Assembly (NCBI GenBank): GCA_950097015.1
Contig: CATNEN010000029.1
Location: 1,426,001-1,490,000 of the forward strand
Length of the DNA stretch: 64,000 bases
Direction of reading: 5' to 3'
Source of the DNA: Macrostomum hystrix
Taxonomy: Eukaryota; Animalia; Platyhelminthes
Position numbers and translations under genes: made by a program. Numbering within the stretch: position 1 is the first letter of the stretch; each line of letters starts with the position of its first letter. The notes under the pieces are model-generated. The model searched no databases, was not told the origin of the DNA, and was given only the letters and a program-made list of their open reading frames with translations. Shown piece by piece: positions 1-64,000 of this stretch.

Positions 1-166
1 TCTGAGCCACATTGACGTCTGTTTTGGACAAATACAATTAAATTGTGATCTAAATAGCCTCAGATATCACAACTTTATGTTTTCAAAATTCTTCGTAACT
101 CGTAATGTTAATTAGAGACAAAGTTGCAACACCTCCACAATCAGTAACATTCCACAACATTCATAA

Positions 167-520
167 TTGACGTTAGGCCCTAGCGACATTTTACCGCACT
201 GTTTATAATGCTAAAAAACCGCCTTTTTAACAAACCTTATTATGCGGTGGACTATGTGGAATTTACCGCACTGTTTAAATAACCTTGTGCTTTTCTAGCA
301 CCATCTCGCAGTCATTATTGGTAGGCAGGCTCTTCATTGCGATGGTAATGCTGAAGGGGCAATCCTTCACTTCGGCACATTTCATTCGCCTGAAAGCGTG
401 AAATGAGGTTATTTAAACAATGCGGTAAAAACCGCTAACTACACCGCAGGGTAATGTGTTTATTACTATGCGGTAAAGTTAGCGGTTTTTAAAGCGTGGT
501 AAAATGTCGCTAACGTCAAA
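167..520. mobile_element. MITE-like element with nested inverted repeats
   Basis: TAGCGACATTTTACCGC (181-197) is a 16/17 inverted match to 496-512. An inner pair, TTTACCGCACTGTTTAAATAACC (~262-284) and GGTTATTTAAACAATGCGGTAAA (~407-429), is also inverted. No coding capacity; TSD not resolved. Confidence 0.55.
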
Positions 521-2024
521 ATTGCCGAGTAATGAATTCAGAACGCCCGCACAAACGTTTTTAAAGCATACAATTTTATACAGTTTGTATATTTTACCAC
601 GGTTATTTTCCATTCAGTTTTGCTTTTATTTTTATCCATACCCCTCAATGTATTGGCATTATATATTTATTTCGGTTGGATTTGTTTTAGTACGCTTCGC
701 AGTTGTTATATAAAAATTGCACACATTTTGTCATCGGGAAATGTACTGCAGACAAATATACGCGAGTGCATACAAAGAACTAGAATTAGGCTAAAGCCGA
801 ATAGATTGACAAATTCAACAGGCTATCCTAATTTTTATGCCTTGGGATGTTTATACAATACGTATATTAAAAAATTGTCCCGCGCACAGGCAGCTACTTT
901 TCAGTTTTCAGTTTTCGCAGAAAGTAGCTGCTTGTATCAAAATACATCGTTAATTGCATCCAGTAATCATTATTAGTATGTTGCCTAATGAATTCATTTA
1001 TCTATATTAATTGATATGTAATTGCATACATTGTAGAAATGCGATTCATTACATCATCAGCTGATCGGTGTATACTCGTACTCTACCAAAAATTAAAGCC
1101 CTATAAGCGTCACTACGTACCATAAACTATTTATAAAGCGAAACATGTAGTTTCGCTCACACGTATCGAGTCAGGTCACGCGATCAAGTTATTTTTAAAT
1201 GTGCCTTTAATTTCCGGCCATATTGAATTTTTAACAATTACAAATATCTGCATGGATCGTATTAAGTACGAGGCCAGGAATTGTGTTTAACACGTGTTTA
1301 GGGTGCCACCCCAACCCCACCGATAAATTCCTACTCCAGCGATAAATGCTCTGCTAGTAATAATTTTACGACTGCGTAAACTGAAGCAACAGGGAATAAG
1401 TGTCTTGCTTAAGGGCATAAATTGTCCCCCCCTTGGGCTGAGGTTCAAACTCCCGATCTCTTCGGTCAAATTTCCGAAACTCTGTAACCACTCTACTAGT
1501 TTTAAAGTTTATAATGTATTACTCGTATTGCAGCAATTCTGTAGTACTTTATATACTTCCTGTAGTAAACGAACGCTCGAATATGCAATGTACATGTACA
1601 CAAAATCGTTTTATGCGTCTTTCGTACTTCAGGTGCGGTAATCTGAAACGAAAGTAAAGACTTCCACGCGATTTTGTTTCTCTAAGGCTCTACAGTTGTC
1701 TTTATCTTTAAAAAATATCTTTTATACTCAGCTATGGATTGTTACTCTTAAACGACTTGGCATCACGGCTGAACAAAATGCCGGGACTATACTAAGCGCT
1801 TCGCTTATACATTGTACCTGGCTGAATTCACTAGCGAGAACCGACTGAAAGCACGATAATAATGCTTAGAATGAAAGGAAATATACTACTATATAATGTA
1901 AAGTATAAAGGCTGAATAATAAATTTTCTGGTTTTGCAAACAAAAAATGCTGCAAAAAAAGTTAAACTTGCTGCCATGCACTAATCCCTAGGGCCCGCGC
2001 ATAGTTTAGGGCTCAGTCAGCTGC

Positions 2025-3853
2025 TCATTTAGCTGGCTCAGCGTCGTGCGTCTTTGGTTTGAGCACCCAGTGTAGCTGGCGTTTGAGCAGGCTGCAGCAC
2101 TGCTCCACATTTAATGGCTGGCTGGCTCGCAGAATGCAGAAGTTCTTGGGTGCACCGAATTTTGATTGTGACATCTCAGACCGGATCTCGATGTCGCACT
2201 GCGTGATGCTTGTGATCTTTCGAATGCGACGATCGTTGGGATCACAGATCACCTTCTCCAGCTGCTCCACGGTCCAGTTGAGAATCTGGTAGCTGCGGCT
2301 GATCTGCTGCTCCGAAGTTTTTTCGTCGCTATTTCTCTGCGCCGCCTCGTCATAGTCGGCGCCGTCTTCCGCGGTGGAAGCATCCGAGCAGTTTGAGCCG
2401 AACTGGTTCGTGTTGACGCGAACCAGAGTCCCCTTGCTGGCTGCCAATGTCAGATCAGTTGGAATGGAATTTCACCTTTATGAATTCAGCTAGACTCTAA
2501 TGTCACATTCAGGAGCTTCTGTCCATGGAATTTTCCGATATAATCTATCTTTACTAGCATGGACCACTAGGAGTAGAAGGATGGGAAACCACGTTTCTTA
2601 GAAAAAAAATTAGAAGGCAGGTTTTTGCTAAACTGTATAGCGGCCCTCGAAGCTCCCAAATCCGGCCCGTTGCCCCTTCCGACACCTACAGTATCCAGTT
2701 TCCCCTTTCCCCTGTCTCATCTGTCTCATCTCTCCTCTGTCTCATCTCTCCTCTGTCTCATCTCTCCTCTGTCTCATCTCTTCCGTGTCTCATCTCTCCT
2801 GTGTGTCATCTCCCCCCGTAATATCTTCTCTGTATTATCTTTATCCTGTCTCATCTCTGCCCTATATAATATTTCTACAGTCAATGCGGCCCGCTATCGT
2901 CTTTTAGGTTCTCTCTTTGACCCCGCTAGGTAATAATTTTGCCGACTCTTGCACTAAGGAGAGAGGAACCTTTCACTTTTTCACATCAAAATAGTGACAG
3001 ATTTTTAGCTGAAGCAGATTCAAAGCTCTTCTTTTGATCTAACTTACCAAACATGTTGCTCTAGTTACCAAAGCCACCCTCATTACCAAAGCCACTCACA
3101 TTACCAAAGCCACTCTCATTACCAAACCCACTCTCATTACCAAAGCCACTCTCATTACCAAAGCCACTCTCATTACCAAAGCCACTCTCATTACCAAAGC
3201 CACTCTCATTACCAAAGCCACTCTCATTACCAAAGCCACTCTCATTACCAAAGCCACTCTCATTACCAAAGCCACTCTCATTACCAAACCCACTCTCATT
3301 ACCAAAGCCACTCACATTACCAAAGCCACTCACATTACCAAAGCCTCTCTCATTACCAAAGTCACTATCGTACAAGAAGCTCTAACGTTACCAAAGTCAC
3401 TATCGTGCCAGCAATTTGGCTCCAAAATAACTAATTTCACCATCTAGCCCCAGTTTTTGAAAAGTGTTAGACTTAAAATTTCCCTACTCACAGGTGGCGA
3501 ATTCGTCAGCCAGGTTTTCTGATTTTCGGGGCCCATACTTCGATGCTCCGCAGTCCATTGGGTCTGTTTGCTGGGGCATAGCGGCGGCGGCGGCAGCGGC
3601 TGCGGATACCGAAGCTGCAGAAGGAGCCAAGGCGGCGTCATCGTCACCCGGGTCGGTCATCAGGAGGCCCTCGCTTAACGGGAATCTGTGCGCGCAGTTC
3701 GGACACTGAACTCGAAGCTCGTTCAGTGCGCCGGTGAGGACGGAGCCCACGTCGGAATAATCTGGATTGCAGCTGCTATGCCGGCTGTCCGAACCGATGC
3801 TGCTTTTATCGCCATTTAGCAGCAGCTGCTGCCTTGGCAGCTGATAATGCTGC

Positions 3854-3886
<33 letters not shown>

Positions 3887-3900
3887 CTTGGCAGCTGATA

Positions 3901-3938
<38 letters not shown>

Positions 3939-3978
3939 TGCGATGACAACCAGACGTGCTGCCAATGAAGCCGCTCAT
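2025..3978 (-). CDS. ~300-aa protein with polyQ, a CxxC knuckle and a degenerate KH-like domain
   Basis: Model complement(join(2025..2440,3492..3978)) = 903 nt. Phase-1 donor T|GTGAGT at 3491; acceptor CTGAC-ATTGGCAG|CC at 2441. Exon 2 follows a KH beta-alpha-alpha-beta pattern (VICDPNDRRIRKITSITQCDIEI) but lacks GxxG. Exon 1 has polyQ and CPNCAHRF. The start codon is uncertain. Confidence 0.6.
3063..3370. repeat. 18-bp minisatellite (TTACCAAAGCCACTCTCA)n, intronic
   Basis: About 17 near-identical units inside the 2441-3491 intron. Confidence 0.95.
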
Positions 3979-4986
3979 TTCGTACTTAGGCAACAAGTTT
4001 TTTCAAATATTGTAGGAAAACAATCTGAGCAGAGACTATCGAATTTTATTTCCGTTTGTTAAGCACTGTCCTTGCGATTGGCTGTGCCATAGACATGTCA
4101 CGAAAGAATCATCCATATTGCTAGTACTTTGACACACGCATGCTTTAAGTCGGGTGATTGACATAGTGTTTAAGGAGGCAAAATTATATATTAAAGAGAA
4201 CGAGTAGAAGTATGGCTTGAATGTCTGGCGATACGGTATATATATATGTACTATTTTCATTCTCATATGTCGGAGCTTGGATCAAGATTGACTTTATTTT
4301 GAAATCAGGCCACAACAATATCCTTTTCTAGGTGAGGACAAACTATTGCATAAAAATAGATTCCCGTGACACGTAAAACAGGTCTATTATTATGGCCAAG
4401 CCAGAAATGTAGAATAATACGGAACTTTATAGTGCACTGACGACCTGTACTCGTCTATAGTTTAGCAATATTGATTGCAGCTATTGTGTAAGCGGACCTG
4501 CATGGCTACAATTTGGCCTGAAACTTGCACAGGAGGTTGCTGCAACTTCGAGTTGGCATAGCAACCGTAGTGGGGCAGGCTCATGAGGATTTCAAACAAT
4601 GTCCCACACATTTCCTATCCCCCTGGTTGCCGGGTCTACACGCGCAGGTTATTTCAATCCGCGGGAAAAAAAATCCCGTCTCCCAACGCCACTGCAGCAC
4701 AAGCATGACAGGGAGCAGTGGTCAACTAACGGTGGGCTAGTTGGGGGCAGGCTGAGTAGGCGATTGTACTCGGCGAACAAGCTCAAAGAAAAGACATCAT
4801 TGAAGCAAGCTGCTGATGTACTTTCTATCCCCCCTGTCATTCCCATTCTCTTTCATGCCAATGCTCCCCTACCTATAGCTATTGGTGAGAATTTGAATTG
4901 GTATAGCTTTTGTGAGACCGCCGCCAAATACAGCCACTTTTATCCAACTCGGCAGTGCCAACCTCCGATTGTGATTTCCAATCGAC

Positions 4987-6306
4987 ATGTCGTCGGTAAT
5001 ATCAACACTGCCGCCGACTGTCCCGCCTCCGCTGCAGACTCCTTTGCCGCAGTCGTCATCTGCGCCAGCCGAGCAGGATAAGTACAGCCGGCTGACTGTG
5101 CCCTCCTTCACAATAGAATGGGCTGTGGCACTGTGCACCTGCAACTTCATTGTGCCCGGACTTGGTGCGTACATATAAATCTGCATACACAATACGTCAC
5201 TGTTCTGTATTTTAAATTAGTAGCAGAGAAGCGCCGAGAAGTTCAAATGAAAAAACTGGACCGCATCATTGTGTCCTCACATTAGTTGATGCATACACAG
5301 ATGGCGGCCCTAGAAAGGGCCGTTTTATGAGCTAGTTTTCGCAGAATTAGATGCACTGAACAACAATTACCTGCGTACTTACATATATATTTTGTTTTCC
5401 AATTGTTCAAGTTTGTTCCAACAACTTCGCAGGCACCCTGGTGGCCGGTCTCACCCTGTGCTGCCCGTGCAGCAACCGCCGGGGCTTCGACTGTCGCGAC
5501 ACCTGCTGCTCCGCCTGCATTCAGCTGGGCATCGCACTAATGCAGCTGTTGCTGACCCCCGTGTGCCTTGTTGGCTGGATCTGGAGCTGCGTCTGGGGCT
5601 TCGCCTTCATCGGGCAGTCAGGTGAGGGGCCAAGCACTTTCTAGGCAAGATGGATTGTAGCCTATGGTGGTTGGGGCGTCGGACTCATGACTTAAAGGTC
5701 AGGAAATACGAAATAACTGGATGTATTTCGATATAGCTTCTGGGGAGCTCTTCATGGAGTAACGGTCTGGACAGTCAAATGTAGCCTGTAGACTTCAGGA
5801 CACAAGACTATAAATAGTTGTCCCACTGGCCAATGGAAAGTTCTGTTACGGAAGTTTCTGCTTCATTCTGAGTGAAGGGCCCTACATTCTAAGGGCGTTG
5901 CATATCCTTTGAGAGAAAGCCATCGCTTTAGAAATCATAAATAATTTGAATATCGCTAGGTCACGAGAGACGCCGAGAGACAACCGCAACCGGAGCGACC
6001 TCCGGCGGCATCGTCGTTGTCACAGCCGGCCAGCCGCCGCAGGCCGCGTCTCTGCCGGGCGGAAGTGGCTATTTCAACTACGCCTTTCACTTTAAAGCCC
6101 CAGTCACCGTGCATCCGTACGGCCCGCCGCCCGCCTACACAACCGAAGCGCCGCCGCCGCCTTATTATGAAATCACTGAAGCGACAGCGTCTACATTGGC
6201 CGCCGCTTCAACGTCAGTCGCCTACGCGACGCCGCCGACGATGCCAGCAGTTGTGCAGCATCAGCCCCTGTCGGCGGCGTTGGAACCATCGGCGCCGGAC
6301 ATTTGA
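4987..6306 (+). CDS. STUM: Stum/SPEC3-family small membrane protein with PPxY-containing C-terminal tail (~237 aa)
   Basis: join(4987..5164,5433..5621,5960..6306) = 714 nt; both introns are GT-AG phase 1. Family motif: AVALCTCNFIVPGLGTLVAG...CC...LGIALMQLLLTPVCLVGWIWSCVWG. In-frame TGA at 4972 precedes the ATG. Confidence 0.8.
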
Positions 6307-6479
6307 GGCTCTGTCCCATTCATAACAATGCCGCACAATTTCCTATAGCAACAGAGTTCGAGCGTGCGATGGAGGGTTTGCTGTTTTATTTTTCCGCTTA
6401 AGACAAAAAGTTCTGTTAGCGCACTTTTATCTCGTGCGTTCGCACTTGCATGAAATTTTAGTTAAGATGTGCGTGTGCT

Positions 6480-7115
6480 ATAACTAATTGTGTGTGTACT
6501 TTTATCGAGTGTGTGTACTTTCATTTAGTGTGAGTACATTCGTTAAGCGTGTGTACTTTAATCATAGAATTAGTGTACTTTCGTTGAATGTGTGTTTTCA
6601 TCAAATTAGTGTGTACTTTTATCGAATGCGTGTACTTTTATCAAGTGTGTGTACTTTTATTTAATGTTTTCTCTTTTCATCGAATGTGTGTACTTTTAAA
6701 GAATGGGTATAATTTTATCGAGTGTGTGTACTTTCATTGAGTGTGAGTACATTCGTTGAGCGTGTGTACTATAATAGTAGAATTAGTGTACTTTCGTTGA
6801 GCGTGTGTACTATAATATTAGAATTAGTGTACTTTCGTTGAGCGTGTGTACTATAATAGTAGAATTAGTGTACTTTCGTTGAATGTGTGTTTTCATCAAA
6901 TGCGTGTACTTTTATCGAGTGTGTGTACTTTTATTTAATGTTTTATTTTTTCATCGAATGTGTGTACTTTTAAAGAATAGGTATACTTTTATCGAGTGTG
7001 TACTTTTAAAGAATGGGTACACTTTTATCGAGTGTGTGTACTTTCTTAGAGTTTGTGTAGTTTCATCGAATTCGCGCACTTTTTATCGAGCGTGATAAAA
7101 GTACACACTCGATAA
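6480..7115. repeat. Degenerate (GTGTGTACTTTTATCGA)-type repeat
   Basis: Many diverged GTGTGTACTTT units, with one inverted copy (AAAAGTACACACTCGATAAA) at ~7097-7116. Confidence 0.8.
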
Positions 7116-7919
7116 ACAAGAGAAATATTTTTGTGCAAAATGCGCTTTCGACTTCGTAAGCTTGCACATTTACTCGCTGGCCTGTGTAACATGCATGTAA
7201 CCTTGTAACTGATGTAATTGGCACGCATTCTCAATTTAATCTCTAACGTCTATGCACTTTAAGTACAAGCATTGATGCACAGGTTAATAAAGCTCAGATC
7301 ATGTACTTTTGCGTTTCAGATTTGTACTTTTAGTCTAGCTCAAGCTTAATCTAGAATGAAATCTAAAATCTAAAGTATTTTGTTCATAAGTAAAATCAAT
7401 TTTTTGTCTTAACTAATTCTAACCGGGCTGTAAGAAGGATATCTTTACTAGCATTATTGTAAATGTAAATGTGTCAATTTACAGTTTAAATTATACACAA
7501 CTCAACTAGAATTAGTAATCCAAATTTTGAGGTTGCAACCAAGATCGGCTTTTTGTTATAAATAAAAACGAACACTATAAAAATAGCTTAAGATTTGCAT
7601 AACCTACCTGAGTTTAGTGGCCTAATTCAAAACCAGCCAAAAATGAAAAAAACTAAATAATGAAATTGAACAAGCAGGCCATTGCTTTAGAAAACAGTCA
7701 AGCGTTTTTTGTGCGCTATACAGAATCGTTTCAAACAATAAAACAGATTCCATTGTGTTGGCAGCTGAACTGTTCTACAGAACACAATCAGGGAACAACA
7801 GACAAGGCTGCTAGGAAAATAGGCCGAACTCTTCAGCCAGGGCAGTGACAAAATTTGTTGTTAAAAAATGACTGGAACTGGTATGACTCTGGTCTGGCAA
7901 AAATGATACAACAATCACT

Positions 7920-10762
7920 CTGGAGGGAGGGAATGGCAGTCCAGTATCTGGGACTGTTTGGAGGGAGGTAGGGAATGGCAGTCCAGTATCTGGGACTGTT
8001 TGGAAGGAGGAAGGGAATGGCAGTCCAGTATCTGGGACTGTTTGGAGGGAGGGAGGGAATGGCAGTCCAGTATCTGGGACTGTTTGGATGGAGGAAGGGA
8101 ATGGCAGTCCAGTATCTGGGACTGTTTGGAAGGAGGAAGGGAATGGCAGTCCAGTATCTGGGACTGTTTGGAGGGAGGAAGGGAATGGCAGTCCAGTATC
8201 TGGGACTGTTTGGATGGAGGGAGGGAATGGTAGTCCAGTATCTGGGACTGTTTGGAGGGAGGGAGGGAATGGCAGTCCAGTATCTGGGACTGTTTGGAGG
8301 GAGGAAGGGAATGGCAGTCCAGTATCTGGGACTGTTTGGAGGGAGGGAGGGAATGGCAGTCCAGTATCTGGGACTGTTTGGATGGAGGGAGGGAATGGCA
8401 GTCCAGTATCTGGGACTGTTTGGAGGGAGGAAGGGAATGGCAGTCCAGTATCTGGGACTGTTTGGAGGGAGGAAGGGAATGGTAGTCCAGTATCTGGGGC
8501 TGTTTGGAGGGAGGAAGGGAATGGCAGTCCAGTATCTGGGACTGTTTGGAGGGAGGAAGGGAATGGCAGTCCAGTATCTGGGACTGTTTGGAGGGAGGGA
8601 GGGAATGGCAGTCCAGTATCTGGGACTGTTTGGATGGAGGGAGGGAATGGCAGTCCAGTATCTGGGACTGTTTGGAGGGAGGAAGGGAATGGCAGTCCAG
8701 TATTTGGGACTGTTTGGAGGGAGGAAGGGAATGGCAGTCCAGTATCTGGGACTGTTTGGAGGGAGGAAGGGAATGGCAGTCCAGTATCTGGGACTGTTTG
8801 GAAGGAGGAAGGGAATGGCAGTCCAGTATCTGGGACTGTTTGGAGGGAGGGAGGGAATGGCAGTCCAGTATCTGGGACTGTTTGGATGGAGGAAGGGAAT
8901 GGCAGTCCAGTATCTGGGACTGTTTGGAAGGAGGAAGGGAATGGCAGTCCAGTATCTGGGACTGTTTGGAGGGAGGAAGGGAATGGCAGTCCAGTATCTG
9001 GGACTGTTTGGATGGAGGGAGGGAATGGTAGTCCAGTATCTGGGACTGTTTGGAGGGAGGGAGGGAATGGCAGTCCAGTATCTGGGACTGTTTGGAGGGA
9101 GGAAGGGAATGGCAGTCCAGTATCTGGGACTGTTTGGAGGGAGGGAGGGAATGGCAGTCCAGTATCTGGGACTGTTTGGATGGAGGGAGGGAATGGCAGT
9201 CCAGTATCTGGGACTGTTTGGAGGGAGGAAGGGAATGGCAGTCCAGTATCTGGGACTGTTTGGAGGGAGGAAGGGAATGGTAGTCCAGTATCTGGGGCTG
9301 TTTGGAGGGAGGAAGGGAATGGCAGTCCAGTATCTGGGACTGTTTGGAGGGAGGAAGGGAATGGCAGTCCAGTATCTGGGACTGTTTGGAGGGAGGAAGG
9401 GAATGGCAGTCCAGTATCTGGGACTGTTTGGAGGGAGGGAGGGAATGGCAGTCCAGTATCTGGGACTGTTTGGAGGGAGGGAGGGAATGACAGTCCAGTA
9501 TCTGGGACTGTTTGGAGGGAGGAAGGGAATGGCAGTCCAGTATCTGGGACTGTTTGGAGGGAGGAAGGGAATGGCAGTCCAGTATCTGGGACTGTCTGGA
9601 AGGAGGAAGGGAATGGCAGTCCAGTATCTGGGACTGTTTGGAGGGAGGAAGGGAATGGCAGTCCAGTATCTGGGACTGTTTGGATGGAGGGAGGGAATGG
9701 CAGTCCAGTATCTGGGACTGTTTGGAGGGAGGGAGGGAATGGCAGTCCAGTATCTGGGACTGTTTGGAGGGAGGAAGGGAATGGCAGTCCAGTATCTGGG
9801 ACTGTTTGGAGGGAGGAAGGGAATGGCAGTCCAGTATCTGGGACTGTCTGGAGGGAGGAAGGGAATGGCAGTCCAGTATCTGGGACTGTTTGGAGGGAGG
9901 AAGGGAATGGCAGTCCAGTATCTGGGACTGTTTGGAGGGAGGAAGGGAATGGTAGTCCAGTATCTGGGACTGTTTGGATGGAGGGAGGGAATGGTAGTCC
10001 AGTATCTGGGACTGTTTGGAGGGAGGGAGGGAATGGCAGTCCAGTATCTGGGACTGTTTGGATGGAGGGAGGGAATGGCAGTCCAGTATCTGGGACTGTT
10101 TGGAGGGAGGAAGGGAATGGCAGTCCAGTATCTGGGACTGTTTGGAGGGAGGGAGGGAATGGCAGTCCAGTATCTGGGACTGTTTGGATGGAGGGAGGGA
10201 ATGGCAGTCCAGTATCTGGGACTGTTTGGAGGGAGGGAGGGAATGGCAGTCCAGTATCTGGGACTGTTTGGAGGGAGGAAGGGAATGGCAGTCCAGTATC
10301 TGGGACTGTTTGGAGGGAGGAAGGGAATGGCAGTCCAGTATCTGGGACTGTCTGGAGGGAGGAAGGGAATGGCAGTCCAGTATCTGGGACTGTTTGGAGG
10401 GAGGAAGGGAATGGCAGTCCAGTATCTGGGACTGTTTGGAGGGAGGAAGGGAATGGTAGTCCAGTATCTGGGACTGTTTGGATGGAGGGAGGGAATGGTA
10501 GTCCAGTATCTGGGACTGTTTGGAGGGAGGGAGGGAATGGCAGTCCAGTATCTGGGACTGTTTGGATGGAGGGAGGGAATGGCAGTCCAGTATCTGGGAC
10601 TGTTTGGAGGGAGGAAGGGAATGGCAGTCCAGTATCTGGGACTGTTTGGAGGGAGGGAGGGAATGGCAGTCCAGTATCTGGGACTGTTTGGATGGAGGGA
10701 GGGAATGGCAGTCCAGTATCTGGGACTGTTTGGAGGGAGGAAGGGAATGGCAGTCCAGTATC
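7920..10762. repeat. 42-bp G-rich satellite, ~67 copies, with higher-order duplications
   Basis: Unit TGGAGGGAGGAAGGGAATGGCAGTCCAGTATCTGGGACTGTT. The rare variant GGGGCTG recurs at 8500 and 9298 (798 bp = 19 units); another block recurs at 504 bp (12 units). Confidence 0.97.
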
Positions 10763-11196
10763 AGAAGTTTTCCTTACTGTAACTGAGTTTGCGAAAACAA
10801 AACACGAAATCTATAAATAAACAGAACAGATAGGAGAATACTAGCACATTTAGACACAAACAGGGAGCGAAACAAGACAGACAGAAAGATAAACGATAGC
10901 AAACTATTGTCTTGGAATGTGCTTTGTGGAGCATTAAAGTCTAAAAACCTATTTTCAAGTCTTTAATTTTAGAGTTTTGGTCTAGATGATAAAGCATAAA
11001 ATGTTTATAACATGGACAAACAAAAATTATAGTGCCACACGGATCGCCACACTGCAAAAAAGATTATAAAGCTATAATACGAAGCCAAAAATGGAAATTC
11101 TAATTAGATTTAGTAAATAAACTATACAGTTCTGGGACAAAAATTAGCTAATTTAAATATGCATTTTCATATGCCTTTATGTCTCATCTATAACAG

Positions 11197-12063
11197 TCCG
11201 ATCAACCACTGTCACAGCCTCATCAACCACTGTTACAGTCTCATCAACCACTGTCACAGCCTCATCAACCAATGTTACAGCCTCATTAACCACTGTTACA
11301 GTCTCATCAACCACTGTCACAGCCTCATCAACCAATGTTACAGTCTCATCAACCACTGTCACAGCCTCATCAACCAATGTTACAGCCTCATTAACCACTG
11401 TTACAGCCTCATCAACCAATGTTACAGCCTCATCAACTAATTTTACAGCCTCATCAACCACTGTTACAGCCTCACCAACAAATGTTACAGCCTCATCAAC
11501 CAATGTTACAGCCTCATCAACCAATGTTACAGCCTCATCAACCAATGTTACAGCCTCACCAACTAATGTTACAGCCTCATCAACCAATGTTACAGCCTCA
11601 TCAACCAATGTTACAGCCTCATCAACCAATGTTACAGCCTCACCAACTAATGTTACAGCCTCATCAACCAATGTTACAGCCTCATCAACCAATGTTACAG
11701 CCTCATCAACCACTGTTACAGCCTCATCAACCAATGTTACAGCCTCATCAACCAATGTTACAGCCTCATCAACCAATGTTACAGCCTCACCAACTAATGT
11801 TACAGCCTCATCAACCAATGTTACAGCCTCATCAACCAATGTTACAGCCTCATCAACCAATGTTACAGCCTCATCAACCACTGTTACAGCCTCATCAACC
11901 AATGTTACAGCCTCATCAACCACTGTTACAGCCTCATCAACCACTGTTACAGCCTCATCAACCACTGTTACAGCCTCATCAACCACTGTTACAGCCTCAT
12001 CAACCACTGTTACAGCCTCATCAACCACTGTTACAGCCTCATCAACCAATGTTACAGCCTCAG
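11197..12063. repeat. 21-bp minisatellite (GTTACAGCCTCATCAACCAAT)n
   Basis: About 41 units read directly. Confidence 0.95.
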
Positions 12064-12654
12064 GTGCAAATCTATCACTGAAACAACTTTTACAACAATT
12101 CTTAAATACCTTACAAAAATAATAACTATGAAAAAACATAACGAAGTTGGTTAAAACGACAAATCAGACTTTATAATGCAGTTATTTGTCGTTAGGCGTA
12201 CATGTAGCGCATTTTAAGTTTTAGTTAGATATAATATATACCGTACCGGTAGAAGACGGTGCTAAAGTACACGAAAATTCAAAAGTTTTCTATGCCCAGA
12301 AATGGCTTCATTTAAAAAATAAATTGTTTAATATTGACAGGTCAATTTAGATTAAAAATTTATCAAAAAATCTATGAAATATTTACAACGATCAAGACTG
12401 AACTAAAATTCTCCTCAAAATCTGAAATTAAAACAAAGCGGATTCCACAAATTTGGATAGCAACGAAGCTATAAGAGAGATTCAAAACATGATTACAATA
12501 TTTAAAATTACAAATACGATTCACAACAGTAATTTAAGTCTCTGAATCGAAACTAGCTTACATAGGGAAAAGGGATTTCTTTATTGCTGCGTAATTGGGA
12601 TTTCAGCGAATTTAAGAATATAATATTTGTGGAACAAACATTGTAAAGTTAATG

Positions 12655-12920
12655 GGATTTCGGGGAAAGGAATGTCGGAAAAATATAATTTCGGAGACAT
12701 GAATATTTCAGGCAGAAAGGAATCTCGGAAAAATATTTCTGGGAAATGATGATTTTTTGGAAATAAAGAGTTTAGGGATTTTGGAGAATTGACTATCTTC
12801 GGGGAAACAGGGATTCCTGGGAAATAGGGATTTCGATGATATATGGATTTCGGGGAAATAGGGACTTCGAGGAAATGGATTTCGGGGAAATATGGATTAT
12901 GGGGAGAAGGATTTCAGAAA
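12655..12920. repeat. Degenerate GGATTTCGGGGAAAT repeat
   Basis: Recurring ATTTCGGGGAAA-like motifs with irregular spacing. Confidence 0.6.
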
Positions 12921-13126
12921 CTGTTAATTTCGGCCAGTTAGGACGCACATATTTAGAATTATTTGCATCTAGTTGACCCGGAGCCGAGTAAAGGCTTTAA
13001 TATGAGTTAATTCGCATTCGAAAACTTCTATAAACTCAATTCAACAGCGATTAGTTGTTACAAAACAGGTTTCAATCCTTGACTAGGTAGGGGGGGTGGG
13101 GGCTCAGTCGGACCCAATCGGCGAAT

Positions 13127-15520
13127 TCAGCCATTGGTCTCGCCGTCCAAGGCCAGGAGGGACGGATCGCTGCTAACTGACGAGTGCAGCATCTCAGAGA
13201 ACAGCTGCGGCATTCTGATAGCCTGTTTATCAAAGTAGGAGGCCCAGAAGCCAAGGCAGAACAGCCGGATTGTATTGATGCGGCCAGACATGGCCAGCAG
13301 GCGAGTGCGCCTGACAGTGTCCGGGCAGACCCGGCGCAGCTCTCTGATGAACCTGGCCTGCAGATTTTCTATTTCTTCCGCATTGTCAAACTGTTGGCCA
13401 GGCGGGCATTGCAGCAGGAATATGGTCTTCAATAGTAGGTACTCCATCCTGGTCACACCCCATTCGGTCAGCAGGCCGGCCGTTAGTCGAACCTGCTGTC
13501 TGGCGCGCATCGCGATGGCATCGCTGAACATGTTCGGCCGGGTGGAGGGCACAGAGACGTTGCCGGCGAAGTGAATAATACCCGAGTATGGCACGGAGTT
13601 CATTGACACCTCGAAGGCGACCAGGCCGGCCCAGTGGGTCTGCAGCAGGCGGATCCGGTCCGGCAGGGAGATCGAGGAGAATCCGGGCAGTCGTTTGGCG
13701 AATTCTACCAGGCGTGCTGAGTGCCGGTCCAGGCACGGCAGCACGATGATGGCGAGGTTTCGCGAATCCACGGAGTTGAAGTCTTCGCCAATGGTGTTCT
13801 CCATGTTGAAGATGGGAAGGTCCAGAGCTTGCAAGGCCTATAGCGGGTGTTAGAGATTGCGCAGGGTGCACAAGCTGAGGCACGGCAGAGAGATAGAAGA
13901 GTGAGAGAGGGAGATGGAGACGGAGAGAGAGGGGGAGATGGAGACGGAGAGAGAGGGAGATGGAGACGGAGAGAGAGGGAGATGGAGACGGAGAGAGAGG
14001 GAGATGGAGACGGAGAGAGAGGGAGATGGAGACGGAGAGAGAGGGGGAGATGGAGACGGAGAGAGAGGGGGAGATGGAGACGGAGAGAGAGGGGGAGATG
14101 GAGACGGAGAGAGAGGGAGATGGAGACGGAGAGAGGGAGATGGAGACGGAGAGAGAGGGAGATGGAGACGGAGAGAGAGGGAGATGGAGACGGAGAGAGA
14201 GGGGGAGATGGAGACGGAGAGAGAGGGGGAGATGGAGACGGAGAGAGAGGGAGATGGAGACGGAGAGAGAGGGGGAGATGGAGACGGAGAGAGAGGGAGA
14301 TGGAGACGGAGATAGAGGGAGATGGAGACGGAGAGAGGGAGATGGAGACGGAGAGAGAGGGAGATGGAGACGGAGAGAGAGGGAGATGGAGACGGAGAGA
14401 GAGGGGGAGATGGAGACGGAGAGAGAGGGGGAGATGGAGACGGAGAGAGAGGGAGATGGAGACGGAGAGAGAGGGGGAGATGGAGACGGAGAGAGAGGGG
14501 GAGATGGAGACGGAGAGAGAGGGGGAGATGGAGACGGAGAGAGAGGGAGATGGAGACGGAGAGAGAGGGAGATGGAGACGGAGAGAGAGGGGGAGATGGA
14601 GACGGAGAGAGAGGGAGATGGAGACGGAGAGAGAGGGAGATGGAGACGGAGAGAGAGGGAGATGGAGACGGAGAGAGAGGGGGAGATGGAGACGGAGAGA
14701 GAGGGAGATGGAGACGGAGATAGAGGGAGATGGAGAGAGAGAGGGAGATGGAGACGGAGAGAGAGGGAGATGGAGACGGAGAGGGGGAGGCAGAGAGGGT
14801 GATGGAGATAAGAGGTAAGAGAGAGGAGAGAACCTCCAATCCCAAGCACCAACGAAATAAACGCAGGCGATTTAGCTCGTAATTAAAGTTATCGCAATTT
14901 TTTTAAAGAGAGTGTGAGAGGTGGAAAAGCAGATGTAGCGATAGTGAGAGGCCAGTTTCATAAAGCTAGCAAACCTCGGTCAGCGTTTCACGGCCGCAGC
15001 TTCCGTCCTCCGGTGAGGGCGGTGACGGGGTTTCGCCGCCTCTACCGCCGCCACGTTTTGCTGAAATCACCGAGGCAACCGAGACAGAGGCGGCAGCCGA
15101 GGCGGACGAGGCAACGGCAGTAGCGGCAGCCCTGGCGGCGGCCCTGGCGGCGGCCCTGGCAGCCGAAGCCTCCGCCCGACGCAGCCGGGGATAACGCTCA
15201 GACTCGGTGCCCGGAGCCACAGTGCGGAGCATACCCGGCCGCATGCCGGACATCAGGCAGCGGCGCCAGCGGCATGCCGGACACTGCTTGCGGCTGGCGT
15301 TGTTGACAGCGCACAGCGGCGGTGGTTGCTGCTGCTGCTGGCCGTCAGCATTGCCAACGCACTGGTAGGTCAAGCAGGAGTGCACTGTTCGCTTAAAGAA
15401 CGCTTTGCAAGCATTGCACGTGGCCGCTCCGTAATGCACCCCGGTGGCTGGGAGGCCGCAGACGGCACAAAAACCAACGGAGGAGACGGACGAGCCACTG
15501 AGAAACTCGAAGTCACTCAT
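13127..15520 (-). CDS. Nuclear receptor paralog A, ERR/NR3B-like, P-box CNACKA (~418 aa)
   Basis: complement(join(13127..13837,14975..15520)) = 1257 nt; phase-0 intron GAG|GTTTGC...TATAG|GCC. C4 zinc fingers CAVC...HYGAATCNACKAFFKR...CPACRWRRC. LBD signature FAKRLPGFSSISLPDRIRLL and AF-2-like QLFSEML. Confidence 0.9.
13900..14800. repeat. Purine-rich 20/22-bp minisatellite (GAGAGGGAGATGGAGACGGA)n filling the NR-A intron
   Basis: Direct reading; units vary in GA/GG length. Confidence 0.95.
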
Positions 15521-15629
15521 TGCTGAATCTCTTTAATCAACTGAAAAATTGACAGCCCGCTAGTGCTTCTGGAAGTGTTCGCGCAGTCTTTCCAAATTTC
15601 GGCTGAAATTCAAGCGAGCTTTTGTCTAT

Positions 15630-16870
15630 GCCATTTCTGTCACTCCATCTGCCTGTATTTCTGTCACTCCATCCGCTTGTATTTCTGTCACTCCATCTGC
15701 CTGTATTTCTGTCACTCCATCCGCCTGCATTTCTGTCACTCCACCTGCCTGTATTTCTGTCACTCCATCCGCCTGCATTTCTGTCACTCCACCTGCCTGT
15801 ATTTCTGTCACTCCATCCGCCTGTATTTCTGTCACTCCATCCGCCTGTATTTCTGTCACTCCATCCGCCCTTATTTCTGTCACTCCATCCGCCTGTATTT
15901 CTGTCACTCCATCTGCCTGCACTTCTGTCACTCCATCCGCCTGTATTTTTGTCACTCCATCTGCCTGCACTTCTGTCACTCCATCCGCCTGTATTTCTGT
16001 CACTCCATCCGCCTGTATTTCTGTCACTCCATCTGCCTGCACTTCTGTCACTCCATCTGCCTGTATTTCTGTCACACCATCTGCCTGTATTTCTGTCACT
16101 CCATCCGCCTGTATTTCTGTCACTCCATCTGCCTGTATTTCTGTCACTCCATCTGCCTGTATTTCTGTCACTCCATCCGCCTGTATTTCTGTCACTCCAT
16201 CTGCCTGTATTTCTGTCACTCCATCCGCCTGTATTTCTGTCACTCCATCCGCCTGTATTTCTGTCACTCCATCCGCCTGCATTTCTGTCACTCCACCTGC
16301 CCGTATTTCTGTCACTCCATCCGCCTGTATTTTTGTCACTCCATCCGCCTGTATTTCTGTCACTCCGTCTGCCTGCACTTCTGTCACTCCATCCGCCTGT
16401 ATTTCTGTCACTCCATCCGCCTGTATTTCTGTCACTCCATCCGCCTGCATTTCTGTCACTCCACCTGCCCGTATTTCTGTCACTCCATCCGCCTGTATTT
16501 CTGTCACTCCATCTGCCTGCACTTCTGGCACTCCATCCGCCTGTATTTCTGTCACTCCATCTGCCTGCACTGCTGTCACTCCATCTGCCTGTATTTTTGT
16601 CACTCCATCCGCCTGTATTTCTGTCACTCCATCCGCCTGTATTTCTGTCACTCCATCTGCCTGCACTGCTGTCACTCCATCTGCCTGTATTTCTGTCACT
16701 CCACCTGCCTGTATTTCTGTCACTCCACCTGCCCGTATTTCTGTCACTCCATCCGCCTGTATTTTTGTCACTCCATCTGCCTGTATTTCTGTCACTCCAT
16801 CTGCCTGCACTTCTGTCACTCCATCCGCCTGTATTTCTGTCACTCCATCCGCCTGTATTTCTGTCACTCC
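15630..16870. repeat. 24-bp minisatellite (TATTTCTGTCACTCCATCCGCCTG)n
   Basis: About 51 units, beginning ~110 bp upstream of the NR-A ATG. Confidence 0.96.
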
Positions 16871-17224
16871 AGTTTTTGTTACTGCCCGCACAATAAATAG
16901 GTAACTAATCACTTAGTGGCTGATCTAACTTTGGTAAAATAATACAAGAAATAGCGCTCTAAAAACACTATTATTAAGTAGAAAAGATTTGCCTGTATGC
17001 AAAGAATTTTACTGACGAATAATAAAGCATAAGTAAAATAGTCTGTCGCAGCATCAGGGGAGTGTTATGCAAATTATACTTTTCCTTTATTGGTTTTGAT
17101 ATACGGAACATCTTATTTATGAATAGGTAAAAATATACATGCATTGTCAGTCTTAAAAGTTTATATGAAACAGATTTGCACAGCAATTCTACTTCAGATC
17201 AAATTTAAAAAATATCTATCAGGA

Positions 17225-17445
17225 TCTGTCACTGTATCTACCCGTGTCACTGAATCGACCTGTGTCACTGAATCTACCTGTGTCACTGAATCTACCTGTG
17301 TCACTGAATCTACCTGTGTCACTGAATCTACCTGTGTCACTGTATCTACCTGTCACTGAATCTACCTGTGTCACTGTATCTACCTGTCACTGAATCGACC
17401 TGTGTCACTGAATCTACCTGTGTCACTGAATCTACCTGTGTCACT
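17225..17445. repeat. 18-bp minisatellite (TGTCACTGAATCTACCTG)n
   Basis: About 12 units read directly. Confidence 0.9.
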
Positions 17446-18316
17446 AAACCCTGTGTCTGTCACGGGTCAGTAACCGTCGAAACGGATGAAAAACAAAAAT
17501 AAAAATAAAATAAAAATGCTTTGTACATGTTTGAATTTCTTGGACGAGCGAAGATAAAAAATCTAACGTTTTTTGCTAGAATTATTAAAATTTAAATTTT
17601 AATATTGAAACTAGGCGTGAATTTATCTAATCAGTGATAGTCAATTTTAGGTCATATTACCATTATATATGTATCTACAGTTGAACATGTAGAAAATATA
17701 AACAATATAAACACAAGAATAAAGTAAACCTATGCTATGCTAATTGAGTAACCTGATTGATAGATAATATCAAGCTAATCGAATGAATTCATTAAAGGAA
17801 AACTACTTTGAGTATGACAAACTTTGCTCAACTAGTCAAGGCGTAAGTTTTAACTAATGTGAAATTATTTAAAAAATCGACACAGCCATGGTTAATTGGG
17901 AAAAAGTAAAATCGGAAACCGAAAGTACAAAAAAATCAAGACGTAAAAAATCTATTTCGAGTAGAAGAAATCACAAAGCACTTACATACAGAAACATATT
18001 AAAGCATCGATGCATTCCGGATATCAATCAACATAACAAACTTCGTGTTCATATTAGACAAGATAGTCTTCCATCCCACGCCAAAATCTAAATTCACTCA
18101 AAGTCCACCCACTCAATGTACTCTCGCTCAACGCCCACCCCACGCCAAATGTACATTCGTTCAGTCTAGCCTACGTGCGATGTACATTAGCTGAACGACC
18201 AACTCATGTCAAGTGTACACTTCCTTAAAGTCTACCCTACCCCTGATGTACATTTGCACCACAACCACAAGACGCTTAAATTTAATCACGCTCATCCTCA
18301 ACCCACGATTGTACTT

Positions 18317-21300
18317 TTAAATTCTCTGCGAAGAAACTGCATGCGGAATTTCATTCAAAGAAAACTGCAGTATCTCAGACATTAGCTGGGGCGGTAGGAA
18401 GGCGTTGCTGCGCACCACAGTCGACCAGAAGCCAACTGAAGCAATCTTCAGCGCCATCAGATTGCTCAGCAGCATGAGCAGACTGCTCCGTCGCAAACTA
18501 TCCGGACAGAGCTGGCGCAGCTCGCGCAGGTAACCGGCTTGAACCTGTTCGATCTGGCCGGAGTCCTGCCACTCATGACCGGCTGGGCATTCCAATAGGA
18601 AGATGGCTTTTAGCAGTAGAAATTCATATCGGGTCACCTGGTTAGGGGTTAGGTAATTTTGATGATGCACTTGAGGTGCACTTGAAAGATATCTATTACG
18701 TTGTGAAATTTCGACTTTGTGAAAGCACCCCTATGTCTCATCCCACCCAGCCCATTTAGTTGTCTGCTCTGTCTGTTCTTTCTCTCCCCCCTCTCCCTAT
18801 GTACGCTTGCTGTTAGTACGTTATCGATTTTTTCTTTGCCTAGTCTTAGCTTTGAATTCTCTATTTGTATGCGCCCCACCCGCGGCTATTTAATCTCCAC
18901 AATTCACCCACCCCAATTAAATGAACATGAGCGGCTATTTAATCTCCACAATTCACCCACCCCAATTAAATGAACATAAGCGGCTATTTAATCTCCACAA
19001 TTCACCCACCCCAATTAAATGAACATGAGCGGCTATTAAATCTCCACAATTCACCCACCCCAATTAAATGAACATGAGCGGCTATTTAATTTCTACAATT
19101 CACCCACCCCAATTAAATGAACATGAGCGGCTATTTAATCTCCACAATTCACCCACCCCAATTAAATGAACATGAGCGGCTATTTAATCTCCACAATTCA
19201 CCCACCCCAATTAAATGAACATGAGCGGCTATTTAATCTCCACAATTCACCCACCCCAATTAAATGAACATGAGCGGCTATTTAATCTCCACAATTCACC
19301 CACCCCAATTAAATGAACATGAGCGGCTATTTAATCTCCACAATTCACCCACCCCAATTAAATGAACATGAGCGACTATTTAATCTCCACAATTCACCCA
19401 CCCCAATTAAATGAACATGAGCGGCTATTTTATCTCCACAATTCACCCACCCCAATTAAATGAACATGAGCGGCTATTTAATCTCCACAATTCACCCACC
19501 CCAATTAAATGAACATGAGCGGCTATTTAATCTCCACAATTCACCCACCCCAATTAAATGAACATGAGCGGCTATTTAATCTCCACAATTCACCCACCCC
19601 AATTAAATGAACATGAGCGGCTATTTAATCTCCACAATTCACCCACTCCAATTAAATGAACATGAGCGGCTATTTAATCTCCACAATTCACCCACCCCAA
19701 TTAAATGAACATGAGCGGCTATTTAATCTCCACAATTCACCCACCCCAATTAAATGAACATGAGCGGCTATTTAATCTCCACAATTCACCCACCCCAATT
19801 AAATGAACATGAGCGGCTATTTAATCTCCACAATTCACCCACCCCAATTAAATGAACATGAGCGGCTATTTAATCTCCACAATTCACCCACTCCAATTAA
19901 ATGAACATGAGCGGCTATTTAATCTCCACAATTCACCCACCCCAATTAAATGAACATGAGCGGCTATTTTATCTCCAAATTCACCCACCCCAATTAAATG
20001 AACATGAGCGGCTATTTTATCTCCACAATTCACCCACCCCAATTAAATGAACATGAGCGGCTATTTAATCTCCACAATTCACCCACCCCAATTAAATGAA
20101 CATGAGCGGCTATTTAATCTCCACAATTCACCCACCCCAATTAAATGAACATGAGCGGCTATTTAATCTCCACAATTCACCCACCCCAATTAAATGAACA
20201 TGAGCGGCTATTTAATCTCCACAATTCACCCACCCCAATTAAATGAACATGAGCGGCTATTTAATCTCCACAATTCACCCACCCCAATTAAATGAACATG
20301 AGCGGCTATTTAATCTCCACAATTCACCCACCCCAATTAAATGAACATGAGCGGCTATTTAATCTCCACAATTCACCCACCCCAATTAAATGAACATGAG
20401 CGGCTATTTAATCTCCACAATTCACCCACCCCAATTAAATGAACATGAGCGGCTACAAGGTCGGCCTACCGTGCATGCTGTTTTAGCTCTCGCCGTGTTA
20501 CCCAAAGACGGTCTCTGACAAAGCGGTTCAAATTTAACAAAAAATTGTTCCAATAAATCACCTGCCACAATGTTAGCCATCTAATCAAGCAGCGTAATTG
20601 TTGGCCAGTTTTTGGCGAGAATATTCCACGAAACTGATGTCCGTAGCTCTCGTCCATGGCCAGGTCGGTGCAAAACACAATATTGCCATTGTAAGGCACC
20701 GAGTTGATCGCCACTTCCAGTGCGCACAGATCAAGGCAGTGCAGCTGCAGCAGCAGCACCTGTGCAATCAGTGCGATCGATTATTGAAGTTGAAATATCA
20801 TAGACTAGGAATTAGAAAGACAGTCAAACCCCTAGAGACACTCGCCTTATCCGGCATGGGCAGCGGGCCAAAGCCGGGCACAGATTTGGCAAACTTGACC
20901 AGATCCCCGATCAGCCGGTCCATGCACAGCGTCAGTGTGTAGGCTAGCCTAACCGGCGTCTCCGCATTGCCTGTAGCCGACACGTCGCTTAATGAGAACG
21001 TCGGCGAGTCAATGGAGATTAGCTGACTGAGCAATGTCAGCGATGAAGATTCCGACGACGAAGTTGGCTGCTGAGGCGGTGGAGGCGGTGGAGGCGGCGG
21101 AAGCATTTCTGTGGAGGCTGATGCTTCCGGTTGACTCTGCGAAGACTGCTGAAAACTGCTTCAATGTGTGAAAAAAGAACATCTGCTGGATATTTTCCGA
21201 AACAGTTGTAGAATAGACCATTAATTTTTATATATTTAAATCAGGGAAATAAGGATCAAAGATATGAGGATCAGGGATCTCAAGAATCAAGGATATAAGG

Positions 21301-23818
21301 ATCAAGGATATGAGGATCAGGGATCTCAAGGATCAGGGATATAAGGATCAAAGATCTGAGGATCAGGGATCTCAAGAATCAAGGATATAAGGATCAAGGA
21401 TATGAGGATCAGGGATCTCAAGGATCAGGGATTTCAAGGATCAGGGATCTCAAGGATCAAGGATATAAGGATCAGGGATATGAGGATCAGGGATATGAGG
21501 ATCAGGGATATGAGGATCAGGGATATGAGGATCAGGGATATGAGGATCAAAGATCTGAGGATCAGGGATATCAAGGATCAAGGATATAAGGATCAAGGAT
21601 ATAAGGATCAAGGATATAAGGATCAGGGATATGAGGATCAGGGATCTCAAGAATCAAGGATATAAGGATCAAGGATATAAGGATCAGGGATATGAGGATC
21701 AAGGATATAAGGATCAAGGATATAAGGATCAGGGATATCAAGGATCAAGGATATAAGGATCAGGGATCTCAAGAATCAAGGATATAAGGATCAAGGATAT
21801 AAGGATCAGGGATATAAGGATCAAGGATATAAGGATCAAGGATATAAGGATCAAGGATATAAGGATCAAGGATATAAGGATCAAGGATATAAGGATCAAG
21901 GATATAAGGATCAGGGATATGAGGATCAGGGATCTCAAGAATCAAGGATATAAGGATCAAGGATATAAGGATCAGGGATATGAGGATCAGGGATCTCAAG
22001 AATCAAGGATATAAGGATCAAGGATATAATGATCAGGGATATGAGGATCAAGGATATAAGGATCAAGGATATAAGGATCAGGGATATCAAGGATCAAGGA
22101 TATAAGGATCAAGGATATAAGGATCAAGGATATAAGGATCAAGGATATAAGGATCAAGGATATAAGGATCAAGGATATAAGGATCAGGGATATGAGGATC
22201 AGGGATCTCAAGAATCAAGGATATAAGGATCAAGGATATAAGGATCAGGGATATGAGGATCAGGGATCTCAAGAATCAAGGATATAAGGATCAGGGATAT
22301 GAGGATCAGGGATCTCAAGAATCAAGGATATAAGGATCAAGGATATAAGGATCAGGGATATGAGGATCAGGGATATGAGGATCAGGGATCTCAAGGATCA
22401 GGGATTTCAAGGATCAGGGATCTCAAGGATCAAGGATATAAGGATCAAAGATCTGAGGATCAGGGATCTCAAGAATCAAGGATATAAGGATCAGGGATTT
22501 GAGGATCAGGGATCTCAAGGATCAGGGATTTCAAGGATCAGGGATCTCAAGGATCAAGGATATAAGTATCAGGGATATGAGGATCTGGGATCTCAATATT
22601 CAGGAATCTCAATATTCAGGGATCTCAAGGATCAGGGATCTCAAGGATCTGGGATCTCAAGGATCTGGGATCTCAAGGATCAGGGATTTCAGTGATCAGG
22701 GATGTCAAAAATCAGGGATCTCAATCCTTATATCATTAACCTCAATCCTTATATCCTTATATCATGGATATAAGGATCAGTGATCTGAGGATCAGGGATC
22801 TAAGGTTCATGGATCTGAGGATCAGGGATCTGAGGATCATGGATCTGAGGATCAGGGATCTGAGGATCTTGGATCTGAGGATCATGGATCTGAGGATCAT
22901 GGATCTGAGGATCATGGATCTGAGGATCATGGATCTGAGGATCATGGATCTAAGGATCAAGGATCTGAGGATCATGGATCTGAGTATCTAAGAAACAGAG
23001 AATCAGGGATCTGAGGAGCAGGTTTCTGAGTATCTAAGAAACAGAGAATCAGGGATCATAGATCATGGATCTGAGGATCAAGGATCTGAGGATCATTGAT
23101 CTGAGGATCAGGGATCTGAGGATCATGGATCTGAGGATCTAAGAAACTGAGAATCAGGGATCTAGGGATCAGGGATCTGAAGATCAGGGATCTGAGGATC
23201 AAGGATCTGAGGATTAGGGATCTGAGGATCATGGATCTGAGGATTAGGATCTGAAGATCAGGGATCTGAGGATCAGGGATCTGAGGATTAGGGATCTGAA
23301 GATCAGGGATCCGAGGATCATGGATCTGAGGATCTAAGAAGCAGAGAATCGGGGATTTGAGGAGCAGGTATCTGAGTATCGAGCATCACCTACCCCTGAG
23401 CAGCAGTCTCTTGCTGCCGCAGCCTCGGATATCGACTGCTCTCAGTGCCGGCCTCCACGCTGCGCAGCATGCCAGGCTGCATGTTGGCCCGCACACAGCG
23501 CCGCCACCGGCAGGCCGGGCACTGCTTTCTGTTGGGCTCCCGCACTGGGCAAAGTTCGTCGGCTCCAGAATAGCGCCTGGCGCATTGGTAGGTCAGGCAG
23601 GAGTGCACGGTGCGCTTAAAGAACGTCTTGCACGCGTTGCACGTGGCGGCGCCGTAGTGAACGCCGGTGGCGCGCAGGTCGCACACAGAGCAGCCACCCA
23701 GGATGTCAATGATTGGACGCTCCTGCTGCTGCTGCTGCTGATTCTGCTGCTGATGATTAGCAGAAGCCGACGCATCGGCATCAATAACTATAGCCGTGTC
23801 CTTTGTCTGTCCTGCCAG
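18317..23818 (-). CDS. Nuclear receptor paralog B, ERR/NR3B-like, P-box CNACKT (~417 aa plus an initiator Met; no in-frame ATG in the first visible exon)
   Basis: complement(join(18317..18637,20562..20759,20846..21155,23394..23818)); intron phases 2/0/0 are consistent, and the middle intron is GC-AG. DBD CSVC...CNACKTFFKR; LBD FAKSVPGFGPLPMPDK|VLLLQLH; C-terminal QLMSEIL. The exon opens at acceptor TTGCAG|CTG. Confidence 0.85.
18880..20456. repeat. 49-bp minisatellite in NR-B intron 3, ~32 highly homogeneous copies
   Basis: Unit AATCTCCACAATTCACCCACCCCAATTAAATGAACATGAGCGGCTATTT; period 49 checked at 18901/18950. Confidence 0.97.
21245..23375. repeat. 7/14-bp-based AGGATCA/AGGATAT satellite filling NR-B intron 1
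   Basis: About 2.1 kb of TAAGGATCAAGGATA / TGAGGATCAGGGATC variants. Confidence 0.95.
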
Positions 23819-23929
23819 CTGCAACCATAATAAATGAAAAGTTAAACTCTGCTGTTATTAGAAACATAAGTAAGTGTTTAAAACCTAAAAGTAAATTTTT
23901 AACACTACATCTGGAATCATGTAGGCCAT

Positions 23930-25350
23930 CTTAATCAGCCTACTTTGAGTAGCTAATCTCAACAAGCCTGTTCTGAGTAGCTAATCTCAACCAGCCTGCT
24001 TTGAGTAGCTAATCTCAACCAGCCTGTTCTGAGTAGCTAATCTCAAGCAGCCTACTTTGAGTAGCCAATCTCAAGCAGCCTGTTTTGAGTAGCTAATCTC
24101 AACCAGCCTACTTTGAGTAGCTAATCTCAACAAGCCTGTTCTGAGTAGCTAATCTCAACCAGCCTGCTTTGAGTAGCTAATCTCAACAAGCCTGTTCTGA
24201 GTAGCTAATCTCAACCAGCCTGCTTTGAGTAGCTAATCTCAACCAGCCTGCTTTGAGTAGCTAATCTCAACCAGCCTGTTCTGAGTAGCTAATCTCAAGC
24301 AGCCTACTTTGAGTAGCTAATCTCAAGCAGCCTACTTTGAGTAGCTAATCTCAAGCAGCCTACTTTGAGTAGCCAATCTCAAGCAGCCTACTTTGAGTAG
24401 CCAATCTCAAGCAGCCTGTTTTGAGTAGCTAATTTCAAACAGCCTGTTTTGAGTAGCTAATCTCAACCAGCCTACTTTGACTAGCTAATCTCAACCAGCC
24501 TACTTTGAGTAGCTAATCTCAACCAGCCTACTTTGAGTAGCTAATCTCAAGCAGCCTACTTTGAGTAGCCAATCTCAAGCAGCCTGTTTTGAGTAGCCAA
24601 TCTCAAGCAGCCTACTTTGAGTAGCTAATTTCAAACAACCTGTTTTGAGTAGCTAATCTCAAGCAGCCTACTTTGAGTAGCTAATCTCAAGCAGCCTACT
24701 TTGAGTAGCTAATCTCAAGCAGCCTACTTTGAGTAGCCAATCTCAAGCAGCCTACTTTGAGTAGCCAATCTCAAGCAGCCTGTTTTGAGTAGCTAATTTC
24801 AAACAGCCTGTTTTGAGTAGCTAATCTCAACCAGCCTACTTTGACTAGCTAATCTCAACCAGCCTACTTTGAGTAGCTAATCTCAACCAGCCTACTTTGA
24901 GTAGCTAATCTCAACCAGCCTACTTTGAGTAGCTAATCTCAAGCAGCCTACTTTGAGTAGCCAATCTCAAGCAGCCTGTTTTGAGTAGCCAATCTCAAGC
25001 AGCCTACTTTGAGTAGCCAATCTCAAGCAGCCTGTTTTGAGTAGCTAATTTCAAACAACCTGTTTTGAGTAGCTAATCTCAAGCAGCCTACTTTGAGTAG
25101 CTAATCTCAAGCAGCCTACTTTGAGTAGCCAATCTCAAGCAGCCTGTTTTGAGTAGCTAATTTCAAACAGCCTGTTTTGAGTAGCTAATCTCAACCAGCC
25201 TACTTTGACTAGCTAATCTCAACCAGCCTACTTTGAGTAGCTAATCTCAAGCAGCCTACTTTGAGTAGCTAATCTCAACCAGCCTACTTTAAGTAGCCAA
25301 TCTCAAGCAGCCTGTTTTGAGTAGCTAATCTCAACCAGCCGATTCTGAGC
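23930..25350. repeat. 28-bp near-palindromic satellite with 364-bp (13-mer) higher-order repeat
   Basis: Unit TGAGTAGCTAATCTCAACCAGCCTACTT. The variant block AATTTCAAACAG...TTGACTAG recurs at 24431, 24795 and 25159. Confidence 0.95.
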
Positions 25351-26319
25351 ACCTAAAGATAGTTTAGAGTAGTTGTCACGAAGAAACAGATTTAAAAAGA
25401 AATAAGCAAAGCCAGTTCAATCTGTGGAGACTGACTATAACAAAATAAAGAATGCAGTTAATTAAATTTCTCATTTTCTAGTAAACACAAGCAGTGCTGG
25501 TATCTTTCAAAACAAAAAAGTTTAAATGAAATTACAACAAAAAACGAAAAATGACAGGTAAACGAATCTAATACAAAAACTCAAATAACAACTGGGGGCA
25601 CATTTAACGGATACTTCAAATTGAATACTTAACTGCGGTCAGTTGAAAACTGTTGCTGGTTTTCTGATAATATTGGATTGTGTTTTGTCAATAAAATATC
25701 AACAGTTAAAACTGACTACTCTACTAAGCAGTAGTAAGTAACGCGCATTTTAACATATATCTTGGGAAAGAAGGGGCGCTTGTTGCGAACAAATTCAAAG
25801 AACAATTCAAATAATGAATAAAACCTATCTGTCTACTTGAAAAGAAATTTCAGTTATTCATCTATTATTAAATAAAGAGTCTTAGAAAAAACTCAGTAAC
25901 ATGATATTTTACTCTAAGATTGTAAGCAGGCAATTTAGTTTAAAACAGTAATCTGACTCACAAAGTAAAACTTCAACTTAAAATTAATCAACTTAAAGTG
26001 CAGCTGAAAAATAGCAAGTAGACATTAAACTGAATACATTGATCCAAAGCAATTGTGCACAAAATAGTGCAAAAACGCAAGTTAATAAACTAGACAAATG
26101 ACATATCAACAAAAACTTCCACAAGTACTATAAAGAATTGCTAGTCCATATTCGTCGCATGTTAGCTACTCATAGTGACTAAGTAGTATATAACTGCAAC
26201 TTTCTTATTTAAAAAGAAATTTTTTTATACAACATCATTGATAAAATATGCTCAGGGTACTCGCAAAATATATTTTCTTTTAGAACAAATTCAGATAAAA
26301 AAATTCTGAAAACCTAAAA

Positions 26320-27262
26320 GAGTGAATGACCAACTGAATGAACCATTGAATTGGACTGAATGACCAACTGAATGAACCATTGAATTGGAGTGAATGACCA
26401 ACTGAATGATACATTGAATTGGACTGAATGACCAACTGAATGAACCATTGAATTGGACTGAATGACATACTGAATGATACATTGAATTGGACTGAATGAC
26501 CAACTGAATGAACCATTGAATTGGAGTGAATGACCAACTGAATGAACCATTGAATTGGACTGAATGACCAACTGAATGAACCATTGAATTGGACTGAATG
26601 AGCAACTGAATGAACCATTGAATTGGACTGAATGACCAACTGAATGAACCATTGAATTGGAGTGAATGACCAACTGAATGAACCATTGAATTGGACTGAA
26701 TGACATACTGAATGATACATTGAATTGGACTGAATGACCAACTGAATGAACCATTGAATTGGAGTGAATGACCAACTGAATGAACCATTGAATTGGACTG
26801 AATGACCAACTGAATGAACCATTGAATTGGACTGAATGAGCAACTGAATGAACCATTGAATTGGACTGAATGACCAACTGAATGAACCATTGAATTGGAG
26901 TGAATGACCAACTGAATGAACCATTGAATTGGACTGAATGACCAACTGAATGAACCATTGAATTGGACTGAATGACCAACTGAATGAACCATTGAATTGG
27001 ACTGAATGACCAACTGAATGAACCATTGAATTGGACTGAATGAGCAACTGAATGAACCATTGAATTGGACTGAATGACCAACTGAATGAACCATTGAATT
27101 GGAGTGAATGACCAACTGAATGAACCATTGAATTGGACTGAATGACCAACTGAATGAACCATTGAATTGGAGTGAATGACCAACTGAATGAACCATTGAA
27201 TTGGACTGAATGACCAACTGAATGAACCATTGAATTGGACTGAATGACTAACTGAATGAACC
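26320..27262. repeat. 34-bp minisatellite (TGAATGACCAACTGAATGAACCATTGAATTGGAC)n
   Basis: About 27 units; period checked at 26881/26915. Confidence 0.96.
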
Positions 27263-27345
27263 GGATAATTGTAATGATCGAGTTATATGCTTGTATTAAT
27301 ATGTTTCTGGTATCCATAACGACAGACTGCGCATCACGCAGGTGT

Positions 27346-30300
27346 TCAATACTCGGAGGTAGCGGCCGCGCTCTGTAGGGTGGCCAAATCTGAGGATATC
27401 CGGGGCACCTGGCCTAGAGAAAATGTCAGCATCTCGGACATCAGCGGCGGGGGCAAGAAGGTTGTCCGCTGCATCACTCGAGACCAATAGCCAACGTAGA
27501 ACACTTGGATAGCCGAGAGCATGCCGCTAAGCGAGAGCAGCTTGCCCCGCCTGGCATTGTCCGGACAGATGGCGCGCAGCTCCCTGAGGTAGGTGGCCTG
27601 GGCGGCCTGGATCAGATCTGGCCGGCGCCATTCTTCCAAAGGCGGAGCGGCGTCGAATAAGAACACGAGCTTCAATAGGAGAAACTCCGCCCAGGTCAGG
27701 CCGGTGGCGGTCAGGACGCGGGCCAGGCAGCGCATCTGGCTGCCGCAGCGGACTGGGATGAGGCCGGCCACGCTAGACGACTGGCGGGGGTCATTCAGTC
27801 AGTTAGTAAACAGTTTCTTTATATTTGCGCATTTCTACTTTGATGAGTAGGATAGTGCGCGAAATTTGCCAAAAAATAATTTTCTGTCATGCTTTATTCA
27901 TTTTTCTGAAATGTTCGACCCCATCACACAGTGACCCCGCTTCTGCCTACGGGGGGCCGGGTCGCACCTGCAGAATTCGAACTCCAGACCTGTGCAGAAA
28001 TATATGAGACAGGGAGAAGTGGATGACGCAGATGTGGGACAAAGGCAGACAGAAGGGCAGAGAAGACAGAGAAGACAGAAGGTCAAAGGAAAATACGAGC
28101 TCGTACTGATCAAAGCTGGGAAGAAATCACGAAGACGCCGCCAATTGGCCAAATCTGGCCGGGGTCTCTTTGGCGGCAGGTGTTTGCGCAGGCCAATTAT
28201 TTAAATCGGTGCAATTTTCACCTTCCACCTGGTACCAGGGAGCTTGTCGAAATCAACTACAAAGCAACGATTGTTCCTTTTGGAATTTTCATACAAGCCT
28301 GGCTAGTTACCGAAAAATGTGATCCATTTTCCAGTGTCACTGCCTGCCTCGTGCAGTCACCAGCTATTCACATATCTTTTAGCAGCTTAACTTCCAACAC
28401 CGACCCAGGCTTTAGTTATCAAACCAATTAATTCCATTATCCAATTATCTAGATCCCACCATTTCACTCTCTAGTTGCCATCCGATTCCATTTCATCCTT
28501 TAGTTTCCATCCCATTCCATCCTCTAGTTCCCATCCCATTTCATCCTCTAGTTCCCATCTCATCCCATCCACTGGTTCCCATCCCATTCCATCCACTAGT
28601 TCCCATCCCATCCACTGGTTCCCATCCCATTCCATCCACTAGTTCCCATCCCATCCACTGGTTCCCATCTCATCCTATCCACTGGTTCCCATTCCATTCC
28701 ATCCTCTAGTTCCCATCCCATTCCATCCACTAGTTCCCATCCCATCCACTGGTTCCCATCCCATTCCATCCACTAGTTCCCATCCCATCCACTAGTTCCT
28801 ATCCCATTCCATCCACTAGTTTTCATTTCATACCTTCCTCTAGCTCCCATTTATTTTCTTCCTCTCGTTCCGATCCCTTCCTCTTCCAGAAAATTCTATT
28901 TAAGCGCCGCAATCAGCTGTGTACACTGAGCCGCAGTCAGCTGTGTACACTGAGCCGCAGTTATCTGTGTACACTGAGCGCAGTCAGCTGTGTACACTGA
29001 GCCGCAGTTATCTGTGTACACTGAGCCGCAGTTATCTGTGTACACTGAGCCGCAGTTATCTGTGTACACTGAGCCGCAGTTATCTGTGTACACTGAGCCG
29101 CAGTTATCTGTGTACACTGAGCCGCAGTTATCTGTGTACACTGAGCCGCAGTTATCTGTGTACACTGAGACGCAGTTATCTGTGTACACTGAGCCGCAGT
29201 TATCTGTGTACACTGAGCCGCAGTTATCTGTGTACACTGAGCCGCAGTCAGCTGTGTACACTGAGCCGCAGTCAGCTGTGTACACTGAGCCGCAGTTATC
29301 TGTGTACACTGAGCCGCAGTTATCTGTGTACACTGAGCCGCAGTCGGCTGTGTACACTGAGCGCAGTCAGCTGTGTACACTGAGCCGCAGTTATCTGTGT
29401 ACACTGAGCCGCAGTTATCTGTGTACACTGAGCCGCAGTCAGCTGTGCACACTGTGCTTACCTGGTCCTCGCGTATGGCATAGCTGGCCGAGAATTTCAG
29501 ACTGCCATCGTAGGGCATGGAGTTGTAGGCCACGCGCCACACTGTGAGGCTGAGCCAGTGCAGCTGCAGCAGCCGGACCCGGTCCTCCATTGGCAGCTGG
29601 GTAAAGTCGGACAGTCGCTTAGAGAAGTCGATGAGATCTACGGCAAGTTTGTTAGTAGCTGCGCCAAGTTGAGCAGTGTGCTCATCCAGCTGGCTAGGCG
29701 AAGATGAAGCGGCCTGTAGCTGCTCGGCAGTTGCCTGCCTTAACTGCTGATGCAGCGGATCGTCCGGGGCGCAGCTGTTGAATAGCTCCGTCAGCTGGCA
29801 GACCAGGGCGCTGCGTTCCGACGCCAGATGGTCGCCGGGTATTGGCCGTTGTGCAGTCAGCTGGCGCATGAAGGCCGGAGGTTCGCGCCCCACTGGCAGG
29901 CTGGCCGCGCCAGATTTAACAGCTGGAGACGCCGACGAAGACGAAACGCCAGCGCCGGCGGAAGCTTGAACGTCAGCCGAAGGGCTGTCATCGGCTGTGT
30001 CGTTGTCGCTGATGTCTTCAATCACCCGGCCGCCGCCGGCGCCAATTGTCGGCGCAGTTGTCGGCGGTGTCGGAGTCTGGCTAGGTGAGGAGCAGCGGAC
30101 CAGAGCGGTCTGCATGCGGGCCTCCAGGCAGCGCACCCAGCGACAAGCCGGGCAGTGGCGCTTCCGGCCGGTTCTCGGCACGGGGCAGCGGGCGCCAGAC
30201 CGAAGCACCGGGCAGAAGTAGGTCACGCAGGAGTGCACAGTGCGCTTAAAGAAGGCTTTGCAAGCTTCGCAGGTGATTGCGCCGTAGTGATGCCCGGTTG

Positions 30301-30382
30301 CTTTGCGAAAGCAGACGGTGCATGGCTCGTTAAGAAGCTTTTGCTCTAATTGCTGCTGCTGTTGCTGCTGATCTTGGTGCAT
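27346..30382 (-). CDS. Nuclear receptor paralog C, ERR/NR3B-like, P-box CEACKA (~451 aa)
   Basis: complement(join(27346..27780,29462..30382)) = 1356 nt; phase-0 intron CAG|GTAAGC...CGCCAG|TCG. CEACKAFFKR is the ERR-type P-box. LBD: FSKRLSDFTQLPMEDRVRLL, YNSMPYDGSLKFSASYAIRED (resembles ERR SLPxDDKLxxAEDY) and PLMSEML. Confidence 0.9.
28480..28830. repeat. Degenerate pyrimidine-rich CCATCC/CTAGTT repeat (NR-C intron)
   Basis: Direct reading. Confidence 0.8.
28915..29452. repeat. 24-bp minisatellite (TGTGTACACTGAGCCGCAGTTATC)n next to the NR-C donor
   Basis: About 22 units; the array starts within ~10 nt of the 5' splice site. Confidence 0.95.
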
Positions 30383-30564
30383 TTGTAAAAGAAATCTGAA
30401 GAAGAATTGTAGCAGGTGAAAATTATTTCTAAAATGAGTTTTCTTAGAAAGATTAAAAGGAAGTCAGAAAACCGATTTATAAATCTAGTTAGTCTGGCAG
30501 GGCATTTTCAGCTCTATTCCTCTCCCTCTACTCAGCGTCACACGATACTGATACGGCTAAAGAC

Positions 30565-30700
30565 GCAGTCTGATTGGTTGACGAGGGCGGGGACACGAGA
30601 AAAACTGTAATAAGGAGAGAATCGAGCCGGATCAGGCGGGCGGTTCGGATTTGACGGGCTTCTCCAGCTGTAGGGAGGAGGCGGAGGGGCGCAGGATATT
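30565..30700 (-). promoter_or_regulatory. Candidate promoter upstream of the nuclear receptor cluster
   Basis: CCAATCA on the minus strand (TGATTGG 30571-30577), GC box GGGCGGGG (30585-30592) and further GC-rich motifs ~190-310 bp upstream of the NR-C ATG. Motif evidence only. Confidence 0.4.
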
Positions 30701-31524
30701 AGTTAGTTATCAGCTGCTAAGGTTGAGACGTAATGGAAACGGAAAGAGCCTCGAGCTACGCGGCCTTCCTTTCAGAGTGTTCTAGATAGATGACTCGATG
30801 CCGACACTTAGGCCAGGACATGCGCGAGCAGTGTCAAAAAGTGCATAATTAGAGGCTTGACTGAATTCTAGGAAAGATGACAGAAATAGAACACGGGAAG
30901 CCAGACGACACGGGGAAGAAATAAAAGATAGACGACGCGTATTCCTAGAATTTTTCTACATACTTCCGGAGGGTTGCGTGCGAGGTGAGGCAAATTAATC
31001 GAAGAAGCTATTAATTAGACTGGAACTTGATAAAAACTATTATCCTAATTCGCAGCAGCCATTCATTAAGACGAAACACAAGGGCGACAACTAATTATAA
31101 AAAAGACAATTTTGCTGAAAGTTCGCTTAGAGAAAATCTACTATGTACTTTTATAGGAAACTGGAGATCCATGGATGGCTTCTCAGCTCGGAGAAGCCTC
31201 AGAAAATAGAACAAGTTAACGGAGCGAAAGCAAGATTAGAATAATTTAATAAAGTACTCGTATTTCTGCCAGCAATATGATTAGCAAAGTTATCGAATAT
31301 AAGAAAAAATATTTAATCTCAGGTAAAAGTCCGATAGCAGTTACTTGAGTTCTAAGCAAAAAAGCAAAAGAAACTTAACGACATCATGTGAGGTTACACA
31401 AAAGGAGGCATAAATATTTATTAGAAAAAATAGGAATATCTTTTAACTACGCTCGTACTGTACTAAGGACGGATTTTGATTGTTTACTAGACAAAAAAAC
31501 AGAGGCAGGTTAGCTTTATGCAGG

Positions 31525-32692
31525 GATCTGCTGAATCTGTGTGGAGTGAGGGGCAGCCCACTGCTGGATCTGTGTAGAGTGAGGGGCAGCCCACTGATGG
31601 ATCTGTGTAGAGTGAGGGGCAGCCCACTGCTGGATCTGTGTAGAGTGAGGGGCAGCCCACGGCTGGATCTGTGTAGAGTGAGGGGCAGCCCACTGCTGGA
31701 TCTGTGTGGAGTGAGGGGCAGCCCACTGCTGGATCTGTGTAGAGTGAGGGGCAGCCCACTGCTGGATCTGTGTAGAGTGAGGGGCAGCCCACTGCTGGAT
31801 CTGTGTAGAGTGAGGGGCAGCCCACTGCTGGATCTGTGTAGAGTGAGGGGCAGCCCATTGCTGGATCTGTGTAGAGTGAGGGCAGCCCACTGCTGGATCT
31901 GTGTAGAGTGAGGGGCAGCCCACGGCTGGATCTGTGTAGAGTGAGGGCAGCCCACTGCTGGATCTGTGTAGAGTGAGGAGCAGCCCACAACTGGATCTGC
32001 GTAGAGTGAGGGGCAGCCCACTGCTGGATCTGTGTGGAGTGAGGGGCAGCCCACAACTGGATCTGTGTAGAGTGAGGGGCAGCCCACTGCTAGATCTGTG
32101 TAGAGTGAGGGGCAGCCCACTGCTGGATCTGCGTAGAGTGAGGGGCAGCCCACTGCTGGATCTGTGTAGAGTGAGGGGCAGCCCACTGCTGGATCTGCGT
32201 AGAGTGAGGGGCAGCCCACTGCTGGATCTGTGTGGAGTGAGGGGCAGCCCACAACTGGATCTGTGTAGAGTGAGGGGCAGCCCACTGCTGGATCTGTGTG
32301 GAGTGAGGGGCAGCCCACAACTGGATCTGCGTAGAGTGAGGGGCAGCCCACTGCTGGATCTGTGTGGAGTGAGGGGCAGCCCACAACTGGATCTGTGTAG
32401 AGTGAGGGGCAGCCCACTGCTGGATCTGTGTAGAGTGAGGGGCAGCCCACTGCTGGATCTGTGTGGAGTGAGGGGCAGCCCACAACTGGATCTGCGTAGA
32501 GTGAGGGGCAGCCCACTGCTGGATCTGTGTGGAGTGAGGGGCAGCCCACAACTGGATCTGTGTAGAGTGAGGGGCAGCCCACTGCTGGATCTGTGTAGAG
32601 TGAGGGGCAGCCCACTGCTGGATCTGTGTGGAGTGAGGGGCAGCCCACTGCTAGATCTGTGTAGAGTGAGGGGCAGCCCTGCTGGATCTGTG
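31525..32692. repeat. 33-bp minisatellite (CTGCTGGATCTGTGTAGAGTGAGGGGCAGCCCA)n
   Basis: About 35 units with a few 32-bp variants. Confidence 0.96.
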
Positions 32693-33344
32693 TGGGAAGA
32701 ACCTGGAATAAGCTTAAAACCTGTACTTTGTCATTACATTCGCAAAAATATTACACATCTATGTGAAAGTTTTTCTGTTTCAACAAGCGCATTCATAAAA
32801 TATGAACATAGTTAAGATAAATAGTACAAATTCTTTATAATTTGATTTTAAGAATTTGACAAAATCTTGGGAAGGTTGAAAAAACTGCGCTAAAATGGAG
32901 CGCAACAATATAATTCGATGTTTAGTATAAGGATTAAAAAAAGAAGACATTAGTCTGAGTATTATAAGTGCTTTACACCTGTGTAAGAGTAAATAATATC
33001 TACACTAAGAGTAATTAATAAGGCACAATAGAGTAAAAAGCAAAAAAACTAAGCGGAACAAAAATGGTACAAAAATAGCACAAAGGACAATATAATATTT
33101 TCGTTTAGTTTAAATGAGTAGTCTAAGTAATCTACAAGCTTATAATGTAAGCATAGGACAAAAGATCACAGATTGGTCTTGCAAAAAAGCATTTCCTTAT
33201 CAACTGGGACGGTTGATTGACGTGTAAAAACTGAAAACAAAAAAACACGAAAATACCTGTTATCTGGGCTCCAGCTTCCTACTGGACTACTGAGTTTATT
33301 ATTTAAAATTTTCTTGTAACCTAGGAGCGACTTAAATTCCACAA

Positions 33345-33750
33345 AGCGAGTGTACATTCGGAAGTGGTCGATGGTCGGGAGCGAGTGTACATTCGGGAGA
33401 GAAAGGGTCGATGGTCGGGAGCGAGTGTACATTCGGGAGAGAAAGGGTCGATGGTCGCGAGCGAGTGTACATTCGGGAGAGAAAGGGTTGATATTCGGGA
33501 GCGAGTGTACATTCGGCAGAGAAAGGGTCGATGGTCGGGAGCGAGTGTACATTCGGGAGAGAAAGGGTTGATATTCGGGAGCGAGTGTACATTCGGCAGA
33601 GAAAGGGTCGATGGTCGGGAGCGAGTGTACATTCGGGAGAGAAAGGGTCGATGGTCGCGAGCGAGTGTACATTCGGGAGAGAAAGGGTTGATATTCGGGA
33701 GCGAGTGTACATTCGGCAGAGAAAAGGTTGATGGTCTGGAGCGAGTGTAC
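33345..33750. repeat. 40-bp minisatellite
   Basis: Unit GAGCGAGTGTACATTCGGGAGAGAAAGGGTCGATGGTCGG, ~10 copies; period checked at 33371/33411. Confidence 0.93.
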
Positions 33751-34076
33751 ACAAAAGAGTGAAGTTGAAAAGGGTTCATTAATTACGAATAACAATTAAT
33801 GGCCAATAGAATAGCAATAGCTGCAAGGCACACAAACCAATAAATAGATTGAGCTTCCGTCATGATCAAATAAAAAAGGCAGGGAATGTTTCTGTGGCAA
33901 CTATAAATTAAAACAAGAAAGTGTTGTAAAAATGAATAAAAACTGAAGTTATTAATAAAGTCAGTGTGGAAAATAAACCATTTTGTATCTGCGAGTCACC
34001 TAAATATTTTTAGTTTAGTCTCGCCTATCCTGAGCACCAAAGCAATTTCACAATTGTAGAGCGAAGCTGCTCAAAA

Positions 34077-37000
34077 TCACTTGGCCAGCATCCAGCTGTC
34101 GTCCTGCAGAGTGTCGCCAGTCCTCGGTCGGCTGTCCTCCAGGCCGCGCTGCTGGCGCATGAACCTGCCTAGAACCTCCTCCGGATCGCCGGAAGCGCCC
34201 TCCAGCGATGCGGAATCGGCCTGCATTCGCTGCAGCCGGCGCAGGCGGGCCTCGTTGGCCCGGGCGATTCTCTCGGCGTCCAGGCTGGCCTCGGAGCCGA
34301 AGCCGTTGACTGACGACGCGGGCAGCTGCTGACGATGAGCTCCTGGATCCAGACGGCCGGTTGAGACCGGCTGATCGATGTCAACAAAGGCTGTCTCGGC
34401 TTGCAGCTGGGCGGAGTCGGCACGCGAGTAAGGACGCAGGCCGAGATCCCGAGGGCGTAGGCCAAGGCCATCGAGGTCGCCGCCGCCGCCGCCACCGCCG
34501 CCCTGCATGCGGCGAAGTCGGTCGCGCTGTTCGCGCAGCAGGGCCGCCTGCTGAGCTTCGAGAGCTTCGCCACTGATTGGCGTCTCAGGGAAGTAGGAGC
34601 GAACCTGATTCAGTTTTGCGAGAGGGGCGCTAGGTTGTAAATTAGGGGCTAAGAAGTAAAAAGTTCACTGCACCACTAACTATAATAAAACAAGACAAAG
34701 TCTATAAAATGAAGCAAATTCTAACCAATGGATAATCAAGAGCGCTCCTAAAGTAAAAAAATGGCGAATTCGCTCCTAAGCTGACAAAAAATGGCACATC
34801 CGCTCCTAAAGCTGATAAAAATGGCACATCCGCTCCTAAAGCTGATAAAAATGGCACATCCGCTCCTAAAGCTGATAAAAATGGCACATCCACTCCTAAA
34901 GCTGATAAAAATGGCACATCCGCTCCTAATGCTGATAAAAATGGCACATCCACTCCTTAAGCTGATAAAAAGGCACATCCACTCCTTAAGCTGATAAAAA
35001 GGCACATCCACTCCTTAAGCTGATAAAAATGGCACATCCGCTCCTAATGCTGATAAAAATGGCACATCCGCTCCTAAAGCTGATAAACATGGCACATCCG
35101 CTCCTAAAGCTGATAAACATGGCACATCCGCTCCTAAAGCTGATAAACATGGCACATCCGCTCCTAAAGCTGATAAAAATGGCACATCCGCTCCTAAAGC
35201 TGATAAACATGGCACATCCGCTCCTAAAGCTGATAAACATGGCACATTGGCTTCACAAGTTGACAAAAATGACGCATTCGCTCCACCTTGTTAGCGGCCG
35301 GATCGCTGGTGTTCGCCTTCAGCCGGCTGAACTCCTGGGCGGCTGACGGATCCACGCTGCCTTGCTGCTGCAGCCCAGTCGGCTGGTAATAATTTGTCCT
35401 GCGAGACACTGGCGCGGCCTTCCGTCGATCCCTGACCATGTCGAAGACGTCCACCTGCTGGCCAATCGAGGGCCCCTGCACCGGCCGATGATCGCCAGAA
35501 CCTTCGTAACCGTGCAGTCGCGGATCAAACACCTCCGGCTGGTATTTCTGCGTCTCCAGGGCATCTTCAACGCGCTGACGCTCGCTGCGGAGCTGATTGC
35601 GCAGCCTGGCTAGCTGGACAATCGACTCGGTCTCTGGCTCGGTCTGCGACGGCTCTTCAACTAGATGGCCCCGGTCGCCGATTGGCGTCGCCTTGCCATG
35701 AAGCGTCGGCACCGGCGGCGAGCGGGACCTGTGCTGCTCGGCCATGGCCACGTCTGCTGCGCGCTCCACTCGCTCCCTGTGTGTTTAAATAGAACCTATA
35801 TAGCACCTATCAAATTCCCCATCTGTGCTGTATCAAATCTCTTACCTGTGCTCTATTGAGAGCTCACACCTGACCTCTATCAAAGTCCACACCTGTCCTC
35901 TATCAAAGTCCACACCTGTCCTCTATCAAAGTCCACACCTGTCCTCTATCAAAGTCCACACCTGTCCTCTATCAAAGTCCACACCTGTCCTCTATCAAAG
36001 TCCACACCTGTCCTCTATCAAAGTCCACACCTGTCCTCTATCAAAGTCCACACCTGTCCTCTATCAAAGTCCACACCTGTCCTCTATCAAAGTCCACACC
36101 TGTCCTCTATCAAAGTCCACACCTGTCCTCTATCAAAGTCCACACCTGTCCTCTATCAAAGTCCACACATGTCCTCTATCAAATCCCTCAACTGTCCTCT
36201 ATTAAATCCAACACTCCAATTTTTTATTTCAACCCGTGAATTCAAACCTTAACCCGCACATCCACCTGTCCTCATCTCGTACGCACCTGTCGGCCTCCTT
36301 GGCCTTTCGCGCAGCCTCACCAGCTCGCCGCTTCTCATCGGCGGCGCGCAGCAATTCCTCATTCTTGCGCCTGGCTTCCTCCTCCTTGTCCAGCTGCTTG
36401 CGCCGTTCGGCGTCCAGTTCGGCCTGAATGCGGCGCTGCTGCTCTTCAACGCGGCGCTGCTCCCGTTCGTCCTCCTCGCGTTGACGCAGCTGGTCGAGTT
36501 CGCGAATACGCCGACGCTCCTCCATCTGGTTGCGCAATTCGTCCTGGTAGCGCTCGCGCTCCCGTTTCTGCGCATCGGTGAGGCCCTGGCCAAATATGCC
36601 GTGACCGCCGCGTGCGTGCGTGGCCTCGCCAAGAGCGTTGGTCTGGCGCGGAGTCGGCTTGTCAATCCAGGGCAGCGGCTCCTGGGTGCGACTGCGACAG
36701 CGAAGGGAGTCGAGTCAATAGAGTGGCCATTCTAGGTAAAACACATATAACAATACCTATGAGCCTTAACTACAGAGGTAAGTGAAATTATCTAAACTAG
36801 CTACATAACTGTAACAAAGCAAAGCATCACTTATACCGCTAAAAGTATTTGCAGGAGGGCAGTGGGCTCTGGCATATCATTTTGTGCTAGTAGAACACCT
36901 GCCAGCGAGGCAATTCTGCCCATTTCGCTGAACCATGAGCGCATACTCACGGAGGTGTTCATCTGCCCTAACTTTCTCATCGACAGGCAGTGTACACTCT

Positions 37001-40000
37001 CACTGTGCCTTGGAGGTTGGCCCTCAGGGGGCGCTAATTGAACGACAAGCCCCAAGCCTTCTCTCCGCGGCTGCGCCTAAAATGAATGTGGCCTCGACTC
37101 GGAATAGAGCTCAGGGAGGCACACGCGTTAAATCGCTCTGACACCAACCCCCTACTGTACACTTGACATGCATAAACTTCCCAAATAAGCAGGTAAGAAC
37201 CAGGGCTAGCTTTACCTGCGACCGCGACCAGACGGGGCGCCTCCGCGTCCTCCGCCGCCCAATTCGTCAGTGAACGATTTTGCTAATCTAAGCCGCAGAT
37301 CCTTCAACGGATCGCCTGTGGACACGAGCGGCGCCGTGCTGCTGTAGTCGCCGCCACGGCTCCTAGAAGTCCGGGCTCCAACGGCTACACCGTCGCCGCC
37401 GCGCATAATGTCGCGCAGATCGGCCCGCGTGTTGCCCTGCTCATCTTTGAGGGGCGCTCCGCCGCCGCCGCGACCCCACGGATCGTAGGTGGCAATCTCC
37501 AGCTCCTTGAGCCGGTCGTATTCTTCGCGCTCTCGTCGGCGACCAGCGTCCCGCGACTTCTTGGCGTCCATCTGCTGGTTGAGCTCCAGGGCATATTCGA
37601 CCTTCTGGCGGGCTAGTCGGGCGCGCCGCTCCTCCTCGGAGGTGAACAGCATACCTGTCGCAGCGGCGCCTTCGTTGTTCTCCTGGTAACGAGCGCGAGA
37701 CGACTTGGCGGGCCCGCCACCCCCGCCGCCGCTGCCGCCGCCGCCTCCAGTGAAGACGCCACCGCTGCCGCCTCCACCGCCACCTAAAAAAATTTCATAA
37801 ACTAAGTGATGCTACCATCATAATTTAGTACACCTGCCTAAATTGGGCAATAATTGTGCAGCGTATGTGAAAGCTGCGCACAGTTGTTACACCTACCCTC
37901 AGTTACCCCAGCTAAAGCTGGTACCTATTTAACAGCTAAGTGAACTGAAGCAATGCAGAGTTAGGTGTCCTGCTAAAGGACACGAATTGTTACAGTGGAG
38001 TCGGGAATCGAACCCCCGAACTTCAAGTCATAAGTCCAACGCTCTGACCACTAGGCTACAGCCCCTTAATTGATGTTAAAAAGCCATATAAAAAGTTACT
38101 TTCTAAAGTATATACAATACAATACAAGTACATAGGCTAACTGACCTCCGCCCGACTCTTCCAGTGGATTTCGCATGCCGTAATAAAAATACGAATCGTC
38201 AGCTGGGGTATTGTAGGGCGACAGCTGGGGCAGCCCGCCCGACTGGCCAACTAGGAGGCCCGGCGACACCGAGCCGCTGCCTCCGCCTCCGCCGATGCCG
38301 ACGCCACCACCGCCGGGTCGGTCTGTGACAGCGCCGCCTAGAACTCCCGGCGCGTCGCTGCGAGCCTCTCGACGCTCCTGGCGGCGTCGACCGTCTTCTT
38401 CGGCCATCTGGCGCTGAAGCTCGCGCTTGTAGGAATCTTTGTTGCGCTCGCGAACGGCGCCAGAGTCGGGCCGGTGCAGGTCGATGGTGCCGCCGATGCC
38501 GTCTGGATGGTGCGGGGGTCGGAGAGTAAATAAACATATGTGCGGCTAGGCTAGCTTTTCTAAAGCTTGTGTACAGCTGTTTAGTCCATGGACTGGGGCA
38601 GAGGGTACACACACACGCGATCTTCTACTCCAGCTAGGGAGAGCTGAGTGGCAGAGAGGTCTAACGCGTTTGCCTCTCGCACCAACGTGCCTGTGCTCGA
38701 TTCCGCGGCAAGCCACAGAGAGAAGGCTTTGTCGTGCAATTTACGCCCTTGAGGGCCTGACAATGAGAAAGTCAGGGCAGATGTACACGCCCTGTGTGGG
38801 TGTGCTCGGGAGTCAGCGGAATAGGAAGAAAAGCCTTCTCGCTGGCTGTGGATAAATAAAGATATCCTTTCAGCTATTTTGTTCTTAGCGACACAAATTG
38901 TCTTCCGTCGGCTAAGATTCGAACTTCGGACCTCTTGGTCAGATTTGCTAAGCTGTAACCGCTGGGCTACAAACTCTCTAAGCTCGCCAAGAAGCATATT
39001 AAGATAAGTGCATAAAAACAAATTTAACTAACCAATCAATCCGACACCGTCCTTGCCGCCGCCGCGCCTCTGAAAGTGTCTATTACGACGCAGACTGAGA
39101 TCCAAATCCAGCGATTTGTCGGTGTTCCCGCCGCTGCGCAGCCAGGCGTCGTCGCTGCGTCGACCGCCGTTTCCACCGCCGCCAAACAGCAGGCGCATCT
39201 TGGCGCTGTCATACTGGGCCTCGAGCTCAGCTAGGCGCTTCTCTTCAGCCAGGGTGGCCGGGTCCTTCACCGCCACGGGGCGGGCCCGCTCGTAGACGGC
39301 GTAATAACCGTCGGGATCCAAAGGGGGCCTGTGGCAAGTTGATGGTTGGGATTTGTTAACGGATGGAACGAGATGGGATTATCAATGGATGGAACAAATT
39401 ATCAGGGTGGGATTATCAACGAATGGAAACCTTATCAGGGTGGGATTATCAACGAATGGAAACCTTATCAGGGTGGGATTATCAACGAATGGAAACCTTA
39501 TCAGGGTGGGATTATCAACGAATGGAAACCTTATCAGGGTGGGATTATCAACGAATGGAAACCTTATCAGGGTGGGATTATCAACGAATGGGACTCTTTT
39601 TGGGGTGGGATTATCAACGAATGGAAACCTTATCAGGGTGGGATTATCAACGAATGGAAACCTTATCAGGGTGGGATTATCAACGAATGGGACTCTTTTT
39701 GGGGTGGGATTATCAACGAATGGAAACCTTATCAGGGTGGGATTATCAACAAATGGAAACCTTAATCGGGGTGGGATTATCAACGAATGGAAACCTTATC
39801 AGGGTGGGATTATTAACGAATGGAAACCTTATCAGGGTGGGATTATCAACGAATGGAAACCTTATCAGGGTGGGATTATCAACGAATGGGACTCTTTTTG
39901 GGGTGGGATTATCAACGAATGGAAACCTTATCAGGGTGGGATTATCAACGAATGGAAACCTTATCAGGGTGGGATTATCAACGAATGGAAACCTTATCAG

Positions 40001-42291
40001 GGTGGGATTATCAACGAATGGAAACCTTATCAGGGTGGGATTATCAACGAATGGAAACCTTATCAGGGTGGGATTATCAACGAATGGAAACCTTATCAGG
40101 GTGGGATTATTAACGAATGGAAACCTTATCAGGGTGGGATTATTAACGAATGGAAACCTTATCAGGGTGGGATTATCAACGAATGGAAACCTTATCAGGG
40201 TGGGATTATCAACGAATGGAAACCTTATCAGGGTGGGATTATCAACGAATGGAAACCTTATCAGGGTGGGATTATCAACGAATGGAAACCTTATCAGGGT
40301 GGGATTATCAACGAATGGGACTCTTTTTGGGGTGGGATTATCAACGAATGGAAACCTTATCAGGGTGGGATTATCAACGAATGGAAACCTTATCAGGGTG
40401 GGATTATCAACGAATGGGACTCTTTTTGGGGTGGGATTATCAACGAATGGAAACCTTATCAGGGTGGGATTATTAACGAATGGAAACCTTATCAGGGTGG
40501 GATTATCAACGAATGGAAACCTTATCAGGGTGGGATTATCAACGAATGGAAACCTTATCAGGGTGGGATTATCAACGAATGGGACTCTTTGGGGTAGGAT
40601 TATCAACGAATGGAAACCCTTATCAGGGTGGGATTCTCAACAAATGGAAACCTTAATCGGGGTGGGATTATCAACGAATGGAAACCTTATCACGGTGGGA
40701 TTATCAACGAATGGAAACCTTAATCGGGGTGGGATTCTCAACAAATGGAAACCTTAATCGGGGTGGGATTATCAACGAATGTAGTTATTATCCGGGTGGG
40801 ATTATACACGAGTGAAAAAAAATAAAAAAACGTGGGAAGACTATCGAGAGTGGAATTATAAAGAAAGTTATTTTCACATGTCATAAAGAATTTAGATATA
40901 CCTTAATTCCTGATTTAGGTAAACCAGACTTGTCTGCTGATAGTAGTATGTATGGAATATAAAAATAATTAGCTAACACCTAAAAAATATACATGGAGGT
41001 CACTATAAAAAGTCAAATGATGTCGGAAGTATGCAAAGCATAGTCTTTCCCTGTTAGCTAGCGCTTTACTTATGTATTTGTATACATTGTCAGAGAATAG
41101 AATATGAAGTATTTTTTCCTCTAAAATTGCACCTGCGTCTTGCTTTACAACCTTGCGAAATATATGAGATTATTTCCTATTAAAAGATCCTCAAAAATAG
41201 AAAGCATTAAAATCTACTGTGTTCTTTCAATCCGAACTCACCCGTATCTGTACAGGCCCTCCTCCATTCGCTTCTGCGTGAGCACATCCTCATAGTGGAC
41301 TCCGGCGCCGTCTCTACGCCAGTCCCTGTGCGTGGCCTCTTTATCAAGCTTGCCGCGCAGGAATTCGTTGTATTCCCGGTTGCGCTCGGCGCGTTTCAAA
41401 GCGGCGGCGCGTTCGCGATCATCCATCAGAGGCAGGGAGGTGCTCTCCGGCTCTGAGCCCACGGGGATGCCGCGCGGGCTGTAGTGGCCTGGATTGAGTT
41501 CGGGTTCGGCAGCGCAAATGCGCGAAGGAATGCAGAACAGAAACTGGGCTGCAAGAAAGACAGTGAAGAGTAAGCAGTAGGGAGAAGGCTGAGGGTGGAC
41601 GGCTGATGGTAGAAGGCTGATGGTAGAAGGCTGATGGTAGAAGGCTGATGGTAGAAGGCTGATGGTAGAAGGCTGATGGTAGAAGGCTGATGGTAGAAGG
41701 CGGAGGCTAGAAGGAAGTGAGGGGAGAAGGCAGTGAGGAGAAGGCAGTGAGGAGAAGGCAGTGAGGAGAAGGCAGTGAGGAGAAGGCAGTGAGGAGAAGG
41801 CAGTGAAAAGAAGGCAGTGAGGAGAAGGCAGTGAGGAGAAGGCAGTGAGGAGAAGGCAGTGAGGAGAACGCAGTGAGGAGAAGGCAGTGAGGAGAAGGCA
41901 GTGGGGAGAAGGCAGTGGGGAGAAGGCAGTGAGGAGAAGGCAGTGGGGAGAAGGCAGTGAGGAGAAGGCAGTGGGGAGAAGGCAGTGAGGAGAACGCAGT
42001 GAGGAGAAGGCAGTGGGGAGAAGGCAGTTAGGAGAAGGTAGTGAGGAGAAGGCAGTGAGAAGAGGTTAGTGGCAGCTCAGCTAGCACAGGAAGTACGGCA
42101 GTCTGAGCAGGCAGACTCACCAGGCGCCTCAGGCAGGGCCAAAGGCCCCAACTGCTGCGATTGGGGAGGTGGGGGAGCCTGCAATGCGGGTCTGTCCACC
42201 GCTCCGCCGTTGTAGGGCCCTTGCTGCTGGCGCAACTGCGTCACCTGCCGCTCCAACTCGTCCAGAGTGGGATCCGATGCTGGAGGCGGAG

Positions 42292-42331
<40 letters not shown>

Positions 42332-45300
42332 AGGTCGGACAGCTTGACGCGACCTGCTCCTATTGATGTCGGAGGCCTCAGCCGCCTTACGCCGCAGATA
42401 GTCGTTATATTCGGCGTTGCGTTCGCGACGTTTTCGCTGACGCGACGAAGCCGAGTCTCGCTGGCCGATAGCGCCGGAGACGCCGACTTCCTCGGAGCCA
42501 GCTCGGCGCTGCTGCTTCTGCTGCTGTTGCTGCTGCTGCTGGGCTCGAGTCTGCAGCTCGCGATACTCCAAGCGTCTGGTCTCGTCTAGCTGGCGCCGTC
42601 TGGCCTCATAGTCGCCGAATTTTTCAAAGAAATTGCCTTCTTCGTCGACATAGCCGGAGCCGTTGAATGCGGGTTGCGTGGGCGGCTGCGTGCGAAGGGC
42701 GTATGCTTTATTAGTAATGATAATAATAATTTTATTATTTGCACAGGGCTATGAGCATTGGCGCTACATTTCGTGGAATCAAGCTCGGGGTCTTCTTGCA
42801 AAAGACGGAAATATAAACGCTCCGACTTAATAATAATTATTGCAGGAGGTCTGCGGGCAAGGGCACATCTTTTGGTGACACTAGACCCGCAGCCAGCGAG
42901 GAGGCAATTCTGCTAATTTTGCTGACTCCTGAGCACACACGCACACAGATACTGTACGCAGGCATACGCTCACAGGGGTGTGTACATCTGCACTGACTTT
43001 CTCATAGTCAGGCAGTGTACACTTCACTGTGCCTTAGATGTGGGCCCTCAAGGGCGTAAATTGCACAAAACCTCAAGCCTTCTCTCCGCGGCTGCGCCCC
43101 AAACAAATGTGGCCTCGCCGTGGAATCCAACTTAGGGACCGTGGTGCGAGAGGCAAACGCGTTAACCGCTCTGCCACCAACCCCCTAACGCTCCGACTTA
43201 CCTGTTGTTGTTGCTGCTGCTGCTGCGCCGCACGCCTCTCTAGCAGCTGCTGCTGCCGCTTCCTCTGATCGTCGCTAAGCCTGGCAACCAGCGGCTCCTC
43301 GTCGCGATAGTCGTAGCGCGGCGCGGCGCCGTTGTCAACTGGCGCCTCGGCCTGGAGCTCCGGGAAGGTGGCCTTCTGCGGCGGCACCTGACTGGCAACG
43401 GGATCTGGTGAGGGGAGAAGATTGAAAAAAATGAAGATATACTAATTTGGGAGATTTGAAAATTTAGATTTCTATAATTTTTATTTACGGTATTTTATAA
43501 TATAATACTTCAAAAACTTTCACAGAAATATATGGCTAGCTTGTGCTTGTAAAAGAAATTTTATCTAGTGCTCTATAAGCCATCTATTTGAGCACTATCG
43601 CTGAATTCGAAGAGGAAGAAGTTGAACTTCCTAATCCCCTAGCTAATTCAGTTCCCCCCCACAATGGTTTTCAGGACGAGAAACATCTATCCCTTTTACA
43701 TTTTGTTAGAAGATTAGTGTAGCCGGTTCTGACTTTCGAATTTAAGATGCTTTATCACTTGGAGATTAGTAAACGAATTACGAAATAAAAAAATGCAATA
43801 GGCAAAAAGTACCCTCTTATAGCTGGGCGAACTAAAATAAGAAAAAAACTAATTTACTCCTGAGATTAGGACTGAGATTCGAACTCCTGACCTTAAGTCT
43901 ATAAGAGTCGGAAGTCTGCAGCTCTACCGCCGGGTCACAATCTCTCGAAATTGGGAAATTAAATTTTCTCAAAACTACAGCTTGAGATAGTAAATAAAAA
44001 TCTATCCTTTATAATATGCCGAGACAAGACAGAAGCAAAATGAAAAGAACAGAAGCTGAGAGTCTATCAAGATAGTTAATTGACTTAAAAAAAACTAAAT
44101 AAGTCAAGTAAATACGCAATAGAAACACTATTGAAAGGATTATACGCAAAATGTATATGCAAAGATTAACCGGATGCATAAAAACTCGATACATACCTGG
44201 CAGAAAAAGGAAACTGTACAGCGGATCTGTGAGTTTTATTAAATAAATCATGCCTTTAGACCTTGTCGCAGGGAGGAAATAATCTTTAAAGGGAGGGAAA
44301 TAATCCCGAACAGTAGGCTTCAATCAAACATGGGATAAATTGTAAAGCAAGAGAGACTGAATAGCCTAAAAGTGCATCTTTAGAGTGCGATCAAACAAGG
44401 GCGCTTACAGAGGACATGATAAATTTAGTTCTCATTTTCAAGAAATAGAATAGCAATCTTTTTAATTGAGTCTTTAAACTAAATTAAATGCCTTTTTCCC
44501 AGCAGGGCCTTCTTTTCGACCAGCCATAATTCTTAAAGGAGTTTTCTAACCAGTCCTCAATTCCTACAGCAACCCACAATTCCAAAAGAGATTTTATGAC
44601 CAGCACTCAATTCCAACAGAGGTTTTCGACAGGCTCTCAATTCCTACAGAGGTTTTCGACAGGCCCGCAATTCCTACAGAGGTTTTCGACAGGCCCGCAA
44701 TTCCTACAGAGGTTTTCGACAGGCTCTCAATTCCAACAGAGGTTTTCGACAGGCTCTGAATTCCAAAAGAGGTTTTCGACAGGCCGTCAATTCCTACAAT
44801 AGTTTTTCGACAGGCCGTCAATTCCTACAGTAGTTTTTCGACAGGCCGTCAATTTTTACAGTAGTTTTTCGACAAGCCCTCAATTCCAACAGCAGTTTTT
44901 CGACAGGCCGTCAATTTCTACAGTAGTTTTTCGACAGGCCCTCAATTCCAACAGAGGTTTTCGACAGGCCCTCAATTCCAACAGAGGTTTTCGACAGGCC
45001 CTCAATTCCAACAGAGGTTTTCGACAGGCTCTGAATTCCAAAAGAGGTTTTCGACAGGCCGTCAATTCCTACAATAGTTTTTCGACAGGCCGTCAATTCC
45101 TACAGTAGTTTTTCGACAGGCCGTCAATTTTTACAGTAGTTTTTCGACAAGCCCTCAATTCCTACAGCAGTTTTTCGACAGGCCGTCAATTTCTACAGTA
45201 GTTTTTCGACAGGCCCTCAATTCCAACAGAGGTTTTCGACAGGCCCTCAATTCCTACAGCAACCCACAATTCCAAAAGAGATTTTATGACCAGCACTCAA

Positions 45301-46233
45301 TTCCAACAGAGGTTTTCGACAGGCTCTCAATTCCTACAGAGGTTTTCGACAGGCCCGCAATTCCTACAGAGGTTTTCGACAGGCCCGCAATTCCTACAGA
45401 GGTTTTCGACAGGCTCTCAATTCCAACAGAGGTTTTCGACAGGCTCTGAATTCCAAAAGAGGTTTTCGACAGGCCGTCAATTCCTACAATAGTTTTTCGA
45501 CAGGCCGTCAATTCCTACAGTAGTTTTTCGACAGGCCGTCAATTTTTACAGTAGTTTTTCGACAAGCCCTTAATTCCAACAGCAGTTTTTCGACAGGCCG
45601 TCAATTTCTACAGTAGTTTTTCGACAGGCCCTCAATTCCAACAGAGGTTTTCGACAGGCCCTCAATTCCAACAGAGGTTTTCGACAGGCCCTCAATTCCA
45701 ACAGAGGTTTTCGACAGGCTCTGAATTCCAAAAGAGGTTTTCGACAGGCCGTCAATTCCTACAATAGTTTTTCGACAGGCCGTCAATTCCTACAGTAGTT
45801 TTTCGACAGGCCGTCAATTCCTACAGCAGTTTTTCGACAAGCCCTCAATTCCAACAGAGGTTTTCGACAAGCCCTCAATTCCTACAGTAGTTTTTCGACA
45901 AGCCCTCAATTCCAACAGAGGTTTTCGACAAGCCCTCAATTCCTACAGTAGTTTTTCGACAAGCCCTCAATTCCTACAGTAGTTTTTCGACAAGCCCTCA
46001 ATTCCTACAGTAGTTTTTCGACAAGCCCTCAATTTCTACAGTAGTTTTTCGACAAGCCCATTGAATTTCTCACCATATCTGGGAATAGGGTACTGGGCAT
46101 TGCGAATCGCGGCTGCCACGCCGGCGCCCTCCCTTTCCAGACTGCGCTCGCGACTGCCGGCTCGCTGCCTGTTGGCAGCCAATCGCTGCTTCTCCTGCAC
46201 AATAAACGAGTCGATCTCTGTGGCCGCTGCCAT
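34077..46233 (-). CDS. CSPP1: Centrosome and spindle pole-associated protein 1 ortholog (~1292 aa, 10 exons)
   Basis: Exons (minus): 46233-46074, 43404-43202, 42685-42121, 41548-41242, 39328-39033, 38502-38146, 37783-37216, 36691-36287, 35776-35287, 34604-34077. Total 3879 nt, all phases consistent. Motifs recognised: EIDSFIVQEKQRLA, GDYEARRRQL, ERNREYNEFLRGK, YDPWGRGGGGAPLKDEQGN, LEAQQAALLREQRDRL, ANEARLRRL. Confidence 0.88.
34770..35247. repeat. 30-bp minisatellite in CSPP1 intron 9
   Basis: Unit ATGGCACATCCGCTCCTAAAGCTGATAAAA. Confidence 0.95.
35860..36190. repeat. 23-bp minisatellite in CSPP1 intron 8
   Basis: Unit CTCTATCAAAGTCCACACCTGTC, ~13 copies. Confidence 0.95.
36890..37153 (-). 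mobile_element. tRNA-derived SINE-like element, copy 1
   Basis: Colinear with 38636-38850 (inverted) and 42885-43186; tRNA-like head with A/B-box-like motifs. Confidence 0.7.
37880..38065 (+). mobile_element. SINE/LINE fragment with L2-type 3' tail
   Basis: TTACCCCAGCT...GTGAACTGAAGCAATG...GGGAATCGAACCC...CTCTGACCACTAGGCT; a similar copy lies at 51765-51978. Confidence 0.6.
38636..38852 (+). mobile_element. tRNA-derived SINE-like element, copy 2
   Basis: Head AGGGAGAGCTGAGTGGCAGAGAGGTCTAACGCGTTTGCCTCTCGCACC...GCTCGATTCC; the body matches the other two copies. Confidence 0.7.
39400..40790. repeat. 33-bp minisatellite in CSPP1 intron 4
   Basis: Unit GGGTGGGATTATCAACGAATGGAAACCTTATCA, ~41 copies, with the recurring variant GGGACTCTTTTTG. 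Confidence 0.96.
41600..42062. repeat. Two adjacent 14-bp minisatellites in CSPP1 intron 3
   Basis: (AAGGCTGATGGTAG)n at ~41600-41700, then (GAGGAGAAGGCAGT)n at ~41730-42060. Confidence 0.93.
42885..43186 (-). mobile_element. tRNA-derived SINE-like element, copy 3
   Basis: Head on the minus strand AGGGGGTTGGTGGCAGAGCGGTTAACGCGTTTGCCTCTCGCACC...GTTGGATTCC (A- and B-box-like); carries an internal insertion relative to copy 1. Confidence 0.72.
44555..46060. repeat. 30/31-bp minisatellite with a 690-bp internal duplication (CSPP1 intron 1)
   Basis: Unit TTTTCGACAGGCCCTCAATTCCAACAGAGG. The non-unit segment AGCAACCCACAATTCCAAAAGAGATTTTATGACC recurs 690 bp apart. Confidence 0.95.
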
Positions 46234-46617
46234 GCGTTTGGCAATTCAGACGGCGGTGCTGTTTGCTGAAAATCATTGGGTAACAATTGACTTTGATGCC
46301 AATATTGGATATAAATGTTGTTAACGCATTGCTACTTCAGTATAAACAGTCTGTACTTCTAATAAAAATTTTAACAGTACAATTTAAAGTATTAAAATCA
46401 TGGTGAACTCATTGTCAGAAAAATACAATTAAAAGTCAAGTAAAGTACGAATTAATACGAAAAGGCACAAAAATAATAATAACTTATTAATAATACCTGT
46501 CCATCTCTGCATGCAAAACATGGATCTGGTCAGAGAGCTATGTACGGCTCTTTAGTCCAAGGACTGAGTCGATGCCACAAACCCTGAATTACCCTAGCTA
46601 ATGGTGGTACCCATTTA

Positions 46618-48291
46618 CGAGGGTGTCCAAGAAGTCCTTTTTTCGCATAACTCTTTTCAACAGCTAGCAAGAGTAACAACAACAAAATGATTTTATAGCG
46701 CTTTATTTACAAATAACACAGTTAAAGAATTTTGAAAATATCACAAACTGTTCAAAAGTTATGCCTCCTTAACTGCAGTGGGGTACTGCATCTCAATACA
46801 TGAACAAGAACATGGAGGCTGCATATGGAACTCGAACTGAACTACAATTTTGAAATCTTACAGAAATTAACCAAATTTAAACTTGTGCGCAAAATCTCTA
46901 GCGTGATGACGTTTGCCACATAGATCACTTTCTGTATCTATGGTAAAATGTTCATTTGCTTCTGATTGTGTGGCACTATGAAACAGCCACTGAAGAGACT
47001 CATTTTGTGATGCAGAACAAGCTGAAGCCTTTGTCTCGAAGTGCTTGCCAGAATTTTTTCTTGATCTGTGGATCCATGGATGTCCAGACAGCACAGCACT
47101 ACTCGGCCTAAACCCTCTGGCGTATGAGGTTGAATGGTGCTGAAATTCTGACACAGCTGAGCACAATTCATTGGCCTGAAGCAGTATCCAGGAGCACAGT
47201 GTACCGCTGGATTGAAGAGTTTGAGCTGGGGCGTACAGATGTGGCTATTTTGCCAAGATATGAACGACCTCCAGCATCTGCTTCCAAAGCTCTGGGTGAT
47301 CGAATCCTTGACCTTATTGAAACCGATGCTCGACTGACAATCCGCGAGATCGCCGACCGGTTGGACACACCAAAGTCAACTGCCCATCTCTGCATGCAAA
47401 ACATGGATCTGGTCAAGCTGAGTGCTCGGTGGGTTCCGAGGATTCTTACCCCTGACATGAAGATGCAGCGAGAGCAGACCTGCCAAGGCAATCTGACGCT
47501 GGTTGATCAACATGGAGGATGGAGCTCTACCCGTTCTCTGGTGGTCACTGGAGACGAAAATTGAGTCCCCTACTTCGACCCTTCGACCATGGAGGAGTCC
47601 AAGGTGTGGACGATAAAAGGTTATGACCCGCCTATCAAGGCTTGAAGTGAGACCCATTGCCAGAAGGTGATGCTGTTGCTCTTTTTCGACTGGCATGGGC
47701 CACTGACAATTGACTTCCTGGAGCCAAATGCCACTGTCAATTCGGACCGCTACATTGATTCGCTGAAGAAGGATATCCCAAACAAGCGGAGAACTCCAGT
47801 GAAGCCAATGCTCCTTCATCATGACAATGCTCGGCCCCACACTGCACAAAGGACACTCGAAGCAATAAAATAATTCAATTCAACCTCCTGCCTCACCCAC
47901 CGTATTCACCGGACCTGGCACCAGCTGATTTCGCCATCTTCCTGAAGCTCAAGCAGCTTCTGAGGGGCAGAGTTCATGCCAACCGTGACTGCCTTGAACA
48001 AGAAGTACGATGGGTCTTGTCCACGAAATGGCAAGGCAGGCATATGCAGATGCCATTGACGGCATGTGCTTACCTGGTGGAAGAAGTTCATCCAACTGAA
48101 GGGTGACTATGTTGAGAGGGTCTCAGTTGCCACTGAGGACGACATTTGAACTTTTTTTGAAAGACAGCTGACCTTCTGTTTTCTGTCACTCCATATGAGC
48201 CTCCGTGTTCTTCAAGTTCATGTATTGAGATGCAGTACCCCACTGCAGTTAAGGAGGCATAACTTTTGAACAGTTTGTGATATTTTCAAAA
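46618..48291 (+). mobile_element. Decayed mariner (DD34D) transposon with long TIRs, right end truncated
   Basis: TA|CGAGGGTGTCC left end; 46730-46829 is inverted to 48190-48291. Transposase remnants from 47124: STVYRWIEEF, WVPRIL, VTGDEN*, HDNARPH, HPPYSPDLAPADF, with stops and frameshifts. Confidence 0.92.
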
Positions 48292-49223
48292 TATATGGAT
48301 ATAACTCCTGGAGCCATGTGTCTTAATACATCTATAGTAAAAGTAGATGTACTGATTGTTATGAATGAATGAGAAACATATGATACAAAATACATTAAAT
48401 TTTATCATGGAAGAAAGCATGAAAGGTCATCTTAACAAATCATATAGTGCATTATACAGAAAATATCTCCTTTATAATATTAGCCTGTTTGATTGTTGCA
48501 AACATTTGTCTATGGCAAAAGTTGATTAGTAGTTTAACTTTCTATTGGTAGAATAAAACTCTGTCAATAATCTTCTGAAAAATGACTTTAAAGCAGTTTA
48601 AAACTATTATTAAACTACTATGGTATAGTTAATGCAAACTTGACAAAAACAAATCCTTAAACATAAATATGATTTTCCAAAAATTATACAGAACAGTTAG
48701 CCTACCTAACCTAGTAGTTTTATATGCAGATAAGTAACAAACTCTTAAATATTTAAAAAGGACAGCTAGTAAGCTATTGTAATACTGTTATCACTAAATA
48801 CCAACACATTTACACCATAGATACATACTCATAGTAACAGATAAAGTACCAGATAGGCAATTTAAGTTTAGCATTGGAAGCTCACGGTGCACGCACCAAA
48901 GACAACAATAATTGTACATATATATTGTGATTTTGCATTCTGTTTTTTTTTAAATAGGAGTGTATATAAGGGGGTATCCTTAAAAGCCTTAACTCTTTTC
49001 TTAAAAGCTTTGGAGCTTAAGGGGTTATACATTGCTCACATAAATGAGTACTCGTTTCAAATGTTGTAAAATATTTATCTCATCCATAAAAATGTACACC
49101 AAGACCCTAGAAAATTGGAAAGACTTTATAAATGTATTTTGTTTTTAACTGACTAGTTATTTCTATTATTTTTATTTATATTTTTAATCATTCTTTATTG
49201 CCATTAAACCTTACCAGTTCAAC

Positions 49224-49377
49224 CAGTGGCGTATGCTGGAATTTAGTTTGGGGGGGGGATAACCAGCAGAAATATATGTCCTCTAGGGCTCTAGGAATTG
49301 ACTAAGTACAATAAGTACATGGGAAATTTTGGGAAATGGGGGATATATCCCCGTATCACCCCCAGCATACGCCCCTG
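49224..49377. mobile_element. hAT-type MITE
   Basis: TIRs CAGTGGCGTATGCTGG / CCAGCATACGCCCCTG; 8-bp TSD AGTTCAAC / GGTTCAAC (7/8). Confidence 0.8.
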
Positions 49378-49974
49378 GGTTCAACGTATGGTTTTAAAAG
49401 CTTAATGTGTAAGGGGAATTCCGTTTTTCTTTGAAAACATGTCAAGCGTTAAAGAAATTGCGTATCAATAGACAAGAGCGTACTTAAATTATTATGTTTT
49501 CAGATCGCTCTGTAAAGCCTCATTTTCAGATATGGCATTTATACAGCAAATTTATAAATTTTATTTAAAGAGCGTCTCTGAAAACCCGATGATGGTTCAA
49601 ATTAAAATTTCTTGAATGCAAACATTTGCAGCAATTTCGCTATTTTCTAATATATATTTTGTTTTATAATATTTTTTGTCTAATTTGCATCACATTATGT
49701 TGTTTTCTTGTTTGGGCTCACCAAAAAGCAGCTAAAAATTTGCTTTACCTAGTGCAATTGTAGCGCAAGAACAAACTTTACATTTTCTATTATTTTTTTT
49801 CATTTTTCGCGCGGTTTTTTGTTCAGAAGATTCAATATTCTACTCACCTTTACATGTTGGTTGATTCTACAATTTAAAGGCCAAATTTTCACGAGAAAAG
49901 TGCTGCTACTTGGTTTTATTATATTTCTTATATAATAAGAAAATAAATTAAGCAGATTTCTACTGCAACTAAAC

Positions 49975-52900
49975 ATGGCTGAATTGCCCTTTAAGTGGAA
50001 GAAAGTAGCGCATACATCATCAGGCAATATCCCACTGCCACGACCTCGCCACGGTCACAAAGCGGTTTCCATTAAGGATTTAATCATTATCTTTGGAGGT
50101 GGAAACGAAGGGATCATAGACGATCTGCATGTTTTCAACACAAGTAAGCAGGTTTTTTTATGTTAATAATTTGTTATATAGGCCTAGTTACACTTTCTTT
50201 GACATATTCTTAAACCTATTGTAAACCTAGCCAGATAATTTTTCAATCTTGACAAATCTTGACAAGATATTTTCATGCCTTTATATCATGTACATCATAT
50301 TAATTGTATATCAGATTGTGGTCATGATAACAAGAGATTGTGATCATGAATGAAAATACTTGTGATTACAGTTGATCTCTAGTTTGCAGTCATGTACATT
50401 TACAGCATGTACAGTTTTGCAAAACTGTAAAAAACTGTTGTTAAAGTTCAAGAAATTGCCTCTGCTAGTGAATGCCTCTTTTGCTACTTTTGCTACTTTA
50501 AGCATCTCTTTCTTAATCGTTTTTTGTGTTTAAACGGAATTCATAAAAAAGGTCAGAATACATTATTTACATTTTTTTATCTCATAATCTCATTAGCATT
50601 CATTTTTGCAATGATAACAAAATGCATTAAAAAGAAAATAATATTTAAGTGACTATATTTTTCAATTTGAATTATTACATTACTTTAAAAATCATTCCAC
50701 ATAAATAGAAAAAATGACAACTTACAAAATGTTTCTATCATCACTCATAGAATAATTTATATTTATATATCTTCCCATTTTGCCTAAAGCCACCAGTCAG
50801 TGGTTCCAACCGCAGGTTCGTGGTGATGTTCCCCATGGCTGCGCCGCCTTTGGCTTCGTTGTTGAAGGCACCCGGATCCTGCTGTTTGGCGGCATGATGG
50901 AATACGGTCGCTACTCTGACGAAGTATTCGAACTGCAGGCAACTCGATGGGAGTGGAAGCGCATCAAGCCGAAGCCGCCACGCCACGGACCGCCGCCGTG
51001 CGCCCGCCTCGGCCACTCTTTCACCCTTGCCGGCGGTCGAGCCATCCTATTCGGCGGCCTGGCCAACAAAAGCAACGATCTCAAGGCCAATGTACCTCAT
51101 TATCTGGACGATCTGTACGCCATGGATACTAAACTCGGCGGCACCGCCTGGGATCTACTGAAGCCGGTTGGTATGACGCCGTGCCCGCGCGAGTCACACA
51201 CCGCCGTGAGCTTCCAGACTGCCACCGTTAATAATCAGCGCAAATGGCACCTGCTTGTGTTTGGAGGTATGAACAATGGCACTAGGCTGAATGATCTGTG
51301 GCAACTGGATCTGGAGTCTCTGGTGTGGACAAGGCCTATGTGTCAGAATAGTCCGCCGGCGCCTCGCTCGCTGCACAGCGCCACCATGATCGGCCCTAAG
51401 ATGTTCGTCTTTGGCGGCTGGTCGGCCATGACTGAGCGCGACAAAGCCGACGCGCTCAGCGTTGGCGATACAGCCCAGGCTGAAGCTGAGTGGCGCTGTA
51501 CCAACACCCTGGCCTGCTTGGACTTGGAATCCTATACCTGGCAGGTGTGCGAATACGCTTCCACCGCCGCGGCCGACGATCTGGCTCCAAGGCCGCGCGC
51601 CGGCCACTGCGCTGTTGCCGTCAATAGCCGGCTGTGGATCTGGTCCGGTCGCGACGGCTTTCGCAAGGCCTGGGGCAATCAGGTTAGCCTGCTAATAATA
51701 AATAATAAATAACCTGTCCGATTTGGGCCAGGGGTGCAGCCGATAGCACAGCCCATGCCCGACTGTTCAATCCATGGACTGGGGGGACGCCACGTCCACT
51801 CTCAATTACCCCAGCTGATGCTGGTTTTAACAGCTAGTTTTACCCTGCTCAATTTTAACAGCTGGGTGAACTGAAGCAATGTTGACTTTAGTGTCTTGTT
51901 CAAGTTTTTTTTCCAGTGTAGTTGAAAATCGAACCCCCGTCCTTCAAGCCGTGAGTCCGGCGCTCATACCACCAGGCTTCAAACTCGTCGTAGTAGTCTG
52001 CTAGTTTTTGGCTACTGTCTTTTCTTCGAATAAATATTCTTTACTTTACTTCAGTTAGTTAATGCGTTCATTAAATCTCTTCATTCCAGGTGTGCTTCAA
52101 GGATCTGTGGTTTCTGGAGACCGACGCTCCGCCAGCAGTTGGCCGTGTACAGCTAGTGAAGGCCAACACTCACAGCCTGGATGTCAGCTGGACGCCGGTG
52201 CCAACCGCCGACGAGTACATACTGCAAATACAAAAGTACGACCTGGTTGTGCCAGCTCCGACGCCTCCGCCGACGCCAACATCGGCTGCTATTCAACCAG
52301 GCGTGGCCGCCCTGATGGCCGCCGGTGTGCCCGTGTCCGCTGCCATGGCCGCCGGCGGCGTTGCCAGGGTGACGCTTCAGCCGCAACGCGTGGCACCCAC
52401 AGTGGTTGTTAGCCGGCCAGCTCAGGTCATCCAGCTGGCCAGGCCGGTAGGTCAGCTGACTCCTCAGCAGCAGCAGCAGCAGCAGCTCATGACGCTAGTA
52501 AAAACGCCAACAGGGCAGCAGATTCTGCGCCCGGCTGTGGCCACTGCATCCCAGGTGGTGAAGCTTCTGCCGCAGCAGGCCCGGACGCTAGCCGCCGGGG
52601 CGCCTGGCACCTCTAAGTACATAATCGCGGCTAGTCGAGGCTCCATTGGCCAGCAGCCGCAGGCCACCGCCTCTCCTATCATCGTTATGAACGCTCCAAC
52701 TGGCCAGACGGCGCCTACATTCACTGTCAAGCCGGTCATCAGCGGAGGCGCCGGCAATTCCGCTAGCGGCGAATCCGGTGGCAACGCCGGCGGTTCGATT
52801 CCGCAATACGACGGCGCCGCTAACGACGACGACGAAGAAGATGCCGGTGAAGAGAAGTCGACTGGCGCAACGCCGATATCGACTGCTGCTGGCCACGGTG

Positions 52901-53814
52901 CTACGCCGACCGCGTCAGTTGCCACCGCTGCCTGCGGCGCAGAGGATCTGCCAACCGACCTGCCCTTCGATTTGTTCGCCACCGTGGCCGATACTGCCAA
53001 CGGCACACCCGGCCTACTGGCCGACCCTCTGGCCACCTTAGCTAGCGTGGCTGCGGCCGGACTGAAAAAGGTCACGCCGACAGTGTCGACATCTGCCAAT
53101 ACGGCTGGCCCTAATCCGGGCCTGTCACCGGCATCGTCCAATGCCGACACCGGCGGCGGGCTCTGGCACGATGTGGCCAGCATTCGCGGCACATCCTATT
53201 GTGTACGCAATTATTTGGCTCCAAATTCTGCCGGCGTACTCGAGCGCTGCGATCTGGCGCCCGGCACCGCTTATCGATTTCGCATCTGCGCCGTCAACGC
53301 CTGCGGCCGCGGGCCCTGGTCCGAGGTGGCCGCTTACAAAACCTGCGTCCCCGGCTTCCCCGGCGCTCCGTCGGCTATTAAGATCAACAAGTCCGATTAT
53401 GGCGCCCAGCTGTCCTGGGAGCCACCGCCGCCAAGCGCCCCCGGCTCCGGCGATATCTTCGAATACACGGTCTATTTGGCTGTGAAACCAGCCCCAGCCG
53501 GTGGCATCGAGGCTAAGCTCGGCCAGCAGCAGCAGCAGATGTCATTCGCCCGTGTGTACTGCGGCTCCCAGCCATTCTGCCAGGTGTCCAATCAGAGCTT
53601 GGCGGCTGCTTACATCGACCTCAGCAGTAAGCCGGCTGTTATATTTCGCATCGCCGCTCGCAACGACAAAGGCTACGGCCCGGCTACTCAGGTGCGCTGG
53701 CTGCAGGAGGGCGCCTCGGCTCTGCCCGGCGTTGGCATCGCCGGAGCCGGCGCTAAGCGTCTAGCCGGACAGGATCCGCTGCAGCAGGCTAAGCGGATTA
53801 AAGACGATTATTAA
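49975..53814 (+). CDS. HCFC1: Host cell factor (Kelch repeats, FN3, low-complexity linker, C-terminal FN3), ~928 aa
   Basis: join(49975..50143,50790..51682,52090..53814) = 2787 nt, GT-AG. Motifs: [119 protein letters not shown]. Confidence 0.96.
51765..51978 (+). mobile_element. SINE/LINE fragment with L2-type 3' tail (HCF intron 2)
   Basis: Similar to 37880-38065 and to the 46545-46617 fragment. Confidence 0.6.
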
Positions 53815-54639
53815 TACTGATTGCGGTGTGCTCTATGGAGTTGTTGCCTAATGCTGCTGCTGCTGCATGCTTGGATATTTGTCTAACATTTAAGCCTGCC
53901 TATTGGCGCACGGTTATTTCATATTGAGTCGGTTTTTTTCTTTTCCTGTTTTCTATTCTTAATTTCTGTTTATAAGCCTCTTTATAAGTCTCTGTCCTTA
54001 CGCAGCATGCCTATTAAACATTAAACTTGTTTAAATAACATAGTCGTTTCTATGAATATTAAACTCCTCCGTTCACCCTTACCAGTGCAGCTATGTACTT
54101 TAAATGTCTCCGATAGTTGTTATCTCACTTTTGTATAATTGACAAGCCTGTCTGTTAATTTTGTTTATCATTGCACTTATTCAATAGTTTTCCATTTTTT
54201 GTAATCTGTTCGGGATTAATCTAATATAATACTGTACTCACATTTCTGTACAAAGTTAAGCTAAGATTCTGTCATAATTTGGTGTAATTATTTGTTTCAA
54301 AGCCTACTTCGCACCTTCCTGACCGTTTAGCGGGCGCAACTTTTTACTCTGTTTAATTGTTAGCGTTTTTTTATAAAAAAAACAAAACACAACCGCATTG
54401 CTTAGCTAATTAGGAGTAGTTTGAAGCCACTATTGTGTAAATACCGACTCCCTACTCAAATTGCTAATATGTGTGTCTGTATAACTATGGGCGGCACTGA
54501 ATTGTTTGTCATTTATTTGAATAAATTAAGAAACCAGAAAACTCCCGACATTGAATCGATTGCGTCATTAATTATGCACGCATGATGTGTCGAAAATTTT
54601 ATTAAGTTATAGTTTTTTGTTACTATTTTTTATTCTTTT

Positions 54640-54930
54640 TTATTAAAGGCTTTTTAATCAGTCAATTAATCAATAAACTGACAGAATCTGACATGTCAAT
54701 CAATCACAAAAATGATTCCTCTATCCGTCCTATCAATCAATCACTGAACCAATTCATCATTAGACCATAATAATATGTCAATTCATCAATCAGACCTGTC
54801 AATCAATCACTATATTGGTTGATTTTTTTACACTTATTCATCGACCACTGAAGTTATTCATTAATCGTAACAAAATTATCAATCAAAGTTTTTAATTAGT
54901 CACTAAAGAGATTCATCAAATAAACTGATC
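54640..54930. repeat. Degenerate (ATCA)n-rich low-complexity region
   Basis: Recurrent AATCAATCA / ATTCATCA motifs between the convergent HCF and fibrinogen-domain gene ends. Confidence 0.6.
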
Positions 54931-55051
54931 AAAATACGCCACTCGTAGCTTTAAAAAGTCTATCTCAAAATCAAAAACAATTAACTACTTATCCCTGCTC
55001 AGGCATTAAAAAATCGATAGTGCTCAAATACTGCAGTCAATTGCCTGTGCA

Positions 55052-58000
55052 TCAGACCTCGATAAGCAGGCGCACCTCCTTCAACGGTGTCCATTTGCGC
55101 ACTTTCGACCAGGTGCAGCCAATCAGGACAGTCCGATTCAGCCCCATAAAAGACCTGGCCTCGTGCTGCTGGCGCGGATCCCCGACGCCAACGCCTGGCA
55201 GGGCATCGCTGAAGTGAAACAGCCCGTTGGGATTGAAGTCCACAACATTGCCGTACTGCTGGCCGATGCGGTGGTGGTTCCACCACCAGCCGGCGTAGCC
55301 CAGAGAGCGAAGCAGTTGCGCGCCGCTTTGATGGCCGTAGTAGCGGTGATAGTTGTAGACTGATTGCATGGGTCTGGACAGCCGGTCTTGCGTTGAGAAC
55401 TGCATATTCTTACTGCTGGATAGCAGATCGTCCGGCCCAGTGTTAGACTGCCGCCTCAGGTAGCTATTGTAGGTGAGGTTGTAACCAGGTCCAGCCAATC
55501 TGAAGCCTGAGTACTCTGCGTACAGTAGGCTGCCGTTCCACAGGCGGGCCTCGATGCGCATCAGCGAACCAAAGGGCCGCGTCAAAGCCGACATGCTGCG
55601 CAGACCTGAGGGGAATTCGCCAAACCGAGTGTGCTCAAAGGCTGTAACTGCGGTGGGACTCTTTACGAAAATTCTACCCCAATCCAATGAGATTTGATCC
55701 AGATTTCCATAAATCATTAACCAAATTGTGATCCGAATTCGTGATCCCAAATTCATTCCGCATATCTGATCCCATTCCTGCACTGTCACCCACATCTCTG
55801 ACCCCTTACCAATCCAGCAGTTCCCGCTGTCACCCACATCTCTGACCCCTTACCAATCCAGCAGTTCTCGCTGTCGTCCACATCTCTGACCCCTTACCAA
55901 TCCAGCAGTTCCCGCTGTCATCCACATCTCTGACCCCTTACCAATCCAGAAGTTCTCGCTGTCACCCACATCTCTGACCCCTTACCAATCCAGCAGTTCT
56001 CGCTGTCGTCCACATCTCTGACCCCTTACCAATCCAGAAGTTCTCGCTGTCACCCACATCTCTGACCCCTTACCAATCCAGCAGTTCTCGCTGTCGTCCA
56101 CATCTCTGACCCCTTACCAATCCAGCAGTTCCCGCTGTCGTCCACATCTCTGACCCCTTACCAATCCAGAAGTTCTCGCTGTCACCCACATCTCTGACCC
56201 CTTACCAATCCAGAAGTTCTCGCTGTCACCCACATCTCTGACCCCTTACCAATCCAGAAGTTCTCGCTGTCGCCGAATCCCTCCTCATATTCGGTCCAGT
56301 TCTGGGCAAAGCTAATGCCCGGTGATTTGCGTTGCTGCGCCACCAGGAAGCTACGCCCGTCGGCTAGGCTGACAAACTGGCAGGCGCCGGAGCCGCCGCA
56401 AGTCACACTGGTCGAAGACATCGAATTCGGCTGTTCTGGCGAAGCCTGTGCCGGTTTCAGTATCAGAGGCGGGTTCGTCAGTGGCACGGAGAGGCGGAGC
56501 CCGTCTGTGTCGATTCGACAGCCGCCGGAAGCCAGAAACACCGGGCGCCAGCCGATGCGGGAGAACAGGACAAGCGGGTCCGCCTCCAAGGCTGAGCTGG
56601 AAGGCCAACGAACCCCACATCAGATCTAGACATGGCCCTTCCTATCTATTTAAAAGTTATCCGTCATTCCCTCTCTTTTATCTGTCACTCCCTCTCTTTT
56701 ATCTGTCACTCTGTCTCGGTTTCTGTCACTCCCTCTCTGACATCTGTCACTCCCTCCCTTATATCTGTCACTCCCTATCTGACATCTGTCACTCCCTCCC
56801 TTATATCTTTCACTCCCTCTCTGACATCTGTCACTCCCTCACTTACATATGTCACTCCCTCTCTTGTATCTGGGACTGCCTCTCTGTTTCTGTCACTCCC
56901 TCACTTACATATGTCACTCCCTCTCTTGTATCTGGGACTCCCTCTCTGTTTCTGTCACTCACTCTCGGTTTCCGTCACTCACTCTCGGTTTCCGTCACTC
57001 ACTCTCGGTTTCCGTCACTCACTCTCGGTTTCAGTCACTCACTCTCGGTTTCTGTCATGTCAGAATGCAAGCTCCAGAACTCACCGCAGTTCGGCGCACT
57101 CGCCAGCGCCGCCGCAGGGCACCCGCAGCAGCAGGCCGGCCTCGTCGGCTCCAAGTCGCACCTGCGGCGCCAGCCGACCAACTGAGCCGCTGGCCGGCCA
57201 ACCGCGCAGAGTCGGCCGCGGATCCAGTAGCTTTAAATAGGTGGCGTTCGGCTCGCGACCGCCAGTTACCAACCGGTTTTTCGCGAGCCAATCGTTGGCA
57301 CTCCTCAGCGCCTCCTCGCTGCGCAGCAGGATGTCCAGCCGCAGGTAGCTCAGCTGGCGGTTGAAGTCGCGTCGCAAATCGACTCCGCTACCTCCCGCCG
57401 GCTGGTAGCACAGCAGCGGCTCCAGGTAGAAACTGCCAGCTGACTGATGAAGCCGGATGCTGCAGTTGGCGCTGCCGATCTTGGCAACAAAGCTAGGCAG
57501 CGCGGCGAAGTTCTGGCATGTCGGCGGTACGCGTCTGGTGGCCAATGACTGGCCTCGGATTGAACGATAAGCGCTGTGCTGTACGCTGATTGGCTTGTTG
57601 AAGATTTTCTGATTGGCTGAACCGCCGCACGGGCTGAGAAGGGTGGCTTTCGCTGAAAGTGGCTCCATCGGCTCCCAGCGGCCCTCGCGGAGTAGATGAC
57701 TGACGGTGATGTGGATGGATTGGGCTGCTGGCTCCATAGACTAGTCATTAAAATCTCTATTGACTAGTCATTAAAATTTTATAGACTAGTCATTAAAATC
57801 TCTATAGACTAGACATTAAAATCTCTATAGACTAGTCACTAAAATCTCTATGGACTAGTCAGTCCAGATATTTGAATCTCTGTAGACTAGTCAGTCAAGA
57901 TATTAAAATCTCTATAGACTAGTCATTAAAATCTCTATAGACTAGACATTAAAATCTCTATAGACTAGTCAGTCCAGATATTAAAATCTCTATAGAACAG

Positions 58001-58739
58001 TCAGTCCAGATATTAAAATCTCTATAGAATAGTCAGTCCAGATATTAAAATCTCTATAGACTAGTCAGTCCAGATATTAAAATCTCTATAGACTAGTCAG
58101 TCCAAATATTAAAATATCTATAGACTAGTCAGTCCAAATATTAAAATATCTATAGACTAGTCAGTCCAGATATTTAAATGTCAATAGACTTCCTTACGAC
58201 ATTACGGAGCAGGCGATGCCCTTGCAGCTCAGTTTAAGCACTCCGACACCCGGATCTGACGGACTCCAGACAAAATCGCGCGGCTCAAACAGCAGCTGTG
58301 GTCGGTCGCCGTTGTCGTTCAAGGCGGTGACTTCAACCGCAGCTTCCGTCATGCTCAAATAATCAGCGGAATCGGCGGCATCAATGCTGGGTCCCATCAG
58401 CTGCCTGACAGCGTCCTCCAGCATAGTACGATTCGCCAGCATCACCGGAACGTTGATGTACGAATAGCCGCCAATGGGGTCAGCCAGAATCATTGTTGCT
58501 GGATCTTCAGCGCCGCGACGAGAAAGCAATCCAGCTGGAATGCAGAAAGCCGGCTCCAGCCACAGACGCTGCAGAGTTTCATTGCCAGTTGAGACTGAGG
58601 AGCGCCACACAGTCAGCTGGCAGCCGTGTGACATGACGGTGCTCAGCAAGCTCATGTTGCACCCGGTTACCATGGTAACAATTGACGCCACTGCCAAGAT
58701 TGACAACAGCATCTGCTGCTGCCGAAACGAGCTCATTTT
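55052..58739 (-). CDS. Secreted protein with an uncharacterised N-terminal region and a divergent C-terminal fibrinogen-related domain (~696 aa)
   Basis: complement(join(55052..55605,56250..56596,57085..57740,58206..58739)) = 2091 nt, phases 0/2/1. Signal-peptide-like LLSILAVASIVTMVTG. FReD motifs: FLVAQQR..SFAQNWTEYEEGFGD..FWIG, YAEYSGFRL, MQFSTQD, AGWWWN, LKEVRLLI. Confidence 0.82.
55785..56272. repeat. 44-bp minisatellite made of an exon end plus 5' splice site, ~11 copies
   Basis: Minus-strand unit ACAGCGAGAACTTCTGGATTG|GTAAGGGGTCAGAGATGTGGGTG; the first copy is the exon 3/intron 3 junction of the fibrinogen-domain gene. Confidence 0.95.
56665..57060. repeat. Degenerate CTGTCACTCC/CCGTCACTCA repeat (fibrinogen-domain gene intron 2)
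   Basis: Direct reading; shares the CTGTCACTCC core with 15630-16870. Confidence 0.85.
57736..58185. repeat. 23/31-bp minisatellite overlapping the 3' splice site (fibrinogen-domain gene intron 1)
   Basis: Unit ATAGACTAGTCATTAAAATCTCT; the terminal unit provides the acceptor TAG and the first 5 nt of exon 2. Confidence 0.9.
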
Positions 58740-60027
58740 GAACAACTTTTCTGCTGCTAAAGCAGACAAAAACCCTTTTTGCTGTTACGTTAAAAAGCGT
58801 TGACCTTGTCGTCGAAAGAAAACTTGCAAACTGACTTTTAAATGCTTTTCAAAATCACTGCACCGCGTGTGATGAGACTATTGGTCTGCTTTACCCAGAT
58901 TCTAATCTTGATTGCATGACATCTAAACAAAACTACTAAAACGATCGAAAGCGCCCAGAATCAAACTGATTAAGCGTTTGCTTCTTTGCATGTATTCACA
59001 AACCTGGACAGCATAAACAATTATCTCCGTTGACCCGTTCAATACAGGTGTGTCTAGTCGAGGCTAAACTGATTTCACAGTCTGATGTGTCTCTCTCTCT
59101 CTACCCAGTTAGAATGAAACTGATCTCGACCGGACTTTCGTCACAGATTGCGTGAAATCCGTACCGTGACTACAACTATTTCCCTACATATCGGCTAGCT
59201 GCTGACTAATTAAATAAACATCTGGCAAAATAACAGAAGCTGGTCCTGTAATACATATTATAATTTTATTATTTCGCTACATATCGGCTAGCTGTTGACC
59301 AATCAAATATTTATTTGACTTAACAGAGACTAGTCTAAGATTAGAGAATTATAATTATTTCGCTACATATCGGCTAGCTAATAAATATAACTAAGACCGC
59401 TTTTTAGGGAAAATCTGAATCATATTACTACGAGGGGTGTCCCAGAAATAGCGGGAAAATCGATGCACAGGCTACGCCACTGATAAATAAACATTAAGCA
59501 ATTCTAACGCTTTTTTAACCAAGAAAATATGTCAATTCATTAAAAAGTTATGGCTAAAATTAGAACAAGGGGTAAGGGGTAGAGCAATGACTTCTACATG
59601 TATATAATAGCATCTGGACTGGAAACGAGAAATAAATTTAACAATTATTTTACCATTTGAGGCCAATGTTTAGCTGAGCACAGCGGCTCTCCAGAGAAAC
59701 ATATCTACTTAAGCCGTCACACATCTCAAGGCGCCTACATTCCAGGCATGCACATTGAATTTGGTGGAAATCCTATGTTGTGGAGAGAAATGGAGTCTAC
59801 TTTTTTCGGAGAAGCATTTCCAATTGATTTCAATGGCGTTTCAAATTGGCATTCCATCGGTCCTCCAGTTGTTCACCATAGACACTTGTTCCAGAACTGC
59901 CACGACTTATGGCCCCGTAGTGGCACCAATTTGAATTGAATCAGATTACCTAGTTGTTTCATTTCATACTCAACGCAGTTTCCTCAGTTTTCTTTGCCAA
60001 GGATTTCTGCGCTATAAATCCTTCACT

Positions 60028-61349
60028 ATGGTGAACAAGTGTTCCGCATTCGGTTGCAAGAGCGGCCTCGCTAATAGTTCAACGCCAGGTACTGTGAAAT
60101 TTCATTGCTATCCACTCAACAACCCGAGTCTATTGAAAAAATGGAATAAAGCAAATCCGAGGAAGGCGTTTCAGCCCACGAAGTATTCTCGTATCTGCTC
60201 GCTTCATTGCACCACTGAGGACCTCGTCGAAACAACTCGAGATAGCAATATCACTCGCAGAGAGAAGAAAGGCCAGCTGACCAATCGTTATCTGAGGCAA
60301 GATGCGGTGCCAACTATCTTTCCTAATGCACCTGCATACCTTTCTTCTGTCCGGCAAGCAGCTCGGGGCACATGCTCTGCGACATCATCTGCGCGTCTGG
60401 AGGCTGAAAACATGCGTCTCGATGATCAAATCGCCGACTTCTTTGCCAAAGATTCAATTCTCAGTTGCTCGCCACGAGAAATTCAAGAATTGCTCGAATC
60501 AGAGGAAACGAGACCAGATGGCTTTCAAACTGCAATTTTGCAACGAGTTCCTATGCATCTTCATGCTGGAGGTAAAGCATGTCTGCCAGGTTGCGTGCTC
60601 CATCTGCATTGGACCGAATCACAAAGTCTCCGTTGGTCTGAATGGCACAGCACTGTTACAAGACCAGGTGGTAAAATCGGTTGGCACGGATGGAAAAGTT
60701 TCTTCCATCAGTGAAGTTGTGAATTTGATGGCTCGAGTCAAGAATTTGAAAGAAGGTCTTGAACGCACTGAGCAGCAGATGTTGCCTGATGCTGTTGTTA
60801 AGAAGCATTTCGCTCACTTCATGGACATGGCCCACAACAATCTGACAAGTGCTCTAGAGCAAAAGGAAGACAGGTCGGTGACAGCGCGGGTGCGCATCTT
60901 GCCGCGAACTTCTGCTTGGCTCTGACGATCTGCCGCCTCTTGAGACTTATGGCGAGATTCAGGCCACGGCCATCGTCTTCTTGGAGGAGATCAACCGGGG
61001 TGGCCTGTCCAAGCCGTCTGATATCGCTTTTGGGCTGGCCAGAAACTGCTGGCAGGTGTTCGAGGAGATCCAGCAGAGCAATGAACTGCGCAGACGGCTG
61101 CTGTATGCGCCCAACCAGATGCAGCTGTTCTGTCACATTGTCGATGAGATGATGGATGACAGCAACTATCTGGAACATTTCATGGGTCAGACGATGTGCA
61201 CGGATGGCCATGATGTGAAAGAAGGAATCGTCTGTGCATTTTTCAACTGCATGATGAAAAATCTAGTCAAGGACGTTTCGGTTGGTGGAGCTGGGGCTCG
61301 AAGTAAGCGAAAGTCGGCCAAACTTTCCAGTGCAAGAACAGACAAGTAA
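60028..61349 (+). pseudogene. Internally deleted THAP-domain P-element/THAP9-like transposase
   Basis: N-terminal THAP (MVNKCSAFGC...W...ICSLH...AVPTIF) with a frameshift near 60540. It joins near 60880 to a P-type C-terminus (CASCRELL, INRGGLSKPS, C..GH...FFNCMMKN). No catalytic core lies between; element ends not resolved. Confidence 0.75.
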
Positions 61350-61645
61350 CTTTCATTTGATGCCAATATGACCTCTGTGAACACTCTTCTGCAAGTTCTA
61401 CGCGGATCGACTGGGAAGTCCAAAAACTTCAATTCATCGGATCTTGTCTGTGTATCTTGGTATGGTGAAACTGACGGCGAGATGGGTGCCCCGTTTCTTG
61501 ACAGAAGAAATGAAAACTGTAAGAATGAAGTCCTGCATGCAGGGAGAATCTTGAGCTGGTGCGTGATGCTGGTGGATGGGAGAGTTTCCGACCCTATCTG
61601 GTGACCGGCGATGACACCTGGATACCGCACTTTGACCCTGAGACC

Positions 61646-62123
61646 GGGTCGCTTTCACAAACCCTAATTTTCACAACGTCTAAACCAGATCCTTTCATAA
61701 GCCCTAAATTTCACAAACCCTAAATTTCACAACGTCGAAAAAAAGCAATGCCACAGATTTCACAGCACCTAAATTTCACAAGCCCTAAATTTCACAACGC
61801 CTAAAAGGCATGCACAGATTTTCATAAGCTCTAAAATTCATAAGCCCTAAATTTCACAAGCCATAATTTTCCAAGACCTAATTTTCACAACGTCGAAAAG
61901 CCATGCACAGAAACTTTAGGGCTTGTGAAGTTTCTGTGCATTTCTTTTCGACGTTGTGAAAATTAGGTCTTGTGAAAATTATGGCTTGTGAAATTTAGGG
62001 CTTGTGAAGTCGGAAGCAACTTTTGTTTTCGACGTTGTGAAATTTAGAGCTTGTGAAATTTAGAGCTTATGAAATTCTGTGCACGGATTTTCGACGTGAA
62101 AATTAGGGTGTGTGAAACGACCC
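61646..62123. mobile_element. Foldback/Mutator-like MITE with modular CCCTAAATTTCACAA repeats
   Basis: Ends GGGTCGCTTTCACA / TGTGAAACGACCC; exact 9-bp TSD CCTGAGACC (61637-61645 and 62124-62132). Removing it restores mariner ...HFDPETKQESK. Confidence 0.9.
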
Positions 62124-63639
62124 CCTGAGACCAAGCAGGAAAGCAAGGTGTGGGCGTTGAAGGGTTCAGATCCACCTGTGAAGGCGAAGCGAGACCAGCA
62201 CTGCAAGAAGATCATGTTGACCCTTTTTTCGATCAAGAATGTCCCCTGACCATCGACTTCCTTGAGCCTAACAGCAAGGTTAACTCGGACCGGTACACGG
62301 AGACGCTGATTAAGCTGAAATCAGACATCCGCAACAAGCGCAGGACTGCGATGAAGCCTCACCTCCTGTTGCACGACAATGCTCGACCTCACACGGCCAA
62401 GAAAACGCTTGATCGTATCAACGAACTCAATTTTGATCTGCTTGCGCACCCGCCCTACTCACCAGACTTGGCTCCTTGCGACTACGCAATTTTCCCTCAG
62501 TTAAAGAAGCACCTGCGGGGGCGCATCTTTGACCATCGCGACAACTTGGAAGGAGAAGTCAGGCGGGTTCTGCTGCACGAAATTCCGCGTCGAGCTTATG
62601 CAGATGCCATCAATGCGCTTCTCACGCGATGGACTAAGTGCTGCGAGCTAAGGGGGGACTTCGTCGAAAAGTCGTCAGTCGACGGCGATGGCGATGCTGC
62701 GTGACCGATTCCGCTGGCCTTGACTTGGTGTAACTCTACAATTACCCCTTGTTCTAATTTTAGCCATAACTTTTTAATGAATTGACAAATTTTCTTGATT
62801 AAAAAAACGTTTGAACTGCTGAATGTTTATTCATCAGTGACGTGAGTTTCAATAAACTATGTTTCACCAGTTTGCCTGTGCATCGATTTTTCCCGCTATT
62901 TCTGGGACACCCTACGTATAAGGACTCTGAGTTGCATGCAAATAATTCCATTTAAAGAAAGTGAGCAACAAACAATAGTTTTCACGAAATTGCGAGTACA
63001 TATATTGCCGAAATCGTTCGGTTCTCATTTGCGGATATCTATATAAACCGTGCATTTAGCAGCTCCTTAGACTAAAACAAATACGAAGAGAAGGAGAGAA
63101 AGTTGGGGCGAGAGAAAATGAACGAGAGAAACTCTAGGCGTAAACACAACAATATACCAGCAAAGACAGGTCCTGGACAAATAGGGGGATAAAAGTGTAG
63201 GCATTTTTGTCAATTTCTTGTTGCCTGCTTTAGTTGTACAAAATACAAGCTCATATTAGATGATATAATGAGTTCTATAATCAATCTAGCTAGTTGTTTT
63301 TTGTGCATGCATATAACCAGTGGGAACATTGCCAATTAGTAAAAACTGGTATTATCTATCGCAATCCTAAAAGAATCAGACAGACTAAAATTAAATATTT
63401 TTAATATATTCAACAAACTTAGTCGCAAAAATGGCCTACGAAGAAGACACTTCAGTATTGGACAGTCTCGAGGGAAAATTTAAACAAATATTTACTGAAG
63501 ACAATAACTCATAAATAACTTATTTTTAGGAAAAACTGGGTACGGAAGATGCGCAAAGAATATGAGCAAAGGAGAGGAACAGAAAACTGGGGGAAGGAGA
63601 GAATAGATAGAGACAAGGAATTGTAGATAAGTGAGTGGA

Positions 63640-64000
63640 AGGGAAGATAAGGGAGGGGAAGGGTAGAAAAGGGAGCGGAAGGGAAGATAAGGGAGCGGAA
63701 GGGAAGATAAGGGAGTGGAAGGGTAGATAGGGGAGTGGAAGGGTAGATAAGGGAGTGGAAGGGTAGATAAGGGAGTGGAAGGGTAGATAAGGGAGTGGAA
63801 GGAAGATAAGGGAGTGGAAGGGTAGATAAGGGAGTGGAAGGGTAGAAAAGGGAGTGGAAGGGTAGATAAGGAAGGGAAAGGTAGATAAGGGAGTGGAAGG
63901 GTAGATAGGGGAGTGGAAGAGTAGATAGGGGAGTGAAAGGGTAGATAAGGGAGTGGAAGGGTAGATAGGGGAGTGGAAGAGTAGATAGGGGAGTGGAAGG
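63640..64000. repeat. 20-bp purine-rich minisatellite (GGGAGTGGAAGGGTAGATAA)n, runs off the window
   Basis: Direct reading. Confidence 0.92.

What the first reader, a model, noticed from the sequence alone, without database searches (positions are those of the whole stretch)
13127..30382. Tandem triplet of ERR-like nuclear receptors with rewired DNA-recognition P-boxes
Seen: three complete, co-oriented DBD+LBD genes with P-boxes CEACKA (C), CNACKA (A) and CNACKT (B). Established: EACKA is the ERR (NR3B) P-box, and the P-box Glu makes a base-specific contact in AGGTCA half-sites. Also seen: none of the three has the ERR RGGR C-terminal extension motif. Inference: a lineage-specific ERR-derived expansion in which two copies recognise new response elements, forming a small diversified receptor system.
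Basis: partly seen in the sequence, partly recalled or inferred. Interest (0 to 1): 0.8.

Follow-up and report, generated by a model that had tools for sequence, protein, structure and literature searches.

The report
Flatworm ERR-like receptor gene trio
Three neighbouring genes of a Macrostomum flatworm encode real, selectively maintained nuclear hormone receptors of a flatworm-specific ERR-like group, two of them with an altered DNA-reading motif. The same three genes are already catalogued in the sister species M. lignano, so this is a sound but largely known family.

Summary
The minus strand carries exactly three nuclear-receptor genes in the order C, B, A. Their P-boxes are CEACKA, CNACKT and CNACKA, and none has the ERR RGGRQKY extension. 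I add that their D-boxes are 8, 10 and 15 residues long instead of 5.

They are orthologs of M. lignano MlERR2, MlUn6 and MlUn7 (Wu & LoVerde 2021), which Cheng et al. 2021 filed under NR3/ERR. The same C-B-A order is found on M. lignano contigs.

All three are under purifying selection against M. lignano (dN/dS 0.06-0.21). Gene B is expressed: one RNA contig is spliced across all three of its introns. Expression of A and C could not be tested.

Membership of NR3 is well supported (96/88 and 98/97). Membership of ERR specifically is likely but not proven. The best outside hits of both DBD and LBD are ERRs. ML trees pair the family with vertebrate steroid receptors, but removal tests show a long-branch pattern and AU tests do not reject ERR.

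The Asn P-box arose once, in the A+B ancestor. By analogy with FAX-1/PNR it should relax recognition of half-site position 2; this is untested.

Elsewhere in this genome the scan has noted a CHACKS P-box receptor, probably the same family.

The parts
14975..15520 (-). Gene A exon 1: ATG, DBD (15245-15469) and hinge; 182 codons
   Evidence: ORF and zf-C4 E 5.9e-20. Donor GAG|GTTTGC at 14974, phase 0, at the position homologous to the M. lignano donor.
15401..15418 (-). Gene A P-box CNACKA (Asn codon AAT at 15413-15415)
   Evidence: M. lignano MlUn7 uses the same AAT codon.
15314..15358 (-). Gene A D-box, 15 residues (VGNADGQQQQQPPPL) instead of 5
   Evidence: In the AlphaFold model pLDDT drops to 61 here, while the fingers score 88-97.
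13127..13837 (-). Gene A exon 2: whole LBD with AF-2 (PQLFSEML) and stop codon; 236 codons
   Evidence: Hormone_recep E 1.2e-13. Acceptor TATAG|GCC at 13838-9. Model pLDDT 91.6 with all top PDB fold matches NR3 LBDs. dN/dS 0.20.
23394..23818 (-). Gene B exon 1: N-terminus from LAGQTKD, DBD (23483-23692) and CTE. No genomic ATG. TTGCAG acceptor at 23819-23824.
   Evidence: zf-C4 E 6.2e-20. The 3' end is fixed by the loose end of the RNA contig, which reads ...RLRQQETAAQG. The start is discussed.
23624..23641 (-). Gene B P-box CNACKT (Asn codon AAC at 23636-23638)
   Evidence: M. lignano MlUn6 uses the same AAC codon.
23552..23581 (-). Gene B D-box, 10 residues (ARRYSGADEL)
   Evidence: M. lignano has 12 residues here.
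20846..21155 (-). Gene B exon 2 (hinge to LBD helix 3, ends ...PMPDK)
   Evidence: A 756-nt contig of run X4 lies on 20845-21156 and is joined to exon 3. The boundaries are worked out.
20562..20759 (-). Gene B exon 3 (VLLLQLHC...LTLWQ). The intron before it (20760-20845) is GC-AG.
   Evidence: A joint skipping 86 nt in the X4 contig. The ends read GCGAGT...GCACAG. dN/dS 0.06.
18317..18637 (-). Gene B exon 4 (VTRYEFLLLK... AF-2 PQLMSEIL, stop codon)
   Evidence: The loose end of the X4 contig reads RYEFLLLKA. Hormone_recep E 1.9e-4. dN/dS 0.07.
29462..30382 (-). Gene C exon 1: ATG, DBD (30116-30322), hinge and N-terminal half of the LBD; 307 codons
   Evidence: zf-C4 E 5.2e-17 and Hormone_recep E 7.3e-6. 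Donor CAG|GTAAGC at 29461. 69% identical to M. lignano P0001.
30254..30271 (-). Gene C P-box CEACKA (Glu codon GAA at 30266-30268)
30188..30211 (-). Gene C D-box, 8 residues (PVLRSGAR)
27346..27780 (-). Gene C exon 2: C-terminal half of the LBD with AF-2 (PPLMSEML) and stop codon; 144 codons
   Evidence: The acceptor after ...CAG is set by homology to P0001 (REDQ|ASSVAGLIPV). 91% identical to M. lignano, dN/dS 0.08.

Best explanation
The stretch is a conserved head-to-tail cluster of three paralogous nuclear-receptor genes, transcribed C then B then A on the minus strand. They belong to a Macrostomum-specific, fast-evolving branch of subfamily NR3 that most probably descends from ERR (NR3B).

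C is the ortholog of M. lignano MlERR2, B of MlUn6 and A of MlUn7. The duplications therefore predate the split of the two species.

Each gene encodes a full receptor:
- a two-zinc-finger DBD whose core fold is intact;
- a D-box loop enlarged to 8-15 residues;
- a C-terminal extension without the basic RGGRQKY minor-groove motif;
- a canonical 12-helix LBD with an AF-2 helix.

Shown here: gene structure, orthology, synteny, purifying selection on DBD and LBD of all three, splicing and expression of B, and a single origin of the Asn P-box in the A+B ancestor.

Inferred:
- C still reads AGGTCA-type half-sites through its Glu.
- In A and B, Glu-to-Asn (two nucleotide changes) alters or relaxes reading of half-site position 2. 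In FAX-1/PNR, Asn at this position gives ANGTCA.
- B's Ala-to-Thr adds a further shift.
- Loss of the ERR extension and the long D-box make ERR-style monomer binding to TNAAGGTCA unlikely, so dimer or partner-dependent binding is more likely.

Together the three would drive overlapping but distinct target sets.
For: Domains and P-boxes.

Orthology and synteny:
- C exon 1 is 69% identical to M. lignano BOX15_Mlig015060g1.
- The DBD tree gives winC+MlERR2 100/91*, winB+MlUn6 100/93* and winA with MlUn7.
- M. lignano contig NIVC01000087.1 carries the three genes in the same order and orientation, and NIVC01002152.1 the first two.
- The published DBD sequences match (PMC8363021 S2/S5).

Function:
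- dN/dS is 0.06-0.21 in all eight exon comparisons, with dS 0.8-1.9.
- An RNA contig at over 99% identity is spliced across all three B introns.
- The Asn codons are conserved (AAT in A, AAC in B, in both species).

NR3 and ERR affinity:
- In the exhaustive search the next hits after the family are bona fide ERRs: 36 of the top 150, against 22 NR5B and 16 ER.
- The A LBD exon alone scores 70 and 68 bits on invertebrate ERRs, against 43 for SR and 37 for ER.
- The NR3 clade including the family gets 96/88* and 98/97*.
- Without SR the family attaches to ERR, and without the family SR returns to ER.
- The LBD motifs S-[VI]-P-Y-x-G and SEML are shared with invertebrate ERRs.

Fold:
- LBD model pLDDT 91.6, and all top PDB fold matches are NR3 LBDs.
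- In the DBD model the core scores 88-97 and the D-box loop 61.

The effect of Asn is taken from PMC2225407.
Against: - The ML trees place the family beside vertebrate NR3C, not ERR (98/93* for the LBD, 94/86 combined).
- The DBD tree leaves the family outside a canonical NR3 group (91/77).
- Attachment to ERR after SR removal has only 55/84 support.
- Of the 37 CEACKA proteins outside the family, 36 carry the RGGRQKY-type extension. None of the family does.
- No DNA-binding data exist for any member.
- Expression of A and C was not shown here; only one reads call was allowed.
- dS near or above 1 makes the dN/dS values rough.
Confidence: 0.8

Rival explanations
1. The family is not ERR-derived. 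It is a separate old NR3 lineage related to the keto-steroid receptors (NR3C), or to the ER/SR stem. Its EACKA P-box would then be a convergent one-residue change from the ER-type EGCKA.
For: - Mac+SR gets 98/93* in the LBD tree and 94/86 in the DBD+LBD tree, under a site-heterogeneous model.
- The best PDB sequence hits of the A LBD are AncSR2, MR and AR.
- The best fold matches are AncGR2, GR, PR and ER.
- The ERR extension and the 5-residue D-box are absent.
Against: - AU tests do not reject family+ERR (p 0.47 and 0.17).
- With SR removed the family joins ERR. With the family removed SR rejoins ER, the accepted topology. Each long branch thus has another home, which is the pattern of long-branch attraction.
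- Invertebrate ERRs outscore SR for the LBD alone (70 and 68 bits against 43).
- The PDB holds only vertebrate ERRs, so its ranking is biased.
Confidence: 0.12
2. The Asn and Thr P-box changes do not create new response elements. A and B still bind AGGTCA-like sites, perhaps more loosely, or they act mainly through dimer partners. Their divergence would then lie in expression or in the LBD rather than in DNA specificity.
For: - In NHR-67 and FAX-1, Asn at this position permits AGGTCA and gives relaxed ANGTCA binding rather than a new site (PMC2225407).
- The other base-contacting residues (the Lys of CK and the FFKR block) are unchanged in A, B and C.
- The LBDs diverge as much as the DBDs (33-36% identity between paralogs).
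Against: - Glu to Asn needs two nucleotide changes.
- The Asn has been kept, codon included, in both paralogs over a divergence of dS about 1.
- The enlarged D-boxes and the A/B-specific extension are also conserved between species.

These points suggest selection on a changed DNA interface.
Confidence: 0.3
3. A and/or B are decaying or silent duplicates.
For: - B lacks a genomic ATG.
- B's last exon scores below Pfam's cut-off.
- A's expression was not tested.
Against: - The frames are intact.
- dN/dS is 0.06-0.21 in every exon of A and B.
- B is spliced at three introns in RNA.
- The orthologs are intact in M. lignano.
- The Macrostomum spliced leader ends in ATG (PMC10468722), and a TTGCAG acceptor sits exactly at B's first codon.
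Confidence: 0.02

Closest known systems
M. lignano MlERR2 (PAA60440.1), MlUn6 (PAA91460.1) and MlUn7 (PAA91461.1), from Wu & LoVerde 2021, PLoS One (PMC8363021); filed under NR3 (ERR) by Cheng et al. 2021
   Same: They are one-to-one orthologs by tree and synteny, with identical P-boxes (CEACKA, CNACKT, CNACKA). They share the gene order, the A/B extension GTES.RYPRL, the extra Cys in TVHSC[LV]TY, and the intron positions of B and of A's hinge.
   Different: It is another species: exon identities are 69-91% and dS is about 1. The D-box lengths differ (B 10 against 12; A 15 against about 20). M. lignano's A ortholog has a repeat-filled intron inside the D-box that the window gene lacks. M. lignano's B ortholog has a genomic ATG where the window has CAG. 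The papers list DBDs only, and I found no mention of the tandem cluster in the text read (the term 'tandem' has 0 occurrences).
Canonical estrogen-related receptors (NR3B), e.g. Tubulanus ERR2-like XP_074661550.1 (P0018)
   Same: Gene C and four M. lignano members have the EACKA P-box. ERRs are the best outside hits for DBD+LBD and for the LBD alone. The LBD motifs S-[VI]-PY-x-G and AF-2 ..SEML are shared. The family attaches to ERR when SR is left out.
   Different: There is no RGGRQKY extension. The D-box has 8-15 residues instead of 5. A and B have Asn in place of the P-box Glu. Monophyly with ERR is not recovered in the full trees.
NR2E3-class receptors FAX-1/PNR (Asn at DBD position 19)
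   Same: They carry Asn at the P-box position that contacts half-site position 2. This is the only experimental guide to what the change does: relaxed ANGTCA binding and dimeric sites only (PMC2225407).
   Different: They belong to an unrelated subfamily (NR2E) and the rest of the P-box differs (per PMC2225407, not checked here). The similarity is convergence at one residue, not kinship.
Vertebrate keto-steroid receptors (NR3C) and reconstructed AncSR2/AncGR2
   Same: They are the nearest solved LBD sequences and folds (45 bits; TM 0.75-0.83), and the sister group in the ML trees.
   Different: Their P-box is CGSCKV, their D-box has 5 residues and their AF-2 motif differs (EMLVEII). The grouping behaves as long-branch attraction.

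Membership tests
Nuclear receptor superfamily | A C4 double zinc-finger DBD followed by an NR ligand-binding domain in one gene | tested here: met
   zf-C4 at E about 1e-17 to 1e-20 in all three genes, with Hormone_recep downstream. All eight Cys are invariant. The LBD model has pLDDT 91.6 and an NR fold.
NR3 subfamily (ERR/ER/SR) | Groups with ERR+ER+SR to the exclusion of NR1, NR2 and NR5 in a phylogeny | tested here: met
   LBD tree 96/88*; DBD+LBD tree 98/97*. The DBD alone is unresolved.
NR3B (ERR) | P-box CEACKA | tested here: inconclusive
   Met by C. Not met by A (CNACKA) or B (CNACKT).
NR3B (ERR) | C-terminal extension with the basic A-box R.RGGRQKY, used for TNA-AGGTCA monomer binding | tested here: not met
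   Absent from A, B, C and all M. lignano members. Present in 36 of the 37 CEACKA proteins outside the family.
NR3B (ERR) | Canonical second finger with a 5-residue D-box | tested here: not met
   15, 10 and 8 residues. ERRs have 5.
NR3B (ERR) | Monophyly with bona fide ERRs | tested here: inconclusive
   The ML trees pair the family with SR. The AU test does not reject family+ERR (p 0.47 and 0.17). Without SR the family attaches within or next to ERR at 55/84. The published Bayesian support is only 0.56 (PMC8363021).
NR3B (ERR) | ERRs are the nearest relatives by sequence in both domains | tested here: met
   ERRs are the first outside hits in the exhaustive search. The A LBD alone scores 70 and 68 bits on ERRs, against 43 for SR.
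Macrostomum MlERR/MlUn group | Orthology to the catalogued M. lignano genes by tree and synteny | tested here: met

The most novel reading that the evidence does not exclude
The Macrostomum family is not a derived ERR but a surviving protostome branch of the steroid-receptor side of NR3, sister to chordate NR3C as the ML trees show. Its conserved Asn P-box, long D-box and private C-terminal extension would then define a DNA-recognition mode not seen in any studied nuclear receptor.
Probability: 0.1. Interest if true: 0.7.

Novelty: new member of a known kind. Interest (0 to 1): 0.32.

Why it matters
Flatworms were long thought to lack NR3 receptors, and Macrostomum is the exception. Here a second Macrostomum species shows that the odd P-boxes (Asn for the base-contacting Glu), the stretched D-boxes and the three-gene cluster are old and conserved under selection, and that gene B at least is expressed. 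They are therefore not annotation noise from one polyploid assembly. That makes A, B and C a natural series for asking how a nuclear receptor's DNA specificity drifts after duplication.

The practical value is modest. The family and its atypical P-boxes are already in the literature. The new points are comparative: synteny, selection, gene structure, and a diagnosis of why trees disagree about ERR.

Tried and rejected
- The word-index protein search found almost nothing beyond M. lignano. It returned 1 hit with C exon 1 and 5 hits with the DBD region. I therefore used the one exhaustive search.
- Exact look-ups of the UniProt models of MlUn7 (P0009, P0013) found no contig. The locus came through MlUn6 instead.
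A and C therefore remain untested.
- Runs X1 and X2 touch only 32 nt of a Pro-codon stretch and are not evidence. X3 gave nothing.
- PDB sequence and fold ranks favour steroid receptors. I do not read this as kinship, because the PDB holds only vertebrate ERRs and the trees show a long-branch pattern.
- The pseudogene reading is rejected.
- A paper search for Macrostomum with 'estrogen-related receptor' found nothing further.
- Cheng et al. 2021 is not in the library. It is cited only through Wu & LoVerde's addendum and S5 file.

Full report
**What is there.** The window is eukaryotic, and tandem minisatellites fill the introns and spacers. Between 13127 and 30382 the minus strand holds three nuclear-receptor genes.
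- Pfam finds zf-C4 three times (E 5.9e-20, 6.2e-20, 5.2e-17) with Hormone_recep downstream of each.
- A six-frame motif scan finds exactly three DBDs in the 64 kb.
- None has an RGGR motif after the DBD.

**Gene models.**
- A has two exons, 15520-14975 and 13837-13127, giving 418 codons. The donor and acceptor are in phase 0 and lie at the position homologous to the M. lignano intron.
- C has two exons, 30382-29462 and 27780-27346, giving 451 codons.
- B has four exons: 23818-23394, 21155-20846, 20759-20562 and 18637-18317, giving 417 codons.
- B's three introns are proven by RNA. A 756-nt contig of run X4, over 99% identical, lies on exons 2 and 3 with the 86-nt intron removed. Its loose ends read the end of exon 1 (RLRQQETAAQG) and the start of exon 4 (RYEFLLLKA). 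That short intron is GC-AG.
- B has no in-frame ATG. A TTGCAG acceptor abuts its first codon, M. lignano has ATG at that very codon, and the Macrostomum spliced leader ends in ATG.
- Full-length comparisons used M. lignano proteins returned by the tools.

**Whose genes.**
- C exon 1 is 69% identical to M. lignano BOX15_Mlig015060g1.
- The supplementary files of Wu & LoVerde 2021 list DBDs that match one to one: MlERR2 = C, MlUn6 = B, MlUn7 = A.
- Their addendum states that Cheng et al. 2021 counted ten NR3 members in M. lignano, four with the ERR P-box and six atypical. The S5 file lists MlUn6 and MlUn7 among the atypical ones.
- M. lignano contig NIVC01000087.1 carries the three genes in the same order and orientation, and NIVC01002152.1 carries the first two.
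- In the DBD tree each window gene pairs with its ortholog (100/91*, 100/93*), and A+B form a clade (95/88*).
- So the cluster, and the Glu-to-Asn change in the A+B ancestor, predate the species split. The window's species is a congener of M. lignano, not M. lignano itself.

**Are they functional?**
- Codon alignments of eight exon pieces against M. lignano give dN/dS of 0.06-0.21 at dS 0.8-1.9.
- The Asn codons are the same in both species: AAT in A and AAC in B. Coming from GAA/GAG they need two substitutions.
- B is expressed and spliced.

**Which subfamily?**
- An exhaustive HMMER search with MlERR2 against 1.84 billion representatives gives a block of ten M. lignano clusters at 400-100 bits. 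These include CHACKS and CVACKS P-box members.
- Bona fide ERRs follow immediately. Of the top 150, 36 are ERR, 22 NR5B and 16 ER.
- The A LBD exon alone, which cannot be influenced by the P-box, scores 70 and 68 bits on invertebrate ERRs, against 43 for SR, 37 for ER and 36 for RXR.
- ML trees under LG+C20 put the family inside NR3 (96/88* for the LBD; 98/97* for DBD+LBD), but as sister of vertebrate NR3C (98/93*; 94/86).
- AU tests do not reject family+ERR (p 0.47 and 0.17).
- Without SR the family attaches to ERR (weak, 55/84). Without the family, SR returns to ER (91/80), which is the accepted topology. Each long branch has a different home when the other is absent, which is the signature of long-branch attraction.
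- The LBD alignment shows S-[VI]-P-Y-x-G and ..SEML shared with invertebrate ERRs and not with SR.
- I conclude that NR3 is certain enough and ERR descent is likely, but ERR membership fails on the extension and the D-box and is unresolved on monophyly.

**Structure.**
- The A LBD model (pLDDT 91.6) is a complete NR fold with a terminal AF-2 helix. All the best PDB matches are NR3 LBDs at TM 0.75-0.83.
- The A DBD model keeps both fingers and the recognition helix at pLDDT 88-97. The D-box insertion (61) and the extension (about 50) are loose.

**How it likely works (inference).**
- The P-box Glu position contacts half-site position 2. In NHR-67 and FAX-1, Asn there gives relaxed ANGTCA binding (PMC2225407).
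- A and B should therefore read position 2 differently from, or more loosely than, C. B's Thr adds a second change.
- Without the RGGRQKY extension and with long D-boxes, ERR-style monomer binding is unlikely.
- The A/B-specific extension GTES.RYPRL is conserved between paralogs and between species, so it probably matters.

**Novelty.** The family, its NR3 label and its atypical P-boxes are published for M. lignano. New here are a second species, the conserved three-gene cluster, the selection estimates, the RNA-proven model of B, the D-box growth, and the diagnosis of the tree conflict. The scan's other notes on this same stretch concern trans-splicing and intron positions. A CHACKS-P-box receptor noted elsewhere in this genome is probably another member of the family.

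Noticed in passing
window 11201-32693: Every intron and spacer of the cluster is filled by a different minisatellite array, with periods of 15-49 bp and lengths of 0.2-2.1 kb. The M. lignano loci L001 and L002 show the same habit, with unrelated arrays.
   Followed up: partly
L002:21700-22140 compared with window 15314-15358: The M. lignano ortholog of gene A has an intron, made of a short-period 'SVCL' repeat array, inside the D-box insertion of the DBD. The window gene reads straight through that spot with GQQQQQPPP. The D-box insertion site looks like a repeat-expansion hot spot that became an intron in one species.
   Followed up: partly
window 20760-20845 (minus): Gene B intron 2 is an 86-nt GC-AG intron (GCGAGT...GCACAG). 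Its removal is shown by an RNA contig.
   Followed up: yes
window 23800-23845 (minus): Gene B has no in-frame genomic ATG. A TTGCAG acceptor sits directly before its first codon (CTG, Leu), where M. lignano has ATG. The Macrostomum spliced leader ends in ATG (PMC10468722), so the start codon may come from the leader. A and C have acceptor-like sites 24 and 13 nt before their ATGs.
   Followed up: partly
window 13100-18700, runs X4-X7: Four small runs of one 2020 study hold 38-46% of the sampled words of this stretch, although exons make up only about 30% of it and 42% is tandem repeat. X4 is RNA. This could be unspliced or polycistronic pre-mRNA, DNA carry-over, or shared repeat words.
   Followed up: no
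protein P0009 (UniProt A0A1I8JM97): The public M. lignano model of MlUn7 is scrambled: a piece of the LBD lies at residues 28-198, ahead of the DBD at 231. P0013 is another variant with a longer D-box read-through.
   Followed up: no
proteins P0004 and P0014 (Logan transcript contigs): Fully canonical ERRs of unknown organisms are among the best outside matches: P0014 is the top outside hit of MlERR2 (112 bits) and P0004 scores 68 bits on the A LBD. If they come from flatworms, canonical ERR and this family coexist in the phylum.
   Followed up: no

What the first reader, a model, noticed from the sequence alone, without database searches (positions are those of the whole stretch)
15500..30700. 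Possible operon resolved by spliced-leader trans-splicing, with NR-B borrowing the leader AUG
Seen: NR-B's first exon opens at a phase-0 acceptor (TTGCAG|CTG, 23818) with no in-frame ATG before the zinc fingers. NR-A (ATTCAG|CAATG) and NR-C (TTCTTCAG 13 nt before ATG) also have acceptor-like AGs just upstream of the start. A and B each have only ~110 bp of unique DNA before a satellite array, and CCAAT/GC-box motifs were noticed only upstream of C. Established: flatworm spliced leaders end in AUG, which can initiate translation in frame. Inference: one promoter drives C-B-A, and the leader supplies Met1 of NR-B.
Basis: partly seen in the sequence, partly recalled or inferred. Interest (0 to 1): 0.72.

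Follow-up and report, generated by a model that had tools for sequence, protein, structure and literature searches.

The report
Spliced leader starts nuclear receptor B
In this Macrostomum flatworm the middle gene of three tandem nuclear-receptor genes has no start codon of its own and almost certainly takes it from the AUG at the end of the trans-spliced leader, a mechanism known in flatworms since 2006. The further idea that all three genes are one operon remains unproven.

Summary
On the minus strand, downstream of a CSPP1-like gene, lie three ERR-like nuclear-receptor paralogues, C, B and A. NR-B exon 1 (23818-23394) opens right after TTGCAG. An in-frame TAA lies 13 codons upstream, and there is no in-frame ATG before the zinc fingers.

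Evidence that the leader supplies Met1:
- Transcript contigs from four runs (two organisms, two studies) match the exon and stop matching at the acceptor and at the GT donor.
- Three of those contigs carry the same 23 foreign letters on the 5' side. I could not read the letters.
- The first ten codons differ from M. lignano only by five synonymous changes.
- All four M. lignano NR-B copies are annotated 5'-partial, starting at that Leu (or the next codon).
- The RNA-seq-polished M. lignano assembly has leader letters (up to CAATTTTATTGCATG) written in just before that codon.

I put leader-donated Met1 at about 0.85-0.9.

The operon is not shown.
- After removing tandem repeats the spacers are about 1.17 kb, against a roughly 100-bp mode and a 1-kb limit in M. 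lignano.
- A's trans-splicing is untested.
- M. lignano transcription-unit names are mixed.
- In favour: only C has a promoter-like block conserved between the species.

Other agents of this scan found the same leader-AUG habit at other genes of this genome. This is a new member of a known kind.

The parts
34076..41491 (-). CSPP1-like gene upstream of the cluster on the same strand (last coding exon ends at 34076)
   Evidence: blastn blocks of 75-85% identity, collinear with the CSPP1_C gene that precedes NR-C in M. lignano L001 and L004
30476..30577 (-). Promoter-like block of NR-C: CCAAT (30577-30573), CGTGTGACGC (TGACGC at 30540-30535), TAGATTTA/TATAAA (30481-30476)
   Evidence: Same motifs in the same order and spacing in M. 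lignano (CCAAT at -182 vs -179, TGACGC at -145 vs -158 from the acceptor). The surrounding 300 nt is 50-58% GC.
30396..30397 (-). Candidate trans-splice acceptor of NR-C (cttcag|, exon from 30395, 13 nt before the ATG)
   Evidence: Fits [T/C]TNCAG. The orthologous M. lignano site, 12 nt before the ATG, carries leader letters in copy L001 and a native AG in L002 and L004. No RNA of this species was examined here.
29474..30382 (-). NR-C exon 1 (ATG at 30382; DBD, hinge and start of LBD; donor CAG|GTAAGC)
   Evidence: ORF and Pfam zf-C4; 76% identity to M. lignano P0001 in the MAFFT alignment, 69% by BLASTP in the search
27346..27780 (-). NR-C exon 2 (acceptor ccgccag|TCG; stop at 27348-27346)
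   Evidence: Reading frame and the junction REDQ|SSSVAGLIPVRC match P0001 REDQ|ASSVAGLIPVRC
26323..27262 (.). 34-nt satellite (27.6 copies) in the C-B spacer
   Evidence: TRF. Each minus-strand unit holds CAATG|GTTCAT, the only conceivable cis source of an in-frame ATG, and it is a weak donor.
25341..26322 (-). Unique AT-rich part of the C-B spacer (25-34% GC)
   Evidence: No block conserved with the M. lignano spacers beyond chance
23928..25340 (.). 28-nt satellite (50 copies), starting 109 nt upstream of NR-B's acceptor
   Evidence: TRF
23819..23927 (-). Last 109 nt of NR-B's outron. Branch-point-like GTTTAAC about 30 nt before the junction; acceptor TTGCAG with AG at 23820-23819.
   Evidence: No transcript contig covers 23820-23927. 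TTTAACTTT is shared with M. lignano at the same distance. The site fits the motif [T/C]TNCAG.
23394..23818 (-). NR-B exon 1: Leu2 onward, CAG-repeat poly-Gln, both zinc fingers; 425 nt, ends in phase 2
   Evidence: Contigs X2, X3 and X4 match 23394-23819 with no difference, then continue unlike the genome on both sides. Pfam zf-C4. Frame check.
20846..21155 (-). NR-B exon 2. The acceptor at 21155 is probable, 21134 is possible. Donor is GC (AAG|GCGAGT).
   Evidence: Phase arithmetic. M. lignano proteins read PMQDK|VLLLQ. Contig lengths fit.
20562..20759 (-). NR-B exon 3
   Evidence: cacag|GTG ... TGGCAG|GTGATT, 66 codons; aligns to the M. lignano B proteins
18317..18637 (-). NR-B exon 4, coding part (stop at 18319-18317)
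   Evidence: aaccag|GTG ACC; Pfam Hormone_recep
18281..18286 (-). ATTAAA, probable poly(A) signal of NR-B
   Evidence: Lies 31-36 nt after the stop. The contigs run 26-74 nt past the stop under the exon model.
15633..16871 (.). 24-nt satellite (52 copies), starting 110 nt upstream of NR-A's proximal AG
   Evidence: TRF
15523..15542 (-). Two candidate acceptors of NR-A: tttttcag| (15541|15540) and attcag| (15523|15522)
   Evidence: Sequence. Only the distal one fits [T/C]TNCAG. No RNA evidence.
15071..15520 (-). NR-A exon 1 (own ATG at 15520; DBD). The donor is uncertain: TCG|GTGATT at 15071, or GAG|GTTTGC further on.
   Evidence: ORF, Pfam zf-C4
13127..13837 (-). NR-A exon 2 (LBD; acceptor ctatag|GCC; stop at 13129-13127)
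   Evidence: ORF, Pfam Hormone_recep, in-frame TAG directly before the exon

Best explanation
The region holds three tandem ERR-like nuclear-receptor paralogues on the minus strand, in the order C, B, A, downstream of a CSPP1-like gene. This order is shared with Macrostomum lignano.

NR-B is transcribed from somewhere upstream of 23927. Its 5' part (the outron) is removed at the acceptor TTGCAG| (23820-23819). The roughly 35-nt spliced leader of the genus, which ends in ...TTGCAUG, is joined to CUG at 23818. The leader's terminal AUG is then the only in-frame AUG ahead of the DNA-binding domain and serves as Met1 (predicted M-L-A-G-Q-T-K-D...). The product is about 418 residues from four exons.

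Shown:
- the gene structure at exon 1;
- the absence of a genomic start codon;
- processed transcripts that stop matching the genome exactly at the acceptor;
- coding constraint right up to the junction;
- leader joining at the orthologous junction in M. lignano.

Inferred:
- that the foreign 5' letters in this species are the leader;
- that translation starts at its AUG.

NR-C very probably has its own promoter (CCAAT, TGACGC and TATA-like, conserved across species) and is itself trans-spliced 13 nt before its ATG. Whether B and A are fed by read-through from C or by their own promoters in the AT-rich, satellite-filled spacers is open.
For: 1. There is no in-frame ATG between the TAA at 23857-23855 and the zinc fingers. 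The internal ATGs come only at codons 113 and 117.

2. Contigs of three runs of one study (1352, 1304 and 1339 nt) match 23394-23819 with no differences, and one contig of another organism and study matches 23559-23819. None runs on into genomic sequence at either end, so they come from spliced RNA. The three long contigs each have exactly 23 further letters on the 5' side, and 855-903 on the 3' side. The 3' lengths fit exons 2-4 (829 nt) plus a short 3'UTR. The base before CTG in the RNA is G, as in AUG. A constant 23+1 foreign letters is what a 31-mer graph gives when a contig runs into a sequence shared by thousands of transcripts. This is my own inference.

3. Codons 2-11 (LAGQTKDTAI) are identical in M. 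lignano, with five synonymous and no replacement changes. The alignment collapses upstream of the junction.

4. All four M. lignano NR-B proteins are annotated 5'-partial and begin LAGQTKD or AGQTKD. That annotation cuts genes at RNA-seq trans-splice sites.

5. The Mlig_3_7 assembly was polished with RNA-seq. Directly before B's CTG the four copies read ...ttttttttACATG...tttttttGCATG, and twice ...CAATTTTATTGCATG. The last is the leader's 3' end plus one T (leader sequence from PMC8629364).

6. At C's junction one M. lignano copy reads TTGCATG where two otherwise identical copies read TCGAAAG.

7. TTGCATG occurs exactly once per M. lignano locus, each time at an NR gene's 5' boundary.

8. The site fits the published trans-splice motif [T/C]TNCAG.

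9. Macrostomum leaders end in ATG (PMC10468722). Use of the leader AUG as initiator is established in Schistosoma (Cheng et al. 2006, cited in PMC9851317).
Against: - The 23 foreign 5' letters were not displayed, because the loose-end table was flooded by unrelated CAG-repeat contigs. The leader itself has therefore not been read in this species at this gene.
- The runs are not on record as RNA. Their transcript origin is inferred from splicing.
- There is no evidence on translation (no ribosome profiling and no N-terminal peptide).
- The polishing-artefact reading of the M. lignano ATG is an inference from the published methods and from differences between copies. It has not been checked against DNA reads.
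Confidence: 0.85

Rival explanations
1. One promoter upstream of NR-C drives a C-B-A polycistronic precursor, and spliced-leader trans-splicing resolves it into three mRNAs. This rival is compatible with the best explanation and adds to it.
For: - Same strand and same order in both species.
- B, and by orthology C, are trans-spliced.
- Only C's upstream flank has a conserved CCAAT/TGACGC/TATA-like, GC-rich block. The C-B and B-A spacers are 25-34% GC and share nothing with M. lignano beyond chance.
- Repeats are known to inflate operon spacers in M. lignano (PMC8629364).
- On M. lignano contig NIVC01000086.1 the C gene carries the same transcription-unit name as B (Mlig002286 g3 and g4).
- An older gene model fuses B's 3' part to A (P0006).
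Against: - After removing tandem repeats the spacers are 1174 nt (C stop to B acceptor) and about 1165 nt (B stop to A acceptor). The mode in M. lignano is about 100 bp with a 1-kb cut-off, and the limit used for parasitic flatworms is 300 bp.
- M. lignano C-B spacers have about 1.57 kb of unique sequence.
- At three of four M. lignano loci, C (Mlig015060, Mlig030915) and B (Mlig002286) have different unit names.
- M. lignano has ATTGG plus TGACGT at 251 and 234 nt before B's junction, a possible promoter of B's own.
- About 60% of trans-spliced M. lignano genes are not in operons.
- A's trans-splicing is untested in either species.
- No precursor RNA was seen here.
Confidence: 0.27
2. NR-B's start codon comes from a cis-spliced upstream exon in 23819-27345, for example the CAATG|GTTCAT present in each unit of the 34-nt satellite, and not from the leader.
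For: - The foreign 5' letters were not read.
- A repeated exon would also break a 31-mer graph at a fixed length.
- Each satellite unit offers an ATG followed by GT, in phase and ending in G.
Against: - A scan for in-frame ATGs within 24 nt of a G|GTR donor in the whole spacer finds no such donor; its one hit is a G|GC site at 23927.
- GTT donors are rare. The top M. lignano donor motif is GT[G/A]AG.
- The satellite is species-specific, whereas the junction and its leader joining are shared with M. lignano, whose satellites differ.
- Such an mRNA would start inside or upstream of C's 3' region.
Confidence: 0.06
3. The ATG before CTG in M. lignano is real genomic sequence. The two species then differ by a 1-nt change (ATG versus AG) that swaps a genome-encoded start for a leader-donated one.
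For: - All four M. lignano copies have CATG|CTG.
- MAFFT places a single-base gap at the T.
Against: - Leader-bearing reads can only arise at that junction if an AG acceptor exists there, and the CAATTTTATTGCATG in two copies can only come from such reads.
- The assembly was polished with RNA-seq.
- C's junction shows the same conversion in one copy of three whose flanks are otherwise identical.
- The annotation treats all four copies as lacking a start.
- A 7-8-nt T run directly before (G/A)CA(T)G looks like a polypyrimidine tract.
Confidence: 0.08
4. NR-B is a decaying duplicate, or makes only a protein without the DNA-binding domain, starting at Met113 or at a near-cognate codon.
For: - No genomic ATG.
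- Near-cognate TTG and CTG lie at the junction.
Against: - The frame is open through four exons.
- Spliced transcripts were assembled in four runs.
- The DBD is conserved at 83% DNA identity with M. lignano, and the N-terminal differences are all synonymous.
- Pfam scores are intact.
Confidence: 0.03

Closest known systems
Schistosoma mansoni mRNAs that need the leader's 3'-terminal AUG as initiator (Cheng et al. 2006, J Biol Chem 281:733; summarised in PMC9851317)
   Same: The leader ends in AUG. The acceptor sits in phase 0 directly before codon 2. There is no usable genomic start codon.
   Different: This is a free-living macrostomid and the gene is a nuclear receptor. The evidence is assembly contigs and orthology, not cDNA clones or translation assays.
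Macrostomum lignano NR-B orthologues Mlig002286 g1, g2, g4 and g5 (PAA60703.1, PAA60439.1, PAA91460.1, PAA91417.1)
   Same: Same gene, same neighbours (CSPP1-like, C, B, A), same intron phase after exon 1, same GC donor after exon 2. The annotated coding sequence starts at the same Leu or the next codon.
   Different: Exons are about 80% identical in DNA and the satellites are entirely different. The M. lignano assembly shows ATG where the window has AG, most likely because leader letters were polished in.
Macrostomum lignano operons as defined by Ustyantsev and Berezikov 2021 (PMC8629364)
   Same: Co-oriented neighbours, a trans-spliced downstream gene, spacers swollen by repeats.
   Different: The repeat-adjusted spacers (about 1.17 kb) lie above their 1-kb limit and far above the 100-bp mode. 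No precursor RNA is shown. The members would be paralogues.
Caenorhabditis elegans SL2-type operons
   Same: The idea of a polycistronic precursor resolved by trans-splicing.
   Different: Macrostomum has no specialised second leader. The C. elegans intercistronic distance is about 100 nt. The C. elegans leader does not donate a start codon.
Other leader-AUG genes found by this scan in the same genome (CHMP6, NF-YB, OTUD6, LTV1, thimet-like peptidase)
   Same: The same habit: no genomic ATG, an acceptor in phase, transcript contigs ending at the acceptor with a foreign 5' tag.
   Different: Those are conserved housekeeping genes. This one is a lineage-expanded transcription factor inside a tandem triplet.

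Membership tests
Flatworm genes whose initiator AUG is donated by the spliced leader | The organism's leader ends in AUG | tested here: inconclusive
   Shown in the literature for M. lignano, M. cliftonense and M. hystrix. Earlier notes of this scan report it for this genome. I did not read the leader of this species myself.
Flatworm genes whose initiator AUG is donated by the spliced leader | A 3' splice site directly before the first genomic codon, in phase 0 | tested here: met
   TTGCAG|CTG at 23819|23818. AUG+CUG reads MLAGQTKD through the DBD.
Flatworm genes whose initiator AUG is donated by the spliced leader | No in-frame genomic AUG that could give the functional protein | tested here: met
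   In-frame TAA 13 codons upstream with no ATG between. The first internal ATG is codon 113, after the zinc fingers.
Flatworm genes whose initiator AUG is donated by the spliced leader | The leader is physically joined at that site in mature mRNA | tested here: inconclusive
   Contigs of four runs end their genomic match at 23819 and carry 23 (three runs) or 13 foreign letters, which were not displayed. In M. lignano the leader's 3' end is polished into the assembly at the orthologous junction.
Flatworm genes whose initiator AUG is donated by the spliced leader | Translation starts at the leader AUG | not testable with these tools
   Indirect only: codons 2-11 are under purifying selection, with 5 synonymous and 0 replacement changes.
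Operon resolved by spliced-leader trans-splicing | Adjacent genes on one strand with nothing on the other strand between them | tested here: met
   C, B and A are all on the minus strand. The spacers hold only satellites and AT-rich DNA.
Operon resolved by spliced-leader trans-splicing | Short intercistronic distance (under 1 kb repeat-adjusted in M. lignano, mode about 100 bp; 300 bp or less in parasitic flatworms) | tested here: not met
   1174 and about 1165 nt after removing tandem repeats; 3527 and 2793 nt raw (thresholds).
Operon resolved by spliced-leader trans-splicing | Downstream genes are trans-spliced | tested here: inconclusive
   B is very probably trans-spliced. For A there is no RNA evidence, and there are no leader traces at A in M. 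lignano.
Operon resolved by spliced-leader trans-splicing | A polycistronic precursor RNA exists | not tested
M. lignano unit names join C and B at one locus of four.
Nuclear receptor superfamily | C4 zinc-finger DBD followed by a ligand-binding domain | tested here: met
   PF00105 with E 6e-20 to 2e-17 in A, B and C. PF00104 in A (1e-13), C (2e-5) and B (2e-4, just under the cut-off).

The most novel reading that the evidence does not exclude
Three paralogous nuclear-receptor genes are co-transcribed from the single conserved promoter upstream of NR-C, as an operon with kilobase-scale, satellite-filled intercistronic spacers. Trans-splicing both resolves the precursor and supplies the middle gene's start codon. 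Tandem duplicates would then stay co-regulated without each needing its own promoter.
Probability: 0.25. Interest if true: 0.55.

Novelty: new member of a known kind. Interest (0 to 1): 0.36.

Why it matters
- For annotation: a gene caller that demands a genomic ATG will truncate NR-B or drop its DNA-binding domain. The M. lignano orthologues are indeed all deposited as partial.
- For biology: expression of the full receptor depends on trans-splicing, so trans-splicing gates whether the DNA-binding form can be made.
- A practical by-product: the widely used, RNA-seq-polished Mlig_3_7 assembly appears to carry leader letters written over true splice acceptors. That creates spurious genomic ATGs and destroys AG sites. 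It could affect acceptor-motif statistics and any comparison of start codons between species.
- The operon question bears on how tandem duplicates are regulated in a genome where satellites swell the spacers, but it is still open.

Tried and rejected
1. Reading the 5' tag. The stretch I laid included B's CAG repeat (23719-23757). That repeat drew hundreds of unrelated contigs and pushed the junction's loose end out of the table.

2. Fetching the same contigs through proteins. I ran three word searches: C exon 1, its DBD region, and an alignment of all exon pieces kept as separate rows. They returned only M. lignano proteins and distant ERR-like proteins, and none of this species.

4. The large HMMER search was not used. 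The family is clear, and same-species fragments would be hidden inside 50% clusters.

5. blastn and shared 9-mers between the spacers of the two species gave nothing beyond chance.

6. Rfam on the whole window gave no hit. A leader 16-mer with up to 3 mismatches gave no hit, so there is no leader gene and there are no leader traces in the window.

7. Supplement and full-text look-ups for Mlig002286 and Mlig015060 found nothing.

8. I first read the M. lignano ATG as a real start-codon difference between species. I rejected this after finding graded leader letters across four copies and the RNA-seq polishing step.

9. One script line used A's acceptor one base off and printed a false in-frame reading. 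Corrected by hand, leader AUG + CAA UGA is a two-codon upstream frame.

Full report
**What is there.** The window is from a Macrostomum-type flatworm. Three nuclear-receptor genes lie on the minus strand, each with a C4 zinc-finger domain and a ligand-binding domain.

| Gene | Exons (window coordinates, minus strand) |
|---|---|
| NR-C | 30382-29474, 27780-27346 |
| NR-B | 23818-23394, 21155-20846, 20759-20562, 18637-18317 |
| NR-A | 15520-about 15071, 13837-13127 |

These models rest. Introns and spacers are filled with unrelated minisatellites. A CSPP1-like gene ends at 34076 on the same strand. M. lignano has the same order (CSPP1-like, C, B, A) in four assembled copies, L001 to L004.

**The observation.**
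- NR-B's first coding exon begins right after ttgcag. The in-frame codons upstream reach a TAA after 13 codons without an ATG. The first in-frame ATGs inside the exon are codons 113 and 117, beyond both zinc fingers.
- The 109-nt (B) and 110-nt (A) unique stretches before satellites are real.
- A and C have AG sites 2 and 13 nt before their ATGs.
- By the published trans-splice motif [T/C]TNCAG, B (TTGCAG) and C (CTTCAG) fit. A site 18 nt further up (TTTTCAG, junction 15541|15540) does.

**RNA evidence in this species.** One search for runs and one laying of contigs were allowed.
- Four runs hold the exon.
- Three runs of one study gave contigs of 1352, 1304 and 1339 nt that match 23394-23819 without a single difference. 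A contig from another organism and study matches 23559-23819 with one base change and a 9-nt gap, probably in the CAG repeat.
- None continues into genomic sequence at either end. At the 3' side the match stops at G|GTAGGT. At the 5' side it stops at the acceptor. The contigs are therefore processed transcripts, although the runs are not on record as RNA.
- The parts beyond the donor (903, 855 and 890 nt) fit exons 2-4 (829 nt) plus 26-74 nt of 3'UTR. An ATTAAA lies 31-36 nt after the stop.
- On the 5' side all three long contigs have exactly 23 more letters, and the base before CUG is G.
- My inference: constant 5' lengths beside varying 3' lengths are what a 31-mer assembly graph produces when a transcript runs into a sequence shared by thousands of others. 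About 7 exon letters are needed for uniqueness, which leaves 24 leader letters.
- The letters themselves were not shown, because the exon's CAG repeat attracted many unrelated contigs that filled the loose-end table. This is the main gap in the evidence.

**Evidence from M. lignano.**
- The first ten codons after the junction are identical in protein, with five synonymous differences. Upstream of the junction the alignment falls apart. The reading frame is therefore used right up to the acceptor.
- All four M. lignano NR-B proteins are deposited as 5'-partial and begin LAGQTKD or AGQTKD. That annotation sets gene boundaries from leader-bearing RNA-seq reads.
- At first sight the M. lignano genome has an ATG exactly where the window has AG. 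But the four copies read ...ttttttttACATG...tttttttGCATG and, twice...CAATTTTATTGCATG before CTG. The published leader ends ...CTCAATTTATTGCATG.
- At NR-C's junction one copy reads TTGCATG where two copies, identical in all of the other 128 aligned positions, read TCGAAAG, a native AG acceptor.
- TTGCATG occurs exactly once per locus, on either strand, always at one of these two boundaries.
- The methods of the genome paper state that the assembly was polished with Pilon using RNA-seq as well as DNA reads.
- The simplest reading is that leader-bearing reads overwrote the true acceptors. This has two consequences. M. lignano NR-B and NR-C mRNAs do carry the leader at these junctions. The genomic ATG of M. 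lignano NR-B is probably an artefact, so the ATG-less state is shared by both species.

**How it most likely works.** The outron is cut at 23820-23819. The leader, ending in AUG, is joined to CUG. The ribosome starts at the leader's AUG and makes a receptor of about 418 residues. This is the mechanism shown in Schistosoma by Cheng et al. 2006 (cited in PMC9851317). Other agents of this scan reported it for several other genes of this genome. I put it at about 0.85-0.9 for NR-B.

For the other two genes the leader AUG would be out of frame.
- In A it gives AUG CAA UGA from the proximal site, or an eight-codon frame from the distal site. Both end on the UGA that overlaps A's own AUG.
- In C it opens a 22-codon upstream frame.
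- In M. lignano C it is in frame, 12 nt before the ATG (corrected by hand).

**The operon.**

In favour:
- The genes are co-oriented, and this is conserved.
- B, and by orthology C, are trans-spliced.
- Only C's flank has a GC-rich block with CCAAT, CGTGTGACGC and a TATA-like element in the same order and spacing in both species.
- The spacers are AT-rich and show nothing conserved.
- On one M. lignano contig C shares B's transcription-unit name.
- An older gene model fuses B to A.

Against:
- With tandem repeats removed the spacers are still 1174 and about 1165 nt. The mode in M. lignano operons is about 100 bp with a 1-kb limit, and the limit used for parasitic flatworms is 300 bp.
- At three of four M. 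lignano loci C and B have different unit names.
- M. lignano has an inverted CCAAT and a TGACGT 251 and 234 nt before B's junction.
- Most trans-spliced genes in that species are not in operons.
- Nothing is known about A's 5' end.

I put the full C-B-A operon at about 0.25-0.3. Failing the spacer criterion lowers membership in the operon class as currently defined. It does not exclude co-transcription.

**Verdict.** The leader-donated start of NR-B is well supported and is a new example of a known mechanism. The operon is an open hypothesis. The leader letters in the M. lignano reference are a useful technical by-product.

Noticed in passing
L001:9982-9988; L002:9991-9997; L003:7403-7417; L004:9983-9997: The RNA-seq-polished M. 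lignano assembly Mlig_3_7 carries letters of the spliced leader's 3' end, written over the trans-splice acceptors of NR-C (one copy of three) and NR-B (four of four, to different extents). This creates apparent genomic ATGs.
   Followed up: yes
window 30476-30577 (minus strand): A promoter-like block upstream of NR-C (CCAAT, CGTGTGACGC, TAGATTTA/TATAAA) is kept in order and spacing in M. lignano, although the surrounding DNA no longer aligns.
   Followed up: partly
window 20844-20845 (minus strand): NR-B intron 2 appears to be a GC-AG intron (AAG|GCGAGT). The M. lignano proteins, which read PMQDK|VLLLQ, imply the same donor.
   Followed up: partly
window 15123-15479 versus L002:21535-22361: NR-A's DNA-binding domain is one uninterrupted exon in the window. 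In M. lignano it is split by an intron filled with a (TCTG)n microsatellite, so an intron was gained or lost between the two species.
   Followed up: partly
window 16988-17005 (minus strand) versus L002:21446-21466: TTTGCATACAGGCAAA, upstream of the 24-nt satellite before NR-A, resembles CTTGCAGCTACAGGCAAAGG, which lies about 30-50 nt before NR-A's ATG in M. lignano. It may be a displaced leader exon or acceptor, with the satellite sitting in a 5' intron. A 10-mer match of this kind is also expected by chance.
   Followed up: no
window 23928-25340 versus L001:14440-14480: The unit of the 28-nt satellite upstream of NR-B (variant ATTGGCTACTCAAAGTAGGC) resembles the single-copy M. lignano segment ATTGGCTTCTTAGAAAGTGACGTAG at the same distance (-251) from B's junction. 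The satellite may have grown from that local sequence.
   Followed up: no
window 23719-23757: The CAG repeat (poly-Gln) in NR-B's N-terminal region draws hundreds of unrelated transcript contigs when reads are laid on it. The contig of the second organism also carries a 9-nt gap over 23559-23819, probably a length difference in this repeat.
   Followed up: partly
L003:3153-4006: The M. lignano NR-C copy on contig NIVC01000086.1 has a frameshift in exon 1, seen as two overlapping ORFs. This is why only its last 153 residues are annotated.
   Followed up: partly
window 34076-41491 (minus strand): A CSPP1-like gene with satellite-filled introns lies directly upstream of the receptor triplet, in conserved synteny with M. 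lignano.
   Followed up: partly
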